Positions 1 through 64,000 of a DNA stretch of 64,000 nt are shown here, piece after piece. Numbering within the stretch: position 1 is the first letter of the stretch; every line of letters starts with the position of its first letter. The notes beneath the pieces were generated by a model. The model searched no databases. It was given only the letters and a program-made list of their open reading frames with translations, and was not told where the DNA came from. The DNA lies in the NCBI GenBank assembly GCA_965222615.1, contig CBDCUI010000009.1, forward strand, positions 32,001-96,000, in the 5' to 3' direction. Made by a program: the position numbers and the translations under genes. This DNA is from Gammaproteobacteria bacterium. Lineage in GTDB: Bacteria > Pseudomonadota > Gammaproteobacteria > UBA4575.

Positions 1-86
1 GTAATCAGTACATCGGCCTGAACACTCGCCACTAAACAGGTTGAGAGTAATATGTAGAAAAATGCATTAATTATTTTTTTCATCAT
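1..86 (-). CDS. 5' end (runs off the window) of a second signal-peptide + Rhs-core cartridge gene
   Basis: Minus strand reads MMKKIINAFFYILLSTCLVASVQADVLIT..., nearly identical to the N-terminus of the 956-1813 gene; not in the ORF track because it is truncated. Confidence 0.85.
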   Translation of the reverse strand, partial: MMKKIINAFFYILLSTCLVASVQADVLI

Positions 87-130
87 TCTTATAGCTTTAC
101 AATTTCTAGTTTGACATTGTATTAGAGTGA
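1..130. repeat. Direct repeat of 1728-1857 (cartridge 5' UTR plus signal-peptide coding region)
   Basis: Manual alignment at offset 1727: 9 mismatches in 130 nt; includes about 44 nt upstream of the ATG. Confidence 0.95.
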
Positions 131-318
131 AGCTCTAGAAGCAGTTCGAGACAGAGTTTGCGATGTGGTCGTTATGAAGGGTTATATGTATCGGTATCCA
201 GCACCACGATTCATAACATGATACCAGGCTCTTGGAAATTCGAGTACGTAACAAACAGGACATGAACAAATTATATTATCATCTGCTCTGTACAATAGAC
301 TTGACGTCAATACTTTAC

Positions 319-930
319 CTATATTTTATTTTGCTGATCATTTACCCAGAGAAAGGCTGCTTGTGCTTCCTTATATTCTTCAGGGTATTGATCAGATCTG
401 AAAATTTCGAGTGAACTTTTTAAGTATTTGTGGGACTCTTTTAACATATTTTTTATTTCTTTTTGTTCAAATTCACTTGAAAAATTAAGTACCAATTCAT
501 TAAGGGAATACGCAATATAAGCTTTTATGCTAGCAAGCAATTCTTTGTCCGCTTCATAATATTTGCCAATAAGCGCTTGTTTGTAATGGTAAATACAGCG
601 TGTAAGATTGTTGACGCGATTATTTTGGGGGCGTTCGTAATAAGCCCAACCCAAATTTTTCTGAAGCTTGCTCCATTCGTCAGATAGTGGTTCGAGTTGA
701 GAAATCAATTGTTCAAAGATCTGAATAGCTTCATCACAAGTATTCTTGAAATTATCTTCTACATTTAGCAAAGCAATTGCTAGAACTTTCTTAGCGTAGT
801 AAAGCTTATCGGTTTTCAATGTTGGTATATGCTGGATAGCATTTCTGCATAGTTCAATACATTTTTCCCACTCTTGATTGAGATAGGCTTCTTTAATTTT
901 ATCTAGATACAATGATGATTCTTTTTTCAA
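319..930 (-). CDS. Helical/TPR-like protein, putative immunity protein for the upstream Rhs toxin tip
   Basis: 203-aa ORF starting 25 nt after the toxin gene stop; TPR-like segment (LQKNLGWAYYERP...CIYHYKQAL); position is typical of toxin-immunity pairs. Confidence 0.6.
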   Translation of the reverse strand: MKKESSLYLDKIKEAYLNQEWEKCIELCRNAIQHIPTLKTDKLYYAKKVLAIALLNVEDNFKNTCDEAIQIFEQLISQLEPLSDEWSKLQKNLGWAYYERPQNNRVNNLTRCIYHYKQALIGKYYEADKELLASIKAYIAYSLNELVLNFSSEFEQKEIKNMLKESHKYLKSSLEIFRSDQYPEEYKEAQAAFLWVNDQQNKI

Positions 931-955
931 TTATTTACCTAAATCTTTGTTCAGT

Positions 956-1813
956 TTACCCGCCTTCATTCATTCGATTTTTAATCCTTTGTTTTGTTTT
1001 TCCTCCTGGTTGATCAGGATAAGCGTCCTTGATTCCTCGTTCTTTATCGATCAATTCATCTACACCACCTTGCTTTTGATCTTTATGTGCTTGGGTCATA
1101 TCACCAAAATGCTCATCTCGCTCCTTTTGTTTTTTTGTTCTTTCTTTATCATGCTTACGTCGTTCTTTTGCGCTTAGTTTTTTAGGAGTCTCTTCTTTGA
1201 TTTCATCCGCACTAGTATCATTAGATTCCCCATCGTCACCACTATTTGATTCATTATTGAATGCACTGCTACCTGAAATATCAGGACCGATCGAGATAGT
1301 GTTTGGGTTTCTATCTAATATGTCTAGAGTGTTCTGAATAGTATTTACGGCAACAGCTGCAACGACTACTGTAAATGCTAGAAACCCAAATACTACTACT
1401 GCGTTCTCCCCATCCGGATCTACATACTTATACGGATTATTATTAACAAAAGCATAGCGGTTGAAAGAGTGCAGATTGGCCGGGTCCACACCAACTGGAT
1501 CTACCGCCATAAACCGCCCAATCTTAGAATCACAATAGCGGGCTCCAAGATAGGTTAAGCCCGTTGCCTCGTCTAAAGGTTTGCCGGTATGCCATTGTCG
1601 ATTATTTTTTGATTTGGGATCCTTCTCTACTCGCTCGCCAAAAGGCATATATTCTTCCTGCCACAACAGGGTTCCATTCTCATCCGTGGCGGCCACTGGT
1701 GAGCCCAACAAATCATTGTGGTAATAGGTAATCAGTACATCGGCCTGAACACTCGCCACCAAAAAGATTGAGAGCAGAATGTAGAAAAATGCATTAATTA
1801 TTTTTTTCATCAT
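956..1813 (-). CDS. Signal peptide + Rhs-associated core + variable C-terminal (toxin) domain
   Basis: MMKKIINAFFYILLSIFLVASVQA|D signal peptide; core motifs YYHNDLLGSP, YMPFGE, GLTYLGARY, GRFMAVDPVG, NPYKYVDPDG; then a hydrophobic segment and a charged tip. Start placed at 1813 because the upstream ATG (1849) is ATA in the second copy. Confidence 0.9.
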   Translation of the reverse strand: MMKKIINAFFYILLSIFLVASVQADVLITYYHNDLLGSPVAATDENGTLLWQEEYMPFGERVEKDPKSKNNRQWHTGKPLDEATGLTYLGARYCDSKIGRFMAVDPVGVDPANLHSFNRYAFVNNNPYKYVDPDGENAVVVFGFLAFTVVVAAVAVNTIQNTLDILDRNPNTISIGPDISGSSAFNNESNSGDDGESNDTSADEIKEETPKKLSAKERRKHDKERTKKQKERDEHFGDMTQAHKDQKQGGVDELIDKERGIKDAYPDQPGGKTKQRIKNRMNEGG

Positions 1814-1872
1814 TCTTATATCTTTACAATTTCTAGTTTGACATTGCATTAGTGTGAAAAGGAAATTCGATA

Positions 1873-4800
1873 TTAGTTACCACCTGAAGTCACATCCACT
1901 TTATCCAAAGCCATGCGTTCACTACCTGAATCAGGATTAGGACCTGTTGCTGTGAAGCGCAAATACTTGGTACCACTGGTGGCGAACGTAGTCGACATGG
2001 ATAAAGTTGGGAAGGAAGCACCACTGCTTACCGTATCATTCATTACACCAATTTGGGTGTACGGACCAGCTAAGCTCTCGGCCGCTTCAACTTGAAAAGT
2101 GCCACGTGATACATTCAACTGATACTGAAGATCAAGGCTATAAGTGCCTGCACTACTGACGGTAATCGGGAAAGTGACAAATTCACCGATCGCATTGCTG
2201 TGGTAGAGGAGGAACTGTCCGTTGCTGGCGCCAGTATTAGACTTAATAGAAGTGGTGGTGGTGCCATCACTATCGGCAATGGTGAGGTTTTCAAATTCAA
2301 ACGTAGTGGTTTGCCCTGCGGTCTGAATGGTCCAGGTAAAGGAAGCGTTATCGGTGCCACCATTGCCATCGTCTACTGTAACAGTGGTATTAAACGTATT
2401 TGCAGTGGTTACAGTACCGGTAATGAGGCCGGTGGCACTATTAATGCTCAATCCTGTAGGTAGTCCGGTTGCGCTGTAAGTTAAGGTGTCTCCGGCATCC
2501 GGATCACTGGCTTGAATTTGTACACTCACACTGCCGCCTTCGGTGTGAGTTTGATTGCCAGGGTTCGTAATGGTGGGGGGATTATTACTGCCACCACTAG
2601 TTTGTACATCCCAAGTAAAGCTGGCAGTGTCGCTGCCGCCATTGCCATCATCGACAGTTACGATGGGGTTAAAGGTTCCCGCTGTCGTTACCGTACCATT
2701 GATAAGTCCCGAACTGTTGTTAATACTTAATCCAGTAGGTAAGCCCGTTGCACTGTAAGTTAAGGTGTCTCCAGCATCCGGATCACTGGCTTGAATTTGT
2801 AAACTCACACTGTCGCCTTCGGTATGTGTTTGTGTGCCCGGATTGGTGACTGTCGGGGGAGTGTTGTTAGGACCTCCACCGCCCGAGGTTACATCCACTT
2901 TATCCAAGGCCATGCGTTCACTACCTGAATCAGGATTAGGACCTGTTGCTGTGAAGCGCAAATACTTGGTACCACTGGTGGCGAACGTAGTCGACATGGA
3001 TAAAGTTGGGAAGGAAGCACCACTGCTTACCGTATCATTCATTACACCAATTTGGGTGTACGGACCAGCTAAGCTCTCGGCCGCTTCAACTTGAAAAGTG
3101 CCACGTGATACATTCAACTGATACTGAAGATCAAGGCTATAAGTGCCTGCACTACTGACAGTAATCGGGAAAGTGACAAATTCACCGATCGCATTGCTGT
3201 GGTAGAGGAGGAACTGTCCGTTGCTGGCGCCAGTATTAGACTTAATAGAAGTGGTGGTGGTGCCATCACTATCGGCAATGGTGAGGTTTTCAAATTCAAA
3301 CGTAGTGGTTTGCCCTGCGGTCTGAATGGTCCAGGTAAAGGAAGCGTTATCGGTGCCACCATTGCCATCGTCTACTGTAACAGTGGTATTAAACGTATTT
3401 GCAGTGGTTACAGTACCGGTAATGAGGCCGGTGGCACTATTAATGCTCAATCCTGTAGGTAGTCCGGTTGCGCTGTAAGTTAAGGTGTCTCCGGCATCCG
3501 GATCACTGGCTTGAATTTGTAGACTCACACTGCCGCCTTCGGTGTGAGTTTGATTGCCAGGGTTCGTAATGGTGGGGGGATTATTACTGCCACCACTAGT
3601 TTGTACATCCCAAGTAAAGCTGGCAGTGTCGCTGCCGCCATTGCCATCATCGACAGTTACGATGGGGTTAAAGGTTCCCGCTGCCGTTACCGTACCATTG
3701 ATAAGTCCCGAACTGTTGTTAATACTTAATCCAGTAGGTAAGCCCGTTGCACTGTAAGTTAAGGTGTCTCCAGCATCCGGATCACTGGCTTGAATTTGTA
3801 AACTCACACTGTCGCCTTCGGTATGTGTTTGTGTGCCCGGATTGGTGACTGTCGGGGGAGTGTTGTTAGGACCTCCACCGCCCGAGGTTACATCCACTTT
3901 ATCCAAGGCCATGCGTTCACTACCTGAATCAGGATTAGGACCTGTTGCTGTGAAGCGCAAATACTTGGTACCACTGGTGGCGAACGTAGTCGACATGGAT
4001 AAAGTTGGGAAGGAAGCACCACTGCTTACCGTATCATTCATTACACCAATTTGGGTGTACGGACCAGCTAAGCTCTCGGCCGCTTCAACTTGAAAAGTGC
4101 CACGTGATACATTCAACTGATACTGAAGATCAAGGCTATAAGTGCCTGCACTACTGACGGTAATCGGGAAAGTGACAAATTCACCGATCGCATTGCTGTG
4201 GTAGAGGAGGAACTGTCCGTTGCTGGCGCCAGTATTAGACTTAATAGAAGTGGTGGTGGTGCCATCACTATCGGCAATGGTGAGGTTTTCAAATTCAAAC
4301 GTAGTGGTTTGCCCTGCAGTTTGAATAGTCCAGGTAAAGGAAGCGTTATCGGTGCCACCATTGCCATCGTCTACTGTAACAGTGGTATTAAACGTATTTG
4401 CAGTGGTTACAGTACCGGTAATGAGGCCGGTGGCACTATTAATGCTCAATCCTGTAGGTAGTCCGGTTGCGCTGTAAGTTAAGGTGTCTCCGGCATCCGG
4501 ATCACTGGCTTGAATTTGTAGACTCACACTGCCGCCTTCGGTGTGAGTTTGATTGCCAGGGTTCGTAATGGTGGGGGGATTATTACTGCCACCACTAGTT
4601 TGTACATCCCAAGTAAAGCTGGCAGTGTCGCTGCCGCCATTGCCATCATCGACAGTTACGATGGGGTTAAAGGTTCCCGCTGCCGTTACCGTACCATTGA
4701 TAAGTCCCGAACTGTTGTTAATACTTAATCCAGTAGGTAAGCCCGTTGCACTGTAAGTTAAGGTGTCTCCAGCATCCGGATCACTGGCTTGAATTTGTAA

Positions 4801-7800
4801 ACTCACACTGTCGCCTTCGGTATGTGTTTGTGTGCCCGGATTGGTAACTGTCGGGGGAGTGTTGTTCGATGAATTTGGATCTGTACCATTACGTATTTCA
4901 ACACAATCAGGAATTTGATCGCTATCGGAATCCGTTGAGCAGTCATCCCTTCTTGCAAAAAGCGAATTATTTAAATAAATATAATCTGTGTAATCTCCTG
5001 TCTGTGGATTCTTTTCGTGGAGTAACTGTCCATTTTGGCCATAGACTGAATATTTAATAATGTTTCCATTGTCACGTTCTATGGTGCGACGGTTATTGGC
5101 ATCATATTCATAATCCATATCTAAGCTTGATGAATCAACTGAAATCAGATTAGAGAGATCATCGTAGACGAAAGTTTGCATATTAGTTCCACGTTGGGTA
5201 ATGTTTCCGTACGCATCATAAGTAATGTTGTTGTAGTCACTCATCCCAGAAACTGAAGTTAACCTATTGGAAGCATCATAACTATAGGTTCTTACTGCCC
5301 CATCGATTAGCTTAGAGGTAATATTTCCAGTAGCGGAATAAGTGGCAGACCAGTTTAAATCACCTGATATGGAAGTTAGCCGATCTGCAGCGTCATAACT
5401 TAAAGCTTTATTTGTGGATCGTACTTGGTCATTAATATTTGTAATATTTGCTTTACCATCATAGGTGTAGGTTAGATTAACAATATCTGAGGCGCCACCC
5501 ACAAAACTTTGTAGAGTTTTTGGGAAAAGACGGTTGTTAAACTGAATATCTGAGACTGCACCATTTGCATATAAGATTGAATCGGGCCACCCAGTTAAAT
5601 GTGGTGTTACAGTAGAAGTGTTCCCATCAAAGTTTACATTACGAGGCCTACCAAGATTATCAGGATTGTAGGCAACTGTGATTCCGCTACCAACTCCAGT
5701 TGCACCTGGATAGGTTATGGTATTTAGAAAATCTAAACTACTATAAGTATAGTTCAACTTCATAGAATCTGTACCCATAGTGAGTTTTTCTTCAGTTAAA
5801 TTATCATTTGGGTCATAGATATAGTCCCAAGTAATGCTATCTTTAATAGATTTAGTGACATTATCATTTGCATCATAGATAAAGGTAACGTTTGGTGAAC
5901 TTGATCCGGGGTAGCGAATAAACTCCAATCGATTTAAATCATCATATTCAAATGTAGTGGTGCCAGAAGCACCAACTTTTCTCGAGGTTAAATTTCCCGA
6001 TGCATCACGACCAAGAATAGTAGTGCCCGTCTCAGGGTTAACGATAGAAGTTAAATATTTTCTAGAGTCATAGCCATATGCTCTATTCATACCACCTTGG
6101 TTGACCGCAGTAATTTGATCTAAGTTGTTTCTAGTAATAGTGGTTGGAATAATTGTGGTTCCACTTGAATTTTTTACATTAATACCAGTGAGTGAACGTT
6201 TGTTGGAATCGCCATAGGACCGATAGATTAGATCTGTATCTAGTCCACGTTCATTGGTTATACGCACAGTATTGTTATTAGTTAAATAGTTATAACTGAC
6301 ATTAACATTTGCACCATTTTCCGGATTTGGTTTTGAGATATTAGTAATACGATCAAGCGCATCGTAACTAAATGATGTGGGTCGATTAGGATTAGTGCCT
6401 TGATAAGGTTGTGCGGTCTGTATTAAACGTCCAGTAGCATCATAAACTGATTCATTTGTGATCGTAATTCCACGTGCTAAGTCTGAGGTTTCTCTTTTAA
6501 CCACTCGGCCAAATCCATCATAGCGCAAAATGTCTCTAAACTTATTAGCCCCACGCGTGAGGGTTCTTCTTGCTTGGCTGGAATCATTCACACTCCAAAC
6601 TATATTGACCGAATCATTGTGAGGTGGATCAATTAAGGTCAGTCGCTTTAAACTATCGTAGTCAAAATTTGTTTGAAACCCGCGACCGTTTCTTTCCCAA
6701 TTAATAGTGCCGTCTTGTTGATTGACATCACGCGTGATGATTTTACCTTCTGGATGATTTTCTGTTTCTGGAATGCCGCGGAAAAAGTTACTGAATGTAC
6801 GAATTTTTCCTCTGGGGTCCGTAATCTGGTTTACGTTTCCGTATAAGTTATCGTATTGAAATGAATTTGTTACACCATAGCGATTTTCTGATGTAACTTG
6901 TCCTTTATTGTTAAACGTACGAGTAATATTTCCAGGAATACCAGAAACTGCTTCTGTTTTCGTTAAACGCGTAAACCAATTGAATAAATTTGCAGTTTCA
7001 AAGGTTAAATCGGTAGTTTTAGTAGGGGTAGTAGCACTACCATTTTTACCAGTTTCAATAATTTTTTTGGCGTTACCATAGAAGTCATAATCAGCCAGTG
7101 GAAATTGTGTAATGTATGTAGCGCCGTCACGTACTGTATCTACACGTGTAAGTAATGGTGCAAAGACATCGTTATCGAATTTTGTTTCTCGAAATGGCCT
7201 TTTATGTAGTTGGTCCGAAATTTTTGATTTGGCACTTGCATCATTTTGCCAAGTCATCGTTTCTGTTTGTAAAGTTACATTTGATAAGCTTTTAATTTGT
7301 TTCTCTTGCATTAGACCCACTTTCCATAAATCACCAGTTTGATTTATGGTGTGAAAACTGAAGTGTTTGTATACAAATATCCCATGTGGTGCCGTTACAG
7401 TCGTAGTTTGTGGAGTCCCGGGGGCGGCACTAAATGGCACATTAAAATCATACGTCCATGTGCCAGGTGTGATGGATTGTCCACTCACTGCTCTTGTTTT
7501 AATGGACGTAGTCAAATCATTCGTATTAAAGCAAGTCCCTTGAGTATTGTTTGGTTCAAAACAAACTTTTTGATAGGTGTAATCAATGTTACCGTTCCAC
7601 GGCGTTGTGATTTGTTTTAATGCATGAGCACCTGCGCCAGTTGGGTTGCTTCCAGGCGTACCATTTCCATCATAATAGTTATAGCGCCAGCTAGAAAAAT
7701 CTTGACGCCTAACTCTTGTTAAGTGATAAAACGTTCCTGATACTCCAGAAACTAAACTGTATTCATAGATCCATTGAGATAAAATATCTGAAATCATTGT

Positions 7801-8670
7801 GACACGTGCATACGCTTGTGATGCATCCGCATATGTTAAGGTAACTGGATTGCCTTGTTGTACTCCACTAATATTTTTCATCGTAAGTGTATTCACGAGG
7901 TGCCCATGGCTTGGGCGGTTTATATAGGTGATATCAATATGGTTGCCAGAAGAGTGAATGATTCGAGTGGTGTAAAGTGTACCGGTTCCTGTATTTCTGG
8001 CACCCATTTCATATATTTTTCCATCGGGTGATGTGATGACTAATCCTTGAAATGATTGGCCAGCGCCGTCAAGTCCACTAGGCTGTGTAAAGTTTTGACA
8101 TCTAGCTCGCCAACGATCTGTAGTGATGTAATCGTTTGTAGTAATACCTGCTTGAGTCAAACTGGAACGATATAAAATTCTGCGACTGCCATCTTCACGT
8201 TCAAAAACCGGGCTATTTTCAGTGGTTTCCGTAGATTGAACTTGTGGACAAGTAGTGAAACTATTTACGTTTAATACCCGACCATAATTAATTGTCCAGC
8301 CTACACCTGCTCCAGTACTTGCAGTTCCAGATTCACCGCTAGTCAGCGAACCATTTTGTGGTGGTGTGTATACTCTACGTACTTCTAAATTAAATCCTGC
8401 ATGACCTGGAATAAATAAATCGACTTGTTGAACATTTAAAGCCCCAGAAAAATTATCAATAAAATCTACATCATTCTGATTTAGATAATCTCTAAAAGGA
8501 TAGAACCCTGGTTCGGAATAAAAATCAGGGATATGATTGGCGTACGTATTCGATGCTACTAATAAAAGTAAAAGCAGAACACGAAAAGTAAATTTAAAAG
8601 TTTTTAAAAATGGTTGTTTGCGATTAAGTAATTTGAAAATATAGACACACCAACCAGAATAGTTTTTCAT
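1873..8670 (-). CDS. Large secreted YD/RHS-repeat protein with C-terminal TSP3-like linker and 3x(Ig-like He_PIG x2 + CBM6/35-like) tail; no Rhs core
   Basis: Signal peptide (VLLLLLLVASNTYA); DUF6531-like DNFSGALNVQQVDLFIPG; many YD repeats (YDGFGR, YDALDR, YDDLNRL, YDAYGN); He_PIG motif LTYSATGLPTGLSINSATGLITGT; no DPxG core. Confidence 0.9.
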   Translation of the reverse strand: MKNYSGWCVYIFKLLNRKQPFLKTFKFTFRVLLLLLLVASNTYANHIPDFYSEPGFYPFRDYLNQNDVDFIDNFSGALNVQQVDLFIPGHAGFNLEVRRVYTPPQNGSLTSGESGTASTGAGVGWTINYGRVLNVNSFTTCPQVQSTETTENSPVFEREDGSRRILYRSSLTQAGITTNDYITTDRWRARCQNFTQPSGLDGAGQSFQGLVITSPDGKIYEMGARNTGTGTLYTTRIIHSSGNHIDITYINRPSHGHLVNTLTMKNISGVQQGNPVTLTYADASQAYARVTMISDILSQWIYEYSLVSGVSGTFYHLTRVRRQDFSSWRYNYYDGNGTPGSNPTGAGAHALKQITTPWNGNIDYTYQKVCFEPNNTQGTCFNTNDLTTSIKTRAVSGQSITPGTWTYDFNVPFSAAPGTPQTTTVTAPHGIFVYKHFSFHTINQTGDLWKVGLMQEKQIKSLSNVTLQTETMTWQNDASAKSKISDQLHKRPFRETKFDNDVFAPLLTRVDTVRDGATYITQFPLADYDFYGNAKKIIETGKNGSATTPTKTTDLTFETANLFNWFTRLTKTEAVSGIPGNITRTFNNKGQVTSENRYGVTNSFQYDNLYGNVNQITDPRGKIRTFSNFFRGIPETENHPEGKIITRDVNQQDGTINWERNGRGFQTNFDYDSLKRLTLIDPPHNDSVNIVWSVNDSSQARRTLTRGANKFRDILRYDGFGRVVKRETSDLARGITITNESVYDATGRLIQTAQPYQGTNPNRPTSFSYDALDRITNISKPNPENGANVNVSYNYLTNNNTVRITNERGLDTDLIYRSYGDSNKRSLTGINVKNSSGTTIIPTTITRNNLDQITAVNQGGMNRAYGYDSRKYLTSIVNPETGTTILGRDASGNLTSRKVGASGTTTFEYDDLNRLEFIRYPGSSSPNVTFIYDANDNVTKSIKDSITWDYIYDPNDNLTEEKLTMGTDSMKLNYTYSSLDFLNTITYPGATGVGSGITVAYNPDNLGRPRNVNFDGNTSTVTPHLTGWPDSILYANGAVSDIQFNNRLFPKTLQSFVGGASDIVNLTYTYDGKANITNINDQVRSTNKALSYDAADRLTSISGDLNWSATYSATGNITSKLIDGAVRTYSYDASNRLTSVSGMSDYNNITYDAYGNITQRGTNMQTFVYDDLSNLISVDSSSLDMDYEYDANNRRTIERDNGNIIKYSVYGQNGQLLHEKNPQTGDYTDYIYLNNSLFARRDDCSTDSDSDQIPDCVEIRNGTDPNSSNNTPPTVTNPGTQTHTEGDSVSLQIQASDPDAGDTLTYSATGLPTGLSINNSSGLINGTVTAAGTFNPIVTVDDGNGGSDTASFTWDVQTSGGSNNPPTITNPGNQTHTEGGSVSLQIQASDPDAGDTLTYSATGLPTGLSINSATGLITGTVTTANTFNTTVTVDDGNGGTDNASFTWTIQTAGQTTTFEFENLTIADSDGTTTTSIKSNTGASNGQFLLYHSNAIGEFVTFPITVSSAGTYSLDLQYQLNVSRGTFQVEAAESLAGPYTQIGVMNDTVSSGASFPTLSMSTTFATSGTKYLRFTATGPNPDSGSERMALDKVDVTSGGGGPNNTPPTVTNPGTQTHTEGDSVSLQIQASDPDAGDTLTYSATGLPTGLSINNSSGLINGTVTAAGTFNPIVTVDDGNGGSDTASFTWDVQTSGGSNNPPTITNPGNQTHTEGGSVSLQIQASDPDAGDTLTYSATGLPTGLSINSATGLITGTVTTANTFNTTVTVDDGNGGTDNASFTWTIQTAGQTTTFEFENLTIADSDGTTTTSIKSNTGASNGQFLLYHSNAIGEFVTFPITVSSAGTYSLDLQYQLNVSRGTFQVEAAESLAGPYTQIGVMNDTVSSGASFPTLSMSTTFATSGTKYLRFTATGPNPDSGSERMALDKVDVTSGGGGPNNTPPTVTNPGTQTHTEGDSVSLQIQASDPDAGDTLTYSATGLPTGLSINNSSGLINGTVTTAGTFNPIVTVDDGNGGSDTASFTWDVQTSGGSNNPPTITNPGNQTHTEGGSVSVQIQASDPDAGDTLTYSATGLPTGLSINSATGLITGTVTTANTFNTTVTVDDGNGGTDNASFTWTIQTAGQTTTFEFENLTIADSDGTTTTSIKSNTGASNGQFLLYHSNAIGEFVTFPITVSSAGTYSLDLQYQLNVSRGTFQVEAAESLAGPYTQIGVMNDTVSSGASFPTLSMSTTFATSGTKYLRFTATGPNPDSGSERMALDKVDVTSGGN
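1877..4867. repeat. Three near-identical 999-bp tandem intragenic repeats
   Basis: Sequence at 1892, 2891 and 3890 matches at an exact 999-nt offset; shadow ORFs recur at the same period. Confidence 0.95.
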
Positions 8671-8886
8671 GTGTTCCCCAAATAATTATCGTTTTTATTT
8701 CTAATGAAACTATTTACTCAATTATTATTTTTGTCAAGTTAAGTTAATTTGAAAGATTAGAAGTCAGTTAATATTTAACTTACAACTTATTGAGAAAACT
8801 CTATTTGTTTTATAGCGCCAATAAATTGGCGCATAAATTTTAAACTAAGAAAAAATATAATGACCGGAAATTGTAGTTAGGGTTTA

Positions 8887-10071
8887 TTAATCGCGTCTTA
8901 ATTTATCTGAAATTGCAATGGGAGTTGGATAGCGCAGCACTATTAAATAAGTAGAAAGAATAAAGCTTACAATGGTGCATACCTGAATAAAGTTGGCGGC
9001 TTTGATCGAGATTAATCCGGCACTAAGTGCAACAAAACCTAGTAATAAAGAAAACTCGCTTAACTGGCCTAAACGCACGCCAATTTCATTTGAATCTTGT
9101 TCGGTTTCACCGCTCTTTTTTATTAATAGTTTGAACACAAATGGTTTGATGAACAATAAAACTGCACTGGTAATAATCGCTGGTATCAATAGCTGATAGG
9201 CAAGCCCTATATCTAGACTTGCACCTAAAGAAAAGAAAAATATGACTAAGAAAAAGTCTCGAATTGGCTTTAGGCTTTCAGAAATGAAGAATGAGATCGG
9301 GCCTACTGCAATCGAGACTCCTGCAATGAAAGCTCCGGTTTCATGTGATAAGCCAATAAAATAAGCGAGTTCTGCAATCCCCAAGCACCAGCCAATAGCC
9401 AATAGAAAAATGTACTCTTTGATCTTATCGAATTTCGTCATCAATTTGATTAATACATAACGTTCAACTACAAAAGTAAAGGCAATTAAACCCGGTAAGG
9501 CGATAGCAAGTTGAATGATTCCCTTTATAGCGCTGGCGTCATTACCCTGCGTCTCAATAAGAAGCAAAAGCACAATTGCCAAAATATCTTGCAGTAACAA
9601 TATACTTATAATGATTCCACCGACATGTTGGTGATGTAACACGGTTGTGGGGAGAAGTTTTAACCCAATTATGGTGCTGGAAAACATAAATGCACCTGCA
9701 ATGATTAATTGGTCCATAAGCGAAAGTTGCAATATCCAAGCTGCAGCAAAACCAATTAGGGCAAACAGTATTGAGCTTCCAAACGTTATAAGTGTTGATT
9801 GTTTGATTGATGCGAGGAGCTTTTGTGGGTGTAGATTGAGTCCCAATAAAAATAGCAAGAACATGATACCGACTTTGGCGATCTGCCGAGAAAATTCGGT
9901 ATCCGACACAAAATTCAATACTGAAGGCCCAAGAATAATGCCTACAGCTATATATGCGACCAATAATGCTTGTCTGGCAAAAAGAGCTACGGTGGCTAAT
10001 ATGGCCGCACTTGTAAAGATGATAAATATAGAAAATATAATCGATTCAGATGAGGTTATGTTTAAATCCAC
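8887..10071 (-). CDS. Cation:proton antiporter (CPA2 family)
   Basis: Multi-TM protein with AYIAVGIILGP, FLLFLLGL, SSTII, LLLQD and GQLSEF motifs. Confidence 0.85.
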   Translation of the reverse strand: MDLNITSSESIIFSIFIIFTSAAILATVALFARQALLVAYIAVGIILGPSVLNFVSDTEFSRQIAKVGIMFLLFLLGLNLHPQKLLASIKQSTLITFGSSILFALIGFAAAWILQLSLMDQLIIAGAFMFSSTIIGLKLLPTTVLHHQHVGGIIISILLLQDILAIVLLLLIETQGNDASAIKGIIQLAIALPGLIAFTFVVERYVLIKLMTKFDKIKEYIFLLAIGWCLGIAELAYFIGLSHETGAFIAGVSIAVGPISFFISESLKPIRDFFLVIFFFSLGASLDIGLAYQLLIPAIITSAVLLFIKPFVFKLLIKKSGETEQDSNEIGVRLGQLSEFSLLLGFVALSAGLISIKAANFIQVCTIVSFILSTYLIVLRYPTPIAISDKLRRD

Positions 10072-10099
10072 CTGATTACATCCTGTCTTGCATTGGCAT

Positions 10100-11299
10100 C
10101 TAACTTAACAATTCAATCCAGTGTTTAACCGGTATTTGAGTACCTGACTGTAGGTGCAACAAACAGCCGATATTAGCTGTCGCGATCACATCAGGCTGTT
10201 TTTCTTCAAGCGTTGAAATCTTATTTTGTAACAACATGTTGGATAGTTCTTCTTCAAGCAGAGAATAACTCCCAGCGGAACCACAGCATAGATGCGGCTC
10301 TTTAACATCAATTAGTTGATAACCAGCTTCTCGAAGTTTGTTTTCTACATTGCCAAGGATTTTTTGTCCATGTTGCAGTGTACAAGGACTGTGGAAAGCG
10401 ACTGTTTTATTTTTTGCCTCAGGTTTAGTTAATTTTAACTCAGGGGTCATTTCAGTAAGATCTCGACAGCGTTGCGAGACGAATTTAGCCTTATCCGCAT
10501 AAGATTTATCAGCTTGCATAATAGTGCTATATTGCTTTATAAAACTGCTGCAACCACTTGAAGTTACTAATAAATATTCATGGTTACTAGAGAGTTTTTC
10601 ATACCAATTGTCGATATTGCCACGAATGGTCTTATTGGCCTGGTCGATATTTGTTAAATGATAGGCCAGGGCTCCACAACAGTTTGCTTTGGCCTCATCT
10701 AGTTGAATATCAGAGTTTTGTAAAACCTCTGAAGTTGCTGCATTGATTTGTGGAGCTGCAGTAGACTGTACACAACCTTTTATCGTCAACATTTTTCGTT
10801 TGCTGGTTTTGGTATTAGTTGATTTGATGGGTTTAGCTTTTACTGGAATCTTACTGGCGAATGATCTTGGTAATATTGGCTTAACCAGACGGGCTAGTGC
10901 AAAAAAGCTCACAACGCGCCTAGGGTGCGAGAAAATACGAATAATCAAATTTCGTTTTAAATTATCCAAAAAAGGTCGTTCAATCGTTTTTTCAAAATGT
11001 TTGCGTCCTATATCCACTAAATCACCATATTCAACACCAGAAGGACAAGTAGTTTCACATGCCAAACAAGTCAAACATCTATCGAGGTGTTGTTGGCTCA
11101 CCTTGCTGGTGTCTTTGTTCTCAAAGAAGTTTTTAATTAAATAAATGCGCCCACGTGGGCCATCTAGTTCATCACCTGTGAGCTGAAAAGTGGGACAGGT
11201 GGCATTACAAAACCCGCAATGTACACAGTTTCGTAAAATTTCATTCACCCGCTGGCCATCGTGGCTTTGTAAAAATGCTTGTGTAAATGATGTTTGCAT
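10100..11299 (-). CDS. glcF: Glycolate oxidase Fe-S subunit
   Basis: CVHCGFCNATCP and CLTCLACETTCP ferredoxin motifs, CCG domains, operon with glcDE. Confidence 0.93.
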   Translation of the reverse strand: MQTSFTQAFLQSHDGQRVNEILRNCVHCGFCNATCPTFQLTGDELDGPRGRIYLIKNFFENKDTSKVSQQHLDRCLTCLACETTCPSGVEYGDLVDIGRKHFEKTIERPFLDNLKRNLIIRIFSHPRRVVSFFALARLVKPILPRSFASKIPVKAKPIKSTNTKTSKRKMLTIKGCVQSTAAPQINAATSEVLQNSDIQLDEAKANCCGALAYHLTNIDQANKTIRGNIDNWYEKLSSNHEYLLVTSSGCSSFIKQYSTIMQADKSYADKAKFVSQRCRDLTEMTPELKLTKPEAKNKTVAFHSPCTLQHGQKILGNVENKLREAGYQLIDVKEPHLCCGSAGSYSLLEEELSNMLLQNKISTLEEKQPDVIATANIGCLLHLQSGTQIPVKHWIELLS

Positions 11300-11304
11300 C
11301 GCGA

Positions 11305-12360
11305 TTAAAGTTCAGCGTACATCTTGCCAGGATTGAGGATGCCTGCCGGATCGAATGTTTTTTTCAAATTTTTATGTATTTTCATGGAGGTATGGGATAG
11401 TGGATGAAAGCGTTGTTCTGTAGTATTGCCTCTAAATAAACAAGCATGTCCTCCAACTTGTTCAGCTTCTTTACGAATAAGCTGTTCATCGGCATCACTT
11501 ACATACCAGCGCAATGCTCCGCTCCATTCAATGACATTGTCACCAGGTATATTTAAGATACCGGTAGCAGGCGGCACAGAAATTCTCCATAAAGACAGGT
11601 CGGTTTGGAAAAATTCATGTGTCTGCTCTTTCACACTGGTCCAAAACAATTCGTTTTGATCAAAAGTTTTTCCACCAATTTCCTTTTTACAGGCTTCAAT
11701 GGTAGATAAGGAACCTGATAAACGCAGATATAAATCCTGCCCATCATAAAAGGTTGCGGTAATAGGCATAGGTGTCGCAGCCCACTGGTTCATTTTTTTG
11801 ATGGCAGTGTGACTGTCTAATTCTATAACAACAGTGTGTTCATAAAGTGGTTTTGGTAATAGGCGTATGGTGATACACATCAACACGCCAAGTGTCCCTA
11901 ATGCCCCACACATCAAACGTGAAACATCATATCCGGCAACGTTTTTCATTACCTTGCCACCGAAGCGCAGATATTCGCCTTTGCCGTTTACGATTTCAGT
12001 TCCTAGCACACAGTCGCGTACTGCGCCTGCACTGACTCGTCTGGGTCCGGCTAAGCCACTGGCAACCATGCCACCCAATGTTGCAGTCGCTCCAAAATGA
12101 GGGGATTCACAAGGAATAATTTGGTTTTCTTTAGTTATAGTTTGCTCAATTTCTACTAGCGGAGTTCCACTTTTAACAGTTATATAAAGCTCTGAAGGCT
12201 CGTATTCGAGAATCCCTGTGTGGTTTGCCACAGAAAGTGTTTTCGCTTGAATATTTCTTCCATAAAAATTTTTCGTATCACCCGCTTTAATGACTAAAGC
12301 CTGTTTTTGGCGATATGCGTCTTGAATAACAGATGTGATCTCATCTCTTTTATCGTGCAT
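11305..12360 (-). CDS. glcE: Glycolate oxidase FAD-binding subunit
   Basis: GILEYEPSEL, FGGKVMKNVAGYDVSRL, FDPAGILNPG. Confidence 0.93.
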   Translation of the reverse strand: MHDKRDEITSVIQDAYRQKQALVIKAGDTKNFYGRNIQAKTLSVANHTGILEYEPSELYITVKSGTPLVEIEQTITKENQIIPCESPHFGATATLGGMVASGLAGPRRVSAGAVRDCVLGTEIVNGKGEYLRFGGKVMKNVAGYDVSRLMCGALGTLGVLMCITIRLLPKPLYEHTVVIELDSHTAIKKMNQWAATPMPITATFYDGQDLYLRLSGSLSTIEACKKEIGGKTFDQNELFWTSVKEQTHEFFQTDLSLWRISVPPATGILNIPGDNVIEWSGALRWYVSDADEQLIRKEAEQVGGHACLFRGNTTEQRFHPLSHTSMKIHKNLKKTFDPAGILNPGKMYAEL

Positions 12361-12380
12361 AGAAAAATCTTAAGGAAGCA

Positions 12381-13850
12381 TTAGAAGCGAGGGAGATCGG
12401 GGTGTGGAAGTTTACCCTGATGGACATGCATGGCACCGAACTCCGCACAGCGGTGTAGGGTAGGGACAGCCTTGCCAGGATTCATCAGTTCATTTTCATC
12501 AAAAGCAGCTTTTATTGAATAAAATGTGTTTAACTCCGCTTCATTAAATTGCACACACATTTGGTTAAGCTTTTCTACACCAACTCCATGTTCGCCGGTA
12601 ATAGTGCCACCCACGGCAACACACAGTTCTAAAATTTCACCGCCAAACTGTTCTGCAGTTTCTAATTCTCCTAGCTTATTTGCATCATATAAAATGAGTG
12701 GATGTAGGTTTCCGTCTCCTGCATGAAACACATTGGCTACGCCTAGACCATATTTAACAGACAGCTTGCTAATACTTTCTAAAACTCTGGCCAGATGTTT
12801 ACGCGGAATGGTGCCATCCATGCAATAATAATCCGGTGATAAATTGCCTAAGGCAGGGAATGCGGCCTTGCGGCCTTGCCAAAGTTTTTCAGCCTCTCGA
12901 TCATTTTGTGCAACTCGTACTTCTATTGCATGATGTTCTTTAAAGACGTTTTTAGTAAACGTAACTTGTGATTGCAGTTCTTCTGCATAGCCGTCCAACT
13001 CACAAATTAATATTGCCGCGGCATTTTCTGGATAGCCCGGACTACAAAATTTTTCTGTGGCCTGAATGGTGCAATGATCCATTAATTCCAATCCGGCCGG
13101 GATAATGCCACTTGAAATAATTCCGGCTACCGCATCACCTGCTTTAGGAATGGTATCAAACGCCGCAAGCAATACTTTACGCTTATGTGGATGAGGTAAA
13201 AGTTTCACAGTAGCCTCTAGGACAATTCCAAGCATGCCTTCTGAACCTGTCATCAATGCAAGTAAATCATAACCGGGAGAATCAAAACTTTTTCCACCGA
13301 GTTCTAAAATTTCTCCATCTATGGTTAGCACTTTTAAGCCAAGAAGATTGTGCACTGTCAAGCCATATTTGAGACAGTGCACCCCACCTGAATTTTCTGC
13401 AATATTGCCACCAATGGTACAGGCGATCTGCGAGGATGGGTCAGGTGCGTAATATAGGCCATACGGATTAGCGGCTCCAGAAATTGCCAGGTTTCTAACT
13501 CCTGGCTCCACGGTTGCAGTGCGGTTATCAGGATCAATCTCAAGTATGTGGTTAAGCCTAGCAAAATTGAGTAACACACCTTCAGAATGTGGCAGTGCGC
13601 CGCCCGAGAGGCTGGTGCCCGCTCCACGCGCCACAATGGGTACTTTTAACTCTCTACAGATGTCGACAATTGCCTTGATTTCATTAACTGTGCTCGGGAT
13701 CAAGGCAATTCGAGGTAGTTGTTTGTAAGCGGTAAGGGCATCACATTCATAGGGGTAGAGCTGTTCTTTTTTTGCTAAAACCGCGGTTTCCGGCAAGACT
13801 TGATGAAAGCGTTCGGCAAGTTTGGATAGGCTAATTGCGTCGTTGTTCAT
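12381..13850 (-). CDS. glcD: Glycolate oxidase subunit GlcD
   Basis: RGAGTSLSGG, YYAPDPSSQIACTIGGN, FHAGDGNLHP, GEHGVG. Confidence 0.95.
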   Translation of the reverse strand: MNNDAISLSKLAERFHQVLPETAVLAKKEQLYPYECDALTAYKQLPRIALIPSTVNEIKAIVDICRELKVPIVARGAGTSLSGGALPHSEGVLLNFARLNHILEIDPDNRTATVEPGVRNLAISGAANPYGLYYAPDPSSQIACTIGGNIAENSGGVHCLKYGLTVHNLLGLKVLTIDGEILELGGKSFDSPGYDLLALMTGSEGMLGIVLEATVKLLPHPHKRKVLLAAFDTIPKAGDAVAGIISSGIIPAGLELMDHCTIQATEKFCSPGYPENAAAILICELDGYAEELQSQVTFTKNVFKEHHAIEVRVAQNDREAEKLWQGRKAAFPALGNLSPDYYCMDGTIPRKHLARVLESISKLSVKYGLGVANVFHAGDGNLHPLILYDANKLGELETAEQFGGEILELCVAVGGTITGEHGVGVEKLNQMCVQFNEAELNTFYSIKAAFDENELMNPGKAVPTLHRCAEFGAMHVHQGKLPHPDLPRF

Positions 13851-14198
13851 TTCGGCTCAAACCCAAATACATAGGGGAGTTCTGATTTATTAATGAAATG
13901 GCTGAGATTAGGCAAAATGATTTCGAAAAAACGGAGTGTATATAGGCATACATGAGTATTTTGAGAAATCATTACTAATTTATTTTTTTGGGACATATCA
14001 GAATAAATCAGAGCTTCCATAGGTTTTTGCATGATTGATCTTGGCTAAAGTTCTCATATAATCTCGCCACCAGCTTGATTGCTATCAATTCTTTATTTCT
14101 CAATATACCATTGATCAATATAGTTCATAGTAATTTCAGATAGTTGTTTCATTGATCTAGGTTAATTTAATAATGAACCGTAACAAGGGAGATATATT

Positions 14199-14570
14199 TT
14201 GACCATAGCAGCAATTGCTATTGGGGGCGCACTTGGATCCGTGTTGAGATATCTGATTCAGATGCAGTGTATGACTTGGTTTGGCACCAAGTTTCCCTAC
14301 GGGACCCTGATCGTTAATATCCTTGGATCTTTAGCAATAGGTTTTCTATCTATTTTCCTGGTGGAACGATTGCTAGTCTCTACGGAGCTTCGTTTTGCCA
14401 TCCTAGTAGGGTTGCTAGGAGGCTTTACTACTTTTTCAGCGTTTTCACTAGAAACACTGAGTCTTATCCAGCAGGGAAATATGCTCAGTGCTGCGAGCAA
14501 CATCGGGTTAAGTATTGTGCTATGTATCTTGGCGTGCTTTTTTGGTGTGTTGTTAGCACGTGCAATTTAA
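14199..14570 (+). CDS. crcB: Fluoride channel FluC/CrcB
   Basis: GGALGSVLRY, GTLIVNILGS, GGFTTFS. Confidence 0.93.
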   Translation: MTIAAIAIGGALGSVLRYLIQMQCMTWFGTKFPYGTLIVNILGSLAIGFLSIFLVERLLVSTELRFAILVGLLGGFTTFSAFSLETLSLIQQGNMLSAASNIGLSIVLCILACFFGVLLARAI

Positions 14571-14586
14571 CTAAGTTAATACAGAG

Positions 14587-15867
14587 ATGTTAGATCCAAA
14601 ATTATTACGTACAGAATTTGATGAAGTTGCTAAGCAGCTTAGTCGGCGTGGTTTAAATCTAGATAAAGCACGTTTCACTGAGATGGAAGAAAGGCGCAAG
14701 AAGCTCCAAATCGCAACGGAAGAATTGCAAGGTCAGCGTAATAAAAATTCCAAGCTTATTGGGCAGGCGAAATCTAAAGGCAGAGATGCAAGTGAAATTT
14801 TAGCCCAAATGGAAAAAATTAACAGTGAACTTAAAAGTAATGAAACCTTGTTGGAAGAACTTCAGCAAGAAATACAAGAATGGATGTTTGGTCTTCCAAA
14901 TATGCCACATGAGTCAGTGCCGCAAGGTGAAACTGAAGAAGAAAATCTGGAAGTAAGGAAATGGGGCGAGATACCTAGTTTTGATTTTAAAGTACTAGAT
15001 CATGTCGATGTTGGTGAAAAATTAGGTGGCTTGGATTTTGAAACTGCAGCCAAGATAACTGGAAGTCGATTCGTCACCATGCATGGTGATGTTGCAAAGC
15101 TGCATCGAGCGCTTATTCAGTTTATGTTAGACACACATGTAAATGAACATGACTATCAAGAAGTGTATGTTCCCTATATTGCAAATGCGCAAAGTTTAAC
15201 GGGCACCGGCCAATTACCGAAATTTGAAGAAGATCTATTTAAACTTAAAACAGAGCATGATTACTATTTGATTCCTACTGCAGAAGTGCCGGTGACAAAT
15301 ATTTGGCGCGACCATATTGCAAAGGAAAAAGAGTTACCGATTAAATATGTATGTCATACCCCTTGCTTTCGTTCCGAAGCCGGTTCTTATGGAAAAGATA
15401 CACGTGGCATGATTCGCCAACATCAATTTGAGAAAGTTGAATTAGTTCAGTTGGTTAAACCAGAAGCTTCATGGCGCATGTTAGAAGAATTAACCGGGCA
15501 TGCAGAAACTATATTGCAAAAATTAGAACTACCTTATCGTGTAGTTACATTATGCACTGGTGATTTAGGTTTTTCTTCTGCTAAAACTTACGATATTGAG
15601 GTGTGGTTACCAGGCCAAAATACTTATCGAGAAATTTCTTCCTGTAGTAATTTTTTAGACTTTCAAGCAAGAAGATTAAAAGCGCGTTGGAAAAACACTG
15701 TTACGAAAAAAACAGAATTGTTGCATACATTAAATGGATCTGGTTTAGCAGTAGGTAGAACGTTAGTCGCAATTCTTGAAAATTATCAAGATGAAAAAGG
15801 TAATGTTCAAATTCCGAAAGTATTAATTCCTTATATGCGCGGCTTAGAAACTATTCGTTCTAAATAA
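14587..15867 (+). CDS. serS: Serine--tRNA ligase
   Basis: [44 protein letters not shown]. Confidence 0.98.
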
Positions 15868-15902
15868 TCTTTTTAGAATAATTAATTTTTAAATTGAGAA
15901 TT

Positions 15903-15998
15903 AAAAAAGCCAGCGCGGGTTGGGGCACGCTGGCTTCGAGACCTACATTAAATAAATAACGTAGGTTTGGGGACACGGTTGTTTGTAACTCGTACTAC
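15903..15998 (-). ncRNA. Candidate small RNA ending in an intrinsic terminator
   Basis: Minus strand has an ACCTAC/GTAGGT hairpin, then a GCCAGCG...CGCTGGC stem with a C-rich loop and U6; no minus-strand gene directly upstream. Confidence 0.45.
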
Positions 15999-16173
15999 AA
16001 TTTTACATCAACTAGCAGATATTTAAAAATTATTTATTGTTGTGATTTGCAAATATTGAATGCCAATATTTGTGCTCCAGTTCACATCAAATACCTCAGG
16101 TGTAAAAAATTGGTATAGATATAATTTTACATATTGTTTTGTTATGTAGACAAAATATGTGGTTTGTTATTAA

Positions 16174-16692
16174 TTGATAATGCCTAAGATGATAATTTTA
16201 AAAGATAATTTTCCCCATACCGGTAAAATTATCTGGTTAGGTTTAAGACAGTCGATGTCCAGTACAGTTACTGAAGTGGTAACTGCTGAGCTTTTACCAG
16301 GGCATGGCTTGGTTGGAGATAAAGCCGGTCAGCGCAAGGGCAGTAAGCGACAAGTCACGTTGTTTCAAGCTGAATATTTGCCTGTAATTGCTTCATTTCT
16401 AAGGCAGCAAGATATCTCACCTGCTGTATTACGTCGTAACCTTGTAGTATCTGGGATTAATCTTAGTATTCTTAAAGACTATAGGCTTATAGTAAATAAT
16501 GATGTAATAGTTGAAATTACAGGAAATTGTGCGCCCTGTAAAAAGATGGAAAAAGCACTTGGCTATGGTGGTTACAATGCCATGCGTAATCATGGCGGTG
16601 TTAATGCCATGGTTTTAAAAGGAGGAGTAATTAGAGTTGGAGATGAAGTACAGGTGATAATGAAACAATCACATCAATCTAAGCTTTTGTAG
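16174..16692 (+). CDS. MOSC domain protein
   Basis: GLVGD, RQVTL, LRRNLVVSG, CAPCKKME, IRVGDEV. Confidence 0.85.
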   Translation: MIMPKMIILKDNFPHTGKIIWLGLRQSMSSTVTEVVTAELLPGHGLVGDKAGQRKGSKRQVTLFQAEYLPVIASFLRQQDISPAVLRRNLVVSGINLSILKDYRLIVNNDVIVEITGNCAPCKKMEKALGYGGYNAMRNHGGVNAMVLKGGVIRVGDEVQVIMKQSHQSKLL

Positions 16693-16703
16693 AATAAATT
16701 TAA

Positions 16704-17105
16704 TTAATCAGCTCTTAAAAAGGCGATAAAGACTAGCAACCAAGAAGTAATAAAAGTAATTCCTCCAAATGGTGTAATTGTGCCTAGCCAGGATAATTTG
16801 CTCAAACTTAACAAATAGAGGCTACCACAAAAAACAATAATACCTGCTTGCATAAACCACATAGAAAGCTCAAGGAGGCGTTGATTGATTTGGTGTGTTA
16901 TCAATAAGCCTACGATAATCAGGCCAAGCGCATGATAGAGGTGGTAATCCACCGCGATGTGGAATATCGAAAGCATTTTATCCGATAATGAATTTCTCAA
17001 TCCATGTGCGGCAAATGCACCTAGTAGTATAGCTAAAACTGCATTACCTGAGCCAAGCAAGATTGCTAACCTTGACAGATTTGATTTTTGTTTGAAATTA
17101 TTCAT
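16704..17105 (-). CDS. DUF423 (YgdD/TMEM256) membrane protein
   Basis: LGAFAAHGL, YHLYHALGL, GSLYLL, ITPFGG. Confidence 0.88.
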   Translation of the reverse strand: MNNFKQKSNLSRLAILLGSGNAVLAILLGAFAAHGLRNSLSDKMLSIFHIAVDYHLYHALGLIIVGLLITHQINQRLLELSMWFMQAGIIVFCGSLYLLSLSKLSWLGTITPFGGITFITSWLLVFIAFLRAD

Positions 17106-17130
17106 TTAAAAAAAATAGGAGAATAGGTAA

Positions 17131-17613
17131 ATGCCATCGTTTGATACGGTATCCGAAGTTGATGCACATGAGCTAGCCAATGCTGTGGATCAAGCCAATC
17201 GAGAAATTTCCAATCGCTACGACTTTAAAGGTTCTGATGCAAAAGTAACACTGGAAAATGAAAATTTGCGCATTGAGGCGCAATCAGAATTCCAGCTTGA
17301 TCAAATTAACGATATCTTAATACAGAAGATGGCGAAACGTGGCATCGATGTTGGATGCATGCAACGAGGCAAGATAGAGGAATCAAACATGCGTGCCAAA
17401 CAGCCTATTACCATTCGTCAAGGCATTGATAAAGAAACTGCTAAAAAAATGGTTAAGTTGGTTAAAGATTCTAAGATTAAAGTACAGGCAGCCATTCAAG
17501 GCGAAAAGCTAAGGGTGACAGGGAAAAAACGCGATGACCTTCAAGAAGTGATGAAAATGCTTGAAAATGCCAAATTGGGATTGCCGCTGCAATTTAATAA
17601 CTTTCGCGACTAA
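17131..17613 (+). CDS. yajQ: YajQ family nucleotide/c-di-GMP-binding protein
   Basis: MPSFDTVSEVD, RYDFKG, RVTGKKRDDLQ, LPLQFNNFRD. Confidence 0.95.
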   Translation: MPSFDTVSEVDAHELANAVDQANREISNRYDFKGSDAKVTLENENLRIEAQSEFQLDQINDILIQKMAKRGIDVGCMQRGKIEESNMRAKQPITIRQGIDKETAKKMVKLVKDSKIKVQAAIQGEKLRVTGKKRDDLQEVMKMLENAKLGLPLQFNNFRD

Positions 17614-17673
17614 CCAAACCAGTTCAATCACTATTTTACATTAGGAAGTTTTGATATCTTATTGAGATATAAT

Positions 17674-17703
17674 AAAAAGCCTCTCTAAACGAGAGGCTTT
17701 TTT
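17674..17703. terminator. Bidirectional intrinsic terminator
   Basis: AAAAA-GCCTCTC-TAAAC-GAGAGGC-TTTTTT between convergent genes. Confidence 0.9.
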
Positions 17704-17705
17704 AC

Positions 17706-17891
17706 TTATCTACTAACCATCCACATTAATCCTGCCACAAATAGAATTACTAATGCGATTGGAAAAAGAAAGGCCTGCCAATCACCTTGCTGCGCTTTTG
17801 GGCTATTATTTAACCAATATTTTGCTCTAGGGAACAGAAATATCAGAATTGCTACAGCAAGAATTACATAGCCGATTTCAAGACCACTCAT
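17706..17891 (-). CDS. Small two-TM membrane protein
   Basis: 61 aa, two hydrophobic segments, directly downstream of yccA. Confidence 0.7.
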   Translation of the reverse strand: MSGLEIGYVILAVAILIFLFPRAKYWLNNSPKAQQGDWQAFLFPIALVILFVAGLMWMVSR

Positions 17892-17901
17892 TTACTTAGA
17901 C

Positions 17902-18573
17902 TTAGTCCCCGCTAGCAAATCCTAATAAATGTAGTAACGAGGTAAATATATTGTAGATACTTAAGAAAATTGAGGTGGTCGCCAAAACGTAATTGGTTTC
18001 ACCTCCATTAATGATGCGACTGGTCTCAAACAATATAAAACCACTGAAAATTAAGATAACGGCAGCGTTAATCGCAAGCCATAAACCCGGCATCTTTAAA
18101 AAGATGCCCGCAATAACTGCCAACATCACAACAATGAACCCAGTAAATAAAAAGCCTCCTAAGAAGCTGAAGTCACGTTGTGTGGTAAGTGCATAGCCTG
18201 ACAAGGCAAGAAAAATTATCGCAGTACCGCCCATTGAGGTTGCAATAAGTTCAGCCCCATTCGTCATGTTTAGGTAGTGGTTCAAAACAGGACCTAAGCC
18301 AAAGCCTAGCAGGCCGGTAAACGCAAAAACTACTCCTACACCAACTGCAGATTCTGCAGTTCTAGGTAGTACGAACCAGATTAAAGCGAGGGCACCAAAT
18401 GAACATACCAAGCTTGCGCCATAGCCGATATTCATCATTGTTGAGGCCATGGCCATTAATGCACTGAATATCAGAGTTGCCGAGAGCAACATATAAGTGT
18501 TGCGCAAAACCTTATTCGTCGCTAGGGCACTTTCGCGTGTTATGGTCTTCGTTGGAAAACGAGATTCATTCAT
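17902..18573 (-). CDS. yccA: Bax inhibitor-1/YccA family membrane protein
   Basis: NKVLRNTYMLLS, GGETNY, seven TM; divergent from tRNA-Ser(UGA) as in enteric yccA-serT. Confidence 0.92.
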   Translation of the reverse strand: MNESRFPTKTITRESALATNKVLRNTYMLLSATLIFSALMAMASTMMNIGYGASLVCSFGALALIWFVLPRTAESAVGVGVVFAFTGLLGFGLGPVLNHYLNMTNGAELIATSMGGTAIIFLALSGYALTTQRDFSFLGGFLFTGFIVVMLAVIAGIFLKMPGLWLAINAAVILIFSGFILFETSRIINGGETNYVLATTSIFLSIYNIFTSLLHLLGFASGD

Positions 18574-18711
18574 AGTGGTAATTCTCCAATTTAAGTAGAT
18601 ATCTATCTTATTAACATAATGGTATTTCGGCCTATTTCAAGCCCACTTAAGCTATATTTTTAGACAATATCAGGCCTAGCAGTTCCCAGCATCATTCAGG
18701 TATCCTAGCCG

Positions 18712-18893
18712 GCTGAGTACATGGATGTACGAAAGAGAGTTGCTTCAGGGATGAAGCTACAATAACTCAGCGGCGCAGCCGCATAAGCTAAGAATCTAAG
18801 GTATGGATTTAAGAGTGGTATTTTTGAGATATCGCAGAGGTGGCAGTGTGAGTGCAGGGAAGCACGAAAGAGAGATGCATCATGGATGAGGCT
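18712..18893 (+). repeat. Two copies of a double-hairpin motif with ANGGAN loops
   Basis: 18715-18758 GAGTAC-ATGGAT-GTAC GAAAGAGAG TTGCTTC-AGGGAT-GAAGCT and 18850-18893 GAGTGC-AGGGAA-GCAC GAAAGAGAG ATGCATC-ATGGAT-GAGGCT. Confidence 0.75.
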
Positions 18894-18920
18894 TACTTTA
18901 AAGTATTGATTCAGTAAATC

Positions 18921-19008
18921 GGAGAGGTGGCAGAGTGGTCGAATGCGGCGGTCTTGAAAACCGTTGACTCGAAAGGGTCCGGGGGTTCGAATCCCTCCCT
19001 CTCCGCCA
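18921..19008 (+). tRNA. tRNA-Ser(UGA)
   Basis: GGAGAGG acceptor stem, anticodon loop CTTGAAA, long variable arm, GGTTCGAATCC T-arm, CCA end. Confidence 0.97.
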
Positions 19009-19467
19009 ATATTAACAAAGGGGCTTTCTAAGCCCCTTTGTTAATATTGCAGATAGTGTTTCGAACCCCCGGAAAATAAATAAGGGGGTTTGACAAATCG
19101 GCAGGATGGCCGATTTGGACGTTGCTTAAGCAACGCATGAGCGTAGCGAATGTGAGAGTCATGGATGACTCGAATCAATCCCTCCCTCTCCGCCATATAA
19201 ATAATAAAAGGGCTAAATGCCCTTTTATTATTTATACAGTCGGGATTTGAACTCACGAGGAAGGGGGTTCGACAAAATCGTTGGGAACGAGATTTTGAAC
19301 AGCCTCATGATAATGAGGCTGGCCTGAAAGGCGAGGGTAAGGATAGCTCGAGTAATCCCGAGCAATTTTATTATTAAAGAGTAATGAATCACGTTGTGAT
19401 TATTCCATTTGCGTGTAGTACCTACACGCAAAGGTCCCACTCGCAAGTGTGGTTCGACAAAATCGTC
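19009..19467 (+). repeat. tRNA-linked degenerate tandem repeats (~180-190 bp units)
   Basis: tRNA 3' end AATCCCTCCCTCTCCGCCA recurs at 19177-19195; GGTTYGACAAA(A)TCG recurs near 19087, 19266 and 19451; terminator-like hairpins at 19007-19049 and 19201-19231. Confidence 0.8.
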
Positions 19468-19552
19468 TTAAGTGCATAACGAATTAACGTTTTATCGTCA
19501 ATTCACTATGCAAAGATTAAATTAGTTAAGCTATCAAATTAGGGTATACAAC

Positions 19553-20947
19553 TTACTCTTCTAAGTGCGATAGAAGTTTATTGCTCTCACTGGGTTTTTG
19601 GCCATATAAGGAATATGCACCAAAACGCATTTGATGTGCACGCCCAAGTTTTAATTTATAAAAATCAACCTCAAACTCAAGTTCAAGCTTTTTGCCGTTC
19701 CAAGTATATAGTTTCATAAACTGCTCATCGGAATTGCCGGTCTTGTCCCAATTACTCAACAAAGAAGTCGTGTAGTAATTTCGCTTGCCATCCCAACTTT
19801 GTGAAACCATATTCACTTGCTTACCAATAACACGCTCATAGGTTTGTTTGGGTGCAAAGGGATCTGAGATGTCAAAGAAACGCGTCTTGCCGTCCATGAA
19901 CGTTTGTACCCAAAGACCCTGGTCATCCGCCGTGATGGAAATATCCACCGGTAAGGGTACTTTGGATGGGTCACCGATATCAGCTACATCTTTAGAATGC
20001 CATATGCCTTCATCATCTTCATAGATTAAAAAAAGTTTTGATGTTAATGCAGTACTTGTTATGCACCAGTTATTGTTAGAGCCCCATGCACAACGAATTT
20101 CTAAAGGTGCGCCGGGGACATCTAGTACTTGTTTTGGTTTACGTGTATGTAGATCCCATACCACAACCGTGTTACCAAAACGTTTCATCGCCTCTTCATC
20201 TTGAAGCATTTTGCCAAAATCCATCATGTAGTTCGACCAACCAGTGAAAGAGGTTGTAACCATTATGTTACGACGCGGTAACGCGCGAATGTCATAGCCA
20301 TATCCATCTGCATATTTACCACCTTTCTTAGCACCACGAAGATCTTCATCTGTTGGATTCCAATGTGCAGCAATAAAGTCACCTTCGTTGGTGTACTCTG
20401 CTAAACCGGTGCGGCCACCATGGTCTACATTGTTTGATAATCCATTGATGATCATTCGACCCGGCAATGCATATAGCGTATGTGGTCCTACCATACCACC
20501 GGTCTTCTCAACAAAGTCTGTAATGACTTTATGAAGCTTAGGCTTGCCTGGATTGGTATGAACATCAAAAATAAAGATTTTACTGCTGTCTAAACTACCC
20601 GCAAAAAGATATTTACGATCATCGGTTAAACCAGAATGGTGTGCTTCGTTACGCCCCCCTACAGAGAGTACATTCACTACTTTTCCATAGGTCTTTGAAT
20701 CCGGGTTAACCGATACGGTGACAAGCTTGTCCTGTTCATCGCCCATGTCCTCAACACCTAATGTCCAGACATAGACATAATCTTCCTGACCCACAATTTT
20801 TGCCATATAGGGAGACATGCATGTTTCATCTGCCATCGCATTAGTCTGAATACCAACGGCTAAAACAAATACTATAAATGCAAAGGTCAACACGCATGGC
20901 AACCACTTGGTTGATACTGTCATTTTCTTCATATCATATGACTCCAT
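19553..20947 (-). CDS. mtoX: Methanethiol oxidase (SBP56/SELENBP1 family), periplasmic
   Basis: Signal peptide then DETCMSPY...VWTLG, EAHHSG, GPHTLYALPGR, TGWSNYMMD and SNWDK (both TTQ-forming Trp contexts), LGRAH. Confidence 0.88.
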   Translation of the reverse strand: MESYDMKKMTVSTKWLPCVLTFAFIVFVLAVGIQTNAMADETCMSPYMAKIVGQEDYVYVWTLGVEDMGDEQDKLVTVSVNPDSKTYGKVVNVLSVGGRNEAHHSGLTDDRKYLFAGSLDSSKIFIFDVHTNPGKPKLHKVITDFVEKTGGMVGPHTLYALPGRMIINGLSNNVDHGGRTGLAEYTNEGDFIAAHWNPTDEDLRGAKKGGKYADGYGYDIRALPRRNIMVTTSFTGWSNYMMDFGKMLQDEEAMKRFGNTVVVWDLHTRKPKQVLDVPGAPLEIRCAWGSNNNWCITSTALTSKLFLIYEDDEGIWHSKDVADIGDPSKVPLPVDISITADDQGLWVQTFMDGKTRFFDISDPFAPKQTYERVIGKQVNMVSQSWDGKRNYYTTSLLSNWDKTGNSDEQFMKLYTWNGKKLELEFEVDFYKLKLGRAHQMRFGAYSLYGQKPSESNKLLSHLEE

Positions 20948-21529
20948 ATCAGTTAGATTTAGTGAAATTTAGAATTAAAATTCTTCTTCTATAAGAACCC
21001 AAACCCTACTATGTTCCATAGCCCATAAAAAATACTGATCTAGATCAGAATTTAGTAACAAAACATAAAACTATAATAGAAAGCTAAGCTATTACTAATC
21101 TTATATTAATAGTTGTACTTTCTTTATTCTTGAGTGTAATTACTAAAGTACTCTATTTATAGTACAAATATTGTAGTCAGCTTATATGGAAATTGAGGAT
21201 TTTGATTTGTAATAAGACTTGGAAGAATAATTAAAATCAGAAGGTAAGTCATTTTTATAATTTAATTATTACACGAAGATAGAAAATGTATTTATAGTGC
21301 GTACAAATTTATTCAAGCCATATTTATTCATATGCAGCAGATAAATAATGAAAATAGCATATAAAATATACTAATTTTAGCGACCTAATTTTGTATTTTT
21401 CAGATGTTTTTTACTACTATCTTGCATGGATTAAGTGAAAGAATATATTTGAGCTATTACTATATTTTTTGTAGCACATAAATGTATGTGCTAACTGTAT
21501 GATTATATTATTAGCTTAAAAAAGAAATA

Positions 21530-22216
21530 TTGATGAATTATTGTCAATTTTGCCCAGTTGCTAAAGCATCAGAGATTTTGGGAGATAAATGGACATTCCT
21601 AATTTTACGTGAGTTATTAATGGGTGGGCGGCGTTTTAAAGATTTTCAACGTGGCTTATCTAGAATTTCACCGACACTTCTATCGACAAGACTACGTCAG
21701 TTACAAAAGCAAGGTATTGTTGTACGAAAGAAAATTTCTGGTCAACGGGGATGCGAATATAATTTAACTAAAGCTGGTGAAGAAGTAATGCCTATTATCC
21801 AAGCATTGGGTTCATGGGGTATGAAATGGGCACGTGGTCAGATTGAAAAAGAAGATTTGGATGTTGAACTGCTGATGCTTTATCTGGAAAGAAGTATACG
21901 CCCAGATAAACTTACTGGAAGTGAGACTGTGATACATTTTAAATTTATGGATCTTGATAAATTCCAAGACTGGTGGATTTTAATTCAAAATGAAGATGTT
22001 GATGTATGTACTATAGACCCTGGAAAAGAAATAAATGTATGGTTTATTACTGATCTCAGCACTATGGTTAAAGTATGGATGGGTGATAAGACCTATGATT
22101 CGGCAATGAAAGAAAACAAATTAAAAATTGTTGGTCCTAGTAGGTTGATAAAAAATGTATCAAGCTGGATGGTAAATAGTAGTTTTGCAAAAATGAGTAT
22201 AGGGAATAGCGAATAA
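21530..22216 (+). CDS. HxlR-family winged-helix regulator with C-terminal SCP2-like domain
   Basis: YCQFCPVAKASEILGDKWTFLILREL, ISPTLLSTRL, YNLTKAG. Confidence 0.85.
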   Translation: MMNYCQFCPVAKASEILGDKWTFLILRELLMGGRRFKDFQRGLSRISPTLLSTRLRQLQKQGIVVRKKISGQRGCEYNLTKAGEEVMPIIQALGSWGMKWARGQIEKEDLDVELLMLYLERSIRPDKLTGSETVIHFKFMDLDKFQDWWILIQNEDVDVCTIDPGKEINVWFITDLSTMVKVWMGDKTYDSAMKENKLKIVGPSRLIKNVSSWMVNSSFAKMSIGNSE

Positions 22217-22805
22217 GTATTTTTTGCAAATCAATATATTGAATTTCTTCAATTTCGAATTAAATTCCTTTGCTCGAATATAGACATATTATTCGTAGAA
22301 TTAAATATATATATCTTTAAAGATCTCTTTGTTTTCTACCGCAGATCACGCTTCGAGAGTTCCTCGTTATTTTTAGATCAAGTTTGGCGGCTAGATACAT
22401 ATGCATGCATAGTTCGACATGTTTGCCTAGTGTGCGTCTGGATATGAGAGTAGAGAGGCATTATGGAAAGTGCATACATACAAGAAGCAATATTAACTAT
22501 CCCAAGTAATCCCAGTATTAACAAATTTGTGTTTATAGAGGTATTTTGTAATATCAATCTATGAACACATCAATATTTATTTAGAATTAATTTGTGGCAA
22601 TTGATTTGTGATAAAAATCACTCTTTATTGAAACTATGTATTCATGTAGATAGTAGAAAGAATAAGTCTGACAATTACAATTTTAGTTCACATGAGTTTA
22701 CGAATGTACTTCGTAAACCTTGCTATATTAAAAATATAATTTTTTAAACAAAATCATTAGTCATTGGCACATACCACATGACTAATAATATTAGCGAGGT
22801 GCGTT

Positions 22806-22994
22806 GTGAAAGAAGACGATAGTGAATTAAATGCAGCAATGAATCAAATAGAAAAGAAATATGGGTTGAAAGTAAGGGCAGAGGCAAATGAATTTATTTC
22901 AGATGCGCTGAGTGTAGATCAGCCACTCAGCGATTATGAGGTGTTATATGTAACTGAATTGTTAATCAGAGGATCTAGAGCGGCTATTTGCTAA
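22806..22994 (+). CDS. Small hypothetical protein
   Basis: 62-aa ORF with GAGG RBS before a GTG start. Confidence 0.5.
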   Translation: MKEDDSELNAAMNQIEKKYGLKVRAEANEFISDALSVDQPLSDYEVLYVTELLIRGSRAAIC

Positions 22995-23267
22995 GTCATT
23001 TTTGTTTTACCAAAGCAAAGCGACTGATAGTGTCCGTTTGCTTTAGCCTACTTATGCCACAGTTTTTCACGTAGTATTCTCATTCGAGAGTTTTATCCTT
23101 TGCAAAACAATCTGTGTTTTGCCAATTGTAGCTATAAAAACTAGCTATATATTTTATTTGTAGTTCCTATAGACTTTTCGCCTTCGATTTAAATAATTAT
23201 AAATAATCAACGTAATCAATCCTGCCGCAAATATGTCTATATAGTAATCAAAGATAGTGAGGCCGGT

Positions 23268-24119
23268 TTGATGAGATCTATAATTATTGTTCGTATTAAG
23301 TACATATTACCCCTAATATTCTTGCTTTATATTGCAACAAATACTTTCGTCATAGCCGAAACGTCATCGGAAGAGCAAATGCTTTTTATTCCAGGTGGTG
23401 AATTTAATATGGGCTGTTCTGTTGGAGATAAAAATTGCGGAGACGATGAAGGCCCTATAGGTGGTATTGTCGTGATGGTTCCAGATTTTGTTATTGATCA
23501 ATATGAAGTGACCGTTGCTGATTATCTTGCATGCATAGAAGCTGGTAAATGCGGACGACCAAAAGATCATGCGCGTAATAAATATTGTAATGTAGGCGAA
23601 CCATCTCGTAGTAATCACCCCGCTAATTGCGTAGATTGGGATGAAGCGTTGGCGTATTGTGAATGGAAAGGCAAAAGACTCCCTTATGAGGCTGAGTGGG
23701 AGAAGGCGGCTCGGGCTGGGTCGACTACTCGTTATTCTTGGGGTCAAGAAGTTGATTGCACTCATGCCATCGTAGATGACGGTAAAACGTTTGGTTCGGT
23801 ACCAAATGAACTTGATGGTTGCGGTGAAGATCGTACTTGGGAAATCGGAAGTCGCGAGCCGAATAAATTAGGTCTGTACGACATGCACGGAAATACTGGA
23901 GAGTGGACGATGAATTGGTATTCACCAGGTGCGATCCGCAATCTCTATGCTAAGGGTGATCTTAAAGGGCCAGAAAGAGGCAAACAAAGAGTCGTTCGTG
24001 GCGGTTCTTGGGATGAAAATAAAAAGAATTTACGTAGCTCATTTCGAAATGTAAAACCACCTGTTAGCGGTAAAAGTATTTATGGATCGATTGGGTTTCG
24101 CTGTGCGGCATCGAACTAA
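23268..24119 (+). CDS. Formylglycine-generating enzyme (SUMF1/FGE-sulfatase) domain protein, exported
   Basis: IPGGEFNMG, RLPYEAEWEKAAR, GLYDMHGN, VVRGGSW, GFRCA; N-terminal hydrophobic segment. Confidence 0.88.
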   Translation: MMRSIIIVRIKYILPLIFLLYIATNTFVIAETSSEEQMLFIPGGEFNMGCSVGDKNCGDDEGPIGGIVVMVPDFVIDQYEVTVADYLACIEAGKCGRPKDHARNKYCNVGEPSRSNHPANCVDWDEALAYCEWKGKRLPYEAEWEKAARAGSTTRYSWGQEVDCTHAIVDDGKTFGSVPNELDGCGEDRTWEIGSREPNKLGLYDMHGNTGEWTMNWYSPGAIRNLYAKGDLKGPERGKQRVVRGGSWDENKKNLRSSFRNVKPPVSGKSIYGSIGFRCAASN

Positions 24120-25028
24120 TTAGATCGATTGAAAATAAGCTAACATTTGTTTTCGCATGGTGGTATCTGGTAATGGGCCTAGCAGGGCGCCCATGTTTTC
24201 ATCCATATGGTCTACGCGTGAAGTTGCTGGAATGGCTATCGTCACTGCAGGATGCGAAACAATAAATTTTAAAAAATACTGAGCCCAGTTTTTGCATTCT
24301 ATTTCTATTGCCCAGCTGGGTAATGATTTATTTTTAACATAGCTAAATAATTGGCCACGTCGAAAAGGCCGGTTAATAATGACCGCTATACCGCGATCTG
24401 CGGCTAATGGAAGTAATGTATTTTCTGCCTCTCGATCTGCTAGGTTGTATGTAAATTGAACGAAGTCTAAAGGTTCGTTTTGCATAATCTTGATAAGTTC
24501 TTCATGTCGTCGACCATGAGAGGTTGTAACCCCAAGATAACGTATGCGTTCAGAATCTTTCCACTCTCGTAATGTTTTCATATGTGAATTCCAATCTAAA
24601 AGATTATGAATTTGCATGAGATCGAAATTATTTAATCTCCATAGCTTTTCGGATTCTTTCATTTGCGTAATTCCAATTGCACGTCCAGGCGTCCAAACTT
24701 TTGTTGCTGAGAACAAAGCGCTTGAATGACTAATTTGTGCTAAACATTTACCTATAACTGCTTCTGATGAACCATACATAGGCGATGAATCAATCAGTGA
24801 GCCTCCTGAGGAGAAAAAATGTTTTAATACTTCTACACAGTTTTGAATAGCATTGTCGTCTCTGCCTACATCAAAGGTAATCCAGGATCCCATACCGATT
24901 ACTGGTAAGTTTTCACCAGTGTTAGGAATTGCACGTGTGATAATGGCAGAAGATTTAGCGAAAGAAGAAGTTCTCGCTGAGGACAAAAAGCTCGCTGCAG
25001 TAGTATATAGAAATTCTCGACGATTCAA
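24120..25028 (-). CDS. Aldo/keto reductase with Tat-like signal
   Basis: NRREFL twin-arginine motif; IGMGSW, DSSPMYG, ATKVW, DLMQIHN, AIPATS. Confidence 0.88.
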   Translation of the reverse strand: MNRREFLYTTAASFLSSARTSSFAKSSAIITRAIPNTGENLPVIGMGSWITFDVGRDDNAIQNCVEVLKHFFSSGGSLIDSSPMYGSSEAVIGKCLAQISHSSALFSATKVWTPGRAIGITQMKESEKLWRLNNFDLMQIHNLLDWNSHMKTLREWKDSERIRYLGVTTSHGRRHEELIKIMQNEPLDFVQFTYNLADREAENTLLPLAADRGIAVIINRPFRRGQLFSYVKNKSLPSWAIEIECKNWAQYFLKFIVSHPAVTIAIPATSRVDHMDENMGALLGPLPDTTMRKQMLAYFQSI

Positions 25029-25144
25029 CGATGTTAAGCAATATTAAGTGTTACGATAATACGATATTGAGTAACGATTGCTCGTGTTGCAAATGTAAAA
25101 TTTAAATCTGTGTGCTAAATTTAATCTATAATCAAATCTAATTA

Positions 25145-25342
25145 ATGAAGAATAAAAAGCTAATCATTGTTGCAGCTGTAGTTGCCTTATTCGCTTTGCT
25201 GGTGGCAAGTGTGTTTTTTTTAGTGAGAACCGGGGTAGTGAGTCCTCAAGTCGGCTTGTTAATGCTTATTGCTTTATTAGGTCTTTATGTAGGGTTCGGG
25301 ATCCTAATAGCCGTATACCGTCTAGTTCAGAAACTACAATGA
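25145..25342 (+). CDS. Small two-TM membrane protein
   Basis: 65 aa with two hydrophobic helices. Confidence 0.65.
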   Translation: MKNKKLIIVAAVVALFALLVASVFFLVRTGVVSPQVGLLMLIALLGLYVGFGILIAVYRLVQKLQ

Positions 25343-25558
25343 TACTTTTTCCATATTTGAAAAACGTGAGAAAAGCAGTTCGAATGTTTCATCGCCTACA
25401 AAGTTTTCTCCCACTTCGATATTAGAAATACGTCGATCTGGGTATCTACGTCGATCATGACGTATACACACCCCTTGTCGAGTGATTACCGGAAATTGTG
25501 CACCTTGTATTGAATTACGTCGCTCAGAACCGATACGACGTTCGAGTGGATTGTCCAT
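25334..25558 (-). CDS. Small Arg-rich protein with two (E/D)RRxxx(E/D)RR motifs; paralog of 25767-25991
   Basis: ERRIGSERR and DRRRYPDRR; aligns with the neighbouring ORF. Confidence 0.75.
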   Translation of the reverse strand: MDNPLERRIGSERRNSIQGAQFPVITRQGVCIRHDRRRYPDRRISNIEVGENFVGDETFELLFSRFSNMEKVSL

Positions 25559-25643
25559 AGCCTATTCGTTCCCTTGGTCTTTATTATTATAGTTTGTGAC
25601 TTAATTACGAATAGGCAGTATCTTTGAATTACACGTAGTGTTG

Positions 25644-25659
25644 TGTGAGTAAACTCACA
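25644..25659. promoter_or_regulatory. CRP-family binding site
   Basis: Perfect TGTGA-GTAAAC-TCACA upstream of 25334-25558. Confidence 0.65.
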
Positions 25660-25766
25660 TTCTCAATTGAAAGCGCTAAGAAATTAGTGAGTTACATTGA
25701 AATACTCAAATATTGGATTATATAGGCGTTTGATCGATATTGCGTTTAGACAAATAGGGTCTGTGG

Positions 25767-25991
25767 CTATTTGCTAAATAGGTTTTCGAACATTTCCCCA
25801 TTCAGGGCGAGCTCTTTTACTTGAATATTTGCGAGGCGTCGGTCTGGAGAATTTCTTCGATCGGCTTTGATGTAACGTCCCTCGCTATCAATCAGCGGGA
25901 ATGCTGCCTTATTCACTTGTAAACGTCTATCAATCGTCTGCCTACGATCGTCAACAAGTAATATATCAGCTCCATTTTGGCTACTAGTCAT
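25767..25991 (-). CDS. Small Arg-rich protein with two DRRxxxDRR motifs; paralog of 25334-25558
   Basis: DRRQTIDRR and DRRNSPDRR; GGAG RBS. Confidence 0.75.
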   Translation of the reverse strand: MTSSQNGADILLVDDRRQTIDRRLQVNKAAFPLIDSEGRYIKADRRNSPDRRLANIQVKELALNGEMFENLFSK

Positions 25992-26063
25992 TGTAGTGCT
26001 CCTGCATCCATACTTATATGACTACACGACAATTGCATAATCCAACTCATACAATCAGCATAA

Positions 26064-26079
26064 TGTTAAGGGTTTCACA
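26064..26079. promoter_or_regulatory. CRP-family binding site (one mismatch)
   Basis: TGTTA-AGGGTT-TCACA upstream of 25767-25991. Confidence 0.5.
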
Positions 26080-26184
26080 TATTGTACAAAAAAACAACAC
26101 TAAGTTTAGGCATGTTTTTATGTGTATGATAGCTAAATGGCATATTAATCTACTCGATATCAATAAGTTATTTTCCAATTAAAA

Positions 26185-27522
26185 ATGCATGATCTATTAA
26201 TAATCAACGCGACAGTTGTTAATGAGCATACGATCTCCGAACAAGACGTAGCGATAGCAAATAAGCGGATTGTTCAAGTTGATAAAAATTTACAACATCT
26301 ACAGGCAAAAAATATTATTGATGCGAATGGTAAATTCTTGATACCAGGCATGATTGATGACCAAGTGCATTTTCGTGAACCTGGTTTGACATATAAGGGA
26401 GACATCGTCACTGAGTCTCGTGCTGCAATTGCTGGAGGTATTACAAGCTTTATGGACATGCCGAATGTCAAACCTCCAACTTTAAGCTTGGAACTATTAG
26501 AACAAAAGTATCAAGCAGCGAATCAGCGAGCATTAGCCAATTACGCTTTTTACTTAGGAGCCAGTAACGATAATTTAGAGGTGATCAAACGCGCACCTAA
26601 AGATCTTGCCTGCGGAGTAAAAGTATTCATGGGTGCTTCTACTGGTAACATGTTAGTGGATCAATATGATGTGTTAGAAGGAATTTTTCAGTACTCGCCT
26701 GTTCCTATCATTACGCATTGTGAAGAGTCTCCGTTAATTGAACAAAACTTGAAAAAATTTCAACAAGAATATGGTGATGATATTCCAATTGAATTTCATC
26801 CGATCATTCGATCAGAAGAAGCTTGTTATCAATCTTCTTTAAAAGCAGTAAATTTAGCTAAGCAATACGAGGCACAACTCCATGTATTGCACCTCACTAC
26901 TGCGCGTGAATTAGAGCTATTTCAAAAAGGCAATGTTGAAGACAAATCCATAACTGCTGAGGTCTGTGTGCATCATTTATTTTTTAATGCGGCAGATTAT
27001 GCGACCAAAGGTTCTTTAATAAAATGTAATCCTGCAATTAAAACTTTGCAAGACCAACAGGGTCTTTTGCAAGGAGTAGTTGATGATCGAATTGATATTA
27101 TCGCGACAGACCATGCACCACATTTATTGGAAGAAAAACATGGAAATTATATGGAATCCCCAGCTGGTTTGCCGTTAGTTCAGCATGCGTTATTGACTCT
27201 ATTAGAACATTATCATGATAATGTATTGAGCATTGAAAAAATCGTCGAGAAAACAAGCCATAATGTGGCGAAGCGATTTTCTATTGTAGATAGGGGTTAT
27301 ATTCGAGAAGGATATTTTGCAGATCTGACGATAGTAGATACTAATAAATCGTACCTAGTAACTTCAGATAATGTCTTGGCAAAATGTGGTTGGTCACCGT
27401 TTGAAGGTTATAGTTTTCGCTCTAGTATAGATTCAACTATTTTGAACGGAAATCTCGTGTTTGAAAAAGGTGTTTTTTCAGACACTGCTTTTTTCGGAGA
27501 ACGTCTGCAGTTTAATCGTTAA
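26185..27522 (+). CDS. pyrC: Dihydroorotase (amidohydrolase superfamily)
   Basis: PGMIDDQVHFREPG, DMPN, KVFMGASTG, IKCNPAIK, ATDHAPH. Confidence 0.88.
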   Translation: MHDLLIINATVVNEHTISEQDVAIANKRIVQVDKNLQHLQAKNIIDANGKFLIPGMIDDQVHFREPGLTYKGDIVTESRAAIAGGITSFMDMPNVKPPTLSLELLEQKYQAANQRALANYAFYLGASNDNLEVIKRAPKDLACGVKVFMGASTGNMLVDQYDVLEGIFQYSPVPIITHCEESPLIEQNLKKFQQEYGDDIPIEFHPIIRSEEACYQSSLKAVNLAKQYEAQLHVLHLTTARELELFQKGNVEDKSITAEVCVHHLFFNAADYATKGSLIKCNPAIKTLQDQQGLLQGVVDDRIDIIATDHAPHLLEEKHGNYMESPAGLPLVQHALLTLLEHYHDNVLSIEKIVEKTSHNVAKRFSIVDRGYIREGYFADLTIVDTNKSYLVTSDNVLAKCGWSPFEGYSFRSSIDSTILNGNLVFEKGVFSDTAFFGERLQFNR

Positions 27523-27535
27523 CAGGCAACTTAAC

Positions 27536-27766
27536 ATGCTACGTCTTGTTAAAATTCATATTATATTTTTAATTGTTGCTTTAATTATTGCATTTATTTT
27601 GGTACCTATGGATATGTCGTATTTACGTAATTTACCTAAAGAAGAAGTTAATAGTTACTTAAATGGTGCATTTAATTTAGAGAACACTCGGATTTGGAAA
27701 GTTGTTTTTACTTGGTTTCTTGGCCTAACTTGTGGAAGGTTAATGCTTCGCGCATTAATGAAATAA
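27536..27766 (+). CDS. Small membrane protein
   Basis: ATG at 27536 avoids overlap with pyrC; two hydrophobic segments. Confidence 0.55.
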   Translation: MLRLVKIHIIFLIVALIIAFILVPMDMSYLRNLPKEEVNSYLNGAFNLENTRIWKVVFTWFLGLTCGRLMLRALMK

Positions 27767-27794
27767 CCAATCATAATTATTATATAGTAAAATT

Positions 27795-28310
27795 TTGAAA
27801 AATTTCAGAAATAGAAACAGACTGAAAGATGTGAATGTACTGTTTGTGTGCATGGGAAACATATGCCGATCGCCAACAGCATTAGGGGTGTTTCAAAAAC
27901 TTGTTCACGATGCGTCATTGCAACACGTTATCGGTTCTGATTCTGCAGGCACCTATGCATATCATGCTGGAGAAATGCCAGATCCGAGAGCGATAGCTGC
28001 TGCCAAAAAACGTGGCTATGATTTGAGTAGAATACAAGCACGAAAAGTAGAAACTTTAGATTTTGAGAGATTCGATTATGTTCTCGCAATGGATAACGAT
28101 AACAAACAAGATTTGCTAGAAATTTGTGGTGAAAACCATAAAAAGAAAATTAAACTGTTATTGGAATTTTTAAGGAGATCTAAAGTAAAAGAGGTGCCTG
28201 ATCCTTATTATGGAGGTAAAAGAGGTTTCGAGACTGTCTTAGATCTCGTCGAAGAAGCAAATCGAGAACTGTTAGAGTTTATAAAAACAATGCACTCATT
28301 GCGAGGTTAA
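27795..28310 (+). CDS. Low molecular weight protein-tyrosine phosphatase
   Basis: VLFVCMGNICRS P-loop, DSAGT, VPDPYYG. Confidence 0.93.
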   Translation: MKNFRNRNRLKDVNVLFVCMGNICRSPTALGVFQKLVHDASLQHVIGSDSAGTYAYHAGEMPDPRAIAAAKKRGYDLSRIQARKVETLDFERFDYVLAMDNDNKQDLLEICGENHKKKIKLLLEFLRRSKVKEVPDPYYGGKRGFETVLDLVEEANRELLEFIKTMHSLRG

Positions 28311-28365
28311 AACTAGCATTACTTTAAAAGTTAACTCCAGTTCTTGATGATTCGTTATCTATCTG

Positions 28366-30318
28366 TTAAGTCACACTAGAAGTTTGTGAAGCTGCGTTGT
28401 TAGATTCTGAGCGTGTTTGCTCGCCTTTATCATTATTACGTTTACTGTTGTAATTTCGATTATTAGCACGTCTTCTCGAGTTATCATTTCTGCGTCTGTT
28501 ATTGTTACGCGAATTATCACGCGAACTTCTTCGTCTTTGTCCACCAGAACGATTACGTTGACGATTATTGTTTTGATACTTTCTTGAGCGCTCTCTTGAT
28601 TTGTTGGCGTGTGAAGCTCTTTTCTTCTGTGTTTGTTCTTCTTTTCCAAATAGTGAAGTAATTAAGCGGCTAAAAAATCCAGGTTTTGTAGGGCTTGCTG
28701 GCTTTTGTGGTGTGGGAGCAGGGCTTGTAGTTTGTATGGATTTCACCGCAGGTTGTTCGGTAACAGGTGTTGTGTGCGCAGTTAAGTTCACACTGGTTTC
28801 TTCTGCTGGTATCAAGTCATAACTTGATTTGTCACTTAATTCTTTATCATCATCACGTATACGTTCTACAGAAAAATGAGGTGTTTCAAGATTAGGGTCG
28901 GGAACTATAATAAGTTGGACTTTGTGTCGCGCTTCGATTTCACTAATAGCAGTACGTTTTTCATTTAACAAGAAGCTTGTTACATCAACAGGTAACTTTG
29001 CGATTACTTTGCCGGTTTTTTCTTTCATCGCTTCTTCTTCAATCAGGCGTAACACGGCTAAGGCAAGCGATTCAATACCGCGTATCGTGCCATGACCCGT
29101 ACAACGAGGGCATACAATTTGACTGGATTCTTTCAGCGATGGCCGCAATCTTTGGCGTGACATTTCTAATAGGCCAAAACGCGAGATTCTGCTTATTTGT
29201 ACTCGAGCACGGTCAATTTTTAATGCCTCACGTAGACGATTTTCTACTTCGCGTTGATTTTTATTTGACATCATGTCAATGAAATCAATAACGATAAGCC
29301 CGCCTAGATCACGTAAACGTAGTTGTCTGGCGATTTCATCAGCTGCTTCGAGATTGGTGTTTAGTGCAGTTTCTTCTATATCACTGCCTTTAGTGGCTCT
29401 GGCAGAGTTGATATCAATAGATATCATCGCTTCAGTATGGTCAATAACCACGGAACCACCTGATGGTAGTGAAACTTCACGCTCAAAGGCGGATTCAATT
29501 TGGGTTTCAATTTGATAGCGATTGAATAGAGGCACGGTATCTTCATATAAATTAAGCTTTTTAAGATTGTGGGGCATAACTTGCTCGACAAACTTCTTCG
29601 CGTCATTAAAGACACGTGCATCGTCAATAATAATTTCACCAATATCATCCCTAAGATGGTCACGTAGGGCACGAATAATTACATTGCTTTCTTGATAGAT
29701 GAGAAATGGCTCATCTTGAGAGTCTGCAGCTTTTAGGATGGCGTTATTAAGTTGTAACAGATAGTTAAGGTCCCATTGCAATTCCTCGACGGTTCGTCCT
29801 ACACCTGCAGTTCGAACAATGGTCCCCATACCTTTAGGTATATCAAGCTGTTCGACGGTGTTACGTAGTTCTTCACGTTCATCGCCTTCAATGCGGCGAG
29901 AAACCCCACCAGCTCGAGGATTATTCGGCATTAAAACAAGATAACGACCGGCAAGACTTAAATATGTGGTGAGTGCTGCACCTTTATTGCCACGTTCTTC
30001 GCGCTCAACTTGGATGGTTATTTGTTGCCCTTCGGATAAAAGATCTTTGATAGGAGCACGATCGTCAGCATTCGAGTTATTATCTAAATAACTGCGTGCA
30101 ATTTCTTTAAAGGGAAGAAAGCCATGGCGTTCTGCGCCATAGTTTACAAAGGCGGCCTCAAGGCTCGGTTCAATACGAGTGATTACACCCTTGTAAATAT
30201 TGCCTTTCTTTTGGTTTCGTGACGGTAATTCGATGTCTAGGTCGTATAGTCGCTGACCGTCGACCATCCCTACACGCAATTCCTCTTGCTGTGTAGCATT
30301 GATTAAAATTCTTTTCAT
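28366..30318 (-). CDS. rne: Ribonuclease E (short form, 650 aa)
   Basis: [17 protein letters not shown]1 domain, [15 protein letters not shown] Zn-link, membrane helix [12 protein letters not shown], Arg-rich segment; divergent from rluC. Confidence 0.95.
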
Positions 30319-30700
30319 AGTTAACTCTGTAAAATGTCCATAGCCTTCGTGACGTACTAGTAATCCCCAAAGGTAAATTTTTCTCTATCAGGCATTCTCT
30401 TGCTGATAGGAGAGTAGGTAGACGAAGGAAAAATTGAATTATGATATTTAAAAAACTAAACATACTGTATTTCGTATGATTTGATATTACTTATAAATTC
30501 TTCGCTGCATTTTGTTGATGAAAAATACAGGGAATGTGGTAAATCTTTGTTAACCAAACAGGAACAACAGATCACAATTTGGTGTGTTACGCTAGAATAT
30601 TGCGTAACTATTTAATAATACACAATATAACTATACCAATCTCTTATATGTCCAGCAAATTGAATGATCATTTACTTATCTATATTGGCTGGAAGGTCAT

Positions 30701-31660
30701 ATGCCAGTTATGAATGGCCAAACCTTAGTTATTGATTCCAGCAAGAATGGTCAACGAATCGACAATTATTTGATCACCAATTTAAAGGGTGTGCCAAAGA
30801 GCCATATCTATAAATTATTACGAACTGGAAAAATTAGAGTAAACGGTAAACGGGTAAAGCAGACTTATCGCCTTCAAATTGACGATTCAGTGAATATTCC
30901 CGAGCTGTATCTGCCCCAATCGAGTGATAACAGACTACAAATCTCACTACGTATTCAAGACCAAATAAATGCCTCAATTTTGTATGAAGATGAAATGCTT
31001 CAGGTACTAAACAAACCTGCAGGTATCGCCGTCCATCCAGGAACGGGTGTTGCCTTTGGCGTGATTGAAATTTTGCGCGAACTGCGTCCAGCAGCACCTT
31101 ATTTAGAATTAGTGCATCGTTTAGACCGTGATACCAGTGGATGTCTTTTGATTGCTAAAACTAAAACCATGTTAAATGAACTTCATGAGCTGTTGCGGTT
31201 GAATAAAATACATAAAGAATATTTTGCTGTGCTTATGGGTAAATGGCCCCATGGAGACAAAATCGTAACGACGCCCTTGGTTGACAAGCAAAAATTTACT
31301 GACTACCTGCAGGAAAGAGATCGTATTCCAAAATCAAAAAGCGCAATAACAAAATTTTCAATTAGTGAGCTCTATAACAATGCCTCGCTTATGAAAGTGC
31401 AAATAGATACGGGCCGCACGCATCAAATTCGCAGACATGCAGCTCAGCTTGGTTATCCAGTTGTGGGGGATCAAAAATATGGTGATTTTTCTTTCAATCG
31501 TAAATGTAAAAAAATCGGTATAAAACGCATGTTGTTACATGCTTCTAAGATATCTTTTCAGCTGCCCAAAAGTGGTCAACACTATGAATTTAGTGCCCCT
31601 ATCGACGATAATATGCAAAGAATGCTAAATATCCTTAAAACCTATGAACCATTGACATAA
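30701..31660 (+). CDS. rluC: 23S rRNA pseudouridine synthase RluC
   Basis: S4 domain GQRIDNYL, HRLDRDTSG, TGRTHQIR; synteny. Confidence 0.9.
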   Translation: MPVMNGQTLVIDSSKNGQRIDNYLITNLKGVPKSHIYKLLRTGKIRVNGKRVKQTYRLQIDDSVNIPELYLPQSSDNRLQISLRIQDQINASILYEDEMLQVLNKPAGIAVHPGTGVAFGVIEILRELRPAAPYLELVHRLDRDTSGCLLIAKTKTMLNELHELLRLNKIHKEYFAVLMGKWPHGDKIVTTPLVDKQKFTDYLQERDRIPKSKSAITKFSISELYNNASLMKVQIDTGRTHQIRRHAAQLGYPVVGDQKYGDFSFNRKCKKIGIKRMLLHASKISFQLPKSGQHYEFSAPIDDNMQRMLNILKTYEPLT

Positions 31661-31766
31661 ATATTATGGCAACCTCCTTGAATTTCAGCATAGGCAGTCT
31701 GATATAATTTGTGTTGAAACATTCCGGCTTGTTTAGTGTCAAAATCAGTAACAACCAGGGCTAAAT

Positions 31767-32744
31767 ATGGATCCAGAGATTAATTTAGACAAGTTATCCA
31801 GCGAAGATCGTTCATCCACTAATTGGGAGCGAGAGGCAATTTATAATTTGGCTGCTGCAGGCCTACAGGAGCAGCGACGAGCCAGGAAATGGGGGATATT
31901 TTTTAAATTGCTCGGCTTTGCTTATCTCACTATCTTTGTGATCAGCTTATTAGGCTTTAATTTTTCCAATATGACTTCTGCTACGGGAAAGCATACTGCG
32001 CTAGTGGAATTAGCGGGGGTAATTGCAGACGGTGAAAACGCCAGTGCAGACAATGTGGTCTCCGGTCTGCGTGCAGCATTTGAAAATGATCGATCGGCAG
32101 CAGTAATTCTGCGTATTAATAGTCCTGGTGGCAGTCCTGTGCAGGCAAGTTACATTAATAAAGAGATTAAGCGCTTACGGGAACTTCATCCCGATAAGCC
32201 TATGTATGCTGTAGTTGCGGATATCTGCGCATCGGGTGGAGTTTTTGCTGCTGTGGCGGCAGACAAAATTTACGCAGACAAGGCAAGCATAGTAGGCTCC
32301 ATTGGCGTGCGCATGGATAGTTTTGGTTTTGTTGAAGCATTAGACAAGTTAGGAATAGAGCGAAGGTTAATGACGGCAGGTGAACATAAAGCATTGCTTG
32401 ATCCGTTTTTACCAGAAAGTAGTTATGAGAAAAAACATGTACAAACTCTTCTAGATGAAATCCATCAACAATTTATAGATGTAGTAAAAGAGGGAAGGGG
32501 AGATAAGCTTGCTAATGATCCCGCTTTATTTAGTGGATTGTTTTGGACGGGTGAGCAAGCTTTAGAGTTAGGATTGGTAGATGGGTTTGGGAGTGCTAGT
32601 TATGTCGCACGCGAAGTTGTAGGTGTGGAAGATGTTAGAGACTACACTTATCGTGAAGATATCTTTCAACAATTAGCAGGAAGATTTGGTGCTGCAATCC
32701 TAAGACCTTTCCGTGATGCAATTTTACATCCGGGGCTTAATTAA
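31767..32744 (+). CDS. S49 family peptidase (SppA-like)
   Basis: RINSPGGSP, ICASGG, VGSIGV. Confidence 0.9.
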   Translation: MDPEINLDKLSSEDRSSTNWEREAIYNLAAAGLQEQRRARKWGIFFKLLGFAYLTIFVISLLGFNFSNMTSATGKHTALVELAGVIADGENASADNVVSGLRAAFENDRSAAVILRINSPGGSPVQASYINKEIKRLRELHPDKPMYAVVADICASGGVFAAVAADKIYADKASIVGSIGVRMDSFGFVEALDKLGIERRLMTAGEHKALLDPFLPESSYEKKHVQTLLDEIHQQFIDVVKEGRGDKLANDPALFSGLFWTGEQALELGLVDGFGSASYVAREVVGVEDVRDYTYREDIFQQLAGRFGAAILRPFRDAILHPGLN

Positions 32745-32766
32745 AAGATAAAACATTAGTTGTAGG

Positions 32767-33351
32767 CTAGTAATTGCTTAGTATATCTACACCTTCATTA
32801 TTTAACATAGTTACTAATCTTATTAATGGTAAGCCTATCAATGTATTGGGGTCATTGCCTTGCATGGCCTCAAATAGGGTGATCCCCAATCCTTCCGATT
32901 TAAAACTTCCCGCACAATCATACGGCTGATCTTTATCTAAATAAGTTGTGATTTGTTGTTCGGATAAATTACGAAATTTAACTTCATAAGTTTCACAAGC
33001 TAGCTGGTGTGTATTATTAGCAGCATTGTATAGACATAGCCCTGTATAGAATTTCACATAGTTACCATTTGCAGCAGCGAGTTGCTCAAATGCTTCAGCA
33101 GGGCTAGCTGGTTTAGTGATAATTTGCTCGTCTAGTTCGCCGCATTGATCAGAGCCAATGACTAAAGCACTATCGTGCTGTTTGGCTATACATGAGGCTT
33201 TTGCCAATGCTAATCGACATACATATTCAGAGGGTAGTTCATTGACTTTTTGGGCTTCGTCAATTTGTGGAGCAATGCACTCTAAATTGGGTATTAATGG
33301 TTGTAACAAGCTTTTTCGATAAAGGGAGCTAGAGGCTAAGATAATCTTCAT
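32767..33351 (-). CDS. yceF: Maf/YceF nucleoside triphosphate pyrophosphatase
   Basis: ILASSSLYR, IGSDQ, CAGSFKSEGLG, LIGLPL. Confidence 0.9.
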   Translation of the reverse strand: MKIILASSSLYRKSLLQPLIPNLECIAPQIDEAQKVNELPSEYVCRLALAKASCIAKQHDSALVIGSDQCGELDEQIITKPASPAEAFEQLAAANGNYVKFYTGLCLYNAANNTHQLACETYEVKFRNLSEQQITTYLDKDQPYDCAGSFKSEGLGITLFEAMQGNDPNTLIGLPLIRLVTMLNNEGVDILSNY

Positions 33352-33454
33352 AATTAATAATAAGAATAAATCAGAGCTTCAATAAGTTTAAAAGTGGTGA
33401 ACTTATTCTGCCCATTTAATATACTGCATGGAAAATTGAAGACATTATTCGATC

Positions 33455-33976
33455 ATGTCCGCTAAAGGCGCCACATTATTACCAAAGAGATTCGATCCTG
33501 AAACTTATGCTGACCAGAATCTAAAATTAACTGGCATGGTACCGGTCAAAACCATGCAGCGGCTACAAAATCTAGTTATTTCCATGCAGTCTCTGGTGGC
33601 TGTTAGTTTGCAGTTCTCTCGCAACCACTTTGGTCGTGTGACGATGACAGGGCAAATTAAACATTCGTTAGAATTGCGCTGTGAACGCTGTTTAGACCAG
33701 GTCCAAATTACCATAGATCAGTCAATCGAGGTTTTACTTCAATCCAGTACTGAGTCAGTAATTGAGAATACCGAGAAACTGGAATTTTATGAATATGACG
33801 ACAAAGGCCTTGAGTTAGCTGAGATTATTGAAGATGAGCTGCTACTGGCATTGCCATTGGTCCCTAGACATGAGGATATTTCATTATGTGACCAAGATAT
33901 GGTAGCGTGGCTCGCCTCAAACGAGGCACCTGTAGATCAGGCAGAAAACCCTTTTGCTATACTAAAGCGTCAGTAA
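33455..33976 (+). CDS. yceD: YceD/DUF177 protein
   Basis: CERCL, EDELLLALP, NPFAIL; upstream of rpmF. Confidence 0.9.
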   Translation: MSAKGATLLPKRFDPETYADQNLKLTGMVPVKTMQRLQNLVISMQSLVAVSLQFSRNHFGRVTMTGQIKHSLELRCERCLDQVQITIDQSIEVLLQSSTESVIENTEKLEFYEYDDKGLELAEIIEDELLLALPLVPRHEDISLCDQDMVAWLASNEAPVDQAENPFAILKRQ

Positions 33977-33991
33977 GTATGGAGAATTCAC

Positions 33992-34189
33992 ATGGCGGTA
34001 CAAAAGAACAGGAAAACACGTTCAAAGAGAGACATGCGTCGTGCACATGATGCACTACCCGCTGCGACTTTATCTGTGGATGGCACTACTGGTGAGACTC
34101 ATTTACGCCACCATGTTACGCCAGATGGCTATTATCGAGGTAAGCAGGTAATAGTGAAGCCAGAAGAGTATGAAGACGACGAGGAATAG
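33992..34189 (+). CDS. rpmF: 50S ribosomal protein L32
   Basis: [20 protein letters not shown]...HLRHHV. Confidence 0.97.
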
Positions 34190-34293
34190 TTTTTCTCGGG
34201 GGTCTTTGCATTTAAATATACTCAGACTTTTTCATCACATATATATTTAAATTCGTTTACGGTGACACATCCGTATACGCGATTGTAAAGTAA

Positions 34294-35319
34294 GTGACTA
34301 ACTATACGATTTCGCTAGATGCTATGGGTGGCGACTTCGGTGTACCCGTGGTTACTAAAGCAGCAATTAGTTATTTAGAAAATAATCACGATATTTCATT
34401 GATATTAGTTGGTGATCAGCAAGAAATTGCCTCCGAGCTCAGTAAGCAGAATGTAAAACCCTACGAAAGACTTATTGTTCATCACGCCAGTGAACGTGTA
34501 GAAATGGATGAATCTCCATCCCAGGCGCTACGTACTAAAAAAGATTCTTCTATGCGCGTTGCCATTAATTTAGTAAAAGATGGAAGTGCCGATGCCTGCG
34601 TCAGTGCTGGTAATACGGGAGCGTTAATGGCCACAGCAAGATATGTGTTGAAGACATTGCCAGGCATCGATCGACCTGCCATTACTAGCACTATTCCAGC
34701 GATTAATGGTCAAACCTATATGCTTGATTTAGGTGCAAATGTAGGTTGTACCAGTAAGCATTTATTACAGTTTGCAGTCATGGGTGCTGTGCTTGCAACT
34801 GCGGTTGACGAAATAGACAATCCTAAGGTGGGTCTATTGAATATTGGTGAAGAAGAAATTAAAGGTAATGAACAAGTTAAAGAAGCTAATGAGGTACTAC
34901 GCCAAAGTGGTTTAAACTATGTTGGTTATGTAGAAGGTGATGGAATTTATTGTGGCGACGTAAATGTAGTCGTTTGTGATGGTTTCGTTGGAAATGTTGC
35001 ACTTAAAACCAGCGAAGGGGTAGCAAAAATTATTTCGCATTATATAAAAGAAGAGTTTAATCGAAATATTTTAACTAAGTTAAGAGGTTTTTTGGCGCTA
35101 CCCGTTTTAAAGGCTTTTAGGCAACGTATCGATCCGCGACGTTATAATGGAGCAAGTTTGTTAGGCTTGCGCGGTGTAGTAATTAAAAGTCATGGTGGTG
35201 CAGATGCTTATTCATTCCAACATGCCATTAATATTGCGAGAATTGAAGCCATCAAACAGGTACCTAAGCAAATCGATGCAAGAATAGCAGAGTATTTAAA
35301 ACACGAAAGCGCGGCATGA
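34294..35319 (+). CDS. plsX: Phosphate acyltransferase PlsX
   Basis: DAMGGD, SAGNTGA, DLGAN, KSHG. Confidence 0.96.
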
Positions 35320-36296
35320 CCCAAGAAATGAACTACTCAAAAATAATAGGTACGGGGGGTTATTTGCCAGACAAAGTTCTGACAAATAAAGATTTGGAAA
35401 AAAGAGTAAATACTTCTGATAAGTGGATTCAAGAGCGTACAGGTATTAAACAACGACACATTGCTGCAGATGGAGAGACTACTTGTGATTTAGCGGTTAA
35501 TGCGTCGCGCCGTGCTTTAGAGATGGCCAATAAAACCCATGATGATATCGATCTCATTGTAGTTGCGACCACCACAGCAGATAAGATTTTTCCTAGTACA
35601 GCTTGTTTATTGCAAAAGCGACTCGATATACATGGCTGTGCAGCCTTTGATGTGCAGGCTGTGTGTACAGGATTTGTGTATGCCTTATCAATTGCCGATA
35701 AGTTTATTCGCACTGACTCTGCTAAATGTGCATTAGTAGTAGGTTCAGAAACATTGTCACGAATTTTAGACTGGAGTGACCGCAGTACCTGTGTGTTGTT
35801 TGGAGATGGAGCGGGTGCCGTTGTGTTGGAGGCCGCAAATAAACCTGGAATTCTTTCCACTCACTTGCATGCCGATGGAAGTTATGAGCACTTATTACAT
35901 GTACCGCATGGAATCTCAATGGGCTATGAACAACTCAAGGCCGGAGAAGCCTATGTGTACATGGAAGGCAATGCAGTATTTAAAATGGCAGTGAATACAC
36001 TTGGGCGCATTGTAGATGAGACACTTGAGGCCAATAGTATTAAAAAAAGTGATGTCGATTGGTTGGTACCCCATCAAGCCAACAACCGCATTATTGAAGC
36101 GACGGCACGCAAACTAAAAATGTCAATGGATCAAGTAGTGGTAACAGTTGCAGAACATGGCAACACCTCTGCTGCATCGATTCCACTGGCTTTGGATGTT
36201 GCCGTTCGTGATGGACGCATTAAAAAAGGTGAAATGCTTATGCTTGAGGCCTTTGGGGGTGGTTTCACGTGGGGTTCTGCCTTACTTAATTACTAG
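35316..36296 (+). CDS. fabH: 3-oxoacyl-ACP synthase III
   Basis: AVCTGF, FGDGAGA, PHQAN, GNTSAAS, GGGFTWG. Confidence 0.96.
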
Positions 36297-36321
36297 ATTG
36301 CAAAGTATTATCAATCTTTAG

Positions 36322-36972
36322 GTGGCTACAGCTCACGCATCAATCTTTAAAGAGAATTGTACGAAGTGTTCTCGTCTAGCTAAATTCTTAATATCTAGTA
36401 AAAAAAAATTCCCTACTTATCATTGTAAACCGGTTGCGGCATTTGGAGATCCCAATGCAAAGCTATTGATTGTTGGTCTTGCCCCTGGTTTACATGGTGC
36501 CAATGCATCGGGAAGACCGTTCACAGGCGATTTTGCCGGAGTTTTATTATATGAAACTCTGCATAAATTTAATTTTGCCTCCCATCCAGTATCAAAAAAC
36601 CGAAGCGATGGATTAAAACTCATCAATTGTAGAATTACCAATGCCGTAAAGTGCGTACCACCTGCGAATAAACCTACCACGGATGAAATTAAGACTTGCA
36701 ATACCTATTTACAAAATGAATTACATTCGCTAACGCCAGGTTGTGTAATTTTAGCTTTAGGTAAAATTGCACACGACTCTGTCTTACGTGCCTTTGATTT
36801 AAAACTAGGCGCATATGCTTTTGGACATGGCAATCTATATACATTGCAAAATGGTACTCACTTATTGGACTCATATCACTGTAGTCGCTACAACACCCAA
36901 ACCAAACGGCTTACAACACAGCAATTTGAAGCGATCTTTGAACAGGCTAAAACTATTCTAAATGACAGTTGA
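36322..36972 (+). CDS. Uracil-DNA glycosylase, family 5-like
   Basis: GLAPGLHGANASGRPFTGD, Fe-S cysteines, SYHCSRYN. Confidence 0.88.
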   Translation: MATAHASIFKENCTKCSRLAKFLISSKKKFPTYHCKPVAAFGDPNAKLLIVGLAPGLHGANASGRPFTGDFAGVLLYETLHKFNFASHPVSKNRSDGLKLINCRITNAVKCVPPANKPTTDEIKTCNTYLQNELHSLTPGCVILALGKIAHDSVLRAFDLKLGAYAFGHGNLYTLQNGTHLLDSYHCSRYNTQTKRLTTQQFEAIFEQAKTILNDS

Positions 36973-36978
36973 TTTGCT

Positions 36979-38811
36979 ATGAATAGCGCTAATCAAGAAT
37001 TTGATTTTAAGCAATTTGTACAAACGCTTACCCATGATCCTGGTGTCTACCGCATGTTGAATGCAGAAGGAAAGTTACTCTATGTAGGTAAAGCAAAAAG
37101 TTTAAAGAAGCGAGTGGCTAGCTATTTTTCAAAGAGTCAAGCGAGCCCACGTATTGCAAAAATGGTGGGACAGACAACAAGCGTTGAGATCACCATTACC
37201 AATACCGAAGCCGAGGCATTGTTACTTGAAAATAACTTAATCAAAGAACATCGTCCGCGTTATAACATTCTGTTAAGAGACGATAAAAGCTATCCCTATA
37301 TCTTTATCTCCTCAAAACACAAATATCCACAGATTACATTTCACCGTGGCAATCGCAGTAAATCTGGCCGCTACTTTGGTCCCTATACCAGTGTGGGGGC
37401 AGCCAGAAATGCGCTTAGTTTATTGCAAAAAGTTTTTAAAGTACGCCAATGTGATGATTATTTTTTTAATCACCGCAGTCGACCTTGTTTGCAACACCAG
37501 ATTGATCGCTGCAGTGCACCTTGTGTGGGTTTAATTGATGAAGAGAGTTATCGAAACGATATGGAATCAGCGATTGAATTCTTAGAAGGCAATAGTCAGC
37601 AACTAATTCAACGCTATGTAAAAGACATGGACGCTGCATCTAGCAATATGGATTACGAGCTGGCCGCTCAATATCGCGACAAAATTGAAATGTTGCGTAA
37701 AGTTTCTGAGCAGCAATATGTCAGTGCAGAAGATGGCAATGTAGACATTATTGCCGTGCAATGTGAAGGTGAAGTGGCTTGTGTTCAAGTATTTAACATC
37801 CGTGCCGGTATGAATTTAGGCAATAAAAGCTACTTTCCAAATTTACCGGAACCTACTTCAGCCGAAAAAACACTAGCCGCCTTTATTGGGCAATATTATT
37901 TATCCCATGCCATACCAGAAGAACTTATTACCAGTCATAAACCAGATGATTTTGCACTCATACAAGAAATGCTCAGCCACAGGGCAGGTAAAAGTGTTGT
38001 TATCAGATACTCACCACGCAGTAAACGTGCTCGTTGGTTAGAAATTGCAATAAAAAACGTTACCGCAGCCCTACAGAGTAAGCTGGCTAGCAAAGCAAGC
38101 TTAGAACAACGTTTTGAAGCGCTACAAGAAGAACTGGCCTTAGATTTTTTACCCACACGACTCGAATGTTTTGATGTCAGCCACACGAGTGGTGAAGCCA
38201 CGGTAGCATCATGCGTTGTGTTTGAACAAGAAGGGCCAGTAAAAAACGATTACCGCCGCTTTAATATCGAAAACATTAAAGCAGGTGACGACTATGCAGC
38301 AATGCAGCAAGCTCTTACACGACGCTACACAAGACTTAAAAAAGGTGAAGGAATATTACCTGATATTTTGTTCATTGATGGGGGCAAGGGGCAGGTAAAT
38401 AAGGCGAAAGAGGTCATCGATGAACTGCAAGTAGAAGGCGTTACCATCATCGGCATTGCAAAAGGGCTAGAAAGAAAAGCTGGTTATGAAACATTAGTGT
38501 TTACCGATGCAAGAGATAATATCAATTTAGCCGAACACTCCTTGGCGATGCATCTGATTCAACAAATACGCGATGAGGCACATCGTTTTGCCATTACCAG
38601 CCATCGCAAACGCCGTGCCAAAAGTCGAACCAGCTCACCACTTGAAAATATTGAGGGCTTAGGGCCGAAGCGTAGGCAAAATTTACTAAAGTATTTTGGC
38701 GGAATGAGAGGCGTCACCGATGCTGGGGAAGAGGAGCTTGCAAAAGTACCTGGTATTAGCAAGAATCTTGCAAAAGTCATTTACCAAGAATTGCATGCCA
38801 CGAGTAGTTAA
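36979..38811 (+). CDS. uvrC: Excinuclease ABC subunit C
   Basis: PGVYRM, YVGKAK, LRDDKSYPY, ECFDVSH, IDGGKGQ, RDEAHRFA. Confidence 0.97.
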   Translation: MNSANQEFDFKQFVQTLTHDPGVYRMLNAEGKLLYVGKAKSLKKRVASYFSKSQASPRIAKMVGQTTSVEITITNTEAEALLLENNLIKEHRPRYNILLRDDKSYPYIFISSKHKYPQITFHRGNRSKSGRYFGPYTSVGAARNALSLLQKVFKVRQCDDYFFNHRSRPCLQHQIDRCSAPCVGLIDEESYRNDMESAIEFLEGNSQQLIQRYVKDMDAASSNMDYELAAQYRDKIEMLRKVSEQQYVSAEDGNVDIIAVQCEGEVACVQVFNIRAGMNLGNKSYFPNLPEPTSAEKTLAAFIGQYYLSHAIPEELITSHKPDDFALIQEMLSHRAGKSVVIRYSPRSKRARWLEIAIKNVTAALQSKLASKASLEQRFEALQEELALDFLPTRLECFDVSHTSGEATVASCVVFEQEGPVKNDYRRFNIENIKAGDDYAAMQQALTRRYTRLKKGEGILPDILFIDGGKGQVNKAKEVIDELQVEGVTIIGIAKGLERKAGYETLVFTDARDNINLAEHSLAMHLIQQIRDEAHRFAITSHRKRRAKSRTSSPLENIEGLGPKRRQNLLKYFGGMRGVTDAGEEELAKVPGISKNLAKVIYQELHATSS

Positions 38812-38817
38812 TGCGTT

Positions 38818-39372
38818 GTGACATATAATATTCCTAACATCCTGACCTTTATAAGGATATTGATCATTCCATTATTGGTGTTGGTATACTATTTTCCACC
38901 CAATCGTTATGGCATGCCGGCTGCAGCATTGCTTTTTGGCATAGCGGGATTTACCGATTGGCTAGATGGCTATCTAGCCCGCAAGTTGAATCAAACTTCA
39001 AAATTAGGCGCTTTTTTAGATCCGATCGCCGACAAACTTATCGTGGTTACCGTATTGATCATGATCGTCGATGAATACGGCAAGCTATCTATTTTAATTC
39101 CAGCACTCATTATAATAGGCAGAGAAATAGCGGTTTCAGGATTACGCGAATGGATGTCCGAGCTTGGCTATCGGGACTCAGTATCTGTTTCCATGCTAGG
39201 TAAGATAAAGACCACGGCCCAGATGATTGCACTATTTTTATTGCTGTATTACTACCCAATTTTTGGATTACCGACATTTCAAATAGGCGTATGGCTGCTA
39301 TATATCGCTGCGGCCCTTACACTTTGGTCGATGTTGGTCTATATAAATCGTGCCATTAAAGCCAATAGTTGA
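38818..39372 (+). CDS. pgsA: CDP-diacylglycerol--glycerol-3-phosphate 3-phosphatidyltransferase
   Basis: TDWLDGYLAR, GAFLDPIADK, GKIKT; follows uvrC. Confidence 0.96.
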   Translation: MTYNIPNILTFIRILIIPLLVLVYYFPPNRYGMPAAALLFGIAGFTDWLDGYLARKLNQTSKLGAFLDPIADKLIVVTVLIMIVDEYGKLSILIPALIIIGREIAVSGLREWMSELGYRDSVSVSMLGKIKTTAQMIALFLLLYYYPIFGLPTFQIGVWLLYIAAALTLWSMLVYINRAIKANS

Positions 39373-39393
39373 TGATATATATAAGAGTATTGA

Positions 39394-39421
39394 TTGACTC
39401 ATTACAGCCGATCAATAGAAT
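39394..39421 (+). promoter_or_regulatory. Sigma70 promoter of the original tRNA-Gly locus
   Basis: TTGACT-N16-TAGAAT, 10 nt upstream of the tRNA 5' half. Confidence 0.6.
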
Positions 39422-39431
39422 ATAAGTCTAT

Positions 39432-39469
39432 GCGGGAATAGCTCAGCTGGTAGAGCGCAACCTTGCCAA
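39432..39469 (+). repeat. Left att site: 5' half of tRNA-Gly (38 nt, ends in the anticodon loop)
   Basis: GCGGGAATAGCTCAGCTGGTAGAGCGCAACCTTGCCAA, 37/38 identical to 55068-55105. Confidence 0.95.
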
Positions 39470-39700
39470 TATTAAACTTCCTTTTTTAGCTCTAATATAA
39501 ACAAGAGCTTACATCACACAGTTACAGCCTTACCTTCAAAAATTGTGTATTAATCGACGCAAATAAACGGTAGTTTGGCACAAAATGTCACAGTTTTTGG
39601 AGCGCAACACTTTTTGTGTCGAGCGCTTTTGATGGCCAATATATGTGACAGTTTCAGACACTATTATCAATCATTACAGGTTTCTAACTTTAGTTGCATT

Positions 39701-39750
39701 TTATATCCGTATTTGTATAAAATATGATTTATATCAATACCGATATAAAT
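39701..39750. promoter_or_regulatory. Tandem operator-like inverted repeats overlapping a putative promoter
   Basis: TTATATC-N6-TGTATAA (39701-39720) and ATTTATATC-N6-GATATAAAT (39727-39750); TTGCAT at 39694 and TATAAA at 39716. Confidence 0.55.
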
Positions 39751-39782
39751 TAAACATTCCGCAATGAGTTAGCAATTCATAT

Positions 39783-42700
39783 ATGAGTGACAATTTAGAA
39801 GCTACCGAGTTATCAAACGACATTCGCGAAAGGGCAGAGCTTATTGTCACTTTGCAAGAATACCTGGTGGGACAGCCAGGAACGCAAGCTGATAAAGCCA
39901 AGCAACTTGGTATAACTCAACCGAGGCTAAATGCTTTACTTAAAAACAAAGTAGAAAAGTTTAGTTTGGATGCACTCGTAAATATCGCAGCGAAAGCTGG
40001 TGTTCGAGTAAATTTACAGTTGCAAAGGATTGCTAAACCACTTAAATCGCCACCTACAATTCTCAATACATTCCAAGTTGGCCCTTTCTTTTCTCCAATG
40101 CCCGATGAATTGGGTTATTTGGATTCGACTCAATCTTCTAAAGTATTTCTAAATCTTTTACGTTGCGATGTAACTAGTGCAGGTATTAGTCCGTCAAACA
40201 TCGTGTTTTCGCTTAACACTACTACAAAAGACGGAGGTATTGACGCAAAGGTAGAAGTTGAATGTGCATCAAGCTCATTTCTTGATAATGGTAATGTTCA
40301 TTTCCAAGTTAAAAGCGGATCAAGTTTCAAGCCGTGGTATGCAAGCTGTCTTAAAAGAGAATTGTTTGGAAAATCTAATGCTCGCCCATCAAAAAAAGCT
40401 TTAGGAGATGCGGTTAAACATTGCCTTGATAATGGACACACATATTGTTTGGTTACGTTTGGGCATGATTTGCTACCAAAGGAACATACTAAAACTATAA
40501 ATTACTTAATAGAATATTTTCAGGCATGCGGTTATCGAAATCCCAAAGTTAAAGTTCTTGGTCAAGGTCAACTTATAGGTGAGATAGAAAAATACCCATC
40601 ACTTTGTCTCGAATTAAAAGGTTTATCGGTTGATGGGGCGCAGCCAATAGAATACTGGAAAAACAATGCTCAAATGCAGCTCCCATTATTTAAGGGAGAG
40701 CCGCAAAATAAATTTATTGATGAGATTCAAGACTTGATACGTAGTAATTCTGTTCAGCATATCAGAGTTATAGGTGAGCCAGGGATTGGCAAAACACGAC
40801 TTATTCTTGAGTCCGTGTCGGATCAATTTATTGCACCCACAGTTGTTTACATTAGTTCCGGAGAAGAATTTCAAAAAAGTAAATTGTTTAAAGAAATACT
40901 TAGAGTAGATAGAAACTTCTCCGCTACGTTAGTAATAGATGATTGTGATTCTCGCGATAGGACATCTATTTGGTCAGCTCTAAAAGGTAATTCCCGAATT
41001 AAATTGATAACAATTGATCATGGTCCCGAAGACAGTGATGACAGCAGTATGAAAACGATTCATTGTCCGTTGCTACCAAATGAGCAAATTGAAGAAATAT
41101 TAGCTAGCTATTTAGACAAAAAATATGACTTGCGTAATTGGGCAGAAATGTGTGACGGATCTCCTAGAGTAGCTCATGCAGTAGGAGAAAATTTAGCTAA
41201 GAATTCAAGTGATGTTTTAAAAACACCAGCTGATGTTCCAATCTGGGAAAGATTTATCATTGGACACAAACCGATTAATAGCGTTGATGCAGAACAATAT
41301 CGCATAGTTTTGCGTCACCTAGCGTTGTTTCAAAAATTTGGATTTGAGAATCCAGTTGATGAAGAAGCGCGCCACATCTGTACTCTTGTCCAAAAAGTTG
41401 ATTCGTCTATTAGTTGGGGAAAGTTCCAGACTATTGTCTTGCACTATAAAAATAAACGAATACTTCAAGGAAATACTACGTTGTATTTTGTCCCAAAAGC
41501 ATTGCATATTCATCTCTGGGTCGATTATTGGGAACAACATGGAAGAGGTTTTAAATTTCAAGACATATATGAGGAATTGCCCAGCGGCTTAAGGAACTGG
41601 TTTTTGCAGTTATTTATTTATGCTCACGATGTTGAGCCCGCAAAAAAAGTTGTAAAGAATATTTTATCCGAAGATGGGCCATTTTCAGATGTTAGCTTCT
41701 TTAAATCTAAGACTGGGTTGAAATTTATAAGTGTGTTAGCAGAGGCTGATCCTGCTTCTACATTAAGATTGATAGAAAGAACACTAGAAGAGTGGAGTCA
41801 TGAGGACATATATAAGCTTAATGAGGGGCGCCAGTACCTTGTATGGGCTTTGGAAAAAATATCTGTATGGAAAAATTTATTTGCTCGTAGTGTAGATGTA
41901 TTAACAAGGTTAGCACTCGCAGAGAATTCAAATTACGGCAATAATTCAACAGGGATATTACTAAGTCTATTTCAAATTGGACGAGGTTGGGCGCCAACGC
42001 AAGCACCCCCTGAAATGAGATTTCCCATTTTGCAAGAGTTTGTGAGGAGTGAAGATTCAGCAAAAAGAGAGTTAGGATTCAAAATGTGTGAAACATGGCT
42101 GGACACACATGGGGGAATGAGAACTATAGGTTCTGAGTATCAAGGTATACGGCCAACAATTAAATTCTGGGCGCCGAAAGTATGGGGGGAAATATTTGAT
42201 TGTTGGCGAGACGTACTGAAATTTCTATTTGATGAGATGAAAGGATTTGATATTGAAAACAAAAACAAAGCTGCGAATGTTTTAGTGCATGCTGCATTTG
42301 ACTTAATTGACACCAATGCGGTTACTGATCAAATCCATGACATATTATTTGAACTTGCAAATGATGAAGATATAAGCAAAAAGGGACTCACTAATTTTGT
42401 AATTAGGATGCTTAATAGACGAGATAGAAAACTAGAGTCTAGCCTATTAGAAAAAATAAATGAGCTAGACAATATGCTAACTGGTACCTCATTGATAGAT
42501 AGAATTACAAGATTTGTATTAAATACAAATTGGGAAGAGCACTATGGGATAAATGATGGAGATAATAGTGAATCAGATAGGCGAGTAAATGAGTTAGCAA
42601 AAGAATACATGGCTGATACTGAGCATTTCGATAAATATGCATTAAGCCTATTAAAAGCATCTGGACTTAAATTGCCACAATTCGCATATGAATGTGGAAA

Positions 42701-43838
42701 GCAAGCTACTGAGAATTTATTAGATGAAAAATTATTAAATTTGATCAAGGATAATGTCGAATACATAAATAGTGAATATTTAGGAGGTTATCTTTCTGGT
42801 ATTCGAGAGCTTGATGAGGATAGATGGGAATCATTAATTGTGTTATTGCTTAGAGATGTAAATACAAGAGACTTGGCAATAAATTGTATAACGAGATCCG
42901 GACTAAACGATTCCCTTATACATCTAATGCTAAATATGTATAAGAAAGAGGAGATAAGCTCTAGCGCATTTTTTAATTTCTATTATAAGCGTGAGAATTC
43001 AGGTGTTTCATTTGATGCGGTTAGAGAAATTATACATACCTTACTCCAATATCCCGACGACACATCAGTTAGTGTTGCAATTGAAATTTTATACGTTAAA
43101 TACATAGAAGATGAAATTAATCCTTTACCAGAAGAATTGGTACTTAACGCTCTCATTGCGCCCCCGATTAAAATTTATACCCAAGAAGCAATGTATGACT
43201 ATCATTGGGAAAAAATTGCAAATGTTTATTTGAAAGAGTATCCACATAGAAGCATGGAATTGCTAGGTTCAATTTTCGATAAAATTCTTAGTGGCGCCCA
43301 ATATTATTCTTACTCATTTTTACGAAAAACAGCAGCTAAGATTATTAAAAGCGAACCTGATTTATCGTGGAAATTAGTATCAAGGATGCTTGAAGATAAC
43401 GACGCAGCTTCTTTTCATTTAATGTATTGGTTTGATAGTGACAACATTGAGGAAGGTGAAGAGAATAAAAGCTTAGCAAGTTATTTCCCTATAGATAAAG
43501 TTATGAAATGGGTTGGTGAAGACGAAAAAATTAGGAAGAATAAAATAATTGAAATATTGCCTAAAACTTTAGAATTACAGAATGGCGGTTATCTAACTCG
43601 TGAATTTATTGATAAATTTTGTAACGATAAAAAAACCACTGGAAGGCTCATAGTGCATTTTTGGGCCGGTTCATGGAGTGGAAATACTAGTGCATACTTA
43701 TCAGGCAAGAGAGATATAGCTAGAAAATGGTTCAGTGAAATTGAATCAGCTAGGATACAAAAATGGTTAAGCTATTACATGGACTGGTTAAGTGAACGAA
43801 TTGAGAGAGAGTTGATTGAAGAAGAAAGAGAATTTTGA
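39783..43838 (+). CDS. XRE-HTH + PD-(D/E)xK-like nuclease + STAND-type P-loop NTPase + helical repeat protein; putative anti-phage defence
   Basis: TQADKAKQLGITQPRLNALL...FSLDAL (HTH), DGGIDA...FQVKSG (nuclease), GEPGIGKT and LVIDD (Walker A/B), CDGSPRV, long helical C-terminus. Confidence 0.75.
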   Translation: MSDNLEATELSNDIRERAELIVTLQEYLVGQPGTQADKAKQLGITQPRLNALLKNKVEKFSLDALVNIAAKAGVRVNLQLQRIAKPLKSPPTILNTFQVGPFFSPMPDELGYLDSTQSSKVFLNLLRCDVTSAGISPSNIVFSLNTTTKDGGIDAKVEVECASSSFLDNGNVHFQVKSGSSFKPWYASCLKRELFGKSNARPSKKALGDAVKHCLDNGHTYCLVTFGHDLLPKEHTKTINYLIEYFQACGYRNPKVKVLGQGQLIGEIEKYPSLCLELKGLSVDGAQPIEYWKNNAQMQLPLFKGEPQNKFIDEIQDLIRSNSVQHIRVIGEPGIGKTRLILESVSDQFIAPTVVYISSGEEFQKSKLFKEILRVDRNFSATLVIDDCDSRDRTSIWSALKGNSRIKLITIDHGPEDSDDSSMKTIHCPLLPNEQIEEILASYLDKKYDLRNWAEMCDGSPRVAHAVGENLAKNSSDVLKTPADVPIWERFIIGHKPINSVDAEQYRIVLRHLALFQKFGFENPVDEEARHICTLVQKVDSSISWGKFQTIVLHYKNKRILQGNTTLYFVPKALHIHLWVDYWEQHGRGFKFQDIYEELPSGLRNWFLQLFIYAHDVEPAKKVVKNILSEDGPFSDVSFFKSKTGLKFISVLAEADPASTLRLIERTLEEWSHEDIYKLNEGRQYLVWALEKISVWKNLFARSVDVLTRLALAENSNYGNNSTGILLSLFQIGRGWAPTQAPPEMRFPILQEFVRSEDSAKRELGFKMCETWLDTHGGMRTIGSEYQGIRPTIKFWAPKVWGEIFDCWRDVLKFLFDEMKGFDIENKNKAANVLVHAAFDLIDTNAVTDQIHDILFELANDEDISKKGLTNFVIRMLNRRDRKLESSLLEKINELDNMLTGTSLIDRITRFVLNTNWEEHYGINDGDNSESDRRVNELAKEYMADTEHFDKYALSLLKASGLKLPQFAYECGKQATENLLDEKLLNLIKDNVEYINSEYLGGYLSGIRELDEDRWESLIVLLLRDVNTRDLAINCITRSGLNDSLIHLMLNMYKKEEISSSAFFNFYYKRENSGVSFDAVREIIHTLLQYPDDTSVSVAIEILYVKYIEDEINPLPEELVLNALIAPPIKIYTQEAMYDYHWEKIANVYLKEYPHRSMELLGSIFDKILSGAQYYSYSFLRKTAAKIIKSEPDLSWKLVSRMLEDNDAASFHLMYWFDSDNIEEGEENKSLASYFPIDKVMKWVGEDEKIRKNKIIEILPKTLELQNGGYLTREFIDKFCNDKKTTGRLIVHFWAGSWSGNTSAYLSGKRDIARKWFSEIESARIQKWLSYYMDWLSERIERELIEEEREF

Positions 43839-44359
43839 ATAAAATTAGTCTTTTTTTGTATTCAATATTTTATCGTGTCGATAGCCCACGTATAAAATCA
43901 CAAAGGTTGGCGAATATCTACCGTTCATTTTGTTAGTACGTATAGGCATTCACAGCTCCAATTGTTAGGGCGTTCATAAAAATATTACAAATTTATGAGT
44001 GGCCATGATCATTTAAATTGTAGCCGGATACCCCCCTATGGGGTCGGCAAACCACCATATAGGACCACCAAAACACCTGCCTACTTGGTTTAACACCAAG
44101 ACCTCAAGTCTTCTAGCCCGAAGGCCTAGCACCTGCAAAGTCAATGTTTATGCGGGCTTAGGTCATCCTTAGCATTGTCTAGGTGTGTCAATGTTGACTT
44201 GAACTGTGACATAGGGGTGACTTGGAGAGGTTGAGGAGCTGGCTTAGGTGGTCTCAGCGCGTCCATTTGAGTGCAGGGGAGCAGGCTTCAATACGCACAT
44301 CCTAATCACTAACAATCATTCCAGTTAAATACCAACAGTAAGGAGTAACCATTCACAGC

Positions 44360-44668
44360 ATGAAAGTAGAAGCATTTAGACAACCTGACCTAGGTCATTC
44401 AGTTGAGATGCTAGACATGATCAAGCAGATGTTTAGCGAAGGCATACCGCAATCTCGGATAGCAGAGCGTCTTAATAAGAAAGGCTATAGGGGCGCTCTT
44501 GGTGGTAAATGGAATTCCAGTAGTGTCGGTAGATTGCTTAGGCAGTTGAAGCTATTGCCTACACACAGTAGTTATCTTGAAGTGACCAAACAGAATGCTG
44601 AGCTGAAGGCGAGGGTTATAGAGTTAGAGGATACGTTAGAACATATAATGAAGGAGCATTACAGTTAA
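44360..44668 (+). CDS. Small DNA-binding protein (stand-alone recombinase-domain-like HTH + coiled coil)
   Basis: SRIAERLNKKGYRG..GGKWNSSSVGRLL resembles the large serine recombinase RD domain; AAGGAG RBS. Confidence 0.65.
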   Translation: MKVEAFRQPDLGHSVEMLDMIKQMFSEGIPQSRIAERLNKKGYRGALGGKWNSSSVGRLLRQLKLLPTHSSYLEVTKQNAELKARVIELEDTLEHIMKEHYS

Positions 44669-44766
44669 TTAATCTATTTTTTCAAGTAGTTACAAGTGAA
44701 ACATAAAGTAAAAATAATGGCTATATACTACGCTCAGTCATGAGGTTATATAACGCTGTTAAAGGG

Positions 44767-45285
44767 GACCCCTACTCTCAGAGAACTACAAACAAACTTT
44801 CGAGTTTAAGACCTCGACAAACAAAACTTTCCCCTATCCAATCGTCGTGTGAAACATGTTTCACGCTCTGACCTACGGGGTCGTGGGTTTTAGCCCGAGT
44901 GTTGTAACTCAACTGATAGATTCAATGTGACAGTTTTTACTGTTGTTAAAGGATTTAAGAATGGCTTAGGTAAGCGAGTGAAAATTGACTTAAGTCGGAA
45001 ACTTGAGTTTTAGGACCCTCACTTATAGACCTATGGAACCGTCGTAACCGTTCGTCAATGTTTAGAACGCCTATTCTAAGACAACTAGAACCACCACTTA
45101 TAGACTAAACAACCAAACAAACAAATCGAGTTTCTGATCTCTCAAAAAACTTTCACCTATCCAATCGAAATCAGTATATGGGGTTTTCAAAATACCTAAC
45201 ATTTTCAGTGAAGTAGTAAAAGACCCCTACTTACAGAGAAATTCATAGTTTTCTGAATCTAATATCAGTTACCTATCCAACCGTC
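44767..45285 (+). repeat. Non-coding cluster of interleaved direct repeats (putative origin, promoter or packaging region)
   Basis: 17-bp motif at 44767, 45014, 45089 and 45222; CCTATCCAAYCG near 44833, 45156 and 45272; palindrome GTGAAACATGTTTCAC at 44849-44864. Confidence 0.75.
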
Positions 45286-45367
45286 ATCACAGCTAAGGGT
45301 AGGGCTTAAAAATTTCCTCAATACTGGCTCGCAATGCCAGTTATTCATATCAACTTAAAGACATACC

Positions 45368-45625
45368 ATGAACAAACAACACCAAATCTACCGCATCAAT
45401 CTCGATGCCTTAAGCCGTGATCAACTTGAATATGCAAAGCAAAAAGTAAATGAAGTCACCGGAGCACGCTTCAGTTACTCCGAGCTTGTCCGCTGTGGTA
45501 TCGATCTAATGAGCCGTGAGCTGGAGCGTCAATTGAATAACTCAACAGGGTTAGCAAACAGATTAATAAATAGATTCGGTAAGTACCGATGGGCTAGGTC
45601 CGCTACTCAACGCAAAAGGAAGTAA
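45368..45625 (+). CDS. Small basic protein, possible ribbon-helix-helix regulator
   Basis: YRINLD...FSYSELVRCGID pattern. Confidence 0.55.
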   Translation: MNKQHQIYRINLDALSRDQLEYAKQKVNEVTGARFSYSELVRCGIDLMSRELERQLNNSTGLANRLINRFGKYRWARSATQRKRK

Positions 45626-45628
45626 CAA

Positions 45629-45964
45629 ATGGAAACAGATATAGATATTAAAGATGTAAGTCTAATGGACGTGTCTACATGGCATCACGATGTAGACGAT
45701 ACGGAAGCCCTTACACGGAAGCATATCCCAAACCTAGACATTGCAAAGTGGCTGTTACAGATCAGGGCCGATGCTCCGAATAAAGCTCCAGTAGTAATTA
45801 AAGGCGAAGAACAAGAGCCCACACCACATATTGATGTTACTCGAAGTAATCAACTGCTGAAGATAATTGCTTGCAACTTATTACAACGATTCTGTGTGCT
45901 TACATTTAATTCAAACATCGAGAAGGTCATAGATGAATATGAACGTCGTACCGTTATCTACTGA
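45629..45964 (+). CDS. Hypothetical protein
   Basis: 111-aa ORF closely coupled to its neighbours. Confidence 0.6.
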   Translation: METDIDIKDVSLMDVSTWHHDVDDTEALTRKHIPNLDIAKWLLQIRADAPNKAPVVIKGEEQEPTPHIDVTRSNQLLKIIACNLLQRFCVLTFNSNIEKVIDEYERRTVIY

Positions 45965-46220
45965 TCTTACATTACCAAGTGGTCCCGCAAGTTATGAAGA
46001 TGTATGCACAATACATCGGCAAGTTACCTCTATTCTGTCTGATGACTTAAACAAGATAGAAGAGGGCACTTATGATGGTGATGAGAAAGCGAAAGCAGAG
46101 ATCATCAAGGTTGCTATTAAGTTCTTAAAGGACAATAAGATCTTAGTTGATGAGGATAGCTCACCGAGAAAGTATGCAACTCAACTAGAAAGTTTAGAGT
46201 TGCCGACGTTTAGAGACTAG
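45933..46220 (+). CDS. Putative terminase small subunit (T7-like gp18/DNA maturase A type)
   Basis: About 95 aa; IH...L...IEEG...VAIKFLKDNKI...SP...LPTF pattern recalled from Autographiviridae TerS; not verified by search. Confidence 0.55.
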   Translation: MNMNVVPLSTDLTLPSGPASYEDVCTIHRQVTSILSDDLNKIEEGTYDGDEKAKAEIIKVAIKFLKDNKILVDEDSSPRKYATQLESLELPTFRD

Positions 46221-46256
46221 ATAAAAGCTTAAGGAAATAAATTAAAGGGATACAAA

Positions 46257-48176
46257 ATGGAACAATTAATCACAATCGACTCGAATGAGTTTGTCGAAAG
46301 GATGCAAGAACATTGGGAGACTACATTAGGCAATGTAAGCAGTGATGCATTACGCCTTGTATGGAAGCAACTATCTTCAACATTCAATGGTTATATTGGT
46401 GGACATGCAGATAAAGAATGGTATGTATTGCAACCCCCCACTGGATCAGGCAAAACTCAAGGCACTATTGTTTATGCATCGATGCTGTCTGAACTGGAAA
46501 TGACAGATCACCCTGGAATGTTAATTGTTACACGTCGGATATTCGATGCAGATTTAATAGCAGATCAGATAAATGAACTTTCAGGTCGAGAGGTAGCCGT
46601 TAGCTTTCATAGTGATAAGCATAAAGAGCTATCAATTCACGAGCTGTCCAAATGGCCTGTATTAGTCATTACCCATAGAGCCTATGAATTAGCACTGGAT
46701 CAAATCTATAAAGATCAAAGCAATAAAGATACATGGGATTACTTCAATGAGTGGATACCTAAGTTTGATTCAAATGGCAGAAAGTTAATTGTTATTGATG
46801 AGTCACTAGACATTGTTGAGCATAATCAAGTCACAGCTTCAGAGCTTAACCACACCATAGGTTGTCTTGACACAAAGCTATTAATTAAATATCCAAGTGA
46901 AATCGAAGCAATTAAGGTTGCAAGAGACCATCTCCTTAAAATAGAAGCAATGAACTTTGCAAGCACTACGACCACCATTGTCAAAAGCGTGCTCGATGAT
47001 ATTACTAAGGCACCTAATTTCTCAGAACTAATAAAAGACCTCAAGCAAGTGCGCTTCGATTTTCAAGTTCATAAGAATGACACCAATGAGAATAACAAAA
47101 TGAGGTCATTACATGAGAAGAGATTGAATGCACTGCAACGTATCTATAACTCATGGATGTACTATGCGAGGCTAGAGAATAAAGAAACATTAAACACAGC
47201 AAGATTGCTTGTACCAAGTAATGTTAGAGGCGCGGTTGTATTAGATGCAACAGCGAAGTCTAACTTGATCTATACAGTATTCGATAAAGCAAAGGTACTC
47301 ACACCACCGGAAGGTTCACGAAACTATCAGAATGTGAATGCACATTTCTTAAAGGGCTTCAACGGTGGCAAGGTATCGATGCAAAAGAATGCTAAGAAGC
47401 TTGCTAAGCAATTAATGGCGGACTTAAACACACGACTAGCGGGTCGTAATGTTCTTATCATTACTCATAAAAGTGTTAGACCAAGCCTTGAGCTATATGA
47501 AGGTAACACTAGTTTCAAAATGAACATTGCTCATTGGTTTAACGCCGCGGGTAGTAATGAATGGAAAGACTGTGATGCTGTAGTGTTATGGGGATTACCA
47601 TTTCTACCTGATTATGTGGCGACTAATACGTTCATGGCATGTCAAGGTGTACAAGAAGATGAGTGGCTGACAGATGTAACTAAGAGAGAGTTCAAAGGAA
47701 TAAAAGACATCAAGCAAGCACTTAAGGTTGGAGCTAGCGTAGTAGAGATCGTCCAAGGTCTGAATAGGATCGCCTCACGCAAAGTTATAGACACTGAAGG
47801 TAACTGTCCTGAAGTCGATTTCTATATTCCATTACCCAATAACACAATTGGAGAAGCAATCTATAAGGGGATTGTTGAGGAGATGCCTAGGATGACCTTA
47901 GGTGAACCTTGGAAACTAGACACCGATGCTAAGCCAGTTAAGAAAGGTAACGGTGAAATAGCTCTAGTGTCTTATCTCACTAATATGATGAGAGGGAAGG
48001 TTAGTGCTAGTCAGGTTAAGAGCGAGATAGGAATATCTCCCGCAACATTTAAAAGACTAGTAGCTAAGTTAAAAGATACAACTAGTTCCTTATATCAATC
48101 ACTAATAGATATAGGAGTTAAGTATCAAGTTAGTGGTAAGGGACAAAGACAAGTCGCTCATTTTGTTAAGTCTTAA
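46257..48176 (+). CDS. Superfamily 2 helicase-like replication protein with C-terminal HTH
   Basis: PPTGSGKT (I), IVIDES (II), LDATA (III), QGLNRIASR (VI); C-terminal SASQVKSEIGISPATFKR. Confidence 0.8.
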   Translation: MEQLITIDSNEFVERMQEHWETTLGNVSSDALRLVWKQLSSTFNGYIGGHADKEWYVLQPPTGSGKTQGTIVYASMLSELEMTDHPGMLIVTRRIFDADLIADQINELSGREVAVSFHSDKHKELSIHELSKWPVLVITHRAYELALDQIYKDQSNKDTWDYFNEWIPKFDSNGRKLIVIDESLDIVEHNQVTASELNHTIGCLDTKLLIKYPSEIEAIKVARDHLLKIEAMNFASTTTTIVKSVLDDITKAPNFSELIKDLKQVRFDFQVHKNDTNENNKMRSLHEKRLNALQRIYNSWMYYARLENKETLNTARLLVPSNVRGAVVLDATAKSNLIYTVFDKAKVLTPPEGSRNYQNVNAHFLKGFNGGKVSMQKNAKKLAKQLMADLNTRLAGRNVLIITHKSVRPSLELYEGNTSFKMNIAHWFNAAGSNEWKDCDAVVLWGLPFLPDYVATNTFMACQGVQEDEWLTDVTKREFKGIKDIKQALKVGASVVEIVQGLNRIASRKVIDTEGNCPEVDFYIPLPNNTIGEAIYKGIVEEMPRMTLGEPWKLDTDAKPVKKGNGEIALVSYLTNMMRGKVSASQVKSEIGISPATFKRLVAKLKDTTSSLYQSLIDIGVKYQVSGKGQRQVAHFVKS

Positions 48177-48822
48177 AGTTATGAGGCTCACTTCCCTTTA
48201 ATAAACCTATAGGGATTCGATCCTCATAAATATGAACGGTCAGTTATTAAAACTATCTGATACTTCGTAACCAACCGATCATAGACATCACTAGGTTTTA
48301 GGGGTCGTTATCATCCCCGTTATTTCCTCCCTGGTGGTGTCTATCCACCTAGGTCCAGCTAAGGTCATCCTTAGGTCTCTCCATACATCTTCCATACCCT
48401 ATGGATGGATCTTATTGGTCCTATAACTATCTAGCTTGCCTTATGGGCTAGAGAATGGAATAGCCGGTATAGGTCTAAACTTCGCCTATGCTGGCTAGTT
48501 CCTAGCTTATAATGACCGCTAACGACCCAAAGCGGACATTCAAATCATGACAAACTAGATAGGCTGGATCTTATTCCGCTTGAACTGCCGATTTCTCACA
48601 TTTAAACATCGCTATCTATCTAATCCTGCTGTATGGTGAATCTAAGATTAGATATTCCTATCCCGATTTTCTTCCAGAGTTTCATTTCTTTGCCAGTTGT
48701 CGGCAATCATCTCTAATTACTGATTCCTTTGACACAGTGTCATTGGAGCACTAACACATGTGCAAATAGATTGAATGGGTATGCGCACAACAAGGCTCGA
48801 TCATCGAGCAAGGATATAAACA

Positions 48823-49089
48823 ATGAAACTATATGTAGGTAATTTACCTTGGAGCGTAACTGATGTGGATTTAAAAGAACTTTTTAGTGAGGTTGGCGAA
48901 GTAACAAGCGCCACCATTATCACTGATAGAGATTCTGGTCGATCCCGTGGATTCGGTTTCGTAGAAATGGCGAAAGAGGCTGGCCAACAAGCGATTAAGA
49001 AATTCAGCGAGCACGTAATTGATAACAGAACGCTGCGTGTCAATGAAGCAAATGAAAAACAACCCCGTCAAGCTGGCGGCCATTCTTAA
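48823..49089 (+). CDS. RRM (RNP-1) RNA-binding protein
   Basis: KLYVGNL (RNP2), RGFGFVEM (RNP1), LRVNEA. Confidence 0.95.
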   Translation: MKLYVGNLPWSVTDVDLKELFSEVGEVTSATIITDRDSGRSRGFGFVEMAKEAGQQAIKKFSEHVIDNRTLRVNEANEKQPRQAGGHS

Positions 49090-49169
49090 AAGGTAGTTGG
49101 GCTAATGATCTTCGGGCGACATAACAATGCCGCTCGAGATCCTTTGACTACACAAAAGGAGCTACTTCT

Positions 49170-49313
49170 ATGATCGAAGAAGAAGAAAAGAAGTTGATGG
49201 ATCAATACGGGGTCATTTCTCAGCAAAAAACGGTGTATCACTATAATGGGTACAACTATGACAATCTTGAAGATGCGATTCGGTATGCCAAGATTGACAC
49301 TCAGCGAAAGTGA
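49170..49313 (+). CDS. Small protein (47 aa), not in the ORF track
   Basis: AAGGAG RBS; MIEEEEKKLMDQYGVISQQKTVYHYNGYNYDNLEDAIRYAKIDTQRK. Confidence 0.7.
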   Translation: MIEEEEKKLMDQYGVISQQKTVYHYNGYNYDNLEDAIRYAKIDTQRK

Positions 49314-49352
49314 ATTTGGCCCGTTCCCACAAAATTCTATGAGGAAGCCAAC

Positions 49353-49745
49353 GTGAATACTATTAAAGATATCAAGATAAAAGGCTTAGACCCGAATCGA
49401 AGGCCCAGTCTAAAGAATAAAAACTACGTTGATATAATTTTCGAGCTGACTCAAAAAGCACCCAAAGACTGGTGCGCTGACTTCAATTTATTATTTTCAA
49501 AAGATAAGCACAACGCAAAGATAAATCCTGATGAGGGACGATATGTTGAGACATGGGTGAGAAATATTAACGACATTCCAAAAGAACTTGAGCTGATTAA
49601 ACAACTCATCGTAATCTGTAATAACAACTATATTGAACAAAAGCATCAAGAAGAACTAGCTTGGCAAAAATCTGAAAACAGCAAATCCAATAGCCGCAGC
49701 GATGAATTAGAAGGTATCCTGGCAAGCCTAAATTTCAATTCATAG
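49353..49745 (+). CDS. Hypothetical protein
   Basis: 130 aa, GAGG RBS, GTG start. Confidence 0.7.
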   Translation: MNTIKDIKIKGLDPNRRPSLKNKNYVDIIFELTQKAPKDWCADFNLLFSKDKHNAKINPDEGRYVETWVRNINDIPKELELIKQLIVICNNNYIEQKHQEELAWQKSENSKSNSRSDELEGILASLNFNS

Positions 49746-49776
49746 CTCTTGTCTGAAATTGGCCGAAAGGAATCAT

Positions 49777-50076
49777 ATGAATAAGGACTGCAAAGTCGTA
49801 CTTATTTCGAATTCTGGGTATAAAAAAGAACACAACGATCTATTGCAAGAGCTAATAGAAAATGAAATTGAACTTTTCTGTGCCGTGGGTATTGAGTGCC
49901 AGGAGTGGGAAGAAGCAATGGACTTGTTGTGTGCTGAGTTAGATGCAAATGACATTAAACCAAACGCTTTTTGCAACACGACATCTCATCCTAATGAAAG
50001 TGTTGAGGATGTGATTAAATTTGCCGAAAGTTGGAGCCAGAAAGGGGCAACAGAAGTAAAAATAATCGAGATTTAA
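49777..50076 (+). CDS. Hypothetical protein (cassette-like)
   Basis: ATG at 49777 after AAGGA, directly abutting the degenerate 30-bp site. Confidence 0.7.
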   Translation: MNKDCKVVLISNSGYKKEHNDLLQELIENEIELFCAVGIECQEWEEAMDLLCAELDANDIKPNAFCNTTSHPNESVEDVIKFAESWSQKGATEVKIIEI

Positions 50077-50219
50077 CTAATGTAGTAGATGACCGCTATT
50101 GGCCGAAAGCGGACATAAACTAAGCCAGTAAGGCAGAAATTAGGTTGGATTCCATAAATAACATGTTCAAAATGACTGCTAACGACCCAAAGCGGACATA
50201 GGAAATAATAATATTTGAT

Positions 50220-50654
50220 ATGAAAAAGATACCAACTTTAAAAGCCGCGATGACTCCTTTCCCATATTCTGTACAGCTTGAAACGACGCTTACTGCTGTA
50301 AGGAATTTGATGCAAACGCACAATATTCATCATATTCCAGTTATGAATAGTGGGAAAATTGTAGGTGTAGTAACCGCAAGAGATGTTGAGGCAAGGCAAA
50401 AGATGATGGATAGCGATGATAATGAACCATCACTTGAGGTATTGCATGTTCCTATGTCTAAGGCTTATATCGTCGATATCAATGAACCGCTTGAAAATAT
50501 ATTGTTAACAATGGCTAGTAAACGAATTGGGGCTACTGTCGTAACTAAACATGGAAAATTAGTAGGAGTCTTTACATATATTGATGCTTGTCGTTATTTT
50601 AGTGAATACATAAAAGCAAAGTTTCCTAAAAATAATGATAATGATGCGGCATAA
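50220..50654 (+). CDS. CBS domain protein (cassette-like)
   Basis: AMTPFP, IHHIPV, IVGVVTARD, LVGVFTYID. Confidence 0.9.
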   Translation: MKKIPTLKAAMTPFPYSVQLETTLTAVRNLMQTHNIHHIPVMNSGKIVGVVTARDVEARQKMMDSDDNEPSLEVLHVPMSKAYIVDINEPLENILLTMASKRIGATVVTKHGKLVGVFTYIDACRYFSEYIKAKFPKNNDNDAA

Positions 50655-50742
50655 GCATCAACTTTTGAATGACTGCTTTTGGCCGAAAGCGGACATAAAG
50701 AGCTAAGCCACATTAAAGCAACCTAGCTCTATCCCTGTAGCA

Positions 50743-51012
50743 CTAATAATTAAAAGACTCTGCTGTTAGTGTAACCTTTGTACCTTCTAACGCTTTCTTA
50801 AACGGTCCAAACTCTGGAGTGTCCCCAAAGATCGGAAAGCTACCGTCGCATCCAGTTAAGTAAATAAGTTGTTTGTCGTCTATGTCTCGGCCTTCACCCA
50901 CTATCAGTAATGCGCCGTCCTTGTCTGTATACATAGTACCTTCAACAAGATCTGCAAAACTTAATTCTTCTTCGCGATGTTCAGGTGTTTCCACTTCTAT
51001 ATCTACAATCAT
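50743..51012 (-). CDS. Hypothetical acidic protein
   Basis: 89 aa, GGAG RBS. Confidence 0.6.
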   Translation of the reverse strand: MIVDIEVETPEHREEELSFADLVEGTMYTDKDGALLIVGEGRDIDDKQLIYLTGCDGSFPIFGDTPEFGPFKKALEGTKVTLTAESFNY

Positions 51013-51266
51013 TATGTAGTTACTCCATGTAAATTAAATAAGTAACTACTTTAGTTACAAAGACACACCTAATCCAATCAATTCTCTTTCTAACTTGACT
51101 ACTCTAAACAGTTGAGAGTCGTCAACTACGGCGAGTAACTTACTGCTACAAATAACTAAAGCAGTGTTCGCTGCGTTTACAACATTCAATGACACTCAAC
51201 GATTGAGTACTGTCAAAAAATTCTACTTATAACCCACCCACTAACTCTGCAAAGGAGTACATAACT

Positions 51267-51506
51267 ATGAAATGGACAAAAGTAAATAAAGATACAGCAC
51301 ACAGATACGTAGTAGATGGAGGACTTCTTTCAGAAGGGGTTTCCACTCTCAGATCATTTAAGGATAAACTTCGCGCGACTAAGTTTGCAAAGGCTCTATC
51401 CAGAGCTATCGGTGCATGTAATTTATTAGATAAAGAGAAACTAGTTCTACAACGATTCGTTAAAGGTGACTCAAAAGCGACCTTTTCCGTAATTTACGCC
51501 TCTTAA
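51267..51506 (+). CDS. Hypothetical protein
   Basis: 79 aa, AAGGAG RBS. Confidence 0.65.
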   Translation: MKWTKVNKDTAHRYVVDGGLLSEGVSTLRSFKDKLRATKFAKALSRAIGACNLLDKEKLVLQRFVKGDSKATFSVIYAS

Positions 51507-51629
51507 TCCACTGATTTTGCTAAGGGTCAAATGTCTTATTTGAGCTATTTAAAACACCCCTAGCTCTACTATTAATTATTTAAACAAACGATCTGAGAGG
51601 CTCTCACGATCTATACCCATTCAATAATC

Positions 51630-51797
51630 ATGAATAACGAACCAATAACTACTCAAGACCCCGACATCAGGGTACTGCTAGAAAACATTCAAAGGCTGAG
51701 GTCATATGTCCCAGCCAAGGATAGTCTGTGGCAACGACTTAAAACTGCCAAGAAGAAAACTAGAAACAACAAACCTATAGGAAAACAAAACCAATGA
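51630..51797 (+). CDS. Small basic hypothetical protein (55 aa), not in the ORF track
   Basis: Open frame MNNEPITTQDPDIRVLLENIQRLR...; its TGA overlaps the next ATG (ATGA). Confidence 0.4.
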   Translation: MNNEPITTQDPDIRVLLENIQRLRSYVPAKDSLWQRLKTAKKKTRNNKPIGKQNQ

Positions 51798-52003
51798 AAT
51801 TAAATGTAGAAAAAGTTACTAACTACGTAAATGAAACCTACAAGTCACATGCTAATCAATCTGAACCCGTCATTTCAGATGTTGATCAAGAAGGTAACTA
51901 CACGGTTACTGTTGATCTACTGAAAGATGGTGAAGTAGTTAACACGACAGTTAGTAAGCACTCAGTGTCACCCGCTGAAGCAAGAGCGCACAACCTCTTT
52001 TAA
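51794..52003 (+). CDS. Hypothetical protein
   Basis: 69 aa, AGGA RBS. Confidence 0.6.
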   Translation: MKLNVEKVTNYVNETYKSHANQSEPVISDVDQEGNYTVTVDLLKDGEVVNTTVSKHSVSPAEARAHNLF

Positions 52004-52094
52004 TTGAGCATCAGCCACGCCCGTCGGAGCTAGTCGATTTTCGTTAAGTGGTTACGACGAATCCGACACCTAATTCAACCAACTAAATAAACAT

Positions 52095-52796
52095 ATGACA
52101 TCAAAACATATCCCTGCCGAAGCGGCAGTAAAGATCAATGAATGCAGACCATGCGCAGTAGATTGGTGCAGCGAGTACAGAGCAAATCTATATAAGTACT
52201 GTAAAAGACATGCTTACAGAGACGCTAGATACGGCGACACTAAGTTTACACCACCTGATAAAGCACAACTGTCTCAATATCGTGAATGGTCTTCTAAAGT
52301 ACTACAGGCAAATGCAAATGTACCTCATGTAATCGGTGCGCAACAAATGCTAAGGAAGATTGTTCAACATTGTTTAACTAATAAGAATGAACATGTTAGA
52401 GCGCATGCGAATCGCCTGAACAATTCATTCGATGCATTCAAGGCTTTGCATGATGTTTTTACTATTTGGCTGTGGAGTAATGATTGTTTACACCAAGCTA
52501 TCCAATTTCAAGCTAATGAAATTAAAGTACGCGACCGATTAATAGGAAGAAAATTCCTATCGGTGACACCCCTAAATAGTGAGCTGCATAAATGCAGTAA
52601 TCCAAGTGGGCGAGTCTGCCAAATCTACGGCGAATTAATAACACAAAACTTGCTAAGGATTTTTTTAGCCCTCACTCAAATCGTTGATGAGTCAAAAAAG
52701 ATGGAGCAAGAAGCCAAAGAAGAAAGTATCGAATTGAACTATCCGCAAGAGACCTTAGAACTTGCAAACAAAATGTTAAACCAACTAAGCAACTAA
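52095..52796 (+). CDS. Hypothetical protein with N-terminal Cys/His Zn-finger-like motif
   Basis: CAVDWC...YCKRH..R..RYG. Confidence 0.65.
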   Translation: MTSKHIPAEAAVKINECRPCAVDWCSEYRANLYKYCKRHAYRDARYGDTKFTPPDKAQLSQYREWSSKVLQANANVPHVIGAQQMLRKIVQHCLTNKNEHVRAHANRLNNSFDAFKALHDVFTIWLWSNDCLHQAIQFQANEIKVRDRLIGRKFLSVTPLNSELHKCSNPSGRVCQIYGELITQNLLRIFLALTQIVDESKKMEQEAKEESIELNYPQETLELANKMLNQLSN

Positions 52797-52813
52797 CCAA
52801 AAAGGAAGTAAAA

Positions 52814-53683
52814 ATGAATGAAGAAAATAAAAGTGTAACTATTCAACACACAGATAATACTAGTAGAGGGTCAATATCCACTGAAGAAGTAACGCATGAT
52901 CAGTTACCGATGGGCAGATATCCACGACATCGCGTGTCTACTGAAGACTTCAAGCCTTATGAGGACAACCGATACGATGGCGGTCCGATAGTTAACGATT
53001 ACAGTAAATACAATACGAACCCTGCAAGTAAGACGATTCGCACCAATGAATCTGAAGTATACGGTGGTGAGGGCGAATTAAGCTTTCAAGCTATTACGGG
53101 CATGACTCGTAACTTTAGAAATGCTGAGCCGCATGACCTAGTTACCTTACCTGGTGGAATGGAACTAAAAGTTGAGCAAGCACTTGCACACGGAATGATT
53201 GTTAAGACAGATGAGGGCTATTCTTTACCTGGACAACCAGCACAACAACAACCTCAACCAGCTCAAAAGGTGAATGAGCAACAGTTTATTGAATTGAGTC
53301 CTGACGAAGATCACTCGCTTGCAAATGAGACCATGCAAGAACAAACCGAAGCTATGAGAGAGCATCTCGGTGATGATAAATATGAGCGTTATGCTGAACT
53401 AGTTGCTACTCACGATAATCTCGATGATGTAATTGACGCGCTCGGTGATGAGCTTCAGGGCAATTACGATTACGCAGAGACCGTTACAAATGCGCTAATT
53501 AAGAATGTGGTCAATGAAGGACTTACTTATGCTCAGGCAAGGGGAGCCGACCGAGAAGGCTTCAAGGCATATCTATTCAACCATCCGAACCAAGTTGCAG
53601 TTAAGAAAGCAATTACTAAGCTATTCAAAAGTCACAATCCTGCGCACTTGAACGAGTTCATTAATAGCTACGTAGCTAAGTAA
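52814..53683 (+). CDS. Acidic hypothetical protein (possible scaffolding-like)
   Basis: 289 aa, AAGGA RBS, Q/P linker, acidic helical C-terminus. Confidence 0.6.
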   Translation: MNEENKSVTIQHTDNTSRGSISTEEVTHDQLPMGRYPRHRVSTEDFKPYEDNRYDGGPIVNDYSKYNTNPASKTIRTNESEVYGGEGELSFQAITGMTRNFRNAEPHDLVTLPGGMELKVEQALAHGMIVKTDEGYSLPGQPAQQQPQPAQKVNEQQFIELSPDEDHSLANETMQEQTEAMREHLGDDKYERYAELVATHDNLDDVIDALGDELQGNYDYAETVTNALIKNVVNEGLTYAQARGADREGFKAYLFNHPNQVAVKKAITKLFKSHNPAHLNEFINSYVAK

Positions 53684-53756
53684 AGATCCATCAGTTTGCC
53701 GGAGCTGTAAATCCGGCATTTCTTTACATTCATTTCATTAACTAAAGGAGTAAACA

Positions 53757-54086
53757 ATTAGTGATGAAACTTTATCCCTTAGCGAAGCTGCACATCTATT
53801 AAAGATGTCACCTGAAGCGTTACGGCGCAAAGCTAAGGCCTGTGATATTCCTGGCGCAAAACCTGCCAAGGAATGGGTATTTATTAAGGAAGATTTACTC
53901 GCTTACATCCGCTCATGTTATGCTAAACCTGTAACTGTGTGGAGTGAGCGATCAACTGAAAAGGAGATCAATCAATGCCATACAAACGAAAAGACAATGG
54001 AGTCTATTACTCCAATTTTGAATCCAGAAGTGGAGAGCGGGTACGAAAGAGCCTTAGGACGCGTGATAGAAATGAGGCCATCATAA
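53757..54086 (+). CDS. Excisionase-like HTH protein (HTH_17), apparent ATT start
   Basis: ETLSLSEAAHLLKMSPEALRRKAKACDIPGAKPAKEWVF; AAGGAG 6 nt before ATT; in-frame TAA at 53751. Confidence 0.8.
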   Translation: MSDETLSLSEAAHLLKMSPEALRRKAKACDIPGAKPAKEWVFIKEDLLAYIRSCYAKPVTVWSERSTEKEINQCHTNEKTMESITPILNPEVESGYERALGRVIEMRPS

Positions 54087-55036
54087 AAGAGGCTGAATTG
54101 ATTGCGGCAGATAAGGGTGAAGTCGTACAGATTAACAATAACCGGAAAACTTGGCGTGATGCTGTTTACCGATACTGGAATGAAGTGGAAGGTAAAGCTA
54201 GCGCTGATTGTATTCAAATACATTTAAGGTTCTTGGATACATTCTTAGGAGATAAGTATCTCGATGAGATCAATGATGAACTTATCGAAGATATTATTGC
54301 TGCTAAAAGTAGTGAGAAAAACCGTAAAGGTGAGAAGCTATCCGGTGCTACAGTTAATCGATTAACGGCGACGTTAAAGTCGGTGTTCAATAGTGCAAAG
54401 AAATACAGATGGATCGACAACGTTCCGTATGTAAGAAAGTTAGAAGAGTCAGAGGGTAGGAGTAGGTATCTCACACCATCTGAATCTAAACGATTACTTG
54501 ATCATTGTGCTGAACACTTAAAACCGATAGTGACATTTGCTTTGCATACAGGCTTGAGAAAGCAGAATGTATTAAGGCTTAGATGGGAGAATGTAGACCT
54601 CGATCAAGGTAAGTGCTGGGTGCTTAGCTCAGAGCATAAAAACCGAAAGGCGAGGGGTGTTACTCTCAATAGTGTTGCTTTAGGGGTGCTACGAGAATTA
54701 GCTATATATAAGGTGTCGCCCTATGTATTTAACTATAGGGGGCGGCCTATTGGAGATGTGAAGACGGGACTTAAGCGAGCCTGTGAACGGGCTGGCTTAA
54801 AGGACATATCCTTCCACACATTTCGACATACTTATGCTTCTTTACTAGCACAGCAAAACGTTTCGACCCTAGTTTTAAAGGAGCTAGGTGGATGGAAGTC
54901 AATGCAAATGGCTCAAAGATACGCTCATCTTAATGATGACGGACTGCGAGAATACCAAGAATTGCTTGTAGGTTTGTCACAGTACTGTGACAAAAATCCA
55001 CCGCCCAAGTTAAGGCTAGTAAGTGGAAAATCGTAA
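53975..55036 (+). CDS. Tyrosine recombinase/integrase
   Basis: HTGLRKQN, FHTFRHTYAS, LGGWKSMQMAQRYAH; adjacent to the att site. Confidence 0.95.
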   Translation: MPYKRKDNGVYYSNFESRSGERVRKSLRTRDRNEAIIKEAELIAADKGEVVQINNNRKTWRDAVYRYWNEVEGKASADCIQIHLRFLDTFLGDKYLDEINDELIEDIIAAKSSEKNRKGEKLSGATVNRLTATLKSVFNSAKKYRWIDNVPYVRKLEESEGRSRYLTPSESKRLLDHCAEHLKPIVTFALHTGLRKQNVLRLRWENVDLDQGKCWVLSSEHKNRKARGVTLNSVALGVLRELAIYKVSPYVFNYRGRPIGDVKTGLKRACERAGLKDISFHTFRHTYASLLAQQNVSTLVLKELGGWKSMQMAQRYAHLNDDGLREYQELLVGLSQYCDKNPPPKLRLVSGKS

Positions 55037-55067
55037 GTGATTGAGTTAAATTAGGAAATTCGGTTAT

Positions 55068-55143
55068 GCGGGAATAGCTCAGTTGGTAGAGCGCAACCTT
55101 GCCAAGGTTGAGGTCGCGAGTTCGAACCTCGTTTCCCGCTCCA
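55068..55143 (+). tRNA. tRNA-Gly(GCC), reconstituted at the right att site
   Basis: 76 nt, GCGGGAA/TTCCCGC acceptor stem, anticodon loop TTGCCAA, GTTCGAAC, CCA. Confidence 0.97.
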
Positions 55144-55429
55144 TAACTATTATCTAAGTTTGGTGGTCTACAACTACTTTCTAAAGTTACCCCTTAATCA
55201 CTCAGCAAGCTTCCTATTTCAAGACTAAAAAGAAAAATTCTCTAAGGGGGAGGGCATAAATGAGCTGCCCACACACACAAAAGAGCAAAGTACTATTAGA
55301 TAAAATACTTAATAAATCAGCTGAAGTATGAATCTAGAGTTTAAAGTAGTAAAATACATAGTTGTGTACCGTATTTAATTGCTTTGCTTTATATATGGTT
55401 TGTTTTTATTATTTATTATATGTGTAAAT

Positions 55430-56239
55430 TTATTTTCTTCTTATATTAGGTTTGATCCCAATAATGGATTCTCTTATCTGTATCCATATTTGAAGTATTG
55501 TCTTTTTTAAAAGATCACCGTCGGGTACAAGGAACTTAATAATGAGCCCACATTCATTGGGTAACAATGTAGCGCCTCCGTAAATATTGTCATAATTTTG
55601 CATATTAGTTTGTAAAGTTTCTAGTAAAGAATTATTCATATTTGAGCGGTTAATAACTGAAACTGTACCCATACCAATATATCTTTGTTTGCTATTTAAA
55701 AAGTTTTTTTGGTTCATTAGATAGGCATCTTTAGCTAGAAGCTCATTTTTTTCTGTATAAATTTGTAAATAGCTATTTAGTTGACTAAAAAGCTGGTTGT
55801 TGCCATTGAGAAAATGCAATAAGAAAGCATCCACAATGACAACGGTACTTGTTTCATCAACATATGCATTAATTGTCGAGTAAAGCTTAGATGCCGGAAA
55901 AAGTATTAGTGGATCCGATATGTATTCCGTATAGGCATGTTCATTAGCGTTTATATTAATAACTTGTTGCGCATTTTTATTTGTCATGCCATGTACAATA
56001 GTGGAAGCCTGTGTTGTGATATGACTAAATGATTCTGCATTAGCAGTTACATTGGTAGTAAGCGTTTCATTTTCGTATATTCCACCCGATGCAGATTGAA
56101 TATAGATATTGGCCATACCGTAAGGGTCATTCTCATAATATTGAGTCCGACAAATATGAAAAGGGTAGGATGCATACTGATTCTTAAGGTATGTTTTTCC
56201 ATCTTCGTTTTTAGTAAATTCCAGAGATAATTCACTCAT
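55430..56239 (-). CDS. ureD: Urease accessory protein UreD
   Basis: QYASYPFHI, SASGGIYENE, ITTQASTIVH, DPLILF; cluster context. Confidence 0.85.
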   Translation of the reverse strand: MSELSLEFTKNEDGKTYLKNQYASYPFHICRTQYYENDPYGMANIYIQSASGGIYENETLTTNVTANAESFSHITTQASTIVHGMTNKNAQQVININANEHAYTEYISDPLILFPASKLYSTINAYVDETSTVVIVDAFLLHFLNGNNQLFSQLNSYLQIYTEKNELLAKDAYLMNQKNFLNSKQRYIGMGTVSVINRSNMNNSLLETLQTNMQNYDNIYGGATLLPNECGLIIKFLVPDGDLLKKTILQIWIQIRESIIGIKPNIRRK

Positions 56240-56262
56240 TAACTTATTTTTATCGTTTTGAG

Positions 56263-56874
56263 TTAATTGAATAACACATTATTGACTATATGATTAACAA
56301 CTTCTTCTATACCTTCTCCAGTTTTGCAGTTAGTGAGTACAAGGGGTTTACCATCCCTAACTTCTTGGCTTTCTTTCACCATTAAGTCAACATCGGCGCC
56401 TACATAGGGGGCCAGATCAACTTTATTGATCACCAATAGATCGGATTGCACAACTCCTGGTCCGCGTTTTCTAGGAATATCGTCGCCTTCGGAGGTATCG
56501 ATGACGAACATCCAATAATCGACAAGGTCTAGAGAAAAGGTGGATGCAAGATTATCGCCACCACTTTCAATCAATATGATGTCCAAATTTTGGAATTCAT
56601 TATCCAAGCGATCTGCAGCTTGTATATTTAAGGTGGGATCTTCGCGAATAACGGTATGTGGACAAGCACCGGCTTCCACTGCAATAACACGTTCAGGTGC
56701 AAGCAAACCCGATTGCTGTAGACGTTTAGCATCTTCTCGCGTAACTAAATCATTCGTTACAATTGCAATTTCATTTCCTCTATTAATAAAAAAGGGAATT
56801 AATTGCTCAATCAGTGCAGTTTTCCCTGAACCAACAGGACCACCGATACCGACTCGTGCAGGACCATTTGACAT
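56263..56874 (-). CDS. ureG: Urease accessory GTPase UreG
   Basis: [24 protein letters not shown]. Confidence 0.95.
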
Positions 56875-56882
56875 GTGTGTAG

Positions 56883-58595
56883 CTACCGAAGCATATATCG
56901 CTGAGTTAGTGGTAATGTTTTAGCGGGCTCGCAAGTAGCAAGCTCATCATCCACATAGACATCAAAGGTTTCAGGATTGACAGTAACTTTTGGACAACTA
57001 TCGTTATGTAACATGTGACTTTTGTTCAATTTGCGCGTGCCTTGTGCAGGCAAATTGGTTTTTTGAAGCTGCAATTTATCACCAATATTATCATCAACTG
57101 CAGATTGGTTGACAAAATTTACACTTAGATGTTGCTTAGCATTACCAAATGCACCCCATTGTGGTCGCATCGCTAAAGGTTCACAAGTCATTAACGATGC
57201 AGCACTGTCGCCCATTGCCGACCAAACAATAAATCCACCTTTAACGACTAGTTCAGGTTTAATTCCAAAAAATGCAGGTTTCCACAAGACTACATCACCC
57301 ATTTTTCCCTTTTCCAGAGAACCGATGTACTGATCAATACCAAAAGTACGTGCAGCATTAATTGTATATTTTGCAATAAAACGTTTTATTCTTTCATTAT
57401 CACCACCTTTAGTAGTTTCTTCTGCAAGGCGCCCGCGTTGGTCTTTCATCTTGCTAGCAAGTTGCCAAGTTCGACAAATGACTTCATTAATGCGACCCAT
57501 ACCTTGACTGTCTGAACCCAACATAGAAATTGCACCAAGATCATGTAATACATCTTCTGCGGCAATGGTCTGTGCACGAATACGACTCTCGGCAAATGCT
57601 ACGTCTTCCGGTATGGCGGGGTTTAAATGATGACAAACCATTGTCATATCTAAATGCTCATCAAAGGTATTAACGGTATATGGATTTGTCGGGTTGGTAG
57701 AGGAGGGCAGACAGTTATATTCACCAGCAACCCGGATAATATCGGGAGCATGACCTCCACCTGCACCTTCGGTGTGATACATATGAATTGTACGACCATT
57801 GATTGCCGCTAAGGTGTTTTCGACAAAACCACTCTCGTTGAGTGTGTCTGTATGCAATTGGACCTGGAAATCTAAATCATCAGCAACGGCAAGGCAGGTG
57901 TCAATTACTGCAGGCATCGCGCCCCAATCTTCATGAATTTTTAGTCCTAAACAGCCCCCCGCCATTTGGTCGATTAAAGATCTAGGTTTAGATGAATTAC
58001 CACGCCCCAAAAAACCAAAGTTTAGCGGCCATTGTTCCGATGCTTGTAACATCTTGCCAACATTCCACGCACCGCCACAATCGATACCTACTGTAATTGG
58101 TCCAAGTGAGCCTCCAATCATAGTAGTAATACCAGAACTTATTGCATGTTCACAGAGTTGTGCACTGTCAAAATGTACATGTACATCTATTCCCCCAGGG
58201 GTTGCAATAAGTCCTTCTGCATCACGCACAGTAGTTGCTGCTGCACAAACAAGATCAGGGTCAACATTGTCCATAGTGGCGGGATTACCCGCTTTGCCTA
58301 CACCGGCAATTTTTCCTTGTTTAATTCCGATATCGGCTTTAACGATTCCCAATACAGGATCGATAACCAGTGCATTGCTAATTAACATGTCTAACGACCC
58401 TGCAGCACTATCATAGCCAGGGGTTAACCCCAAGCCATCACGTAATGTTTTACCTCCTCCATGTAAACACTCATCACCATGTACAGCATAATCGTGTTCC
58501 ACTTCTGCTAATAAAGATGTATCACCAAGGCGTACCGCATCTCCAGTAGTGGGGCCGTACATCACTGCGTATTCTTTTCTTGAAATTTTGATCAT
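56883..58595 (-). CDS. ureC: Urease alpha subunit (divergent)
   Basis: [50 protein letters not shown]. Confidence 0.93.
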
Positions 58596-58597
58596 TG

Positions 58598-59299
58598 TTA
58601 TACTCCTTTATACCCGCGGATTTTTGCTTGATATAGAGCTTCTTGTTTTTTAACTTCATTAGAAGTCGATCCATTCGTTAAGCTATTTAAACCATGCACT
58701 TCTCCTGCACCACCGAACGGGACTAATTTTACTTCTTTGCTTTCACCTGGTTCAAAACGTACTGCGGTGCCTGCAGGAATATCTAAATGTTTTCCAAATG
58801 CATTTTCGCGTTTGAAATCTAGAGCAGGGTTAACCTCAAAGAAATGAAAGTGGCTGCCAATTTGTACAGGTCGATCTCCAGTATTTAACACTTTAATCTT
58901 CGTAGAAGATTTATTTTCGTTAATTTTCACATCACCGCTACCAGGAATTATTTCACCGGGTGTGACATCATCTTTACTTTTAGACTTTTTCTTGCCTGAA
59001 CGGATTGGTTCGTGAACGGTTACAAGTTTTGTTCCATCAGGAAATGTTGCTTCTACTTGTAGCATATGCATCATTTCTTCTACACCAGTCATTACATCAT
59101 CAGTACTTAATAGGGTAGAGCCATGACTAATCAGCTCTGCTACAGTGCGTCCTTCTCTAGCACCTTCTAATATTTCATCTGCAATAATTGCAGTTGCTTC
59201 AGGATGGTTTAATTTTAATCCTTTTTTTTGTCTTTTTCGTGCCAGCTCGGCTGCTGTATATATAGTTAGTCGTTCTAATTCGGTTGGTGTTAAAAGCAT
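58598..59299 (-). CDS. ureAB: Fused urease gamma/beta subunit
   Basis: [21 protein letters not shown] (gamma) plus [28 protein letters not shown] (beta). Confidence 0.93.
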
Positions 59300-59332
59300 T
59301 GTTCTCCTCCAAATTTTAGAATAATTATTTAT

Positions 59333-60013
59333 TTAGTTCACAAACAGCCTTGCGTCAGCATTTTCATGACGCATAGAAGCGATATCTGCCAAAGGAGTAA
59401 AAGCATTAATTTCTTCAATTTCAGGAATTGGCCAAGCCGAAGCCTCAGTAATTAAGTTACAAATTCTTGATAAGCTTTTTTGGCATTCAATGTGTCCAAT
59501 AAGCCCAAGCCGTAATGCGGCTCCAAATACAGAGACGCAAAAATTATATGCGGATAAAAGTAATACAAAGTTTTTAGGCAGGCCTATCGAATTCCATATC
59601 AACCCTTGTGATATAGGCAAATGCCCATAGGCTTTGTTGCTTTTAATTAAAGATTGGTAATATTGTGCTTCTGGAATGTTTAATTTGTTATAAGTGGTTA
59701 ATAAAGCCGCGCCTAATCTTTTTGAACCATTTCTTAGTTCGCTAGCTAATGTCATGCATTCAACTAAATGATCTATATAAATTATTTTTTCTATATCATT
59801 TACATTGTCATAAGTATGAGCCAAAACGACCCGTTCGAATGGGCTCCATCTTTCAATAAGTTGGTTTTTGACAAAATCTTTCACATCTTTTGTAGAAGTG
59901 ATGATATTGTCATCCTTTAACATTTCTAAACCCCAAGAAAATGACACGGCACCAGACGGGAAAAAACTATCACCGTGTTGCAAGAGAGTAAGAATTTGTT
60001 TTTCTTTAGTCAT
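59333..60013 (-). CDS. ureF: Urease accessory protein UreF
   Basis: DSFFPSGAVSFSWGLE, AALRL, HENADARLFVN. Confidence 0.9.
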   Translation of the reverse strand: MTKEKQILTLLQHGDSFFPSGAVSFSWGLEMLKDDNIITSTKDVKDFVKNQLIERWSPFERVVLAHTYDNVNDIEKIIYIDHLVECMTLASELRNGSKRLGAALLTTYNKLNIPEAQYYQSLIKSNKAYGHLPISQGLIWNSIGLPKNFVLLLSAYNFCVSVFGAALRLGLIGHIECQKSLSRICNLITEASAWPIPEIEEINAFTPLADIASMRHENADARLFVN

Positions 60014-60455
60014 TATTAATTTGTTTTACTTTTTTTTGTGTAAAGAAGTCTTGTAGGCGTTCTAGGTAGATTTTTTTTGGATTTTCAAGAGCGATATCTA
60101 AGCGGTCTTTTGCAAATTTCACGCGCCAATGCATGTTGCCAGCAAAATATCCTAGTTCAATAGCTGCTGAAACATCTGTAGGTTGAAGTGAAAGCCATCG
60201 ATCTTCGGATGTTTTAACTACGATAGCTCGATCTTTTTCAAGCAATAAAACTGCACCATTTGATAATTTATTGTCACGCGAAATAGAAACAGCACAGTCA
60301 GTGCCTTTATCAGTTTGAGCTCGAAATCGCCTGCGTTGTAAATTTGCGTGATCTAGAACAATATATTCAACTTTATTTTGGTGTGACAAATCGTGCAGTA
60401 TATTCGACAGTTTCGAATCATGTGAATAACCAACTACGTTTTGTATCTGTATCAT
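60006..60455 (-). CDS. ureE: Urease accessory protein UreE
   Basis: RRRFRAQTDKG, LGYFAGNMHW; no His-rich tail. Confidence 0.85.
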   Translation of the reverse strand: MIQIQNVVGYSHDSKLSNILHDLSHQNKVEYIVLDHANLQRRRFRAQTDKGTDCAVSISRDNKLSNGAVLLLEKDRAIVVKTSEDRWLSLQPTDVSAAIELGYFAGNMHWRVKFAKDRLDIALENPKKIYLERLQDFFTQKKVKQINND

Positions 60456-60509
60456 TAGGAATTATTATTTACATCAATATTCAACCAAATATTTTTTATT
60501 CCTCAAAAT

Positions 60510-60581
60510 AAAAAAGGCCCACCCGCACAAGTAATTTTGTGCTGGTAGGCCCCTTTGCCTGGTCCGTGCAATTTACACGGT
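60510..60581 (-). promoter_or_regulatory. ANTAR-type leader: dual hairpins overlapping an intrinsic terminator
   Basis: Minus strand: CCGTG-TAAATTG-CACGG, AGGC-AAAGGG-GCCT, then GGCCTACC..GCACAA/TTGTGC..GGTGGGCC-TTTTTT. Confidence 0.8.
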
Positions 60582-60756
60582 TAATCTGTAATTAAATGTC
60601 TAGATATATGTTTACTATAAACTTAAAGTTCTTTATATAGTCATAGCTATTTCTAATTCTGACTGTAAATATACGCTAGGTCAAGTTTACTGTGTTTTGT
60701 TTATTAACGTTTAGATTTCAATATGCCCTTCCTTATCTAGTTTTATTCTATGCGGC

Positions 60757-61374
60757 TCATATAACTTCATTCGCATGGATTATAGCCTCAGCGACATTTT
60801 GGATAGTGGTATGTTTTTGCATAGCATGTTTTCTAATAATCCGATAAGCCTCAGCTTCATTAACAGAGCGCTTGGTCATAATAATTTCTTTGGCTTTCAC
60901 TAGGGTATTAAGATTTTTTATTCGTTGTTCAAGTTTATTATTATGTTCACGAGCCTGCTGGTGTCTATTGTAGCTTCTTTGTGCAATGATAAGGCTAGAT
61001 AAAATACCAAAATTTCGAAACGGTAAACCAATAACCGCGTCGGCATTCAGTCTTAATGATGCTTCAATCGATACAGGATTTTCATAATCAAGGACCACAA
61101 CCAATGCGGCGGGTGGGTTTTTGACATCCCAATTAAATGCAACTTCTGTTTCAACAATAGGCCGCAGAGCTACCATAACGACGTCAATATCTGATGTAAT
61201 ATTTTTAGGTGGAGGCCAAGAACTAGTAATCCGGCAACCTATTCTTTCTAAGTGTTTATATAGATTTTTACTATCTCTACTACGAGGTTGAATTAGTAAT
61301 AGACGAGTGGTGCGTATATTACGGATCAGCTCAGAAACTGATCCTTTTGTATTTCTATCCCAACCACGACTCAT
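60757..61374 (-). CDS. AmiR-like ANTAR antitermination regulator
   Basis: Pseudo-receiver N-terminus; KAKEIIM...EAEAYRIIRKHAM...VAEAII ANTAR motif. Confidence 0.88.
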   Translation of the reverse strand: MSRGWDRNTKGSVSELIRNIRTTRLLLIQPRSRDSKNLYKHLERIGCRITSSWPPPKNITSDIDVVMVALRPIVETEVAFNWDVKNPPAALVVVLDYENPVSIEASLRLNADAVIGLPFRNFGILSSLIIAQRSYNRHQQAREHNNKLEQRIKNLNTLVKAKEIIMTKRSVNEAEAYRIIRKHAMQKHTTIQNVAEAIIHANEVI

Positions 61375-62516
61375 TGATGATTTGCTAACCTTAACCCCAT
61401 TTCCAAATTTTGTCTGGAGTGGTCAACTAAATAGGGATCTGGTTTTATAGGCTTGTTTGATTGAGCTATTATTTTGTAGTCGCCATGCGGATTAATTTTT
61501 GCAATCCTTGACCATAGGTATGCATGATGAGTTTCAGAATCAATCCGGATGGTACCTTGAGGTGCATTGATTTCTATTTCTGGAATAGCGCTTCTAAGTA
61601 TCGCTGTATCCAGGCTATTTGTATGTGCAAGGGCCTTAGCAAATAAATGAAATTGAAAATAAGCAGCCTCACAACACATGCTTGTACGTTGGTGTTGTCC
61701 GAATTTTTCACGATAGTTTTTTGTAAATAAATTATTAGCTTTACTATCAATAGACTCAAAATATGTCGCAGCACCGATATGTCCGCTGGCAACAGAATAC
61801 CCCATCTGTTCAATTTCAGCTTCAGATGTTACAACGCTCGCAATAGGGAGTTCAGTCGGGTCAAGGCCTATGCGGTTATATGCTTCATAAAAGCTTATAA
61901 TCGATTGCCCTACTAAAATTGAAAAAATTATATCTGGTTTATTTTTTGCGATATCTTCGATTGTTTTTGAGATTTCTTGCTCGCTAGCATTTAGCGAGTG
62001 ATACTTTTCATTTAGGATAGTACCACCACTTTCTGTGACTAGATCAAAAACTATTCTGTGTGATTCGTAAGGAAAAATATAATTTGAGCCTACCAGATAA
62101 AACCTTTTCCCATAGTTTTTGAGTAAATAATCCGTCAACCAAACGCTGTATTGATTAGGACAAGCACCTGTATAAAAGACGTTTTCAGAAAATTCAAATC
62201 CTTCATAGAAAGTCGGATAAAATAGCAAAGCATTGTTTTGTTCAATAACTGGCAACATCGCCTTGCGACTGGCTGATGTATAACCACCGAAAATAACATT
62301 TACACCATCATTATTAACTAACCGTTCAGCTAAATCATGATAATTTTCAGGATCAGAAGCTGGGTCATAAATAACAGGTTCAACCTCTCTCCCGGCGATT
62401 CCACCAGCTGCATTAACTTCTTCAATAGCAAGCAGGGTTCCGTTTAACAGTGTTTGTTCAGAAACAACGGTACAACCAGACTTAGAGAATAGAACACCGA
62501 TGCGCCAAGGTTGCAT
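61371..62516 (-). CDS. AmiC-like cytoplasmic amide sensor (periplasmic binding protein fold, no signal peptide)
   Basis: IGVLFSKSG, YDPASDP, GYTSASRKA, YPTFYEGFE, VGSNYIFP; overlaps the ANTAR gene by 4 nt. Confidence 0.88.
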   Translation of the reverse strand: MQPWRIGVLFSKSGCTVVSEQTLLNGTLLAIEEVNAAGGIAGREVEPVIYDPASDPENYHDLAERLVNNDGVNVIFGGYTSASRKAMLPVIEQNNALLFYPTFYEGFEFSENVFYTGACPNQYSVWLTDYLLKNYGKRFYLVGSNYIFPYESHRIVFDLVTESGGTILNEKYHSLNASEQEISKTIEDIAKNKPDIIFSILVGQSIISFYEAYNRIGLDPTELPIASVVTSEAEIEQMGYSVASGHIGAATYFESIDSKANNLFTKNYREKFGQHQRTSMCCEAAYFQFHLFAKALAHTNSLDTAILRSAIPEIEINAPQGTIRIDSETHHAYLWSRIAKINPHGDYKIIAQSNKPIKPDPYLVDHSRQNLEMGLRLANHQ

Positions 62517-62921
62517 GCTAATTTCGACTATTAATAAATAAAATGTGTAAGGTCACATAGTAACGAAAGCTTAAGATATTCGCTACCAAAGATAGAGTAA
62601 AAATATCATTTGTTGGTTTGTTCTAGGAGCGTTAGCCGCCGAAACCCATAAAAAAACTCAGGAAACTATACCTATAGGAAAGTATTAAGTTTTTGGTAAA
62701 AATTAACTTACTTCGCAGCATTTTTTAAAGATGATCAACCACAGTGTATTAATATGTTTTATTCAGGTTTTTTAACTTTATTAATCCTAAAGTAGTAGTC
62801 CCTTCCTTAATTAAAAAACATAAATTAGCTAGTACATAATTGTAAAGATAATGTTTCTAATTTACTTTAGATGAGTGATTTGAGATAGAATTATTCATAT
62901 AAAAATTATTAGGATAGGCTC

Positions 62922-63830
62922 ATGTGTGGGATTGCCGGCATTATGCTGAAGGACTCATCCAACTTTAAGACAGGTGAGGCTTTGGTGAATATGCTGAACG
63001 GCTGTCAACACCGTGGCCCAGATTCTACTGGTTTCGCTTTATATAGCGACTCGCATGAAAATACATTAAAACTAAGACTATTAGTAGGTAAAGGTGAAAT
63101 AGGGACTGCAGCGATTACCAGAATTAAAAAACTGCTGCAAGAATATGACGCATCCATTATAGATGAGGAGCATATTGGAGAAACCTATCGCGGAACAGTT
63201 AAATACTCAGGTGATATTCAAAAATTTTCTTACGCACTTGAACACGCCGCAAAAGTTGTTTCTATCGGAAATAGCCTGGAGATTATTAAAGATGTAGGCA
63301 GTGCAGAAGATGTAGACGAACGTTATGACATACATAAATATACGGGCTCACATGGTTTAGGACATGTACGGTTAGCAACGGAATCAGATGTGAAGCCTGA
63401 GGCTGCACATCCTTTTTGGGCCACCGGGTTTGCAGATGTTGCCATTGTACACAATGGGCAAATCACAAATTACTGGAAAATGCGCAGACGTCTTGAACAA
63501 CGTGGTTATGAATTTCGTACAGATAACGATAGTGAGCTAATCGCTGTTTATCTTGCGGATAAACTATCTCAAGGTATTGCATTAAAAGAAGCGCTTAAGA
63601 CTTCTATTGATGACCTGGATGGTACATTTTCATTCCTTGTTTCTACAAAAGATGAAATCGGTTATGCAAAAGATCGCTTGGCAGTCAAGCCTATGGTTAT
63701 GTATGAAACGGATGATTTAGTTGCGGTGGCATCTGAGGAAGTCTCGCTTAATAGATTATTTCCAGGACAAGCACTTAATACTAAAGAACCACCACCAGGA
63801 ACTTATAACACATGGTCACGATCGATCTAG
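62922..63830 (+). CDS. Class II glutamine amidotransferase, N-methylglutamate synthase subunit A-like (GlxB/MgsA)
   Basis: MCGIAG, RGPDSTG, GHVRLATES, AHPF, HNGQITN, TDNDSE. Confidence 0.8.
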   Translation: MCGIAGIMLKDSSNFKTGEALVNMLNGCQHRGPDSTGFALYSDSHENTLKLRLLVGKGEIGTAAITRIKKLLQEYDASIIDEEHIGETYRGTVKYSGDIQKFSYALEHAAKVVSIGNSLEIIKDVGSAEDVDERYDIHKYTGSHGLGHVRLATESDVKPEAAHPFWATGFADVAIVHNGQITNYWKMRRRLEQRGYEFRTDNDSELIAVYLADKLSQGIALKEALKTSIDDLDGTFSFLVSTKDEIGYAKDRLAVKPMVMYETDDLVAVASEEVSLNRLFPGQALNTKEPPPGTYNTWSRSI

Positions 63831-64000
63831 GCAAAACTTCCGTTAGAGAAGGTAACGAACAAATTCGGCAATGCGGTCAGAATGGGGAAAATGTTGAAGT
63901 CATCAATCCAGATGCGCGTCATCATATCGGCGTAGGTTTAATTCACCCCATTAATGTAAAAGTACGAGGTTCTGCAGGTTATTTCTGTGCAGGATTAAGT
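63812..64000 (+). CDS. 5' part of a GXGXG-domain protein (GlxC/MgsB-like)
   Basis: MVTIDLGKTSVREGNEQIR...NPDARHHIGVGL...RGSAGYFCAGL; overlaps the upstream gene. Confidence 0.75.
   Translation, partial: MVTIDLGKTSVREGNEQIRQCGQNGENVEVINPDARHHIGVGLIHPINVKVRGSAGYFCAGLS

Follow-up and report, generated by a model that had tools for sequence, protein, structure and literature searches.

A split Rhs locus in a gammaproteobacterium: a YD-repeat shell and separately encoded core-toxin cartridges, both with signal-peptide-like leaders

[quoted passage not shown] It lies in a stretch of 64,000 nucleotides from a Gammaproteobacteria bacterium of the UBA4575 lineage, analysed as a whole and referred to below as the window, and all of its features are on the minus strand. 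One gene encodes a YD-repeat shell. Another, separated from the first by a short spacer, encodes a small cartridge that holds the Rhs core and a variable C-terminal tip, and each protein opens with a leader resembling a signal peptide. Judged from gene sequences, the split layout recurs in many proteobacteria.

The shell gene (1873-8670) encodes 2265 aa. Its translation begins with a leader (aa 1-44, 8539..8670) made of a basic n-region, the h-region VLLLLLLVA and a ..TYA ending ahead of NHIPDFY, and a hydrophobic leader followed by a conserved ..IPDFY..PG motif was found at the start of every homologous shell. The leader gives way directly to the shell, without PAAR, VgrG or prePAAR. The YD-repeat shell proper, aa 45-1242 (4945..8538), matches RHS_repeat (E 2.9e-16) and YD_repeat_2x in Pfam and NCBIfam, and the protein also matches He_PIG in six stretches (E 1.3e-107) and Big_9. 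Its last YD strand, ..YIYLNNSLFARRD, occupies aa 1229-1242 (4945-4986) and lines up with a terminal strand that is conserved in 133 homologues, where Y1232, L1233, R1237 and A1239 are near-invariant; the preliminary description, made from the sequence before any searches, had correctly placed the end of the YD repeats at about 4945-4985. It had also described the shell as lacking the Rhs core, and neither PF03527 nor TIGR03696 matched the shell protein at E<=0.01 in Pfam and NCBIfam. An AF2 model of aa 45-1244 is all-beta (pLDDT 84.7, pTM 0.82), and its top Foldseek matches in the PDB are Rhs cocoons (E about 1e-42).

At the point where a one-chain Rhs protein would turn into the core, the shell protein continues instead with an Asp-rich linker (aa 1243-1265, 4876..4944). 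Past the shell end, nine related loci have a comparable D.DGDG..DC.E..GL.PN stretch. The remainder is a tail of three tandem units of 999 nt, or 333 aa each (1879..4875), recognized by He_PIG matches and by a general repeat search; the 999-nt period is beyond the limit of Tandem Repeats Finder, which gave nothing. The units are spaced at 999/999 and are 98-100% identical within a 300-nt reference stretch, and each consists of two He_PIG Ig-like domains and a binding-module-like domain. In a PDB sequence search, one tail unit matched the cadherin-like module of SraP (4m03, E 1.1e-8) and the binding module MiXBM (7ehg, E 1.4e-7), so the earlier label of an Ig/CBM tail stands, whereas the TSP3-like (calcium-binding) character given to the linker is a likeness seen by eye, Pfam having reported no TSP_3 in the shell protein. 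Altogether, 1023 Ig/CBM-like residues follow aa 1242. The tail proposed as an adhesin is not a general feature, since 55 of 110 core-less shell homologues stop no more than 10 aa past the last strand.

Cartridge 1 corresponds closely to what had been proposed, namely a gene starting 59 nt past the shell stop that carries the whole core with both DPxG motifs and a variable tip. Its open reading frame spans 956-1849; the start used is the MMKK.. codon at 1813, which gives a protein of 285 aa (P0004) and leaves a 59-nt spacer (1814..1872) to the shell stop codon (1873..1875). The last ~45 nt of this spacer recur upstream of cartridges 2 and 4 (repeat family D4, 131 nt, 93%). The hydrophobic leader (aa 1-24, 1742..1813, ..VASVQA) ends in ..VQA and is followed directly by DVLITYYHNDLLGSP. 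The core, of the type that closes with PxxxxDPxG, makes up mature aa 25-135 (1409..1741), with 69.5 bits against TIGR03696 (cut-off 32.5) and E 1e-8 against PF03527, and Pfam detected no YD repeats on the cartridge. D105, P106, D132 and G135 are invariant across 107 cartridge sequences. The two motifs (DPVG ... DPDG) are 23 residues apart, whereas the accessible text of PMC13018210 quotes a spacing of 18 for other Rhs proteins. The variable tip (956..1408, 150 aa plus stop) matches no known family and runs from a very hydrophobic stretch of 21 residues (mean hydrophobicity 2.9) through an acidic part to a basic low-complexity tail. Such a stretch would normally halt SecYEG transfer and leave the protein anchored in the inner membrane, and to that extent it counts against periplasmic assembly.

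The junction between the two genes was compared with short-read contigs from three independent public runs, leaving out the uncovered parts in run X3. Contigs cross 1791-1939, including the shell stop codon, with no difference, which rules out an assembly error at the junction; over the conserved core, only paralogue mixtures were seen among the contigs.

The same arrangement is found well beyond this genome. The 265 relatives detected in species genomes reduce to 76 distinct loci, and in 31 of these a core-less shell ORF ends less than 400 nt before the first core, with gaps commonly of -4 to +66 nt and a frequent 4-nt overlap of the shell and cartridge genes. Signal-peptide-core genes downstream of core-less YD shells, which the preliminary description had suggested searching for, do therefore recur. 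The other 45 loci comprise three with the shell farther upstream, three that are fused, 22 with less than 4 kb of upstream DNA, 15 without a shell in the 10-kb flank and two without an N-complete core; 52 loci are informative once the 22 and the two are subtracted. Five genomes of the 15 shell-less-flank loci were searched with two shell queries, revealing a shell with a very long tail just upstream in one and a partial shell 16 kb away in another, and no shell in the remaining three. Homologues are mostly not continuous ORFs: the core is absent from 110 of the 120 best shell homologues and from 37 of 40 shell ORFs in the related loci. The split is not obligatory, because the other 10 and 3, respectively, are fused. 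A FastTree phylogeny built from 134 shells requires six or more changes for the fused state, and every deep branch in it is split. The shell end and the mature cartridge start always flank one hairpin of the one-chain fold, and fused relatives are collinear there. Among the core ORFs of related loci, 12 of 115 are truncated and lack the N-terminus.

An even sample of 400 genomes from the class contained the family in 12, across 12 families, a patchy but broad distribution; named isolates that carry it include Pseudomonas, Acidovorax, Undibacterium, Methylovorus, Ferrimonas and others. Clustering of all ORFs of at least 90 aa across the 76 loci revealed no conserved accessory or secretion gene beside the pair. 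Beyond the pair itself, the clusters that recurred were antisense ORFs within the shell gene, a response regulator in seven loci and an unnamed family in five.

Leaders were judged by a simple hand-made n/h/c heuristic, which recognized one on the shell, on cartridge 1 and on 102 of 107 homologous cartridges. Likewise, 89 of 103 N-complete core ORFs in the related loci have an h-region, and the exceptions are three fused, two cut and nine below the threshold. The signal-peptide-like N-terminus ascribed to the cartridge is thus kept by this measure in nearly all homologues while its sequence is poorly conserved, the majority-residue fraction being 0.36 in the leader and 0.73 in the core. Secretion is supported as far as a likely Sec signal, which is read from the protein sequences.

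The genome has five tandem cartridges, all intact with a start codon, a leader and a full core; leader and core are conserved among them, and the tips are unrelated after DP[DN]GE. The 5' end of cartridge 2 lies in the window (1..86, start at 86), and the gene continues past the left edge to G000:C9:31139; further left (G000:C9:25832-30427) lie cartridges 3-5 with the small genes downstream of them. Intact cartridge arrays also occur in seven other loci. A known toxin family was recognized in the tip of cartridge 4 (Ntox33, E 1e-15), and homologous cartridges include Ntox10 (E 3.8e-54) and HNH tips. Tip length ranges from 129 to 200 aa (median 163), near the ~15 kDa that the accessible text of PMC13018210 relates to the cage cavity. 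A different small ORF follows each of the five cartridges, and the ORFs downstream of cartridges match DUF6959, TPR, DUF4279 or no family. Immunity-like gene 1 (319..930, 203 aa), assigned by position only, carries no signal peptide and matches no family above cut-off in Pfam or NCBIfam, and the immunity-like proteins of the array are likewise leaderless. A candidate start of a Y1 transposase in the repeat between immunity gene 1 and cartridge 2 was rejected, with no Pfam match at E<=10.

When shell aa 385-1244 and the mature core, without its tip, were co-folded, an interface between the two proteins was predicted. The three runs gave ipSAE values of 0.87, 0.87 and 0.87, versus 0.00 for the best of three controls, with 192-203 contacts, agreement between runs in at least 96% of contacts and a partner pLDDT of at least 84. 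The core is predicted to dock on shell aa 827-1244, where the last shell strand (1235-1244) would pair with cartridge residues 25-31. Of 80 solved complexes, 58 attained the mark applied, as did 2 of 110 mismatched pairs; these counts are only roughly valid, because the analysis used its own alignments. The pass may also owe something to a resemblance to solved single-chain Rhs cages, and so to memorization by the model, because the input divides a fold whose one-chain structures have been solved. The preliminary description held that shell and plug are exported separately and assemble in trans; the predicted interface and the Sec-like leaders agree with this, and both the assembly and the enclosure of the toxin have the standing of predictions.

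Profile searches of the genome, which is 99.8% complete, found no TssC, Hcp or PAAR, and the controls matched; the earlier remark had been that no VgrG, PAAR or T6SS features are visible in the window. SpvB was likewise not found in the genome, with its control matched, and the DotI/IcmL and VRP1 (TcA) searches had no match even in control genomes. GspD, the secretin of the type II secretion system (T2SS), scored above its cut-off, and the T2SS is possibly the outer-membrane route for the loaded cage. With GspD present and leaders recognized by the heuristic, the proteins may belong to the Sec/T2SS-exported class of polymorphic toxins (Zhang et al. 2012), which is marked by a cleavable N-terminal signal peptide.

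Several known systems share parts of this architecture. One-chain T6SS Rhs effectors (P. protegens RhsA, 7Q97; A. baumannii Tse15, 8UY4; P. aeruginosa Tse5, 8CP6) share the YD beta-cocoon with the present system (best Foldseek matches, E 1e-39 to 1e-42), and their core likewise holds two DPxG Asp motifs. Their variable toxin at the C-terminus and the immunity gene that follows it have counterparts here in the tips and the immunity-like genes. Unlike in those effectors, the cage and the core with its toxin are two genes here, with a Sec-type leader on each, the N-terminus has no PAAR, VgrG or prePAAR and the T6SS markers are missing from the genome. Rhs toxins are defined as one polypeptide, and here the stop at 1873-1875 and the 59-nt spacer intervene. 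The TcB-TcC cocoon (TcdB2-TccC3, 4O9X; YenB-YenC2, 4IGL) is a precedent for a single YD cocoon around a cleaved toxin being built from two polypeptides (Foldseek E about 5e-31). In TcB-TcC, however, the break is in the middle of the shell, so that YD repeats occur on both partners and the toxin remains part of a half-cage chain, and TcB has SpvB and beta-propeller parts and docks on TcA. The break in the present system is at the shell/core hairpin, and its proteins have Sec leaders. A Tc-toxin reading was rejected, given no SpvB in the genome and no YD repeats on the cartridge.

Sec-dependent, T6SS-independent YD toxins are represented, in the accessible text of PMC13018210, by WapA of Gram-positives and by the bacterial teneurin-like BiTLP. 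As far as described there, they resemble the present system in having a signal peptide, a YD shell, a core, a small polymorphic toxin, immunity and adhesion domains (9IFO, Foldseek E 2e-33), but they are single polypeptides with the adhesion domains N-terminal of the shell, whereas the tail here is attached at the C-terminal break point. The teneurin-like superfold, with FN-plug, NHL propeller and YD shell in one chain, was not recovered by Pfam, since the shell matched no NHL or FN-plug family at E<=0.01 and TEN_YD-shell gave only weak sub-threshold matches, on the cartridge core. We found no description of a split Rhs with two signal peptides in the literature, of which the supplementary architecture tables (PMC3482391, PMC13018210) may list such forms, and no direct precedent for enclosing a toxin supplied in trans.

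In the reading that we prefer, the shell gene would produce a Sec-exported YD cage ending exactly at the last shell strand, extended here by the 1023-aa tail, and each cartridge gene would produce a Sec-exported protein with an N-terminal strand, a core with both DPxG motifs and a variable toxin tip of ~150 aa. The first residues of the mature cartridge would be the strand that comes next after the break point in a one-chain Rhs, and a cytoplasmic immunity-like product would be paired with each cartridge. Shell and cartridge would arrive unfolded in the periplasm, where the free N-terminal strand of the cartridge would join the last shell strand and the core would fold inward as a plug. The tip would then be enclosed in the cage and cut after DPxG by the core aspartyl autoprotease, and the loaded cage would exit the cell, possibly via the T2SS, with the tail binding the target surface. 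Export, assembly in trans, enclosure, cleavage, release and the use of all five cartridges are steps that we infer. More tentatively, these genes may belong to a widespread, undescribed class of Rhs in which a reusable Sec-exported cage is loaded in trans in the periplasm by any of several co-expressed cartridges.

Assembly in trans could also be real with only the shell-proximal cartridge in use, the four others being a silent reserve that is swapped in by recombination, an account that we regard as conceivable but somewhat doubtful. The leaders and start codons of the downstream cartridges would then simply be carried along in the shared 5' block. DNA identity among the cartridges is 80-100% over a block that opens about 45 nt ahead of the start and closes at the DPxG codons, and it drops to 30-45% beyond, which is the pattern expected of a recombination substrate, and the truncated core fragments lacking an N-terminus point the same way. 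Payloads may be interchangeable without recombination, as the preliminary description proposed, but the shared block is explained just as well by the classical recombination model. The array resembles the rhs orphan arrays of Enterobacteria, which also consist of tandem core-tip and immunity modules with a shared 5' block ending at the DPxG codons. Classical rhs orphans, however, lack the 5' part and the translation start, whereas each module here is a complete gene with a start codon, a leader and a whole core, and the intactness of all five cartridges, as of the arrays in other loci, speaks against a silent role. It is unlikely, on the other hand, that the cartridges are independent Sec-exported toxins without a cage, with the core as a self-cleaving pre-toxin module and the shell as an adhesin or an empty relic. 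The 15 of 76 loci with no shell in the flank would suit such toxins, as would the three of five genomes checked in which a cartridge was accompanied by no shell detectable with two queries, but a core-less shell directly upstream in 31 of 76 loci (52 informative), often with the 4-nt overlap, the constant position of the two ends on either side of one hairpin, with fused relatives collinear, and the high confidence of the predicted interface all argue against it.

The hydrophobic stretch after the cleavage site invites a different topology, in which it would be a stop-transfer anchor and the cartridge a type I inner-membrane protein within an envelope-tethered device, the core docked to the shell in the periplasm and the tip held by the immunity protein in the cytoplasm of the producer. 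An 18-residue window with a mean Kyte-Doolittle value of at least 1.6 lies within about 70 aa of DPxG in 69 of 107 tips, cartridge 1 reaches the 2.9 given above, cartridge 3 and P0009 have basic residues after the stretch, and the leaderless immunity-like proteins would be in the right compartment. We nevertheless consider this topology improbable: once cut off, a tip in the cytoplasm could no longer be delivered, and in fused relatives of the clade the cleavage site is followed by the same hydrophobic Gly-rich module, which resembles a pre-toxin module known from other polymorphic toxins. Solved Rhs cages are also reported (PMC10684867) to hold hydrophobic pore-forming tips. That the split is mere decay, a one-chain Rhs gene broken by nonsense, frameshift or assembly error, has next to nothing to recommend it beyond the existence of one-chain relatives (10 of 120). 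The same break point and a leader on the downstream part recur in dozens of genera, the public-run contigs confirm the junction, and about 1000 aa of folded-domain tail and a 24-aa leader separate the halves. We therefore reject a frameshift, pseudogene or assembly error on the conserved break, the contigs and the shell tree; the preliminary description had already argued against a simple frameshift, and the recurrence of the split in 110 of 120 homologues together with the contig-supported junction bears this out.

On the current view, the toxin inside an Rhs, teneurin or Tc cage belongs either to the same chain as the cage or to one that makes up half of it. If nature supplies plug and toxin as a small, separately secreted protein, this would give a direct handle on how a cage is filled and closed, and a cage that accepts cargo in trans would be of interest as a protein container. 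Gram-negative bacteria would then also have a way of delivering Rhs toxins that does not depend on the T6SS. If the cage is indeed loaded in trans by any of several co-expressed cartridges, Rhs encapsulation can happen post-translationally, between chains, and one shell gene would field a mixed arsenal without recombination.

The Rhs system is encoded by two genes, both with signal-peptide-like leaders, and one hairpin of the Rhs fold is the exact point of the break between them. All genes concerned lie on the minus strand of the window, which spans G000:C9:32001-96000. The shell, a YD-repeat cage gene without an Rhs core, is an open reading frame of 2265 aa (window 1873-8670). Its leader comprises a long basic stretch, a Leu/Val run and the ending ..TYA, directly followed by NHIPDFY..PG, a motif that comes after the leader in all homologous shells examined. 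Residues 45-1242 form YD repeats (RHS_repeat E 2.9e-16; YD_repeat_2x), and the last strand, ..YIYLNNSLFARRD, occupies aa 1229-1242 (window 4945-4986), which bears out the site proposed in the preliminary description. Neither PF03527 nor TIGR03696 was found in the shell protein at E<=0.01. An Asp-rich linker starts after aa 1242 and leads into a tail of three tandem 999-nt units (window 1879-4875), 98-100% identical at the DNA level. Each unit contains two He_PIG Ig-like domains (six stretches in total, E 1.3e-107) and a third domain. By sequence, the closest matches of known structure for this domain are the SraP cadherin-like module (4m03, E 1.1e-8) and the binding module MiXBM (7ehg, E 1.4e-7). 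The near-identity of the three units points to a very recent amplification; the copy number probably differs between strains in a way that short-read contigs would be unable to resolve.

The core is carried by the next gene, cartridge 1 (285 aa), whose start codon lies at window 1813, 59 nt after the shell stop. Its 24-aa leader ends in ..VQA, with DVLITYYHNDLLGSP directly after, and the Rhs core is recognized by TIGR03696 (69.5 bits, cut-off 32.5) and PF03527 (E 1e-8). DPVG and DPDG are spaced by 23 residues and are followed by a 150-aa tip. Contigs from public runs span the shell-cartridge junction (window 1791-1939) with zero differences. After cartridge 1 come an immunity-like open reading frame of 203 aa without a leader (window 319-930) and the start of cartridge 2 (window 86), the array continuing past the window to a total of five tandem cartridges downstream of the shell (C9:26226-33849, on the contig that holds the window). 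The five have nearly identical leaders and cores and, past DP[DN]GE, unrelated tips; at the DNA level, identity is 80-100% over a block that opens about 45 nt before the start and extends to the DPxG codons, and 30-45% beyond it. The small open reading frame after each cartridge also differs (no family, DUF6959, TPR, DUF4279 and no family), and the C-terminal end of cartridge 4 is an Ntox33 domain (E 1e-15). A stretch of about 75 nt between an immunity-like gene and the next cartridge recurs upstream of cartridges 2 (window about 130-262, minus strand) and 4 (G000:C9 about 28500-28600); its translation has no Pfam match.

The shell was modelled as an all-beta structure (aa 45-1244, 62-sequence alignment; pLDDT 84.7, pTM 0.82), with Rhs cages as its closest solved structures (8qja, 8uy4 Tse15, 7q97 RhsA and 8cp6 Tse5; E 1e-39 to 1e-42), followed by a bacterial teneurin-like protein (9ifo), RhsP and TcdB2-TccC3. 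Co-folding covered part of the shell (aa 385-1244) and the mature core (aa 25-140), the tip being left out; each of three runs gave an ipSAE of 0.87, and the highest value among three controls was 0.00. Contacts numbered 192-203, with at least 96% agreement between runs and a partner pLDDT of at least 84. Of 80 solved complexes, 58 attain the mark used, as do 2 of 110 mismatched pairs, a calibration that is rough here, where our own alignments were used. The highest-confidence contacts pair shell 1237-1242 with cartridge 27-31, and the sheet is thus predicted to run on from the last shell strand into the free strand at the N-terminus of the mature cartridge; the remaining core packs against shell residues 827-1244 in the model. 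Solved one-chain structures exist for this naturally split fold, so the co-fold result shows likeness to the one-chain fold and may reflect structures already learned by the predictor.

With the cartridge as query, a search of 5.8 billion proteins, restricted to lengths of 163-520 aa, gave 1031 matches at E<=1e-5, and nearly all of the best 120 have a hydrophobic leader and then.TY[YF]H.D..GS within a few residues. Cartridge 1 was aligned with 106 matches, fragments and a few oddly long sequences having been removed by hand. Signal peptides were judged by a heuristic combining a 9-residue h-region of mean hydrophobicity >=2.0, a preceding Lys/Arg and a following small-x-small site, and 102 of the 107 sequences satisfied all three. 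The leader has a majority-residue fraction of 0.36; for the core and the tip the values are 0.73 and 0.26. The DPxG Asp residues are invariant.

To place these genes in context, 265 relatives in species genomes were reduced to 76 distinct loci, from Thiodiazotropha, Undibacterium, Pseudomonas, Acidovorax, Methylovorus, Exilibacterium, Steroidobacter, Ferrimonas, Microbulbifer, Arenicella and many metagenome bins. A core-less shell frame ends <=400 nt from the first core in 31 loci and lies farther upstream in 3; a fused shell-core frame is followed by a cartridge in 1 and stands alone in 2. Of the others, 22 offer less than 4 kb of sequence upstream, 15 have 4 kb or more with a flank without a shell end, and 2 lack an N-complete core on the expected strand. 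Among the shell frames reaching the shell end, 37 of 40 are core-less, with -4 to +66 nt commonly separating shell and next gene. The pair has no conserved accessory gene beside it in these loci. The core N-terminus is complete in 103 of 115 core frames, the other 12 being fragments that lack it; the 103 comprise 3 shell fusions, 2 frames truncated at a contig end, 89 with an h-region >=2.0 and 9 below that value, an Ig-like domain taking the leader's place in 4 of these 9. The core directly follows Ig/FN3-like or other non-leader sequence in L022:9791-10867, L036:9557-10533, L028:9611-10891, L018:1968-3134 and L058:9734-11251, and in L058 the last shell strand and a DxDxDG-type linker precede it within one frame. 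Such loci may mark transitions between the fused, tail-inserted and split arrangements. Five genomes with shell-less flanks were searched for a shell: one has it just upstream, in a 4663-aa frame, a second has a partial shell 16 kb away, and three, one of them a 1.9-Mb bin, gave none with two shell queries. Cartridges occur without a detectable shell.

With a 1133-aa Undibacterium shell as query, chosen so that tail-less and fused forms would both fit the length window, 375 matches were obtained at E<=1e-20. Among the best 120, 110 are core-less and 10 (1400-1577 aa) bear a core. Among the core-less shells, 55 stop <=10 aa past the last strand and another 20 extend 11-150 aa beyond it; the tails of the remaining 35 are longer and mostly Ig-like. 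Tail length across the family ranges from zero to several thousand residues, the shell of locus L051 (G003:C96:67544-71155) lying in a 4663-aa frame with a tail of >3400 aa. The fused forms run collinear with the split pair, with a loop of 5-15 residues where the pair has stop, spacer and leader, and because such relatives exist, the split is not obligatory. In a FastTree phylogeny of 134 shells, unrooted and with several long branches, the fused label requires at least 6 changes and every deep branch is split, the window's included. An even sample of 400 class genomes yielded matches at E<=1e-25 in 12 genomes of 12 families; the open frames around the 19 matches measure 240-406 aa in 16 cases and about 1500-1630 aa in 3.

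In the source genome (99.8% complete), TssC, Hcp and PAAR had no matches, control genomes being positive for all three, and a GspD secretin scores above its family cut-off. The genome also codes for two one-chain Rhs proteins of a different clade, outside the window, with frames of 1572 aa (G000:C8:174247-178962, minus) and 1474 aa (G000:C9:140301-144722, plus). Both have a hydrophobic N-terminal leader and a common ..VGGCGADGG.. start. They represent a second kind of Rhs in this cell, which is fused and apparently Sec-dependent. Housekeeping genes lie upstream of the shell (window 8887-15867: a Na+/H+ exchanger, three glycolate-oxidase-like genes and serS). A full shell homologue is absent from all 30 relatives, which suggests that the Rhs locus is a horizontally acquired island; 2 of the 30 have a partial match (E about 1e-31) to the last third of the query only.

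In Rhs, Tc and teneurin-like proteins, the cage is closed by the core, and the toxin inside is cleaved off by two Asp residues (PMC13018210); the PDB title of the Tse15 structure names a D1369N/D1391N cleavage mutant. In the mechanism we propose, both proteins would be exported by Sec and, the genes often being translationally coupled, would emerge close together, co-fold in the periplasm with the tip inside, and be cut by the core after DPxG. The loaded cage would then be released, perhaps via a T2SS, and its tail would bind a target. The tips are polymorphic and 129-200 aa long, and known toxin domains (Ntox33, Ntox10, HNH) occur in some of them. The downstream immunity-like genes lack leaders and nuclease-type tips occur in homologues, which together imply a cytoplasmic target and therefore the need for a further entry step.

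This step may be served by a hydrophobic, Gly-rich stretch after the cleavage site, which 69 of 107 tips contain and which occurs in fused relatives too. In cartridge 1, the stretch is hydrophobic enough to stop transfer and may instead be a stop-transfer anchor, which is the main internal difficulty of the soluble-cage model. In many split and fused members (e.g. P0018, P0033, P0040, P0149 and P0182) a module ..SP.D..FL.YD.GK......G.G..........G..SP.PGTGQA.. is conserved here, which we take to resemble 'pre-toxin TG', a module known from polymorphic toxins. The proteins scanned with Pfam had no match to such a family. The use of the array also admits two readings: all five cartridges may be used, their leaders and starts being intact, or only the first may be used and the others kept in reserve, as the recombination-like 5' block common to them would favour.

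The system shares fold, core and motifs with Rhs polymorphic toxins but differs from them in not being one polypeptide, and it lacks the T6SS features of T6SS-delivered Rhs effectors. The TcB-TcC two-chain cocoon is the nearest concept; a Tc BC pair was rejected, as the break point differs, SpvB was not found and the cartridge has no YD repeats. In lifestyle, the nearest relatives are the Sec-dependent WapA and teneurin-like proteins. Public annotation gives shell and cartridge generic names only, and the literature search, which covered the main text of papers, found no description of a cage and a signal-peptide-core-toxin protein encoded separately. The mechanism is a proposal for what is well supported as a conserved architecture, the split between cage and cartridge.

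Follow-up and report, generated by a model that had tools for sequence, protein, structure and literature searches.

How a small chromosomal island that carries a phage-type small terminase (TerS), and no recognisable genes for a virion, might come to be packaged is the question raised by this locus. The island lies in a window of 64,000 nucleotides from a Gammaproteobacteria bacterium, the window being the whole stretch of DNA that was analysed, and a sequence-only reading had proposed that it is a satellite of T7-like (Autographiviridae) phages. In our view the island is probably a phage parasite of a new kind, carried in the particles of T7-like phages.

The element is 15,636 bp long, as given by the spacing of a direct repeat at 39416-39469 and 55052-55105, and the DNA between the repeats (39470-55067, 15,598 bp; GC 0.387 versus 0.392 for the genome) agrees exactly with the limits first proposed for it. 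The core of the repeat corresponds to the 5' half of tRNA-Gly(GCC) (39432-39469 and 55068-55105). In four of four related genomes (G001, G002, G006 and G007) the site is empty, with pgsA followed directly by the whole tRNA-Gly. The point of integration is the anticodon loop, and the 5' half of the gene has been replaced: the rebuilt tRNA-Gly takes this half (attR) and its upstream leader from the element, and the native promoter, whose TAGAAT box is kept upstream of tRNA-Gly in relatives, now stands apart from the tRNA body and is directed into the element (Table 1). Sigma-70-like sites are scarce in the element (20, versus 46 +/- 7 in shuffled sequences). No attP or attB joint of the excised form was found in the contigs of four sequencing runs, which show presence only; the sole joint across the element in these contigs (run X3) is a different glycine tRNA.

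Table 1. Features of the element and its insertion site; identities are to the syntenic element of genome G022 unless stated otherwise
Feature	Position	Strand	Evidence or remark
Predicted native tRNA-Gly promoter, TTGACT-16-TAGAAT	39394..39421	+	Best sigma-70-like site of the region, 10/12
attL, displaced 5' half of native tRNA-Gly(GCC)	39432..39469	+	Ends at 3' edge of anticodon loop
Cargo slot 1: PD-Lambda-4_A-like candidate defence protein, 1351 aa	39783..43838	+	PADLOC PDLC03991, 8.6e-40
Conserved non-coding stretch	43839..44359	.	GC 0.43; blocks nearly identical in relative, e.g. AAGTCAATGTTTATGCGGGCT
Candidate regulator/DNA-binding factor, 102 aa	44360..44668	+	'Recombinase' DNA-binding domain only, PF07508 2e-6
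Putative cis-acting region upstream of TerS operon	44669..45367	+	Repeat boxes and palindrome
Core protein, 85 aa, first gene of TerS operon	45368..45625	+	57% identical
Core protein, 111 aa	45629..45964	+	53% identical
Small terminase of T7/T3 gp18 family, 95 aa	45933..46220	+	PF11123 and phrog_891
SF2 helicase, 639 aa	46257..48176	+	ResIII 0.0058
Variable region 2	48493..50697	+	Bounded by four 28-nt hairpin repeats: 48493, 50070, 50153, 50650
RRM protein (variable region 2)	48823-49089	+	82% identical
130-aa protein (variable region 2)	49353-49745	+	82% identical
DUF7684 (variable region 2)	49759-50076	+	
CBS pair (variable region 2)	50220-50654	+	
ORF, 89 aa, only one on minus strand	50743..51012	-	Absent from G022 element
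Small ORFs of 79, 55 and 69 aa	51267..52003	+	69-aa one 75% identical
Core protein, 233 aa	52095..52796	+	50% identical
Acidic core protein, 289 aa	52814..53683	+	50-70% identical in 2 relatives
Excisionase/AlpA-like HTH protein	53805..54086	+	Weak: HTH_17 0.0025, phrog_1840 0.0042; 68% identical
Tyrosine integrase	53975..55036	+	PF00589 1.2e-30, phrog_1 1.8e-65; 64% identical
Rebuilt tRNA-Gly(GCC), intact gene	55068..55143	+	5' half, 55068-55105, is attR

Eighteen ORFs were scanned, 17 of which lie on the plus strand and point toward the integrase. Half of the set (9/18) has no Pfam match, and no capsid, portal, large terminase (TerL), tail, lysis or relaxase family was found among the 18 with Pfam, PHROGs or NCBIfam; both the shared orientation and the missing structural genes had been claimed from the sequence, and both were borne out. 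The excisionase-like ORF overlaps the start of the integrase gene, and its HTH_17 match is below the cut-off of 27. The SF2 protein is probably the replication helicase of the element. It has at least 229 homologues, on many of which PF00270 (DEAD) is precomputed, and in 4 of the 120 listed a Prim-Pol domain (PF09250) forms part of the same protein. No primase domain was found in the element with Pfam and no PDB match with the helicase profile, and in IMG/VR the helicase occurs on one 6.5-kb contig of unrelated make-up. The 102-aa protein (48% identical in G022) is a probable regulator or DNA-binding factor. The first gene product of the TerS operon has, in our own reading, the look of a ribbon-helix-helix protein and gave no family or PDB match, and the 111-aa protein matched nothing in Pfam, PHROGs or PDB. 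Near the N-terminus of the 233-aa protein (AF2 pLDDT 48.8) is an invariant C-x4-C-x10-C-x2-H motif; its atlas matches are restricted to unnamed clusters, and PDB gave none. The 289-aa protein consists of a disordered N-terminus, a small beta domain and a helical C-terminal domain (AF2 pLDDT 53), with no BFVD match at E 0.001 or better. An atlas lead (rank 6, score 0.85) had pointed to the T7 scaffold for this protein and was rejected for lack of support, the hhalign probability being 0.1 and a genome scan for the scaffold family PF05396 giving nothing even at E 10. Neither of these last two core proteins could be assigned a role in capsid size or any other function directed at a helper.

A candidate for the defence cargo noted from the sequence is present. 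The PDLC03991 match covers residues 108-1349 of the 1351-aa protein, nearly the full profile, and the N-terminus is an HTH_37 domain (7.3e-13). The PD-Lambda-4 system has a B component, and PADLOC found no B-type match among the other 17 ORFs. At the same slot the relative in G022 carries PDC-M50 A+B in place of PD-Lambda-4, and it also carries a PDC-S45 candidate defence gene.

The assignment of the 95-aa ORF to the T7-like small terminases proved sound. It matches PF11123 (DNA_Packaging_2) with 33.1 bits (5.8e-8), which exceeds the curated cut-off of 27.5 by just 5.6 bits and covers profile positions 4-46 of 79 only, and it matches the PHROGs family phrog_891, 'terminase small subunit', at 1.2e-8. 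All five TerS family members score above the Pfam cut-off (best 1.1e-9), as does the annotated TerS of T3 (60.1 bits, 2.2e-16), a phage filed under Autographiviridae; none of 14 control genomes contained a match. The element TerS aligns end to end with four IMG/VR phage TerS at 33-41% identity (alignment A7), and the KFLKDN...LP(T)F pattern seen at the outset is real, the motifs AIKFLKDN and LPTF being common to the phage proteins and to that of the element. In four viral contigs the TerS lies directly upstream of a T7-type TerL (phrog_38, 1e-101 to 1e-120), and two of these records also encode a T7-type RNA polymerase (1e-115 and 6e-98) and the T7 scaffold family. The family member P0003 directly matches 'DNA maturase A' genes in 10 phage records (39-45 kb), among them that of Roseobacter phage CRP-114 (Autographiviridae), where the matched gene adjoins DNA maturase B. 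A direct comparison of the family profile with T3 gp18 was not significant (hhalign probability 0.2), so the link to T7-like phages runs via Pfam and the intermediate phage sequences. A profile search of PDB with the TerS gave designed helical repeat proteins only. In Pfam family, length (about 90 aa), central FLK-DN helix and acidic C-terminal tail the element protein resembles T7/T3 gp18 (DNA maturase A), but it differs in its distance from the nearest phage proteins and in standing alone: a TerL gene follows TerS in all four viral contigs and in CRP-114, whereas no gp19-type TerL adjoins it in the element, as would be expected of a satellite.

Upstream of the TerS operon is a region that we propose as a candidate pac and/or ori. 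Within it are four copies of a box of about 19 nt (44767, 45011, 45086 and 45222), three downstream boxes CTATCCAAYCG (about 44834, 45157 and 45273), the palindrome GTGAAACATGTTTCAC at 44849, which was found by reading and a regular expression, and GCTTAGGTAAGC at 44964. In G022, related boxes occupy the corresponding place and have the same orientation (TTGTAGAC for TTATAGAC; CTACAAAACCGTC). An inverted-repeat search of 43839-45367 gave nothing, blastn of the same interval against phages gave no match, and the non-coding stretch at its start matched no Rfam family. The four boxes (44767-45240) could be promoters for the single-subunit RNA polymerase of a helper, from which the TerS operon would be transcribed, and replication perhaps primed, after host transcription is shut off. 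Every box points toward the operon, that at 45011 holds the 9-mer ACCCTCACT found in 13 of 14 annotated T3 promoters, the primary origin of T3 is directly preceded by a phage promoter with others flanking the terminal repeats, and the scarcity of sigma-70-like sites would fit. We nevertheless regard this as quite unlikely. Scored with a matrix of the 14 T3 promoters, the boxes come out negative and rank between 51st and 1298th among the 127,956 positions of the window, which rules out promoters of the T3 type; the copies differ where T3 promoters are invariant, and each is paired with a second conserved box, more in the manner of protein-binding iterons. A T7-like provirus (G063) has no repeated 12-mer promoter family, and the IMG/VR scan gave a single match per contig among the matches listed. 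As a probe in that scan ACCNNCACTTATAGAC found at least 120 stretches, with one match each among the 80 listed, which is at chance level and uninformative.

The gene set recurs elsewhere. A syntenic relative of 16.3 kb, inserted in the 5' half of a tRNA-Arg, was found in G022, a genome of another genus; 13 proteins are common to the two in the same order (39-82% identity), and the idea of a conserved family holds. Two further contigs carry the set, TerS and the 289-aa gene occurring together on a 9.7-kb ENA contig, and about four instances are known. The family is rare: it occurs in two genomes among the 56 of the order, and a sample of 401 genomes of the class gave one carrier, the present genome itself (G000). 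The TerS scan of species genomes gave G022 only. A search of viromes, which had also been suggested, turned out otherwise: relatives of the 289-aa protein were absent from the IMG/VR and JGI metagenome scans and satellite-type TerS from the JGI scan (both with alignment queries), so that viromes give no hint of the element.

We think it somewhat better than an even chance that the element belongs to an undescribed family of integrative satellites, in which a gp18-type TerS diverts the terminase of an Autographiviridae-like helper. When a T7-like (Autographiviridae-type) phage infects from outside, the element would excise and replicate by means of its own helicase and perhaps the replisome of the helper. 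The pac site recognised by TerS would be the repeat boxes at 44.7-45.3 kb, and TerS would recruit the gp19-type large terminase of the helper. Helper capsids could then take up the DNA, either as a concatemer of about three units (3 x 15.6 = 46.9 kb) or, in a smaller shell, as a single unit. The host would be repaid for carriage by the defence cargo. A fuller version, which we put forward tentatively and at rather less than an even chance, is that T7-like phages have here their first natural satellite family, with this element as its founding member, in which the TerS and the oriented box array capture the helper terminase, the integrase targets the anticodon loop and the native tRNA promoter is left driving the defence cargo. 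T7-like phages silence transcription of the host and break down its DNA, and for this reason such an element may also need the polymerase and replisome of the helper for its expression and copying. The TerS, the missing virion genes, the conserved family and the position outside the standard classes all stand from the sequence-only reading, while the satellite life style and the identity of the helper are matters that we still infer.

Among the other explanations, an unpackaged defence island or integrative element, in which the gp18-like protein is a decoy that titrates or misdirects a T7-like terminase and so interferes without transfer, would suit the recognised or candidate defence genes of both members, the conserved C-terminal LPxF tail of TerS, a presumed contact with TerL, and a packaged form that was seen neither in the IMG/VR and JGI scans nor in the contigs of the four runs. 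It is unlikely, in our view: the full complement for excision and replication (integrase, Xis-like protein and helicase) has been kept, both members conserve an oriented array of cis boxes by the TerS operon for which a pure decoy has no need, and in known satellites interference and transfer go together, according to the text of PMC10085698. That the locus is a generic tRNA-inserted island or mobilisable element, with PF11123 marginally matching a small helical protein of no role in packaging, might be argued from the shortness and helical nature of TerS, its PDB result and its slim margin in Pfam. The concordant Pfam matches of the whole family, the end-to-end alignment and motifs shared with genuine phage TerS, the match of P0003 to maturase genes and the clean control genomes make this improbable.

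It is harder still to see the element as the decayed remnant of a temperate T7-like prophage, of whose virion and replication genes only TerS and the integrase are left. Records classed as T7-like proviruses do carry this TerS family, and one has an integrase 30% identical to that of the element. TerS apart, however, none of the 18 ORFs matches a gene of T7-like phages, and the helicase is of a mobile-element family with Prim-Pol fusions rather than of the T7 gp4 type. The reduced set is also intact and in the same order in a second genus, in a different tRNA, and on the two contigs, which independent decay would not reproduce; we give this explanation very little credence. The ORF has terminase similarity, and the element has the look neither of a decayed prophage nor of a known satellite class.

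Any helper must come from outside, since neither element-bearing genome has a T7-type RNA polymerase; the Autographiviridae-prophage markers PF00940 and PF05396 occur nowhere in the genome of the window, and PHROGs gave no phage structural match in the element. Searches by tblastn with TerS (at E 0.01), the 289-aa and 233-aa proteins and the helicase had no match in 50,697 phage records, and no helper phage was found. By length, each element (15.6 and 16.3 kb) comes to roughly one third of a phage with this TerS family, such phages measuring 37-47 kb. Both in the sea and in phage therapy, few virulent phages are commoner than the T7-like ones, which kill fast and bring an RNA polymerase of their own. 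Because of this speed, the destruction of the host chromosome and the phage polymerase, they would seem an unlikely vehicle, and the satellites characterised in the accounts cited here parasitise temperate siphoviruses and P2-like and ICP1-like myoviruses. How a gp18-type TerS chooses its DNA is poorly understood even for T7. If our interpretation is correct, it opens the questions of how this choice is made, how an island escapes T7-type shut-off of the host, and whether such islands move defence genes among free-living bacteria. A family as small as this one would explain why standard satellite finders miss it.

The expectation that the element would fall in no standard satellite class is supported by comparing its family matches with the class descriptions. 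The TerS of PICIs is of another family than PF11123, and the element differs in having a TerS of the T7 gp18 family. It differs from PICIs also in a replication protein that is an SF2 helicase without recognisable primase, in having no capsid-morphogenesis homologue (Pfam, PHROGs), in core genes all co-oriented toward a far-end integrase, in an insertion that replaces the 5' half of a tRNA and in its presumed helper, a T7-like podovirus. By the SatelliteFinder definition as given in PMC10085698 the PICI core has five components. The element has an integrase and a small terminase and no tail, holin or cfPICI portal or connector; for the regulation module (alpA, merR, stl) there are only the weak matches of the excisionase-like ORF, and for the primase-replicase module there is the SF2 helicase, whose family includes Prim-Pol fusions. 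It resembles PICIs, as described in the text of that source, in its integrase, candidate AlpA/Xis-type regulator, putative replication module and own TerS, its lack of tail or lysis genes, a size of about 15 kb, and accessory and defence genes (PMC10085698). The P4-like markers psu, delta, sid and alpha, the cfPICI markers capsid, protease, portal and TerL, and PLE core-gene functions were all absent from the Pfam, PHROGs and NCBIfam matches of the 18 ORFs.

PICMIs, which we take to parasitise N4-like phages, and the marine VEIMEs are, like the element, small satellites of environmental bacteria. Some of them have TerS homologues closest to co-occurring phages (PMC10803314; PMC9618062), and the PICMI abstract speaks of satellites of virulent phages without capsid-remodelling genes (PMC10803314). 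They differ from the present case in that neither this abstract nor the text consulted on VEIMEs ties a satellite TerS to T7-like phages, and the 289-aa protein of the element has no relative in the IMG/VR or JGI scans. A precedent for the packaging step comes from engineered T7 phagemids, small circular DNAs that are replicated, packaged and transduced by a T7-type phage; as presented in the text of PMC13236587, T7 does this with plasmids that have a T7 ori, pac site and terminal repeat, and the cis signals of the phage are needed (Chung & Hinkle 1990, cited therein). Such phagemids depend on the TerS of the phage itself and on sequences copied from T7, whereas the natural element brings a divergent TerS and repeat boxes of its own.

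The 15.6-kb stretch between the two half-gene repeats is an insertion, since an intact tRNA-Gly gene lies directly after pgsA in all four related genomes examined (G001, G002, G006 and G007). The direct repeats occupy 39416-39469 and 55052-55105 in the window (spacing 15,636 bp) and share a 38-nt core (39432-39469 and 55068-55105, one mismatch), which is the 5' half of tRNA-Gly(GCC); repeat identity ends at the 3' edge of the anticodon loop. The upstream box of the relatives, GATCAATAGAAT, is present at the left repeat copy and absent at the rebuilt tRNA-Gly; the element has therefore swapped out the 5' half of the gene and supplied its own leader. GC content is 0.387 in the element versus 0.392 in the genome. 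Between 39300 and 55300, sigma-70-like promoter matches are depleted (20 versus 46.0 +/- 7.0 in shuffled sequences) and terminator-like sites are enriched (20 versus 10.8 +/- 3.0).

Features of the element and its flanks (window coordinates unless stated), with protein identity to the counterpart in the G022 element
Feature	Position	Match or remark	Identity
uvrC, pgsA	left flank	translations read, names predicted	
Native tRNA-Gly promoter, TTGACT-16-TAGAAT	39394-39421	best sigma-70-like site of region; now directed into element	
PD-Lambda-4_A-like protein, 1351 aa	39783-43838	8.6e-40; HTH_37 at N-terminus	
102-aa protein	44360-44668	'Recombinase' DNA-binding domain alone, 2e-6	48%
cis region	44669-45367	between 102-aa gene and TerS operon	
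~19-nt box, four copies	44767, 45011, 45086, 45222		
Downstream boxes, CTATCCAAYCG	about 44834, 45157, 45273		
16-bp palindrome	44849		
GCTTAGGTAAGC	44964		
85-aa protein			57%
111-aa protein			53%
Candidate small terminase (TerS)	45933-46220	PF11123, phrog_891	39%
SF2 helicase	46257-48176	ResIII, 0.0058	
RRM protein	48823-49089	1.2e-19	82%
47-aa protein			61%
130-aa protein			82%
DUF7684 protein	49759-50076		
CBS pair	50220-50654		
Hairpin repeats	48493-48540, 50070-50117, 50153-50200, 50650-50697		
Hairpin repeats, G022 (L004 coordinates)	5513, 6495, 7273, 7346, 9040, 17957		
55-aa protein			weak match alone
69-aa protein			75%
233-aa protein			50%
289-aa protein			50%
Xis/AlpA-like HTH protein	53805-54086	weak matches, 0.0025 and 0.0042	68%
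Tyrosine integrase	53975-55036	PF00589 1.2e-30; phrog_1 1.8e-65	64%
tRNA-Gly(GCC), complete gene	55068-55143		
Urease accessory genes, ureC	right flank, other strand	translations read, names predicted	

Searches of the 18 ORFs of the element (17 on the plus strand, one on the minus) in Pfam, PHROGs, PADLOC and NCBIfam recovered none of the families for capsid, portal, protease, large terminase, tail, lysis or relaxase, and nine ORFs had no Pfam match. The sequence-only reading had described a 15.6-kb element with no recognisable virion or relaxase gene, and this observation is confirmed. Just two genes, those for the helicase and the defence protein, reach the length of a T7-type portal or terminase. 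Fold and sequence searches gave no match for the two core proteins of 289 and 233 aa, and their AF2 models are poor (pLDDT 53 and 49, respectively). A protein-atlas lead naming the 289-aa protein as a T7 scaffold (rank 6, score 0.85) gained no support in follow-up tests.

The ORF that links the element to T7-like phages is the candidate small terminase, a protein of 95 amino acids that matches PF11123, the T7/T3 gp18 family (33.1 bits against a cut-off of 27.5, E 5.8e-8), and phrog_891 'terminase small subunit' (1.2e-8). Phage T3, which is classed in Autographiviridae, has an annotated small terminase that scores 2.2e-16 on the same Pfam model, and none of 14 control genomes has a match to this model. 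Three results speak against the assignment: the Pfam match of the window TerS is limited to the first half of the profile, an hhalign comparison with just T3 gp18 was not significant (probability 0.2), and tblastn with this TerS found no match among 50,697 phage records. A scan of IMG/VR returned four contigs with relatives of 34-38% identity, and in all four the relative lies directly 5' of an ORF of 575-584 aa that matches phrog_38 'terminase large subunit' (1e-101 to 1e-120). Two of these records, near complete at 41.5 and 51 kb, also carry genes for a single-subunit RNA polymerase of T7 type (6e-98, 1e-115) and for the T7 scaffold family. An alignment of eight TerS sequences spans the full length, with the AIKFLKDN helix and the LPTF-acidic tail in common, so that the KFLKDN/LPTF pattern from which a terminase had been proposed is indeed found in phage proteins. 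One phage TerS (L005) matches 120 of the 50,697 phage records; the 25 matches listed are genomes of 37-47 kb, such as Roseobacter phage CRP-118, Synechococcus T7-like phage S-TIP37 and Pseudomonas phage LUZ100. A TerS from the island family (P0003) directly matches 'DNA maturase A' genes in 10 phage records of 39-45 kb; in one of them, CRP-114 (Autographiviridae), maturase B comes directly after the match. The IMG/VR genomes G062 and G063 (sequences L007 and L008) are T7-like, with RNA polymerase, scaffold, TerS and large terminase, and are classed as proviruses; the integrase of G063 is 30% identical to that of the element. Such phages may be temperate relatives of the kind presumed to act as helper.

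A syntenic element of 16,299 bp lies in the 5' half of tRNA-Arg(TCG) in one other genome of the order, the MAG G022, with a repeat of the same kind terminating at the anticodon loop; by BLASTP, the matching proteins are in the same order. Judged by these comparisons, the element is evidently a member of a conserved family and not a wreck. The helicases have no BLASTP match to each other, and weak ResIII/DEAD matches occur at the same position in both elements. Beside attL, the left repeat copy, the window carries PD-Lambda-4_A whereas G022 carries PDC-M50 A+B (8.9e-51; 2.3e-63, also ThsB 6.3e-66), and in another variable stretch, delimited by hairpin repeats, the DUF7684 and CBS genes are replaced in G022 by a PDC-S45-like peptidase. 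The island family is rare: within the order, TerS and the 289-aa protein were each found in two of 56 genomes, and across the class the only one of 401 sampled genomes with TerS is the window's own. One 9.7-kb ENA contig carries both TerS (75%) and the 289-aa protein (70%), and a further TerS (52%) is on a 3.2-kb contig. T7-type RNA polymerase is absent from both host genomes, G000 (the window's) and G022. In both elements the exchanged segment is the tRNA 5' half instead of the more usual 3' part, and the crossover lies where the anticodon loop ends on its 3' side. The native tRNA promoter stays at attL and is directed into the defence cargo (window 39394-39469; L004 1856-1933), and the rebuilt tRNA leader is element-borne and alike in both, AATTAGG..GGTTAT (window 55037-55143; L004 18190-18232).

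The cis region of G022 is organised in the same way, with TTGTAGAC replacing TTATAGAC of the window, plus CTACAAAACCGTC, and all box copies in both elements are oriented as the TerS operon. The boxes were first read as phage-polymerase promoters, since box 45011 and T3 promoters both contain ACCCTCACT; however, on a matrix built from 14 annotated T3 promoters the boxes rank just 51st to 1298th of 127,956 positions, and among the matches listed in a motif scan of IMG/VR no phage contig had multiple copies, so that we now regard a promoter role as improbable. We favour the view that TerS or the 85-aa protein would bind the boxes as a pac site, that the boxes would act as an origin, or both. The T3 map shows that promoters, origin and ends are closely tied in this phage group, and plasmids carrying the T7 ori, pac and terminal repeat are reported (PMC13236587) to be packaged by T7. 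A non-coding stretch of 520 bp (43839-44359; L004 13647-14331), with a GC content of 0.43, contains near-identical blocks in both elements and matched no Rfam family; it may encode an RNA or act as an origin or a promoter/operator region.

PMC10085698 defines PICIs by five components plus forbidden ones. In functional terms four of the five are present in the element, namely an integrase, a regulator with weak support, a different type of replication module, and TerS, and none of the forbidden ones is; the capsid-morphogenesis gene has no recognisable counterpart. It is unlike PICIs in its TerS family, its layout and its insertion into a tRNA 5' half. Marine VEIMEs include modules with TerS (PMC9618062), and PICMIs are satellites of virulent marine phages. 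The parts of the satellite literature surveyed contain no connection to T7-like helpers, and supplements may hold such cases. In public-run contigs, which can show presence only, no circular or empty-site joint was seen. The proposal of a satellite of T7-like phages stands as the best available reading, one based on anatomy, and we lean towards the view that the element is a satellite using a T7-like helper.

The helicase is not specific to the island family and has homologues, at least 229 of them, at 38-46% identity. Four of the 120 homologues listed are proteins of 923-1011 aa with a Prim-Pol domain, and these fusions identify the family as a replication protein of mobile elements. Many homologues are on contigs of 7-16 kb, and the family may mark a far wider range of small mobile elements.

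The small accessory genes are delimited, in the manner of cassettes, by 28-nt hairpin repeats of the form ATGACYGCT-loop-AGCGGACAT. Four of the five strict copies in the 3.1-Mb genome fall inside the element, less strict copies are grouped at C7:818.9-822.5 kb and C9:833-834 kb, and the repeats adjoin many other contexts in a soil-metagenome run. On reading of the sequence they were judged not to be integron attC sites. The RRM protein, 47-aa ORF and 130-aa protein of the element (48823-49745) have a set of chromosomal paralogues at C9:959618-960534, with identities of 85%, 61% and 77%, respectively. Given this set and the 82% identity of the RRM and 130-aa proteins to their G022 counterparts, the module is host-like and slowly evolving and has been kept by the element family.

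Follow-up and report, generated by a model that had tools for sequence, protein, structure and literature searches.

Paired 28-bp palindromes as putative end sites of small mobile gene cassettes in several bacterial classes

Four intact palindromes and one decayed copy border the genes of a short array in a genomic island of a gammaproteobacterium of the UBA4575 lineage. The best explanation, with a probability of about 0.5, is that these palindromes are the end sites of widespread small mobile gene cassettes, and that a trans-acting, sequence-specific protein, probably a recombinase, would recognise them as DNA. Each cassette would begin with a site of class A and end with a site of class B. 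Cassettes would be stacked head to tail, separated by B-linker-A doublets or by single A or B sites. The substrate of the recombinase may be the 28-bp core-type site, in which two 11-bp arms enclose a 6-bp core (11-6-11), or its folded single strand; the enzyme would excise cassettes and insert them at other sites. The comparisons between genomes presented below support the view that A opens the cassette, B closes it, and the B-linker-A doublets are the junctions of neighbours.

Results

The array and its island

The window, that is, the whole stretch of DNA analysed, comprises 64,000 nucleotides (positions 32,001 to 96,000 of contig CBDCUI010000009.1, assembly GCA_965222615.1). The array is located in a 15.6-kb island at a tRNA-Gly gene, the left boundary of which lies directly after pgsA. 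The features are as follows.

39431..39469, + strand: left boundary of the island, a repeat of the 5' part of tRNA-Gly (22-nt exact repeat within a longer similar stretch)
48511..48540, + strand: class A site with the core CGACCC, at which cassette 1 (5' end) and the array begin; exact pattern match
48541..49747, + strand: cargo of cassette 1 (283-nt leader, RRM protein, orf47, orf130)
48823-49089, + strand: RRM protein (Pfam RRM_1, E=1.2e-19)
49170-49313, + strand: orf47 (no Pfam family)
49353-49745, + strand: orf130 (no Pfam family)
49748..49777, + strand: decayed class B site, 3' end of cassette 1; core TTGGCCGAAAG kept, arms degenerate
49777..50076, + strand: cargo of cassette 2, DUF7684 protein with its ATG at 49777 (Pfam PF24733, E=7.6e-10)
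50088..50117, + strand: class B site (core TGGCCG), 3' end of cassette 2; exact pattern match; 35.3 bits
50118..50170, + strand: linker of the B-A doublet, containing GGTTGGA, which an alignment of doublets found in other doublets of the genome as well
50171..50200, + strand: class A site, 5' end of cassette 3; exact pattern match; 34.9 bits
50220..50654, + strand: cargo of cassette 3, CBS-pair protein (Pfam CBS, E=1e-20, two stretches)
50668..50697, + strand: class B site closing both cassette 3 (3' end) and the array; exact pattern match; 35.4 bits
53975-55036, + strand: tyrosine integrase of the island (PF00589, E=1.2e-30; phrog_1 integrase, E=1.8e-65)
55068-55143, + strand: complete tRNA-Gly, right boundary of the island (ARAGORN and Rfam)

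The array thus reads as two or three cassettes (RRM-orf47-orf130; DUF7684; CBS) carried as cargo of the tRNA-Gly island. The RRM and CBS proteins named in a preliminary description of this DNA were recovered by Pfam, together with DUF7684. The same description had placed them among phage-like genes; the island does encode an integrase, but beyond this only a weak match to a small terminase was obtained. The close fit of genes to sites was also reproduced. The stop at 50076 is 11 nt upstream of the site at 50088, and 13 nt separate the stop at 50654 from the site at 50668, which no A site follows. The CBS gene starts at 50220, 19 nt beyond the end of the class A site at 50200, and the ATG at 49777 overlaps the last part of the decayed B site. 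This decayed site aligns with the intact B site of a cassette in the sister genome G001. The spacing of B and A in the doublet is repeated elsewhere in the source genome, at C7:818943/819026 (83 bp) and C9:833017/833099 (82 bp).

Sequence, geometry and folding of the sites

All five palindromes are present at the positions first reported. In a scan of the window the pattern ATGWCYGCT-N10-AGCGGWCAT matched at 48512, 50089, 50172 and 50669, each on both strands. These 8 matches compare with 0.01 expected, and 8 were reached in 0 of 100 shuffles. The site at 48511..48540 has the top score of the whole genome (40.4 bits). Originally taken as 30-bp units with 10-bp arms, the palindromes are better described as 28-bp units in which a 6-bp core lies between 11-bp inverted arms, 11-6-11 being the commonest form of the site. 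Two classes can be distinguished. Class A, with the core CGACCC, is asymmetric and combines a weak 11-bp left arm with a near-invariant right arm, AAAGCGGACAT. Class B, with the core TGGCCG, is nearly symmetric and has the same right arm. The ends of the sites read ATGW...CAT.

Both classes keep a single orientation. The sites had been thought to alternate in direction and their spacers to be roughly reverse complements. The asymmetry of the arms, instead, puts 4/4 intact sites in one direction, and the orientation of class A is likewise constant in the arrays of relatives. The 10-nt spacers, counted by eye, agree at 6/10 positions directly and at 5/10 as reverse complements. The A/A mismatch that had been called conserved (left-arm position 4, right-arm position 6) is present in 4/4 intact sites of the window, but it is not universal in relatives. 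Among class A sites, A occupies left-arm position 4 in 22/29 of G006, 12/19 of G041 and 0/14 of a Caulobacter genome, and right-arm position 6 in 27/29, 19/19 and 14/14 of the same sites. Since the right arm is near-invariant and the left arm varies without compensation, the sites would seem to be recognised by sequence, shape alone probably being insufficient. In G006 and G041, this uncompensated variation of the left arm leaves most class A sites with the A/A mismatch.

The hairpins of the sites fold at -5.9 to -9.7 kcal/mol (z -2.2 to -4.2), which is better than shuffled sequences. The copy at 49748, correctly recognised as degenerate from the outset, is visible but does not fold (-1.6 kcal/mol; 195/200 shuffles fold at least equally well). 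A B-linker-A doublet can form one long imperfect hairpin of -26.4 kcal/mol. "Long variants" of the doublet were considered as covariation in favour of such a hairpin, and this argument was withdrawn because their complementary flanks proved to be the termini of IS110- and IS30-family elements that had inserted in the sites. A search of Rfam with the sites gave no match at E up to 1.

Evidence for the mobility of cassettes

The segment 48511-49769 of the window shows 71% nucleotide identity over 1281 nt to a cassette at a different chromosomal locus of the sister genome. The likeness extends from A to B and not beyond, and the flanks are unrelated. Relatives of orf130 were found in 4 metagenome contigs. 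In 2 of these an intact B site comes next, in 1 a decayed one, and in 1, a contig of only 1157 bp, no B site was detected. The DNA downstream is different in each of the 4. Additionally, contigs of two soil metagenome runs (X4 and X5) extend over 48510-50116, mostly with 1-26 differing letters per contig piece, and leave the flanks of the island almost uncovered. The bin 50319-50519, within the CBS gene, was covered by 0 contigs of X4 or X5, despite the presence of cassettes 1 and 2 in these runs.

Pairs of occupied and empty loci can also be seen. The block C9:829877-834362 of the source genome (decayed A ... B, 4.6 kb) corresponds to about 40 bp in G001, and the block C7:373238-374507 (A ... 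decayed B) corresponds to 39 bp. Genes of both inserted blocks occur elsewhere in G001. No target duplication is evident at the four junctions examined, and no conserved short target sequence adjoining A was seen. A second locus compared between the two genomes is uninformative, as its contents differ on both sides and the G001 side has no site. In the contigs of 4 sequencing runs, which were compared in that form, no excised circles or their junctions were seen. Joints between sites in these contigs were rejected as evidence of excision or circles, because they are supported by only 21-31 nt and originate from other copies of the repeat.

These comparisons support the cassette reading, and from them we infer the recombinase and the mechanism. 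Of the distinct site-specific capture system that had been proposed, one part is upheld, since the same cassette stands in unrelated contexts. The other part is less firm: a dedicated recombinase was not found in the search described below, and for this reason site-specific capture is something we infer.

Sites in the source genome and in other genomes

In a census of the source genome, 30 of the 34 sites were intergenic, even though ORFs of >=100 aa take up 87% of its DNA. Gene content between sites differs among genomes. It can be seen that the sites are tied to gene boundaries and that their contents vary, so that neither of the two outcomes named at first as contrary to a capture system, repeats placed without regard to genes or invariant content, was found. 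Beyond the island, the majority of sites have decayed or are interrupted by insertion sequences, and the system may therefore be inactive in this genome. Three types of IS110-family element occur within or beside the sites, and the distance to a census site is about 120 nt or less for at least 8/11 IS110-family copies.

The sites are not special to this locus, as the preliminary description might suggest. The same 28-mer was found in over 116 stretches of DNA from numerous taxa, among them Alpha-, Beta- and Gammaproteobacteria as well as MAGs labelled Nitrospinaceae and Nitrospirota. Match counts range from 10 to about 230 per genome, and matches stand alone, in pairs or in clusters. In G001, G006, G041 and G045, small ORFs are arrayed with sites that share one orientation, and one Noviluteimonas array has 47 sites over 38 kb. 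Some genes in the arrays lie on the other strand, and runs of A-gene-A also occur. The motif is present in 6 stretches of IMG/VR viral contigs. The doublet of the window had no match in plasmids; a GC-rich doublet was found in 13 plasmid records (Pantoea 11, Pseudomonas 2), and the two regions viewed are unannotated. No site match was obtained in E. coli genomes.

Search for the enzyme

A co-occurring recombinase was looked for, as had been proposed, in the site-rich set of 12 genomes with 10 or more matches. No family among integron integrases, Y1 transposases, serine recombinases and IS110 tracks the abundance of sites in this set, in which integron integrase is present in 2 genomes, Y1_Tnp in 4, Resolvase in 3 and IS110 in 3. 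Tyrosine recombinase matches number 4 in G001 and 6 in G041, and in G041 none of them lies within about 94 kb of the 38-kb array. This argues against a role of the island integrase, and the enzyme that moves the cassettes is probably a different one. The flanks of the G041 and G045 arrays contain no recombinase among their ORFs, the calls of which are crude in these GC-rich genomes. A Pfam search with the two ORFs flanking the motif at 76 diverse loci (140 proteins) showed no recurrent family. All-against-all clustering of 2288 ORFs from site-bearing loci returned generic families (two-component, ABC, MFS, SDR and TIR-TPR) and IS30. Only XerC/D-like genes are recombinases present in every site-bearing genome examined.

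Discussion

Alternative explanations

The evidence is all comparative, and general homologous recombination between repeated hairpins could yield the same patterns. The palindromes would then be extragenic elements of the REP/BIME kind, that is, structural or RNA-level hairpins that spread as small units, with cassettes exchanged by general (RecA) recombination at the repeats. Such hairpins might serve as stabilisers of mRNA 3' or 5' ends, as processing sites, or as gyrase or IHF sites, and dispersed repeats of 28-113 bp would provide RecA break points during horizontal transfer. This explanation is possible, if rather unlikely. The family is short, multi-copy, extragenic and dispersed as REPs are, with singles, dimers and clusters, and the median distance from a same-strand stop to the B site after it is 30 nt (29/58 within 30 nt). 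IS110-family elements target REP and attC sites in the same manner as they target the sites described here. The folding of the hairpins and the failure of the search for a dedicated enzyme are likewise in keeping with REPs. Classical REP families are lineage-specific, whereas near-identical 28-mers are shared here by AT-rich and GC-rich genomes of different classes. According to the text of its published description, the CGTC-tagged REP superfamily is also multi-phylum and has no dedicated transposase (PMC3733652). As described in the same text (PMC3733652), its four published families have 8-9 bp stems starting with AT, 4-5 nt loops and a CCA tail. The sites, with a stem of 9-11 bp and a loop of 6-10 nt, differ from this description in stem, loop and tail. 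Some copies of the site begin with ACGTC or ATGTC, which may be compared with the CGTC/TGTC tag. Several observations argue against this explanation. The GTAG tag is absent, no RAYT flanked by sites was found in the source genome, and a terminator scan gave 7 terminator-like hits, 0 of which coincide with a site. Left-arm changes are uncompensated, so pairing is not the conserved feature. Dimers are arranged head to tail from two classes, with genes between the units; a lone A opens arrays and a lone B closes them, and both move with the cassette. Also, the sites are concentrated in variable arrays and not spread over core intergenic regions.

Movement as single-stranded DNA in the manner of IS200/IS605 is an improbable explanation, in which A would serve as the left-end and B as the right-end hairpin, both read on a single strand during replication by an HUH-type nuclease in trans. 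As in IS200/IS605 (PATE-like) ends, two similar yet distinct hairpins stand in the same orientation, one at each end, without evident duplication at the junctions, and the conserved stem mismatch would confer polarity. The gene-sense strand is the lagging-strand template for 66/79 class A sites of G006 and 14/18 of G014, a bias also known from IS608; it is confounded here by gene orientation, and the sites of one array are non-independent. Pfam Y1_Tnp was not found in six site-rich genomes (G006, G007, G009, G019, G022, G038), the single Y1_Tnp gene of the source genome has no site beside it, and no conserved short target next to A was observed. Less probable still is that the doublets are unusual attC sites and the arrays integron cassettes or CALINs moved by an integron integrase. 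The likeness to integrons is in small, mostly co-oriented genes of miscellaneous accessory functions between conserved imperfect palindromes, in the same cassette recurring in different arrays, and in arrays without a nearby integrase. The doublet can fold as one hairpin, and the source genome encodes a true integron integrase (490.5 bits; cut-off 265). An attC site is a 57-141-bp imperfect palindrome that ends in R'' (RYYYAAC) and R' (GTTRRRY) boxes. The 9/9 attC sites at the integrase of the source genome have the invariant GTT box, unlike the palindromes, and the outer boxes RYYYAAC and GTTRRRY occur in 0/15 doublets. The integrase-linked arrays of the source genome and G002 lack the hairpin sites, and besides the 2/12 site-rich genomes noted above, TIGR02249 is above cut-off in 0/5 of G001, G006, G041, G043 and G045. 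Moreover, an integron cassette has one 3' attC, with which arrays that start with a lone A and end with a lone B do not agree; each cassette here has a site at both ends, and the 28-bp palindrome is conserved in sequence across classes. Use of dif-like sites by the host XerC and XerD, as in the pdif modules of Acinetobacter plasmids, is equally hard to credit. The 11-6-11 geometry of 28 bp around single accessory genes or small modules, the better conservation of one arm than the other and the lack of a dedicated recombinase gene beside the sites all resemble pdif. XerC/D-like genes are universal in the site-bearing genomes examined, and a cluster of sites at C9:253-260 kb of the source genome adjoins the chromosomal dif at C9:261038. 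The canonical dif of the source genome, G001, G006 and G014, however, shares no arm sequence with the sites, confirming the earlier statement that the sites match neither attC nor dif. Pdif modules are bounded by oppositely oriented sites, whereas the sites described here are co-oriented, mainly chromosomal and distributed over many classes. Their cores are GC-rich and of two kinds, and this difference between A and B makes a poor fit to simple two-strand tyrosine exchange between them.

Relation to other mobile units

Movement of cassettes by a trans-acting protein is also reminiscent of MICs (such as MIC231) and MITEs, which are non-autonomous, carry passenger genes and have short conserved ends. 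Units of the present type likewise have passenger genes, no transposase and short conserved 5'-TG...CA-3' ends; in contrast to MICs and MITEs, each end is itself a palindrome and the units stack in long tandem arrays. The ends of MICs and MITEs match the inverted repeats of an insertion sequence whose transposase acts in trans, and a target-site duplication accompanies them. For the present units a parent insertion sequence or matching transposase was not found; elements of the IS30 and IS110 families are present in the arrays, but their ends are unrelated, and no target duplication was seen. In the literature outside subscription journals and supplements, no paper containing four 15-nt pieces of the sites and no description of the site family was found, and the family may already be in print.

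A further claim is more tentative and is put here at less than even odds: the cassettes may represent a third bacterial cassette system beside integrons and Xer/pdif, with an enzyme that is unlinked to the arrays and outside the usual families tested. Such a system would comprise single-gene cassettes with 28-bp sites, asymmetric at the 5' end and near-symmetric at the 3' end, in arrays of dozens, and cassettes would be exchanged among Alpha-, Beta- and Gammaproteobacteria and beyond.

Implications

Should the palindromes be ordinary REPs, their near letter-for-letter conservation from AT-rich to GC-rich classes would be unusual, and they would be a useful marker of variable regions. If, on the other hand, the capture of genes at these sites is real, an array of 47 sites over 38 kb that has no recombinase within 94 kb would call for either a new enzyme or the reuse of a housekeeping one. 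For annotation, the sites mark precise cassette boundaries and explain the places of insertion of the three IS110-family types in the source genome. Capture would further imply that several bacterial classes share a pool of single-gene modules moving without integron integrases, and surveys centred on integrons may miss such a pool.

Palindromic sites in the window

Four intact palindromes, at 48512, 50089, 50172 and 50669, match the pattern of the preliminary description on both strands, and these 8 matches compare with 0.01 expected, with no shuffled sequence coming close. A fifth copy at 49748 retains the core, but its arms are gone and it forms no hairpin. All five were found where the preliminary description had placed them, and the A/A mismatch claimed for the arms is present in every intact site. 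Also, the genes adjoin the sites as tightly as proposed, and the RRM and CBS cargo was recovered by Pfam (RRM_1, DUF7684 and a CBS pair). The sites had further been thought to alternate in orientation, with spacers that are roughly reverse complements of each other. This view has to be abandoned, since the arm asymmetry is identical in 4/4 intact sites and, counted by eye, the spacers match directly at 6/10 positions versus 5/10 as reverse complements. Between a 639-aa helicase-like gene and the first site, 330 nt (48180-48510) contain no ORFs and gave no Rfam match at E values up to 1.

From the many copies collected, a 28-bp site in which 11-bp arms enclose a 6-bp core is the better description. 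Two classes can be separated:

Class A, 5' cassette end: core CGACCC, asymmetric
Class B, 3' cassette end: core TGGCCG, nearly symmetric

The right arm, AAAGCGGACAT, is common to both classes and almost invariant, while the left arm is looser and varies without compensation. The same site letters are kept across genomes of widely differing base composition. Judged from these alignments, it is sequence and not pairing that the sites conserve, which points to a protein reading the site as DNA or RNA.

Sites as probable cassette ends

The first cassette (48511-49769) shows 71% identity over 1281 nt to a cassette in an array of the sister genome G001, at a different chromosomal locus. The likeness extends only from A to B, with none before A or after B. 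Relatives of orf130, the last gene of this cassette, occur in four metagenome contigs, followed by an intact B in two and a decayed B in one; in the fourth (1157 bp) no B site was detectable after orf130. The DNA beyond the cassette end differs in each of the four. Contigs of the soil metagenome runs X4 and X5 cover 48510-50116 and hardly reach the island flanks, and the body of the CBS gene is absent from all of them.

Two insertion blocks of the source genome G000 have nearly empty counterparts in G001:

C9:829877-834362, decayed A directly after a stop codon, B at the end; counterpart about 40 bp
C7:373238-374507, A at the start, decayed B at the end; counterpart 39 bp

One gene from each block was found elsewhere in G001. 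Additionally, a single A stands at the start of arrays and a single B at their end, and their inner junctions are B-A doublets (n=15, linker 9-55 nt) or single sites. The limits of likeness, the insertion/empty pairs and the array layout together indicate that both ends travel with the cargo. Integron cassettes differ in this respect, as the hairpin cassettes carry both end sites along.

Host island

The source genome comprises 3.1 Mb in 9 contigs, and the window corresponds to C9:32001-96000. The island features in the window are as follows:

39431-39469, copy of the 5' part of tRNA-Gly, after uvrC and pgsA
39783-43838 (+), 1351-aa protein with N-terminal HTH_37, matching PADLOC PD-Lambda-4_A along almost all of its length (E=8.6e-40)
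55068-55143, complete tRNA-Gly, directly after a tyrosine integrase

The partial copy on one side and the complete tRNA-Gly with the integrase on the other place the array inside a 15.6-kb island. Because the 5'-part repeat lies at the far boundary and the complete tRNA beside the integrase, on integration the island supplied the 5' part with which the tRNA was rebuilt, the rarer arrangement. The PD-Lambda-4-like protein is a candidate anti-phage defence gene. A serine recombinase fragment and a weak match to a small terminase are also present. Elsewhere in the window, a protein of 2265 aa combines RHS repeats with six He_PIG Ig-like domains (1873-8670, -) and is followed by an RHS-core ORF (956-1849, -); three near-identical ORF sets 999 bp apart in this region suggest a long internal tandem repeat.

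Distribution of the sites

With one mismatch allowed, the motif was found in 19 of 41 related genomes, G000 included, most often in G006 (230 matches), G019 (181) and G002 (174), and the backwards motif gave zero in every one. When one genome per species was scanned for exact matches, at least 116 stretches with a site were found. Among the matches listed are Xanthomonadales, Sphingomonadales, Caulobacter, Kiloniella, Halomonas, Pseudomonas, betaproteobacterial MAGs, MAGs labelled Nitrospinaceae and Nitrospirota, and one labelled Mycobacterium. Noviluteimonas caseinilytica holds 47 sites within 2,772,768-2,810,744, between small ORFs, with B-A linkers of 9-45 nt; in a Caulobacter genome, two arrays that oppose each other consist of class A only. 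The cargo in G006 is mixed: RRM proteins, OsmC, MarR, rhodanese, cupin, nitroreductase, DsrC, MerR, SelR and several split genes. Small RRM proteins recur as cargo of hairpin-bounded cassettes in three genomes (window 48823-49089; G001 L030:9128-9391; G006 L033:4563-4844 and L034:7954-8211), which may be coincidence or may reflect a connection with the hairpins as RNA.

A census of G000, using a profile from relatives' sites and the best score on the reversed genome as threshold, gave 34 sites, the window's four having the top four scores. Thirty of the 34 are intergenic, though ORFs of at least 100 aa cover 87% of the DNA. The remaining sites, many of them halves, cluster at C7:813-822 kb and at C9:253-260, 783-787, 833-834 and 925-927 kb. 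Apparent long variants were rejected as sites split by insertion sequences. There are 11 IS110-family copies, which fall into three types, and no fewer than 8 of them map to within about 120 nt of a census site. Class A sites are split by one of the types and class B sites adjoined by the other two, so that the hairpins are specific targets of this family. REP and attC sites are targets of other IS110-family members. The transposase genes, all outside the window, include:

IS110 family, C7: 813676-814101, 816846-817265, 820172-820597, 820884-821303
IS110 family, C8: 558-977
IS110 family, C9: 253806-254225, 256196-256621, 259573-259998, 961667-962092
IS30 family (HTH_38 and rve), within the same hairpin clusters: C7:815449-816654, C9:256877-258037

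One IS30-family copy was apparently inserted in a class A core, with site halves at C9:256801-256816 and 258048-258064.

Search for the enzyme and interpretation

Candidate enzymes were sought in the 12 of the 41 related genomes with at least 10 motif matches:

Integron integrase: 2/12
Y1 transposase: 4/12
Serine recombinase: 3/12
IS110 family: 3/12

Integron integrase was not found in G001, G006, G041, G043 or G045, and around the Noviluteimonas array the closest match to a tyrosine recombinase lies about 94 kb off. The integrase-linked arrays of G000 and G002 have classical attC with the invariant GTT and no hairpin sites. That of G000, a complete integron outside the window (integrase C9:397324-398262, 490.5 bits; at least nine attC cassettes, ~391000-397300), is unrelated to the hairpin arrays. 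None of the 15 doublets has attC boxes, and dif is canonical in four genomes and unlike the hairpin sites. The preliminary statement that the sites fit neither attC nor XerC/D therefore holds, and the attC and Xer readings both failed the tests that define them. The gene-sense strand of class A sites lies on the lagging-strand template in 66/79 cases in G006 and 14/18 in G014 (origin at dnaA, terminus at dif), a bias confounded by gene orientation and site clustering. A similar bias is seen in elements that move as single strands.

The closest published class found is the CGTC-tagged REPs (PMC3733652), which share wide spread and a missing transposase with the present sites; going by their text description, their stem, loop and tail layout differs. 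No description of the hairpin family was found in the literature searched, though one may be published. An ordinary explanation would be that general recombination used REP-like palindromes as its break points. This accounts for the missing enzyme and for sites lying after stop codons, but the identity across classes, the A-first, B-last polarity and the arm changes without compensation are explained more poorly, and we consider it rather unlikely. Mobile cassettes, A-to-B units that insert, stack and recur in unrelated genomes, are the best fit, with a probability of about one half. Sequence-specific recombination at the 28-bp sites would move these cassettes, and the recombining enzyme would be encoded elsewhere, away from the arrays.

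Follow-up and report, generated by a model that had tools for sequence, protein, structure and literature searches.

A urease cluster behind an AmiC/AmiR-like regulator pair

The window analysed here, a 64,000-nt stretch of a gammaproteobacterial genome (GCA_965222615.1, CBDCUI010000009.1:32001-96000), in which all coordinates are counted, carries on its minus strand at 55430-62516 a urease cluster together with its regulators: an amiC-like and an amiR-like gene, a leader with a strong terminator, and ureE-ureF-ureAB(fused)-ureC-ureG-ureD (Table 1). Profile searches identified the gamma and beta subunits as well as UreD, UreE, UreF and UreG, and every reading frame of the cluster is intact. 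The fused UreAB comprises a Urease_gamma domain (residues 1-99) and a Urease_beta domain (114-210); this fusion and the gene order E-F-AB-C-G-D, both claimed in the original prediction, were confirmed by open reading frames and family matches.

Table 1 Features of the urease cluster and its flanks
Feature	Coordinates	Strand	Details
Class-II glutamine amidotransferase (302 aa)	62922..63830	+	GATase_6/7; first gene of divergent glutamate-synthase-like operon
AmiC-like cytoplasmic ligand sensor	61371..62516	-	381 aa, no signal peptide; Peripla_BP_5 453 bits
AmiR-like antiterminator (AmiR_N + ANTAR)	60757..61374	-	PF21332 96.6 bits, PF03861 45.4 bits
Leader RNA elements (putative AmiR-controlled terminator)	60505..60580	-	in 300-nt amiR-ureE gap
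ureE	60006..60455	-	149 aa, without His-rich tail; NF009752 equivalog 177.9 bits (cut-off 162); UreE_N
ureF	59333..60013	-	PF01730 99.2 bits
ureAB, fused gamma and beta subunit	58598..59299	-	233 aa; NF009671 346.4 bits (cut-off 243); both Pfam domains
ureC, divergent-clade alpha subunit	56883..58595	-	570 aa; TIGR01792 826.9 bits (cut-off 680)
ureG GTPase	56263..56874	-	TIGR00101 249.9 bits (cut-off 204.2)
ureD	55430..56239	-	PF01774 95.3 bits
tRNA-Gly(GCC), cluster boundary	55068..55143	+	

The regulators are true homologues of AmiC and AmiR, as had been proposed, according to both family matches and the match to the solved AmiC structure (1pea; 288.5 bits, E 7.7e-85). Against the UrtA model TIGR03407 the AmiC-like sensor scores 357.6 bits, under the cut-off of 492.75, and it is 53% identical to the second AmiC of the genome, which precedes amiE. 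An AmiC-type binding protein lacking a signal peptide is here paired with an AmiR_N+ANTAR protein; the genome has just one other ANTAR gene. The start of amiR lies within amiC, with an overlap of 4 nt at the amiC end. The leader contains first a small hairpin (approximately 60564-60580) and then a long G+C-rich hairpin followed by a U-run (approximately 60505-60556); folding of 60500-60600 on the minus strand gave -38.6 kcal/mol (z -6.1), with none of 200 shuffled sequences as stable, and predicts a terminator. This element was absent from the output of a simple terminator scan, and no Rfam family matched the leader. Strong hairpin and T-run elements were also observed 3' of amiR in 11 of the 25 related loci that could be evaluated.

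An AmiC homologue, an AmiR_N + ANTAR protein and a leader terminator are likewise found in the amiEBCRS operon of Pseudomonas aeruginosa, and many related loci additionally share amiE, a CbbQ-like AAA gene (like AmiB) and a VWA gene with operons of this type. In contrast to P. aeruginosa, the regulated genes in the window form a urease operon, ureEFABCGD, with no aliphatic amidase in it, and the sensor carries the motif YTSASRKA instead of YMSHTRKA. We take the residues at this position, the first pocket motif of AmiC, to be ligand-pocket residues. YTSASRKA, which is similar to UrtA, is shared by the AmiC-like protein of the window, a Methylophaga sensor and the transporter binding proteins associated with the clade described below, whereas YMS[HS][TA]RKA is found in P. 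aeruginosa AmiC, in the sensors of two related loci (L047 and L104) and in the amiE-linked AmiC of the same genome, where amiE lies on another contig (C8) behind a separate pair in a classical amiC-amiR-amiE-cbbQ-VWA set. The form seen in AmiE-linked AmiCs is YMS[HS]TRKA.

The divergent operon next door consists of three genes and runs past the window: the GATase gene is followed by a 655-aa fused GXGXG+Glu_synthase (FMN) gene and an 842-aa GltD-like gene (Fer4_20 + Pyr_redox_2; NF009410 394 bits, below the 516-bit cut-off). A 4-nt overlap between the FMN gene's stop and the start of the GltD-like gene indicates translational coupling. It had been predicted to begin with GlxB/GlxC-like genes and to encode N-methylglutamate synthase. 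The GATase-II, GXGXG and FMN parts of such an enzyme are present, and to this extent the prediction held, but the GXGXG part is fused to the FMN part and a GltD-like gene is added. The N-methylglutamate synthase reaction is redox-neutral, so no NAD(P)H-oxidoreductase subunit would be expected. With a coupled GltD-like NAD(P)H subunit, with no gmaS (GS-like) or mgd genes beside the operon, and with a NicO-like gene and then hypBAEDF genes 3' of the GltD-like gene, the case for N-methylglutamate synthase (MgsABC/GlxBCD) as the neighbour is weak, and this assignment was not upheld. On contig C9, the GS-like genes of the genome follow at distances of about 70 and 95 kb. Only 2 of 80 related loci have GlxB-like genes next to them, and the link of the operon to the urease is not conserved; the closest relatives have neither the glutamate-synthase-like operon nor AmiC/AmiR.

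Conserved and rewritten parts of the UreC pocket

Alignment to Klebsiella aerogenes UreC (1ejw_C) bore out the predicted integrity of the nickel ligands and the Cys-His-His flap. The nickel ligands and carbamylated lysine H139, H141, K219, H248, H274 and D362 correspond to K. aerogenes H134, H136, K217, H246, H272 and D360; H219, D221, G277, C319-H320, R336 and M364 are also shared, and the flap is present in all 120 nearest database proteins. The score of the canonical UreC paralogue of the genome against TIGR01792 is 1005.4 bits, compared to 826.9 for the divergent UreC, both being above 680. An AF2 model of the divergent UreC (pTM 0.91) superposes on solved ureases with Z of about 57 and rmsd of 1.7-2.1 Å (for 7kns_A and 1a5m_C, Z 57.5 and rmsd 1.8-2.0 Å over 550-557 residues), and structural alignments give 55-56% identity to canonical bacterial alpha subunits. 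The fold, the catalytic residues listed above and the UreDEFG set are those of canonical ureases (K. aerogenes UreABC, Sporosarcina pasteurii), from which the divergent urease differs in its rewritten wall, its fused gamma-beta subunit, its gene order and its apparent control by AmiC/AmiR rather than urea transporter or Ntr-type contexts.

In the pocket wall, the loop GGGTGPAAGTHATTCTPG of K. aerogenes UreC is rewritten and three residues shorter, WICPQ has become FDSAQ, and SDSQAMGR has become SDSQGMGR; a second rewritten stretch comprises residues 465-479. The GGGTGPxxGTxATTCTPG loop with Ala167 is absent, and glycine occupies the positions of both Ala167 and Ala363. The replaced segment and both motif changes had been noticed in the original prediction and are confirmed by the alignment and by conservation in the clade. 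These pocket-wall changes are fixed in 197 of 197 clade sequences, at positions where no fewer than 90% of 18 canonical sequences (from bacteria and a eukaryote) have another residue. Clade-fixed substitutions in UreC number 25, of which 11 fall in the two pocket-wall loops plus Ala363Gly. S163, L164, G170, I171, D172, G174, D143 and G365 are 100% conserved in the 197-sequence alignment, among them two new aspartates (Asp143 and Asp172), and this conservation argues that the motif changes are not noise. FDSAQ and SQGMGR were read in 119 of the 120 nearest database proteins; a regular expression for the rewritten loop matched 91 of them, the other 29 being missed through variation in its required prefix.

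According to PMC7433671, the K. aerogenes active site is surrounded by ten residues that include Ala167 and Ala363, whose carbonyls hydrogen-bond the urea nitrogen bound to Ni(2). The rebuilt wall, with its shorter loop, Ala167Gly, Ala363Gly and the new Asp143 and Asp172, probably affects the kinetics of the enzyme, its response to inhibitors or the range of its substrates. A specificity altered in favour of substituted ureas or amides is a possibility that we hold only tentatively. In a narrower and still somewhat more doubtful form, specificity would have shifted or broadened to N-substituted ureas or ureides (methylurea, dimethylurea, guanylurea, biuret, acylureas): with glycine in place of two alanines and a shortened loop, space would open next to the nitrogen on Ni(2); a polar or cationic group on the substrate would be held by the new aspartates; and enzymes encoded nearby (GS-like, Sox-like or AmiE) would take over products such as methylamine, guanidine or an amide. 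That the UreC changes are invariant and concentrated in the pocket wall speaks for such a shift; however, the backbone carbonyl acceptors persist despite the Ala-to-Gly changes, and both rebuilt segments (164-173 and 463-482 in the AF2 model) have pLDDT below 50, so that no pocket geometry can be derived. The methylurea or methylamide hydrolase of the original prediction is likewise no more than a candidate.

Distribution and gene neighbourhoods of the divergent clade

The divergent UreC sequences form a monophyletic clade, with 75-96% identity across Alpha- and Gammaproteobacteria, which is set off by a gap from canonical ureases (at most 59% identity); that the enzyme is a divergent urease paralogue is supported. 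Its hosts are methylotrophs, sponge-associated and marine bacteria, and it is also found on plasmids of Aminobacter, Methylobacterium, Shinella and Acinetobacter. No assay of any enzyme from the clade was found in the literature searched. In the tree, the clade nests with urease-like lineages without the Cys-His-His flap, and its sister lineages, which are more diverged, likewise lie beside AmiC/AmiR and amidases, as a shift in specificity might lead one to expect. The wider, supported urease-like group shares fused UreAB and AmiC/AmiR and amidase neighbours, with some members lacking the flap. It is conceivable, if doubtful, that clade and group represent a radiation of nickel amidohydrolases from urease that cleave N-substituted ureas or ureides. 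The window enzyme would then have branched early in this radiation and kept much of its urease character, but its actual substrate would be something other than plain urea.

The fused gamma-beta subunit is shared with Helicobacter ureases (H. pylori UreAB; H. mustelae UreA2B2, PDB 3qga), but the fusion appears to be independent of theirs, because the clade groups with proteobacterial variants in a tree built without any Helicobacter sequence. H. mustelae provides a precedent for a second urease paralogue beside a standard one. Its UreA2B2 reportedly uses iron and has no accessory genes of its own, whereas the divergent cluster has a full UreEFGD set, and NicO/HupE-type nickel transporters occur in related loci.

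Of 80 related loci, 61 contain the full set of six genes, arranged E-F-AB-C-G-D, and none of the remaining 19, which are incomplete, breaks this order. Between pairs of genomes, conservation is higher for the divergent UreC than for the canonical one in 153 of 171 comparisons (median identity 80.7% versus 76.5%). A decaying or inactive duplicate, for which nothing but the unusual motifs would speak, has next to no chance of being correct in view of the intact frames, this conservation and the accessory genes kept in order, and may be regarded as effectively refuted by conservation.

A canonical urtABCDE-ureDABCEFG cluster is also encoded in the source genome, which answers the question of a second urease raised with the original prediction. 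Another or a canonical UreC accompanies the divergent one in all nine carriers of smaller surveys and in 38 of 50 genomes of a larger one. Its retention in most carriers fits a different job for the divergent urease and speaks for a changed specificity, although the divergent UreC is the sole UreC in the other 12 of 50 genomes (further matches being sought at E<=1e-40). These 12 include the genomes of L006 (95% identical) and L016, both of which are chromosome-level records. UrtA above the TIGR03407 cut-off was found in none of five genomes with the divergent urease only.

Neighbours were compared between 20 divergent-urease loci and 20 canonical loci of the same genomes. AmiR (11 of 20), AmiE (9), CbbQ-like (7) and VWA (7) genes are located beside the divergent urease and at none of the canonical loci, from which GS-like and Sox-like genes are absent as well (0/20). 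Across the 80 related loci, AmiE is a neighbour in 24, an AS-family amidase in 10 and a formamidase in 6, while a GS-III-like, Sox-like, Tmm/Tdm-like or DmgH/MefH-like gene occurs in 18. These neighbours, and associated transporter binding proteins that score 398-406 bits against the UrtA model and thus stay under its cut-off, speak for a shifted specificity. The proposed linkage to methylamine metabolism is retained in a weaker form, through the 18 loci with genes of the methylated-amine type, but not for the GlxB-like genes, whose rarity beside the urease also weighs against a shift. Aminobacter sp. NyZ550, which carries a urease of the clade on a plasmid, reportedly leaves guanylurea unused, again in disagreement with a shift.

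Control by AmiC/AmiR and the proximity of AmiE and FmdA could also indicate that a nickel enzyme acting as a short-chain amidase on formamide or acetamide was drawn into an amidase regulon and no longer needs the second urea nitrogen. Weak amidase activity is latent in the urease fold, jack bean urease acting weakly on formamide, acetamide and N-methylurea. We consider this quite improbable, as AmiE or FmdA in such operons already do the job without nickel, amiE of the source genome is served by a separate AmiC/AmiR pair on a different contig, and the acceptors for hydrogen bonds of the urea nitrogen (G277, D221 and the flap His) are kept. Jack bean urease work on these three compounds is cited in the reference list of PMC7433671. 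In Methylophilus methylotrophus, as in related loci, a Urt/Liv-type ABC transporter with an AmiC/UrtA-like binding protein lies with amide-hydrolysing enzymes (FmdA, FmdDEF). This short-chain amide/urea transport and formamidase cluster is said to have no urease of its own.

Arginase-family genes lie beside the urease operon in 6 of 80 related loci, in five of them (L011, L019, L020, L028 and L046) as a tandem pair directly upstream of ureE. Four of these five, all except L028, have a HypB-like gene, its identity having been checked on L046, whose pair best matches the solved metformin hydrolase subunits (69% identity). Sinn et al. 2024 (PMC11399263) report the conversion of dimethylguanidine to dimethylamine and urea by Aminobacter DmgH as well as by a homologue with 70% identity, and a urease encoded downstream; this implies that methylamine would come from the partner enzyme and plain urea would go to the urease. 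The dmgH operon of A. niigataensis DSM 7050 is chromosomal, and its downstream urease is a candidate member of the divergent clade. Four genomes with DmgH-like linkage (G410, G416, G417 and G432) encode the divergent urease only, and on an Aminobacter niigataensis plasmid the urease cluster follows allantoinase and allantoate amidohydrolase genes. No genes of the dimethylguanidine/metformin hydrolase type were found within the 64-kb window.

A candidate substrate-inducible urease isozyme

Most likely the divergent enzyme still splits urea, since DmgH-like partners (6/80), genomes in which it is the sole UreC found (12/50) and the ureide genes in Aminobacter all point to urea as the substrate; the first two of these also speak against a shifted specificity. 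We therefore favour, with somewhat better than even confidence, a second, substrate-inducible catabolic nickel urease isozyme of a distinct clade. The kept catalytic residues, the passed equivalog cut-off, the urease fold, the conserved gene order, the strong leader terminator and the motif YTSASRKA, shared by the sensor with transporter binding proteins, were counted for this reading. Counted against it were the replacement of a canonical-invariant loop, the change of both alanines to glycine, the two invariant new aspartates, the canonical or other UreC retained by most carriers, the flap-less kin, the sub-cut-off UrtA scores, and AmiR, AmiE, CbbQ-like and VWA neighbours specific to divergent loci.

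In such an isozyme, the AmiC-like protein would hold AmiR when no ligand is present, and transcription would end at the leader terminator; a small urea- or amide-like ligand bound by AmiC would free AmiR, allowing read-through. UreDEFG would load nickel, the enzyme would then hydrolyse urea to ammonia and carbamate, and the ammonia would enter GS/GOGAT, possibly via the adjacent glutamate-synthase-like operon. The canonical urtABCDE-ureDABCEFG would have a scavenging role, and the place of the divergent clade would be in catabolic modules that take up urea or set it free, namely aliphatic amidase/Urt-like operons, ureide genes and operons of the dimethylguanidine-hydrolase-like type.

Few metalloenzymes are as specific or as well studied as urease, whose pocket-wall loop is regarded as invariant. 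The divergent clade, a large and tightly conserved lineage, departs from this in the loop itself and in both alanines that keep the leaving nitrogen in place. Should the enzyme have remained a urease, it reveals to what extent the "invariant" wall can be dispensed with, and it represents a substrate-induced isozyme which annotation pipelines do not separate from scavenging ureases; the distinction is important when urea, guanidine and amide turnover is deduced from genome sequences. Should its specificity have moved, no hydrolase for a different substrate would have been known before to have arisen from urease in nature, and the enzyme would provide a route for the breakdown of substituted ureas, pollutant-derived ones included.

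Gene organization and predicted control of the second urease cluster

The second urease cluster was resolved into eight intact genes. In the fused ureAB product, residues 1-99 correspond to the gamma and residues 114-210 to the beta subunit, while UreC (570 aa) passed the curated TIGR01792 equivalog cut-off (826.9 bits vs 680), against which the canonical UreC of the same genome, of the ordinary urtABCDE-ureDABCEFG type, scored 1005.4 bits. The fusion and the order E-F-AB-C-G-D, both named in the original prediction, were confirmed here and recur in relatives: of 80 surveyed loci, out of at least 513 related ones, 61 have the complete six-gene set in this order, and the remaining 19, most of them at contig ends, lack some of the genes and never break the order.

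Features of the window and of related loci
Feature	Position	Description
Second urease cluster	55430-62516	Eight intact genes on the - strand; ORF calling and family profiles
amiC-like gene		61371-62516; binding protein of 381 aa that lacks a signal peptide
amiR-like gene		AmiR_N+ANTAR; 4-nt overlap with amiC-like gene
ureE, ureF, fused ureAB, ureC, ureG, ureD		This order, 55430-60455, after a 300-nt gap (60456-60756) behind the amiR-like gene
Class-II GATase gene		302 aa; first gene of the operon divergent from the urease cluster
GXGXG+FMN glutamate-synthase gene		655 aa; second gene
GltD-like Fe-S/FAD NAD(P)H-oxidoreductase gene		842 aa; third gene
54-nt direct repeat	39416-39469 / 55052-55105	87% identical; 5' part of tRNA-Gly(GCC)
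Phage-type integrase gene	53975-55036	Directly before intact tRNA-Gly(GCC)
Direct repeats with the ~15.6 kb between them, and tRNA-Gly(GCC)	39416-55143	Many ORFs without Pfam hits between the repeats
D1 element, ~48 nt	48493-50697	Four copies
Sub-threshold Rfam match, Helicobacter 5' ureB antisense sRNA	58150-58445 (+)	23.9 bits (gathering score 40), E 0.004; antisense to 5' part of ureC
Classical amiC-amiR-amiE-cbbQ-like-VWA operon, contig C8 of the same genome	936900-943250 (locus L125, 3902-10252)
Clade UreC in loci L039 and L045	10001-11713	78% identical to window UreC
Extra GS-like genes, contig C9 of the same genome	about 166.8-170.9 kb and 191.5-193.9 kb

The assignment of the regulators as AmiC/AmiR-like was likewise borne out, both by domain content and by the leader between the amiR-like gene and ureE, where a small hairpin is followed by a long G+C-rich hairpin and a U-run. 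The leader folds at -38.6 kcal/mol (z -6.1), a stability reached by none of 200 shuffles, and its hairpin and U-run form a putative terminator, the element required by an antiterminator of the AmiR type. A simple terminator scan did not list this hairpin, and an Rfam scan of 55000-64000 returned only tRNA-Gly above threshold, the leader RNA matching no known family. The motif expected as ANTAR target is a pair of hexaloop hairpins; classical pairs of this kind were not recognised in the leader sequence or fold. The sub-threshold Rfam match within ureC probably just mirrors conserved coding sequence.

The same genome encodes a second AmiC/AmiR pair, in the classical amiE operon that lies ~12 kb from the canonical urease, with a second Urt-like transporter between them on the opposite strand. 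The genome's two AmiC proteins, the amiE-linked one encoded at 3902-5059 of L125, are 53% identical. At the positions which we take to be sensor pocket residues, the amiE-linked AmiC reads YMSSTRKA and P. aeruginosa AmiC YMSHTRKA; the urease-linked AmiC, a Methylophaga sensor and the binding proteins of the clade's transporters read YTSASRKA. Since this motif is common to the clade's binding proteins and close to WTSxSRK of UrtA, it hints that the inducer of the urease-linked sensor may be urea-like rather than acetamide-like.

Beside the cluster, the stretch bounded by the direct repeats looks like an integrative element, and the urease genes lie just outside it. The D1 copies within it share an ATGACYGCT...CCSAAAGCGGACAT-type core and may represent a small palindromic repeat family.

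Active site and phylogeny of the divergent UreC

Alignment with K. aerogenes UreC confirmed that the Ni ligands and the CHH flap are intact and that the loop, HFDSAQ and SDSQGMGR segments are changed. All Ni ligands and the carbamylated Lys are kept, as are His219, Asp221, Gly277, Cys319-His320, Arg336 and Met364. WICPQ, directly after the HxH ligands, is replaced by FDSAQ, Ala363 by Gly, and the canonical loop GGGTGPAAGTHATTCTPG by 15 residues, three fewer than in the original; Ala167 then becomes Gly and Thr169 Asp, in an alignment whose gap can be placed otherwise. In the available text of PMC7433671, the K. aerogenes active site is enclosed by ten residues that include Ala167 and Ala363, and the counterpart carbonyls of S. 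pasteurii urease form hydrogen bonds with the urea nitrogen bound to Ni(2); the changes thus concern the wall of the substrate pocket.

Across 197 clade sequences, 25 positions are fixed differently from a canonical set of 18 sequences. Five of them fall at 143-147 and 163-164, four lie within 170-174 and one is residue 365, and 465-479 holds a further cluster. An AF2 model (pTM 0.91) reproduced the urease fold, with Z 57 against solved ureases. Its pLDDT drops below 50 exactly over residues 164-173 and 463-482; as these are both rebuilt segments, the model yields no pocket geometry.

Judged by sequence, the divergent UreC represents a clade and no isolated oddity. The best 120 database proteins are 84-96% identical to the window UreC and, in all except two, 570 aa long; FDSAQ and SQGMGR occur in 119 and CHH in all 120. 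A phylum sample of 401 genomes gave UreC matches in 124, with identities to the query of 100, 80, 76 and 76%, the next being at most 59%. The clade received SH-aLRT support of 100 on a stem of 0.29 in a quick maximum-likelihood tree (IQ-TREE, 61 rows), which is only midpoint-rooted and has several long-branched outer rows. The rows comprised the query and sequences from 22 of the 80 loci, the genome's canonical copy together with 17 sequences retrieved as canonical (three being variants), and representatives of three 50% clusters and of 17 more distant urease-like proteins. Sister to the clade (support 88) is a variant with the identical three-residue deletion, and both are nested in a group (support 100) that also contains urease-like proteins without the CHH flap. 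Compared between the same genomes, the divergent UreC was more conserved than the canonical one in 153 of 171 pairs, a slight difference (median identity 80.7% vs 76.5%).

Further urease-like alpha subunits, 37-58% identical, were observed at loci L102 (G369:C152) and L103 (G061:C1) and as proteins P0124, P0126, P0127, P0129, P0131, P0133 and P0146; several lack the Cys-His-His flap and retain S[QTM]GMGR and the shortened loop. The sister lineages at L102 and L103 encode a fused UreAB along with Ure accessory proteins and binding proteins of the BP5/BP6 type, with an AmiC/AmiR pair at the former and amidase genes at the latter. These distant relatives look like an unexplored radiation.

Genomic neighbourhoods and co-occurring ureases

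A search for a second, canonical urease in the genome was successful: contig C8 carries a urtABCDE-ureDABCEFG locus whose UrtA scores above its cut-off. Both types occur together in all five named carriers examined and in all three carriers of the phylum sample; Methylorubrum, Paracoccus limosus and Aminobacter niigataensis DSM 7050 are examples of culturable carriers with both. In another set of 50 carriers, 38 contain one or more extra UreC-like matches (at most 68% identity; some partial), and 12 have the divergent UreC alone, an absence unproven because many are metagenome bins; among the 12 are the chromosome-level records of L006 (95% identical to window UreC) and L016. UrtA exceeded its cut-off in none of five genomes with the divergent urease alone, a result that favours neither reading of the substrate. 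In one genome (G413, locus L015) there are three non-canonical UreC paralogues, with identities to the query of 84, 68 and 64%; two lie at most 10 kb apart on one contig. At L039 (a Sneathiellaceae bin) and L045 (Marinibaculum pumilum), UreC is followed only by a UreD-like gene, and UreAB, E, F and G were not found within 10 kb on each side; sarcosine-oxidase-like genes lie near, and each genome has three UreC matches.

The most frequent arrangement is amiC-amiR-(UrtA-like binding protein)-urtBCDE-ureEFABCGD, and in many cases it continues with genes for an AS-family amidase, AmiE (719.9 bits vs an equivalog cut-off of 427), a CbbQ-like AAA protein and a VWA protein. The permeases and ATPases score above the UrtB-E cut-offs, and the binding proteins, at 398-406 bits, below that of UrtA (492.75). 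Hydrolysis of short amides by the urease-like enzyme itself, as could be entertained for a locus with AmiE and amidase neighbours, is highly improbable in our estimate.

Neighbouring genes of urease loci; survey counts are lower bounds (crude ORF calling, notably in high-GC loci), and the control compares canonical and divergent loci of the same 20 genomes, which are related and non-independent
Neighbour	Surveyed clade loci	Control, canonical	Control, divergent
AmiR	26/80	0/20	11/20
AmiE	24/80	0/20	9/20
AS amidase	10/80
FmdA	6/80
GS-like	7/80	0/20	3/20
SoxB-like	5/80	0/20	4/20
SoxA-like	3/80
Tmm/Tdm-like	4/80
GlxB-like GATase	2/80
Arginase family	6/80 (five tandem pairs, single copy in L015)
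CbbQ-like		0/20	7/20
VWA		0/20	7/20

The original prediction placed an N-methylglutamate synthase next to the urease, ready to assimilate released methylamine. The genes of the divergent operon overlap at their start and stop codons and are followed by a NicO-like gene and hyp genes (hypBAEDF); no GS-like or mgd genes adjoin it, and the genome's two extra GS-like genes lie ~70 and ~95 kb off, beside other Glu_synthase-domain genes. N-methylglutamate synthase is redox-neutral, and a reductase subunit suits a glutamate-synthase-type reaction. With a GltD-like reductase, no adjacent GS-like or mgd genes and unconserved adjacency, the identification is unconvincing, and the operon is best read as serving ammonia assimilation or as an otherwise unrelated neighbour. 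In the closest relatives (L005-L009, 90-96% identical), both AmiC/AmiR and this operon are missing from beside the urease; a type-III GS gene lies immediately upstream in L008 and L009 (L008: TIGR03105, 675.9 bits), and L006 has a different ABC transporter. Linkage of the clade to GlxB-like genes proved rare. What stood of the earlier interpretation is a real and distinct paralogue whose pocket wall is rebuilt and whose predicted control is by AmiC/AmiR; the reading of the neighbour as N-methylglutamate synthase did not convince.

Elsewhere in the genome, contigs C8 and C9 encode a 1553-aa GltB, six further Glu_synthase-domain genes and the two extra GS-like genes, which suggests several GlxBCD/GS-type amine-assimilation modules. 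Four Methylobacterium loci (L067, L070, L079, L080) carry, just 3' of the urease operon, genes for a BP5-type binding protein, a DUF1989+GCV_T protein (presumably the domain make-up of TMAO demethylase), a flavin monooxygenase-like (Tmm-like) protein and a LuxR-type regulator.

Probable substrate of the divergent enzyme

At L011, L019, L020, L028, L046 and, with a single copy, L015, the urease operon lies downstream of an arginase-family module, which in its fullest form comprises an SsuA/NMT1-type ABC transporter, GS-like and HypB-like genes (the latter not found in L028, its identity tested on L046 only) and two tandem arginase-family genes. Among solved structures, the metformin hydrolase subunits are the best matches of the tandem genes (612 and 558 bits), which are 69% identical to the Pseudomonas metformin hydrolase. 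According to the available text of Sinn et al. 2024 (PMC11399263), the Aminobacter dimethylguanidine hydrolase DmgH releases dimethylamine and urea, a 70%-identical Hyphomicrobium homologue has the same activity, a urease is encoded 3' of dmgH, and gene clustering is counted as support for dimethylguanidine as native substrate. Guanylurea was downgraded as a candidate, since an identity of just 69% to metformin hydrolase fits that 70%-identical homologue. The alpha-subunit specificity residues of the pair (Cys at 184, Thr-Thr-Ala at 288-290) match neither the DmgH (Ser; Ser-Thr-Ser) nor the metformin hydrolase MefH set (Cys; Asn-Ser-Ala) given in the same source. Four genomes with the module contain no other UreC match. 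Moreover, an Aminobacter niigataensis plasmid carries amiC-ANTAR-SBP-urtBCDE-ureEF(AB)CGD-hupE after genes for allantoinase and allantoate amidohydrolase.

As both the arginase-family and the ureide contexts supply urea, the simplest reading is that the divergent enzyme is a urease, and urea, hydrolysed with altered kinetics or regulation, is somewhat favoured as its physiological substrate. A specificity shifted or broadened to substituted ureas or ureides, for which the rebuilt pocket wall might leave room, appears rather unlikely beside these urea-supplying contexts. The clade's genes are annotated as urease in RefSeq, and a "urease" downstream of dmgH is already known; in the CC-licensed PMC papers and bioRxiv texts searched, no paper distinguished the clade, its rebuilt active site or an AmiC/AmiR-controlled urease. 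With urea as the favoured substrate, the methylated amine would be released by the DmgH-like partner enzyme and not by the urease, which would explain the enrichment of the clade in methylotrophs.
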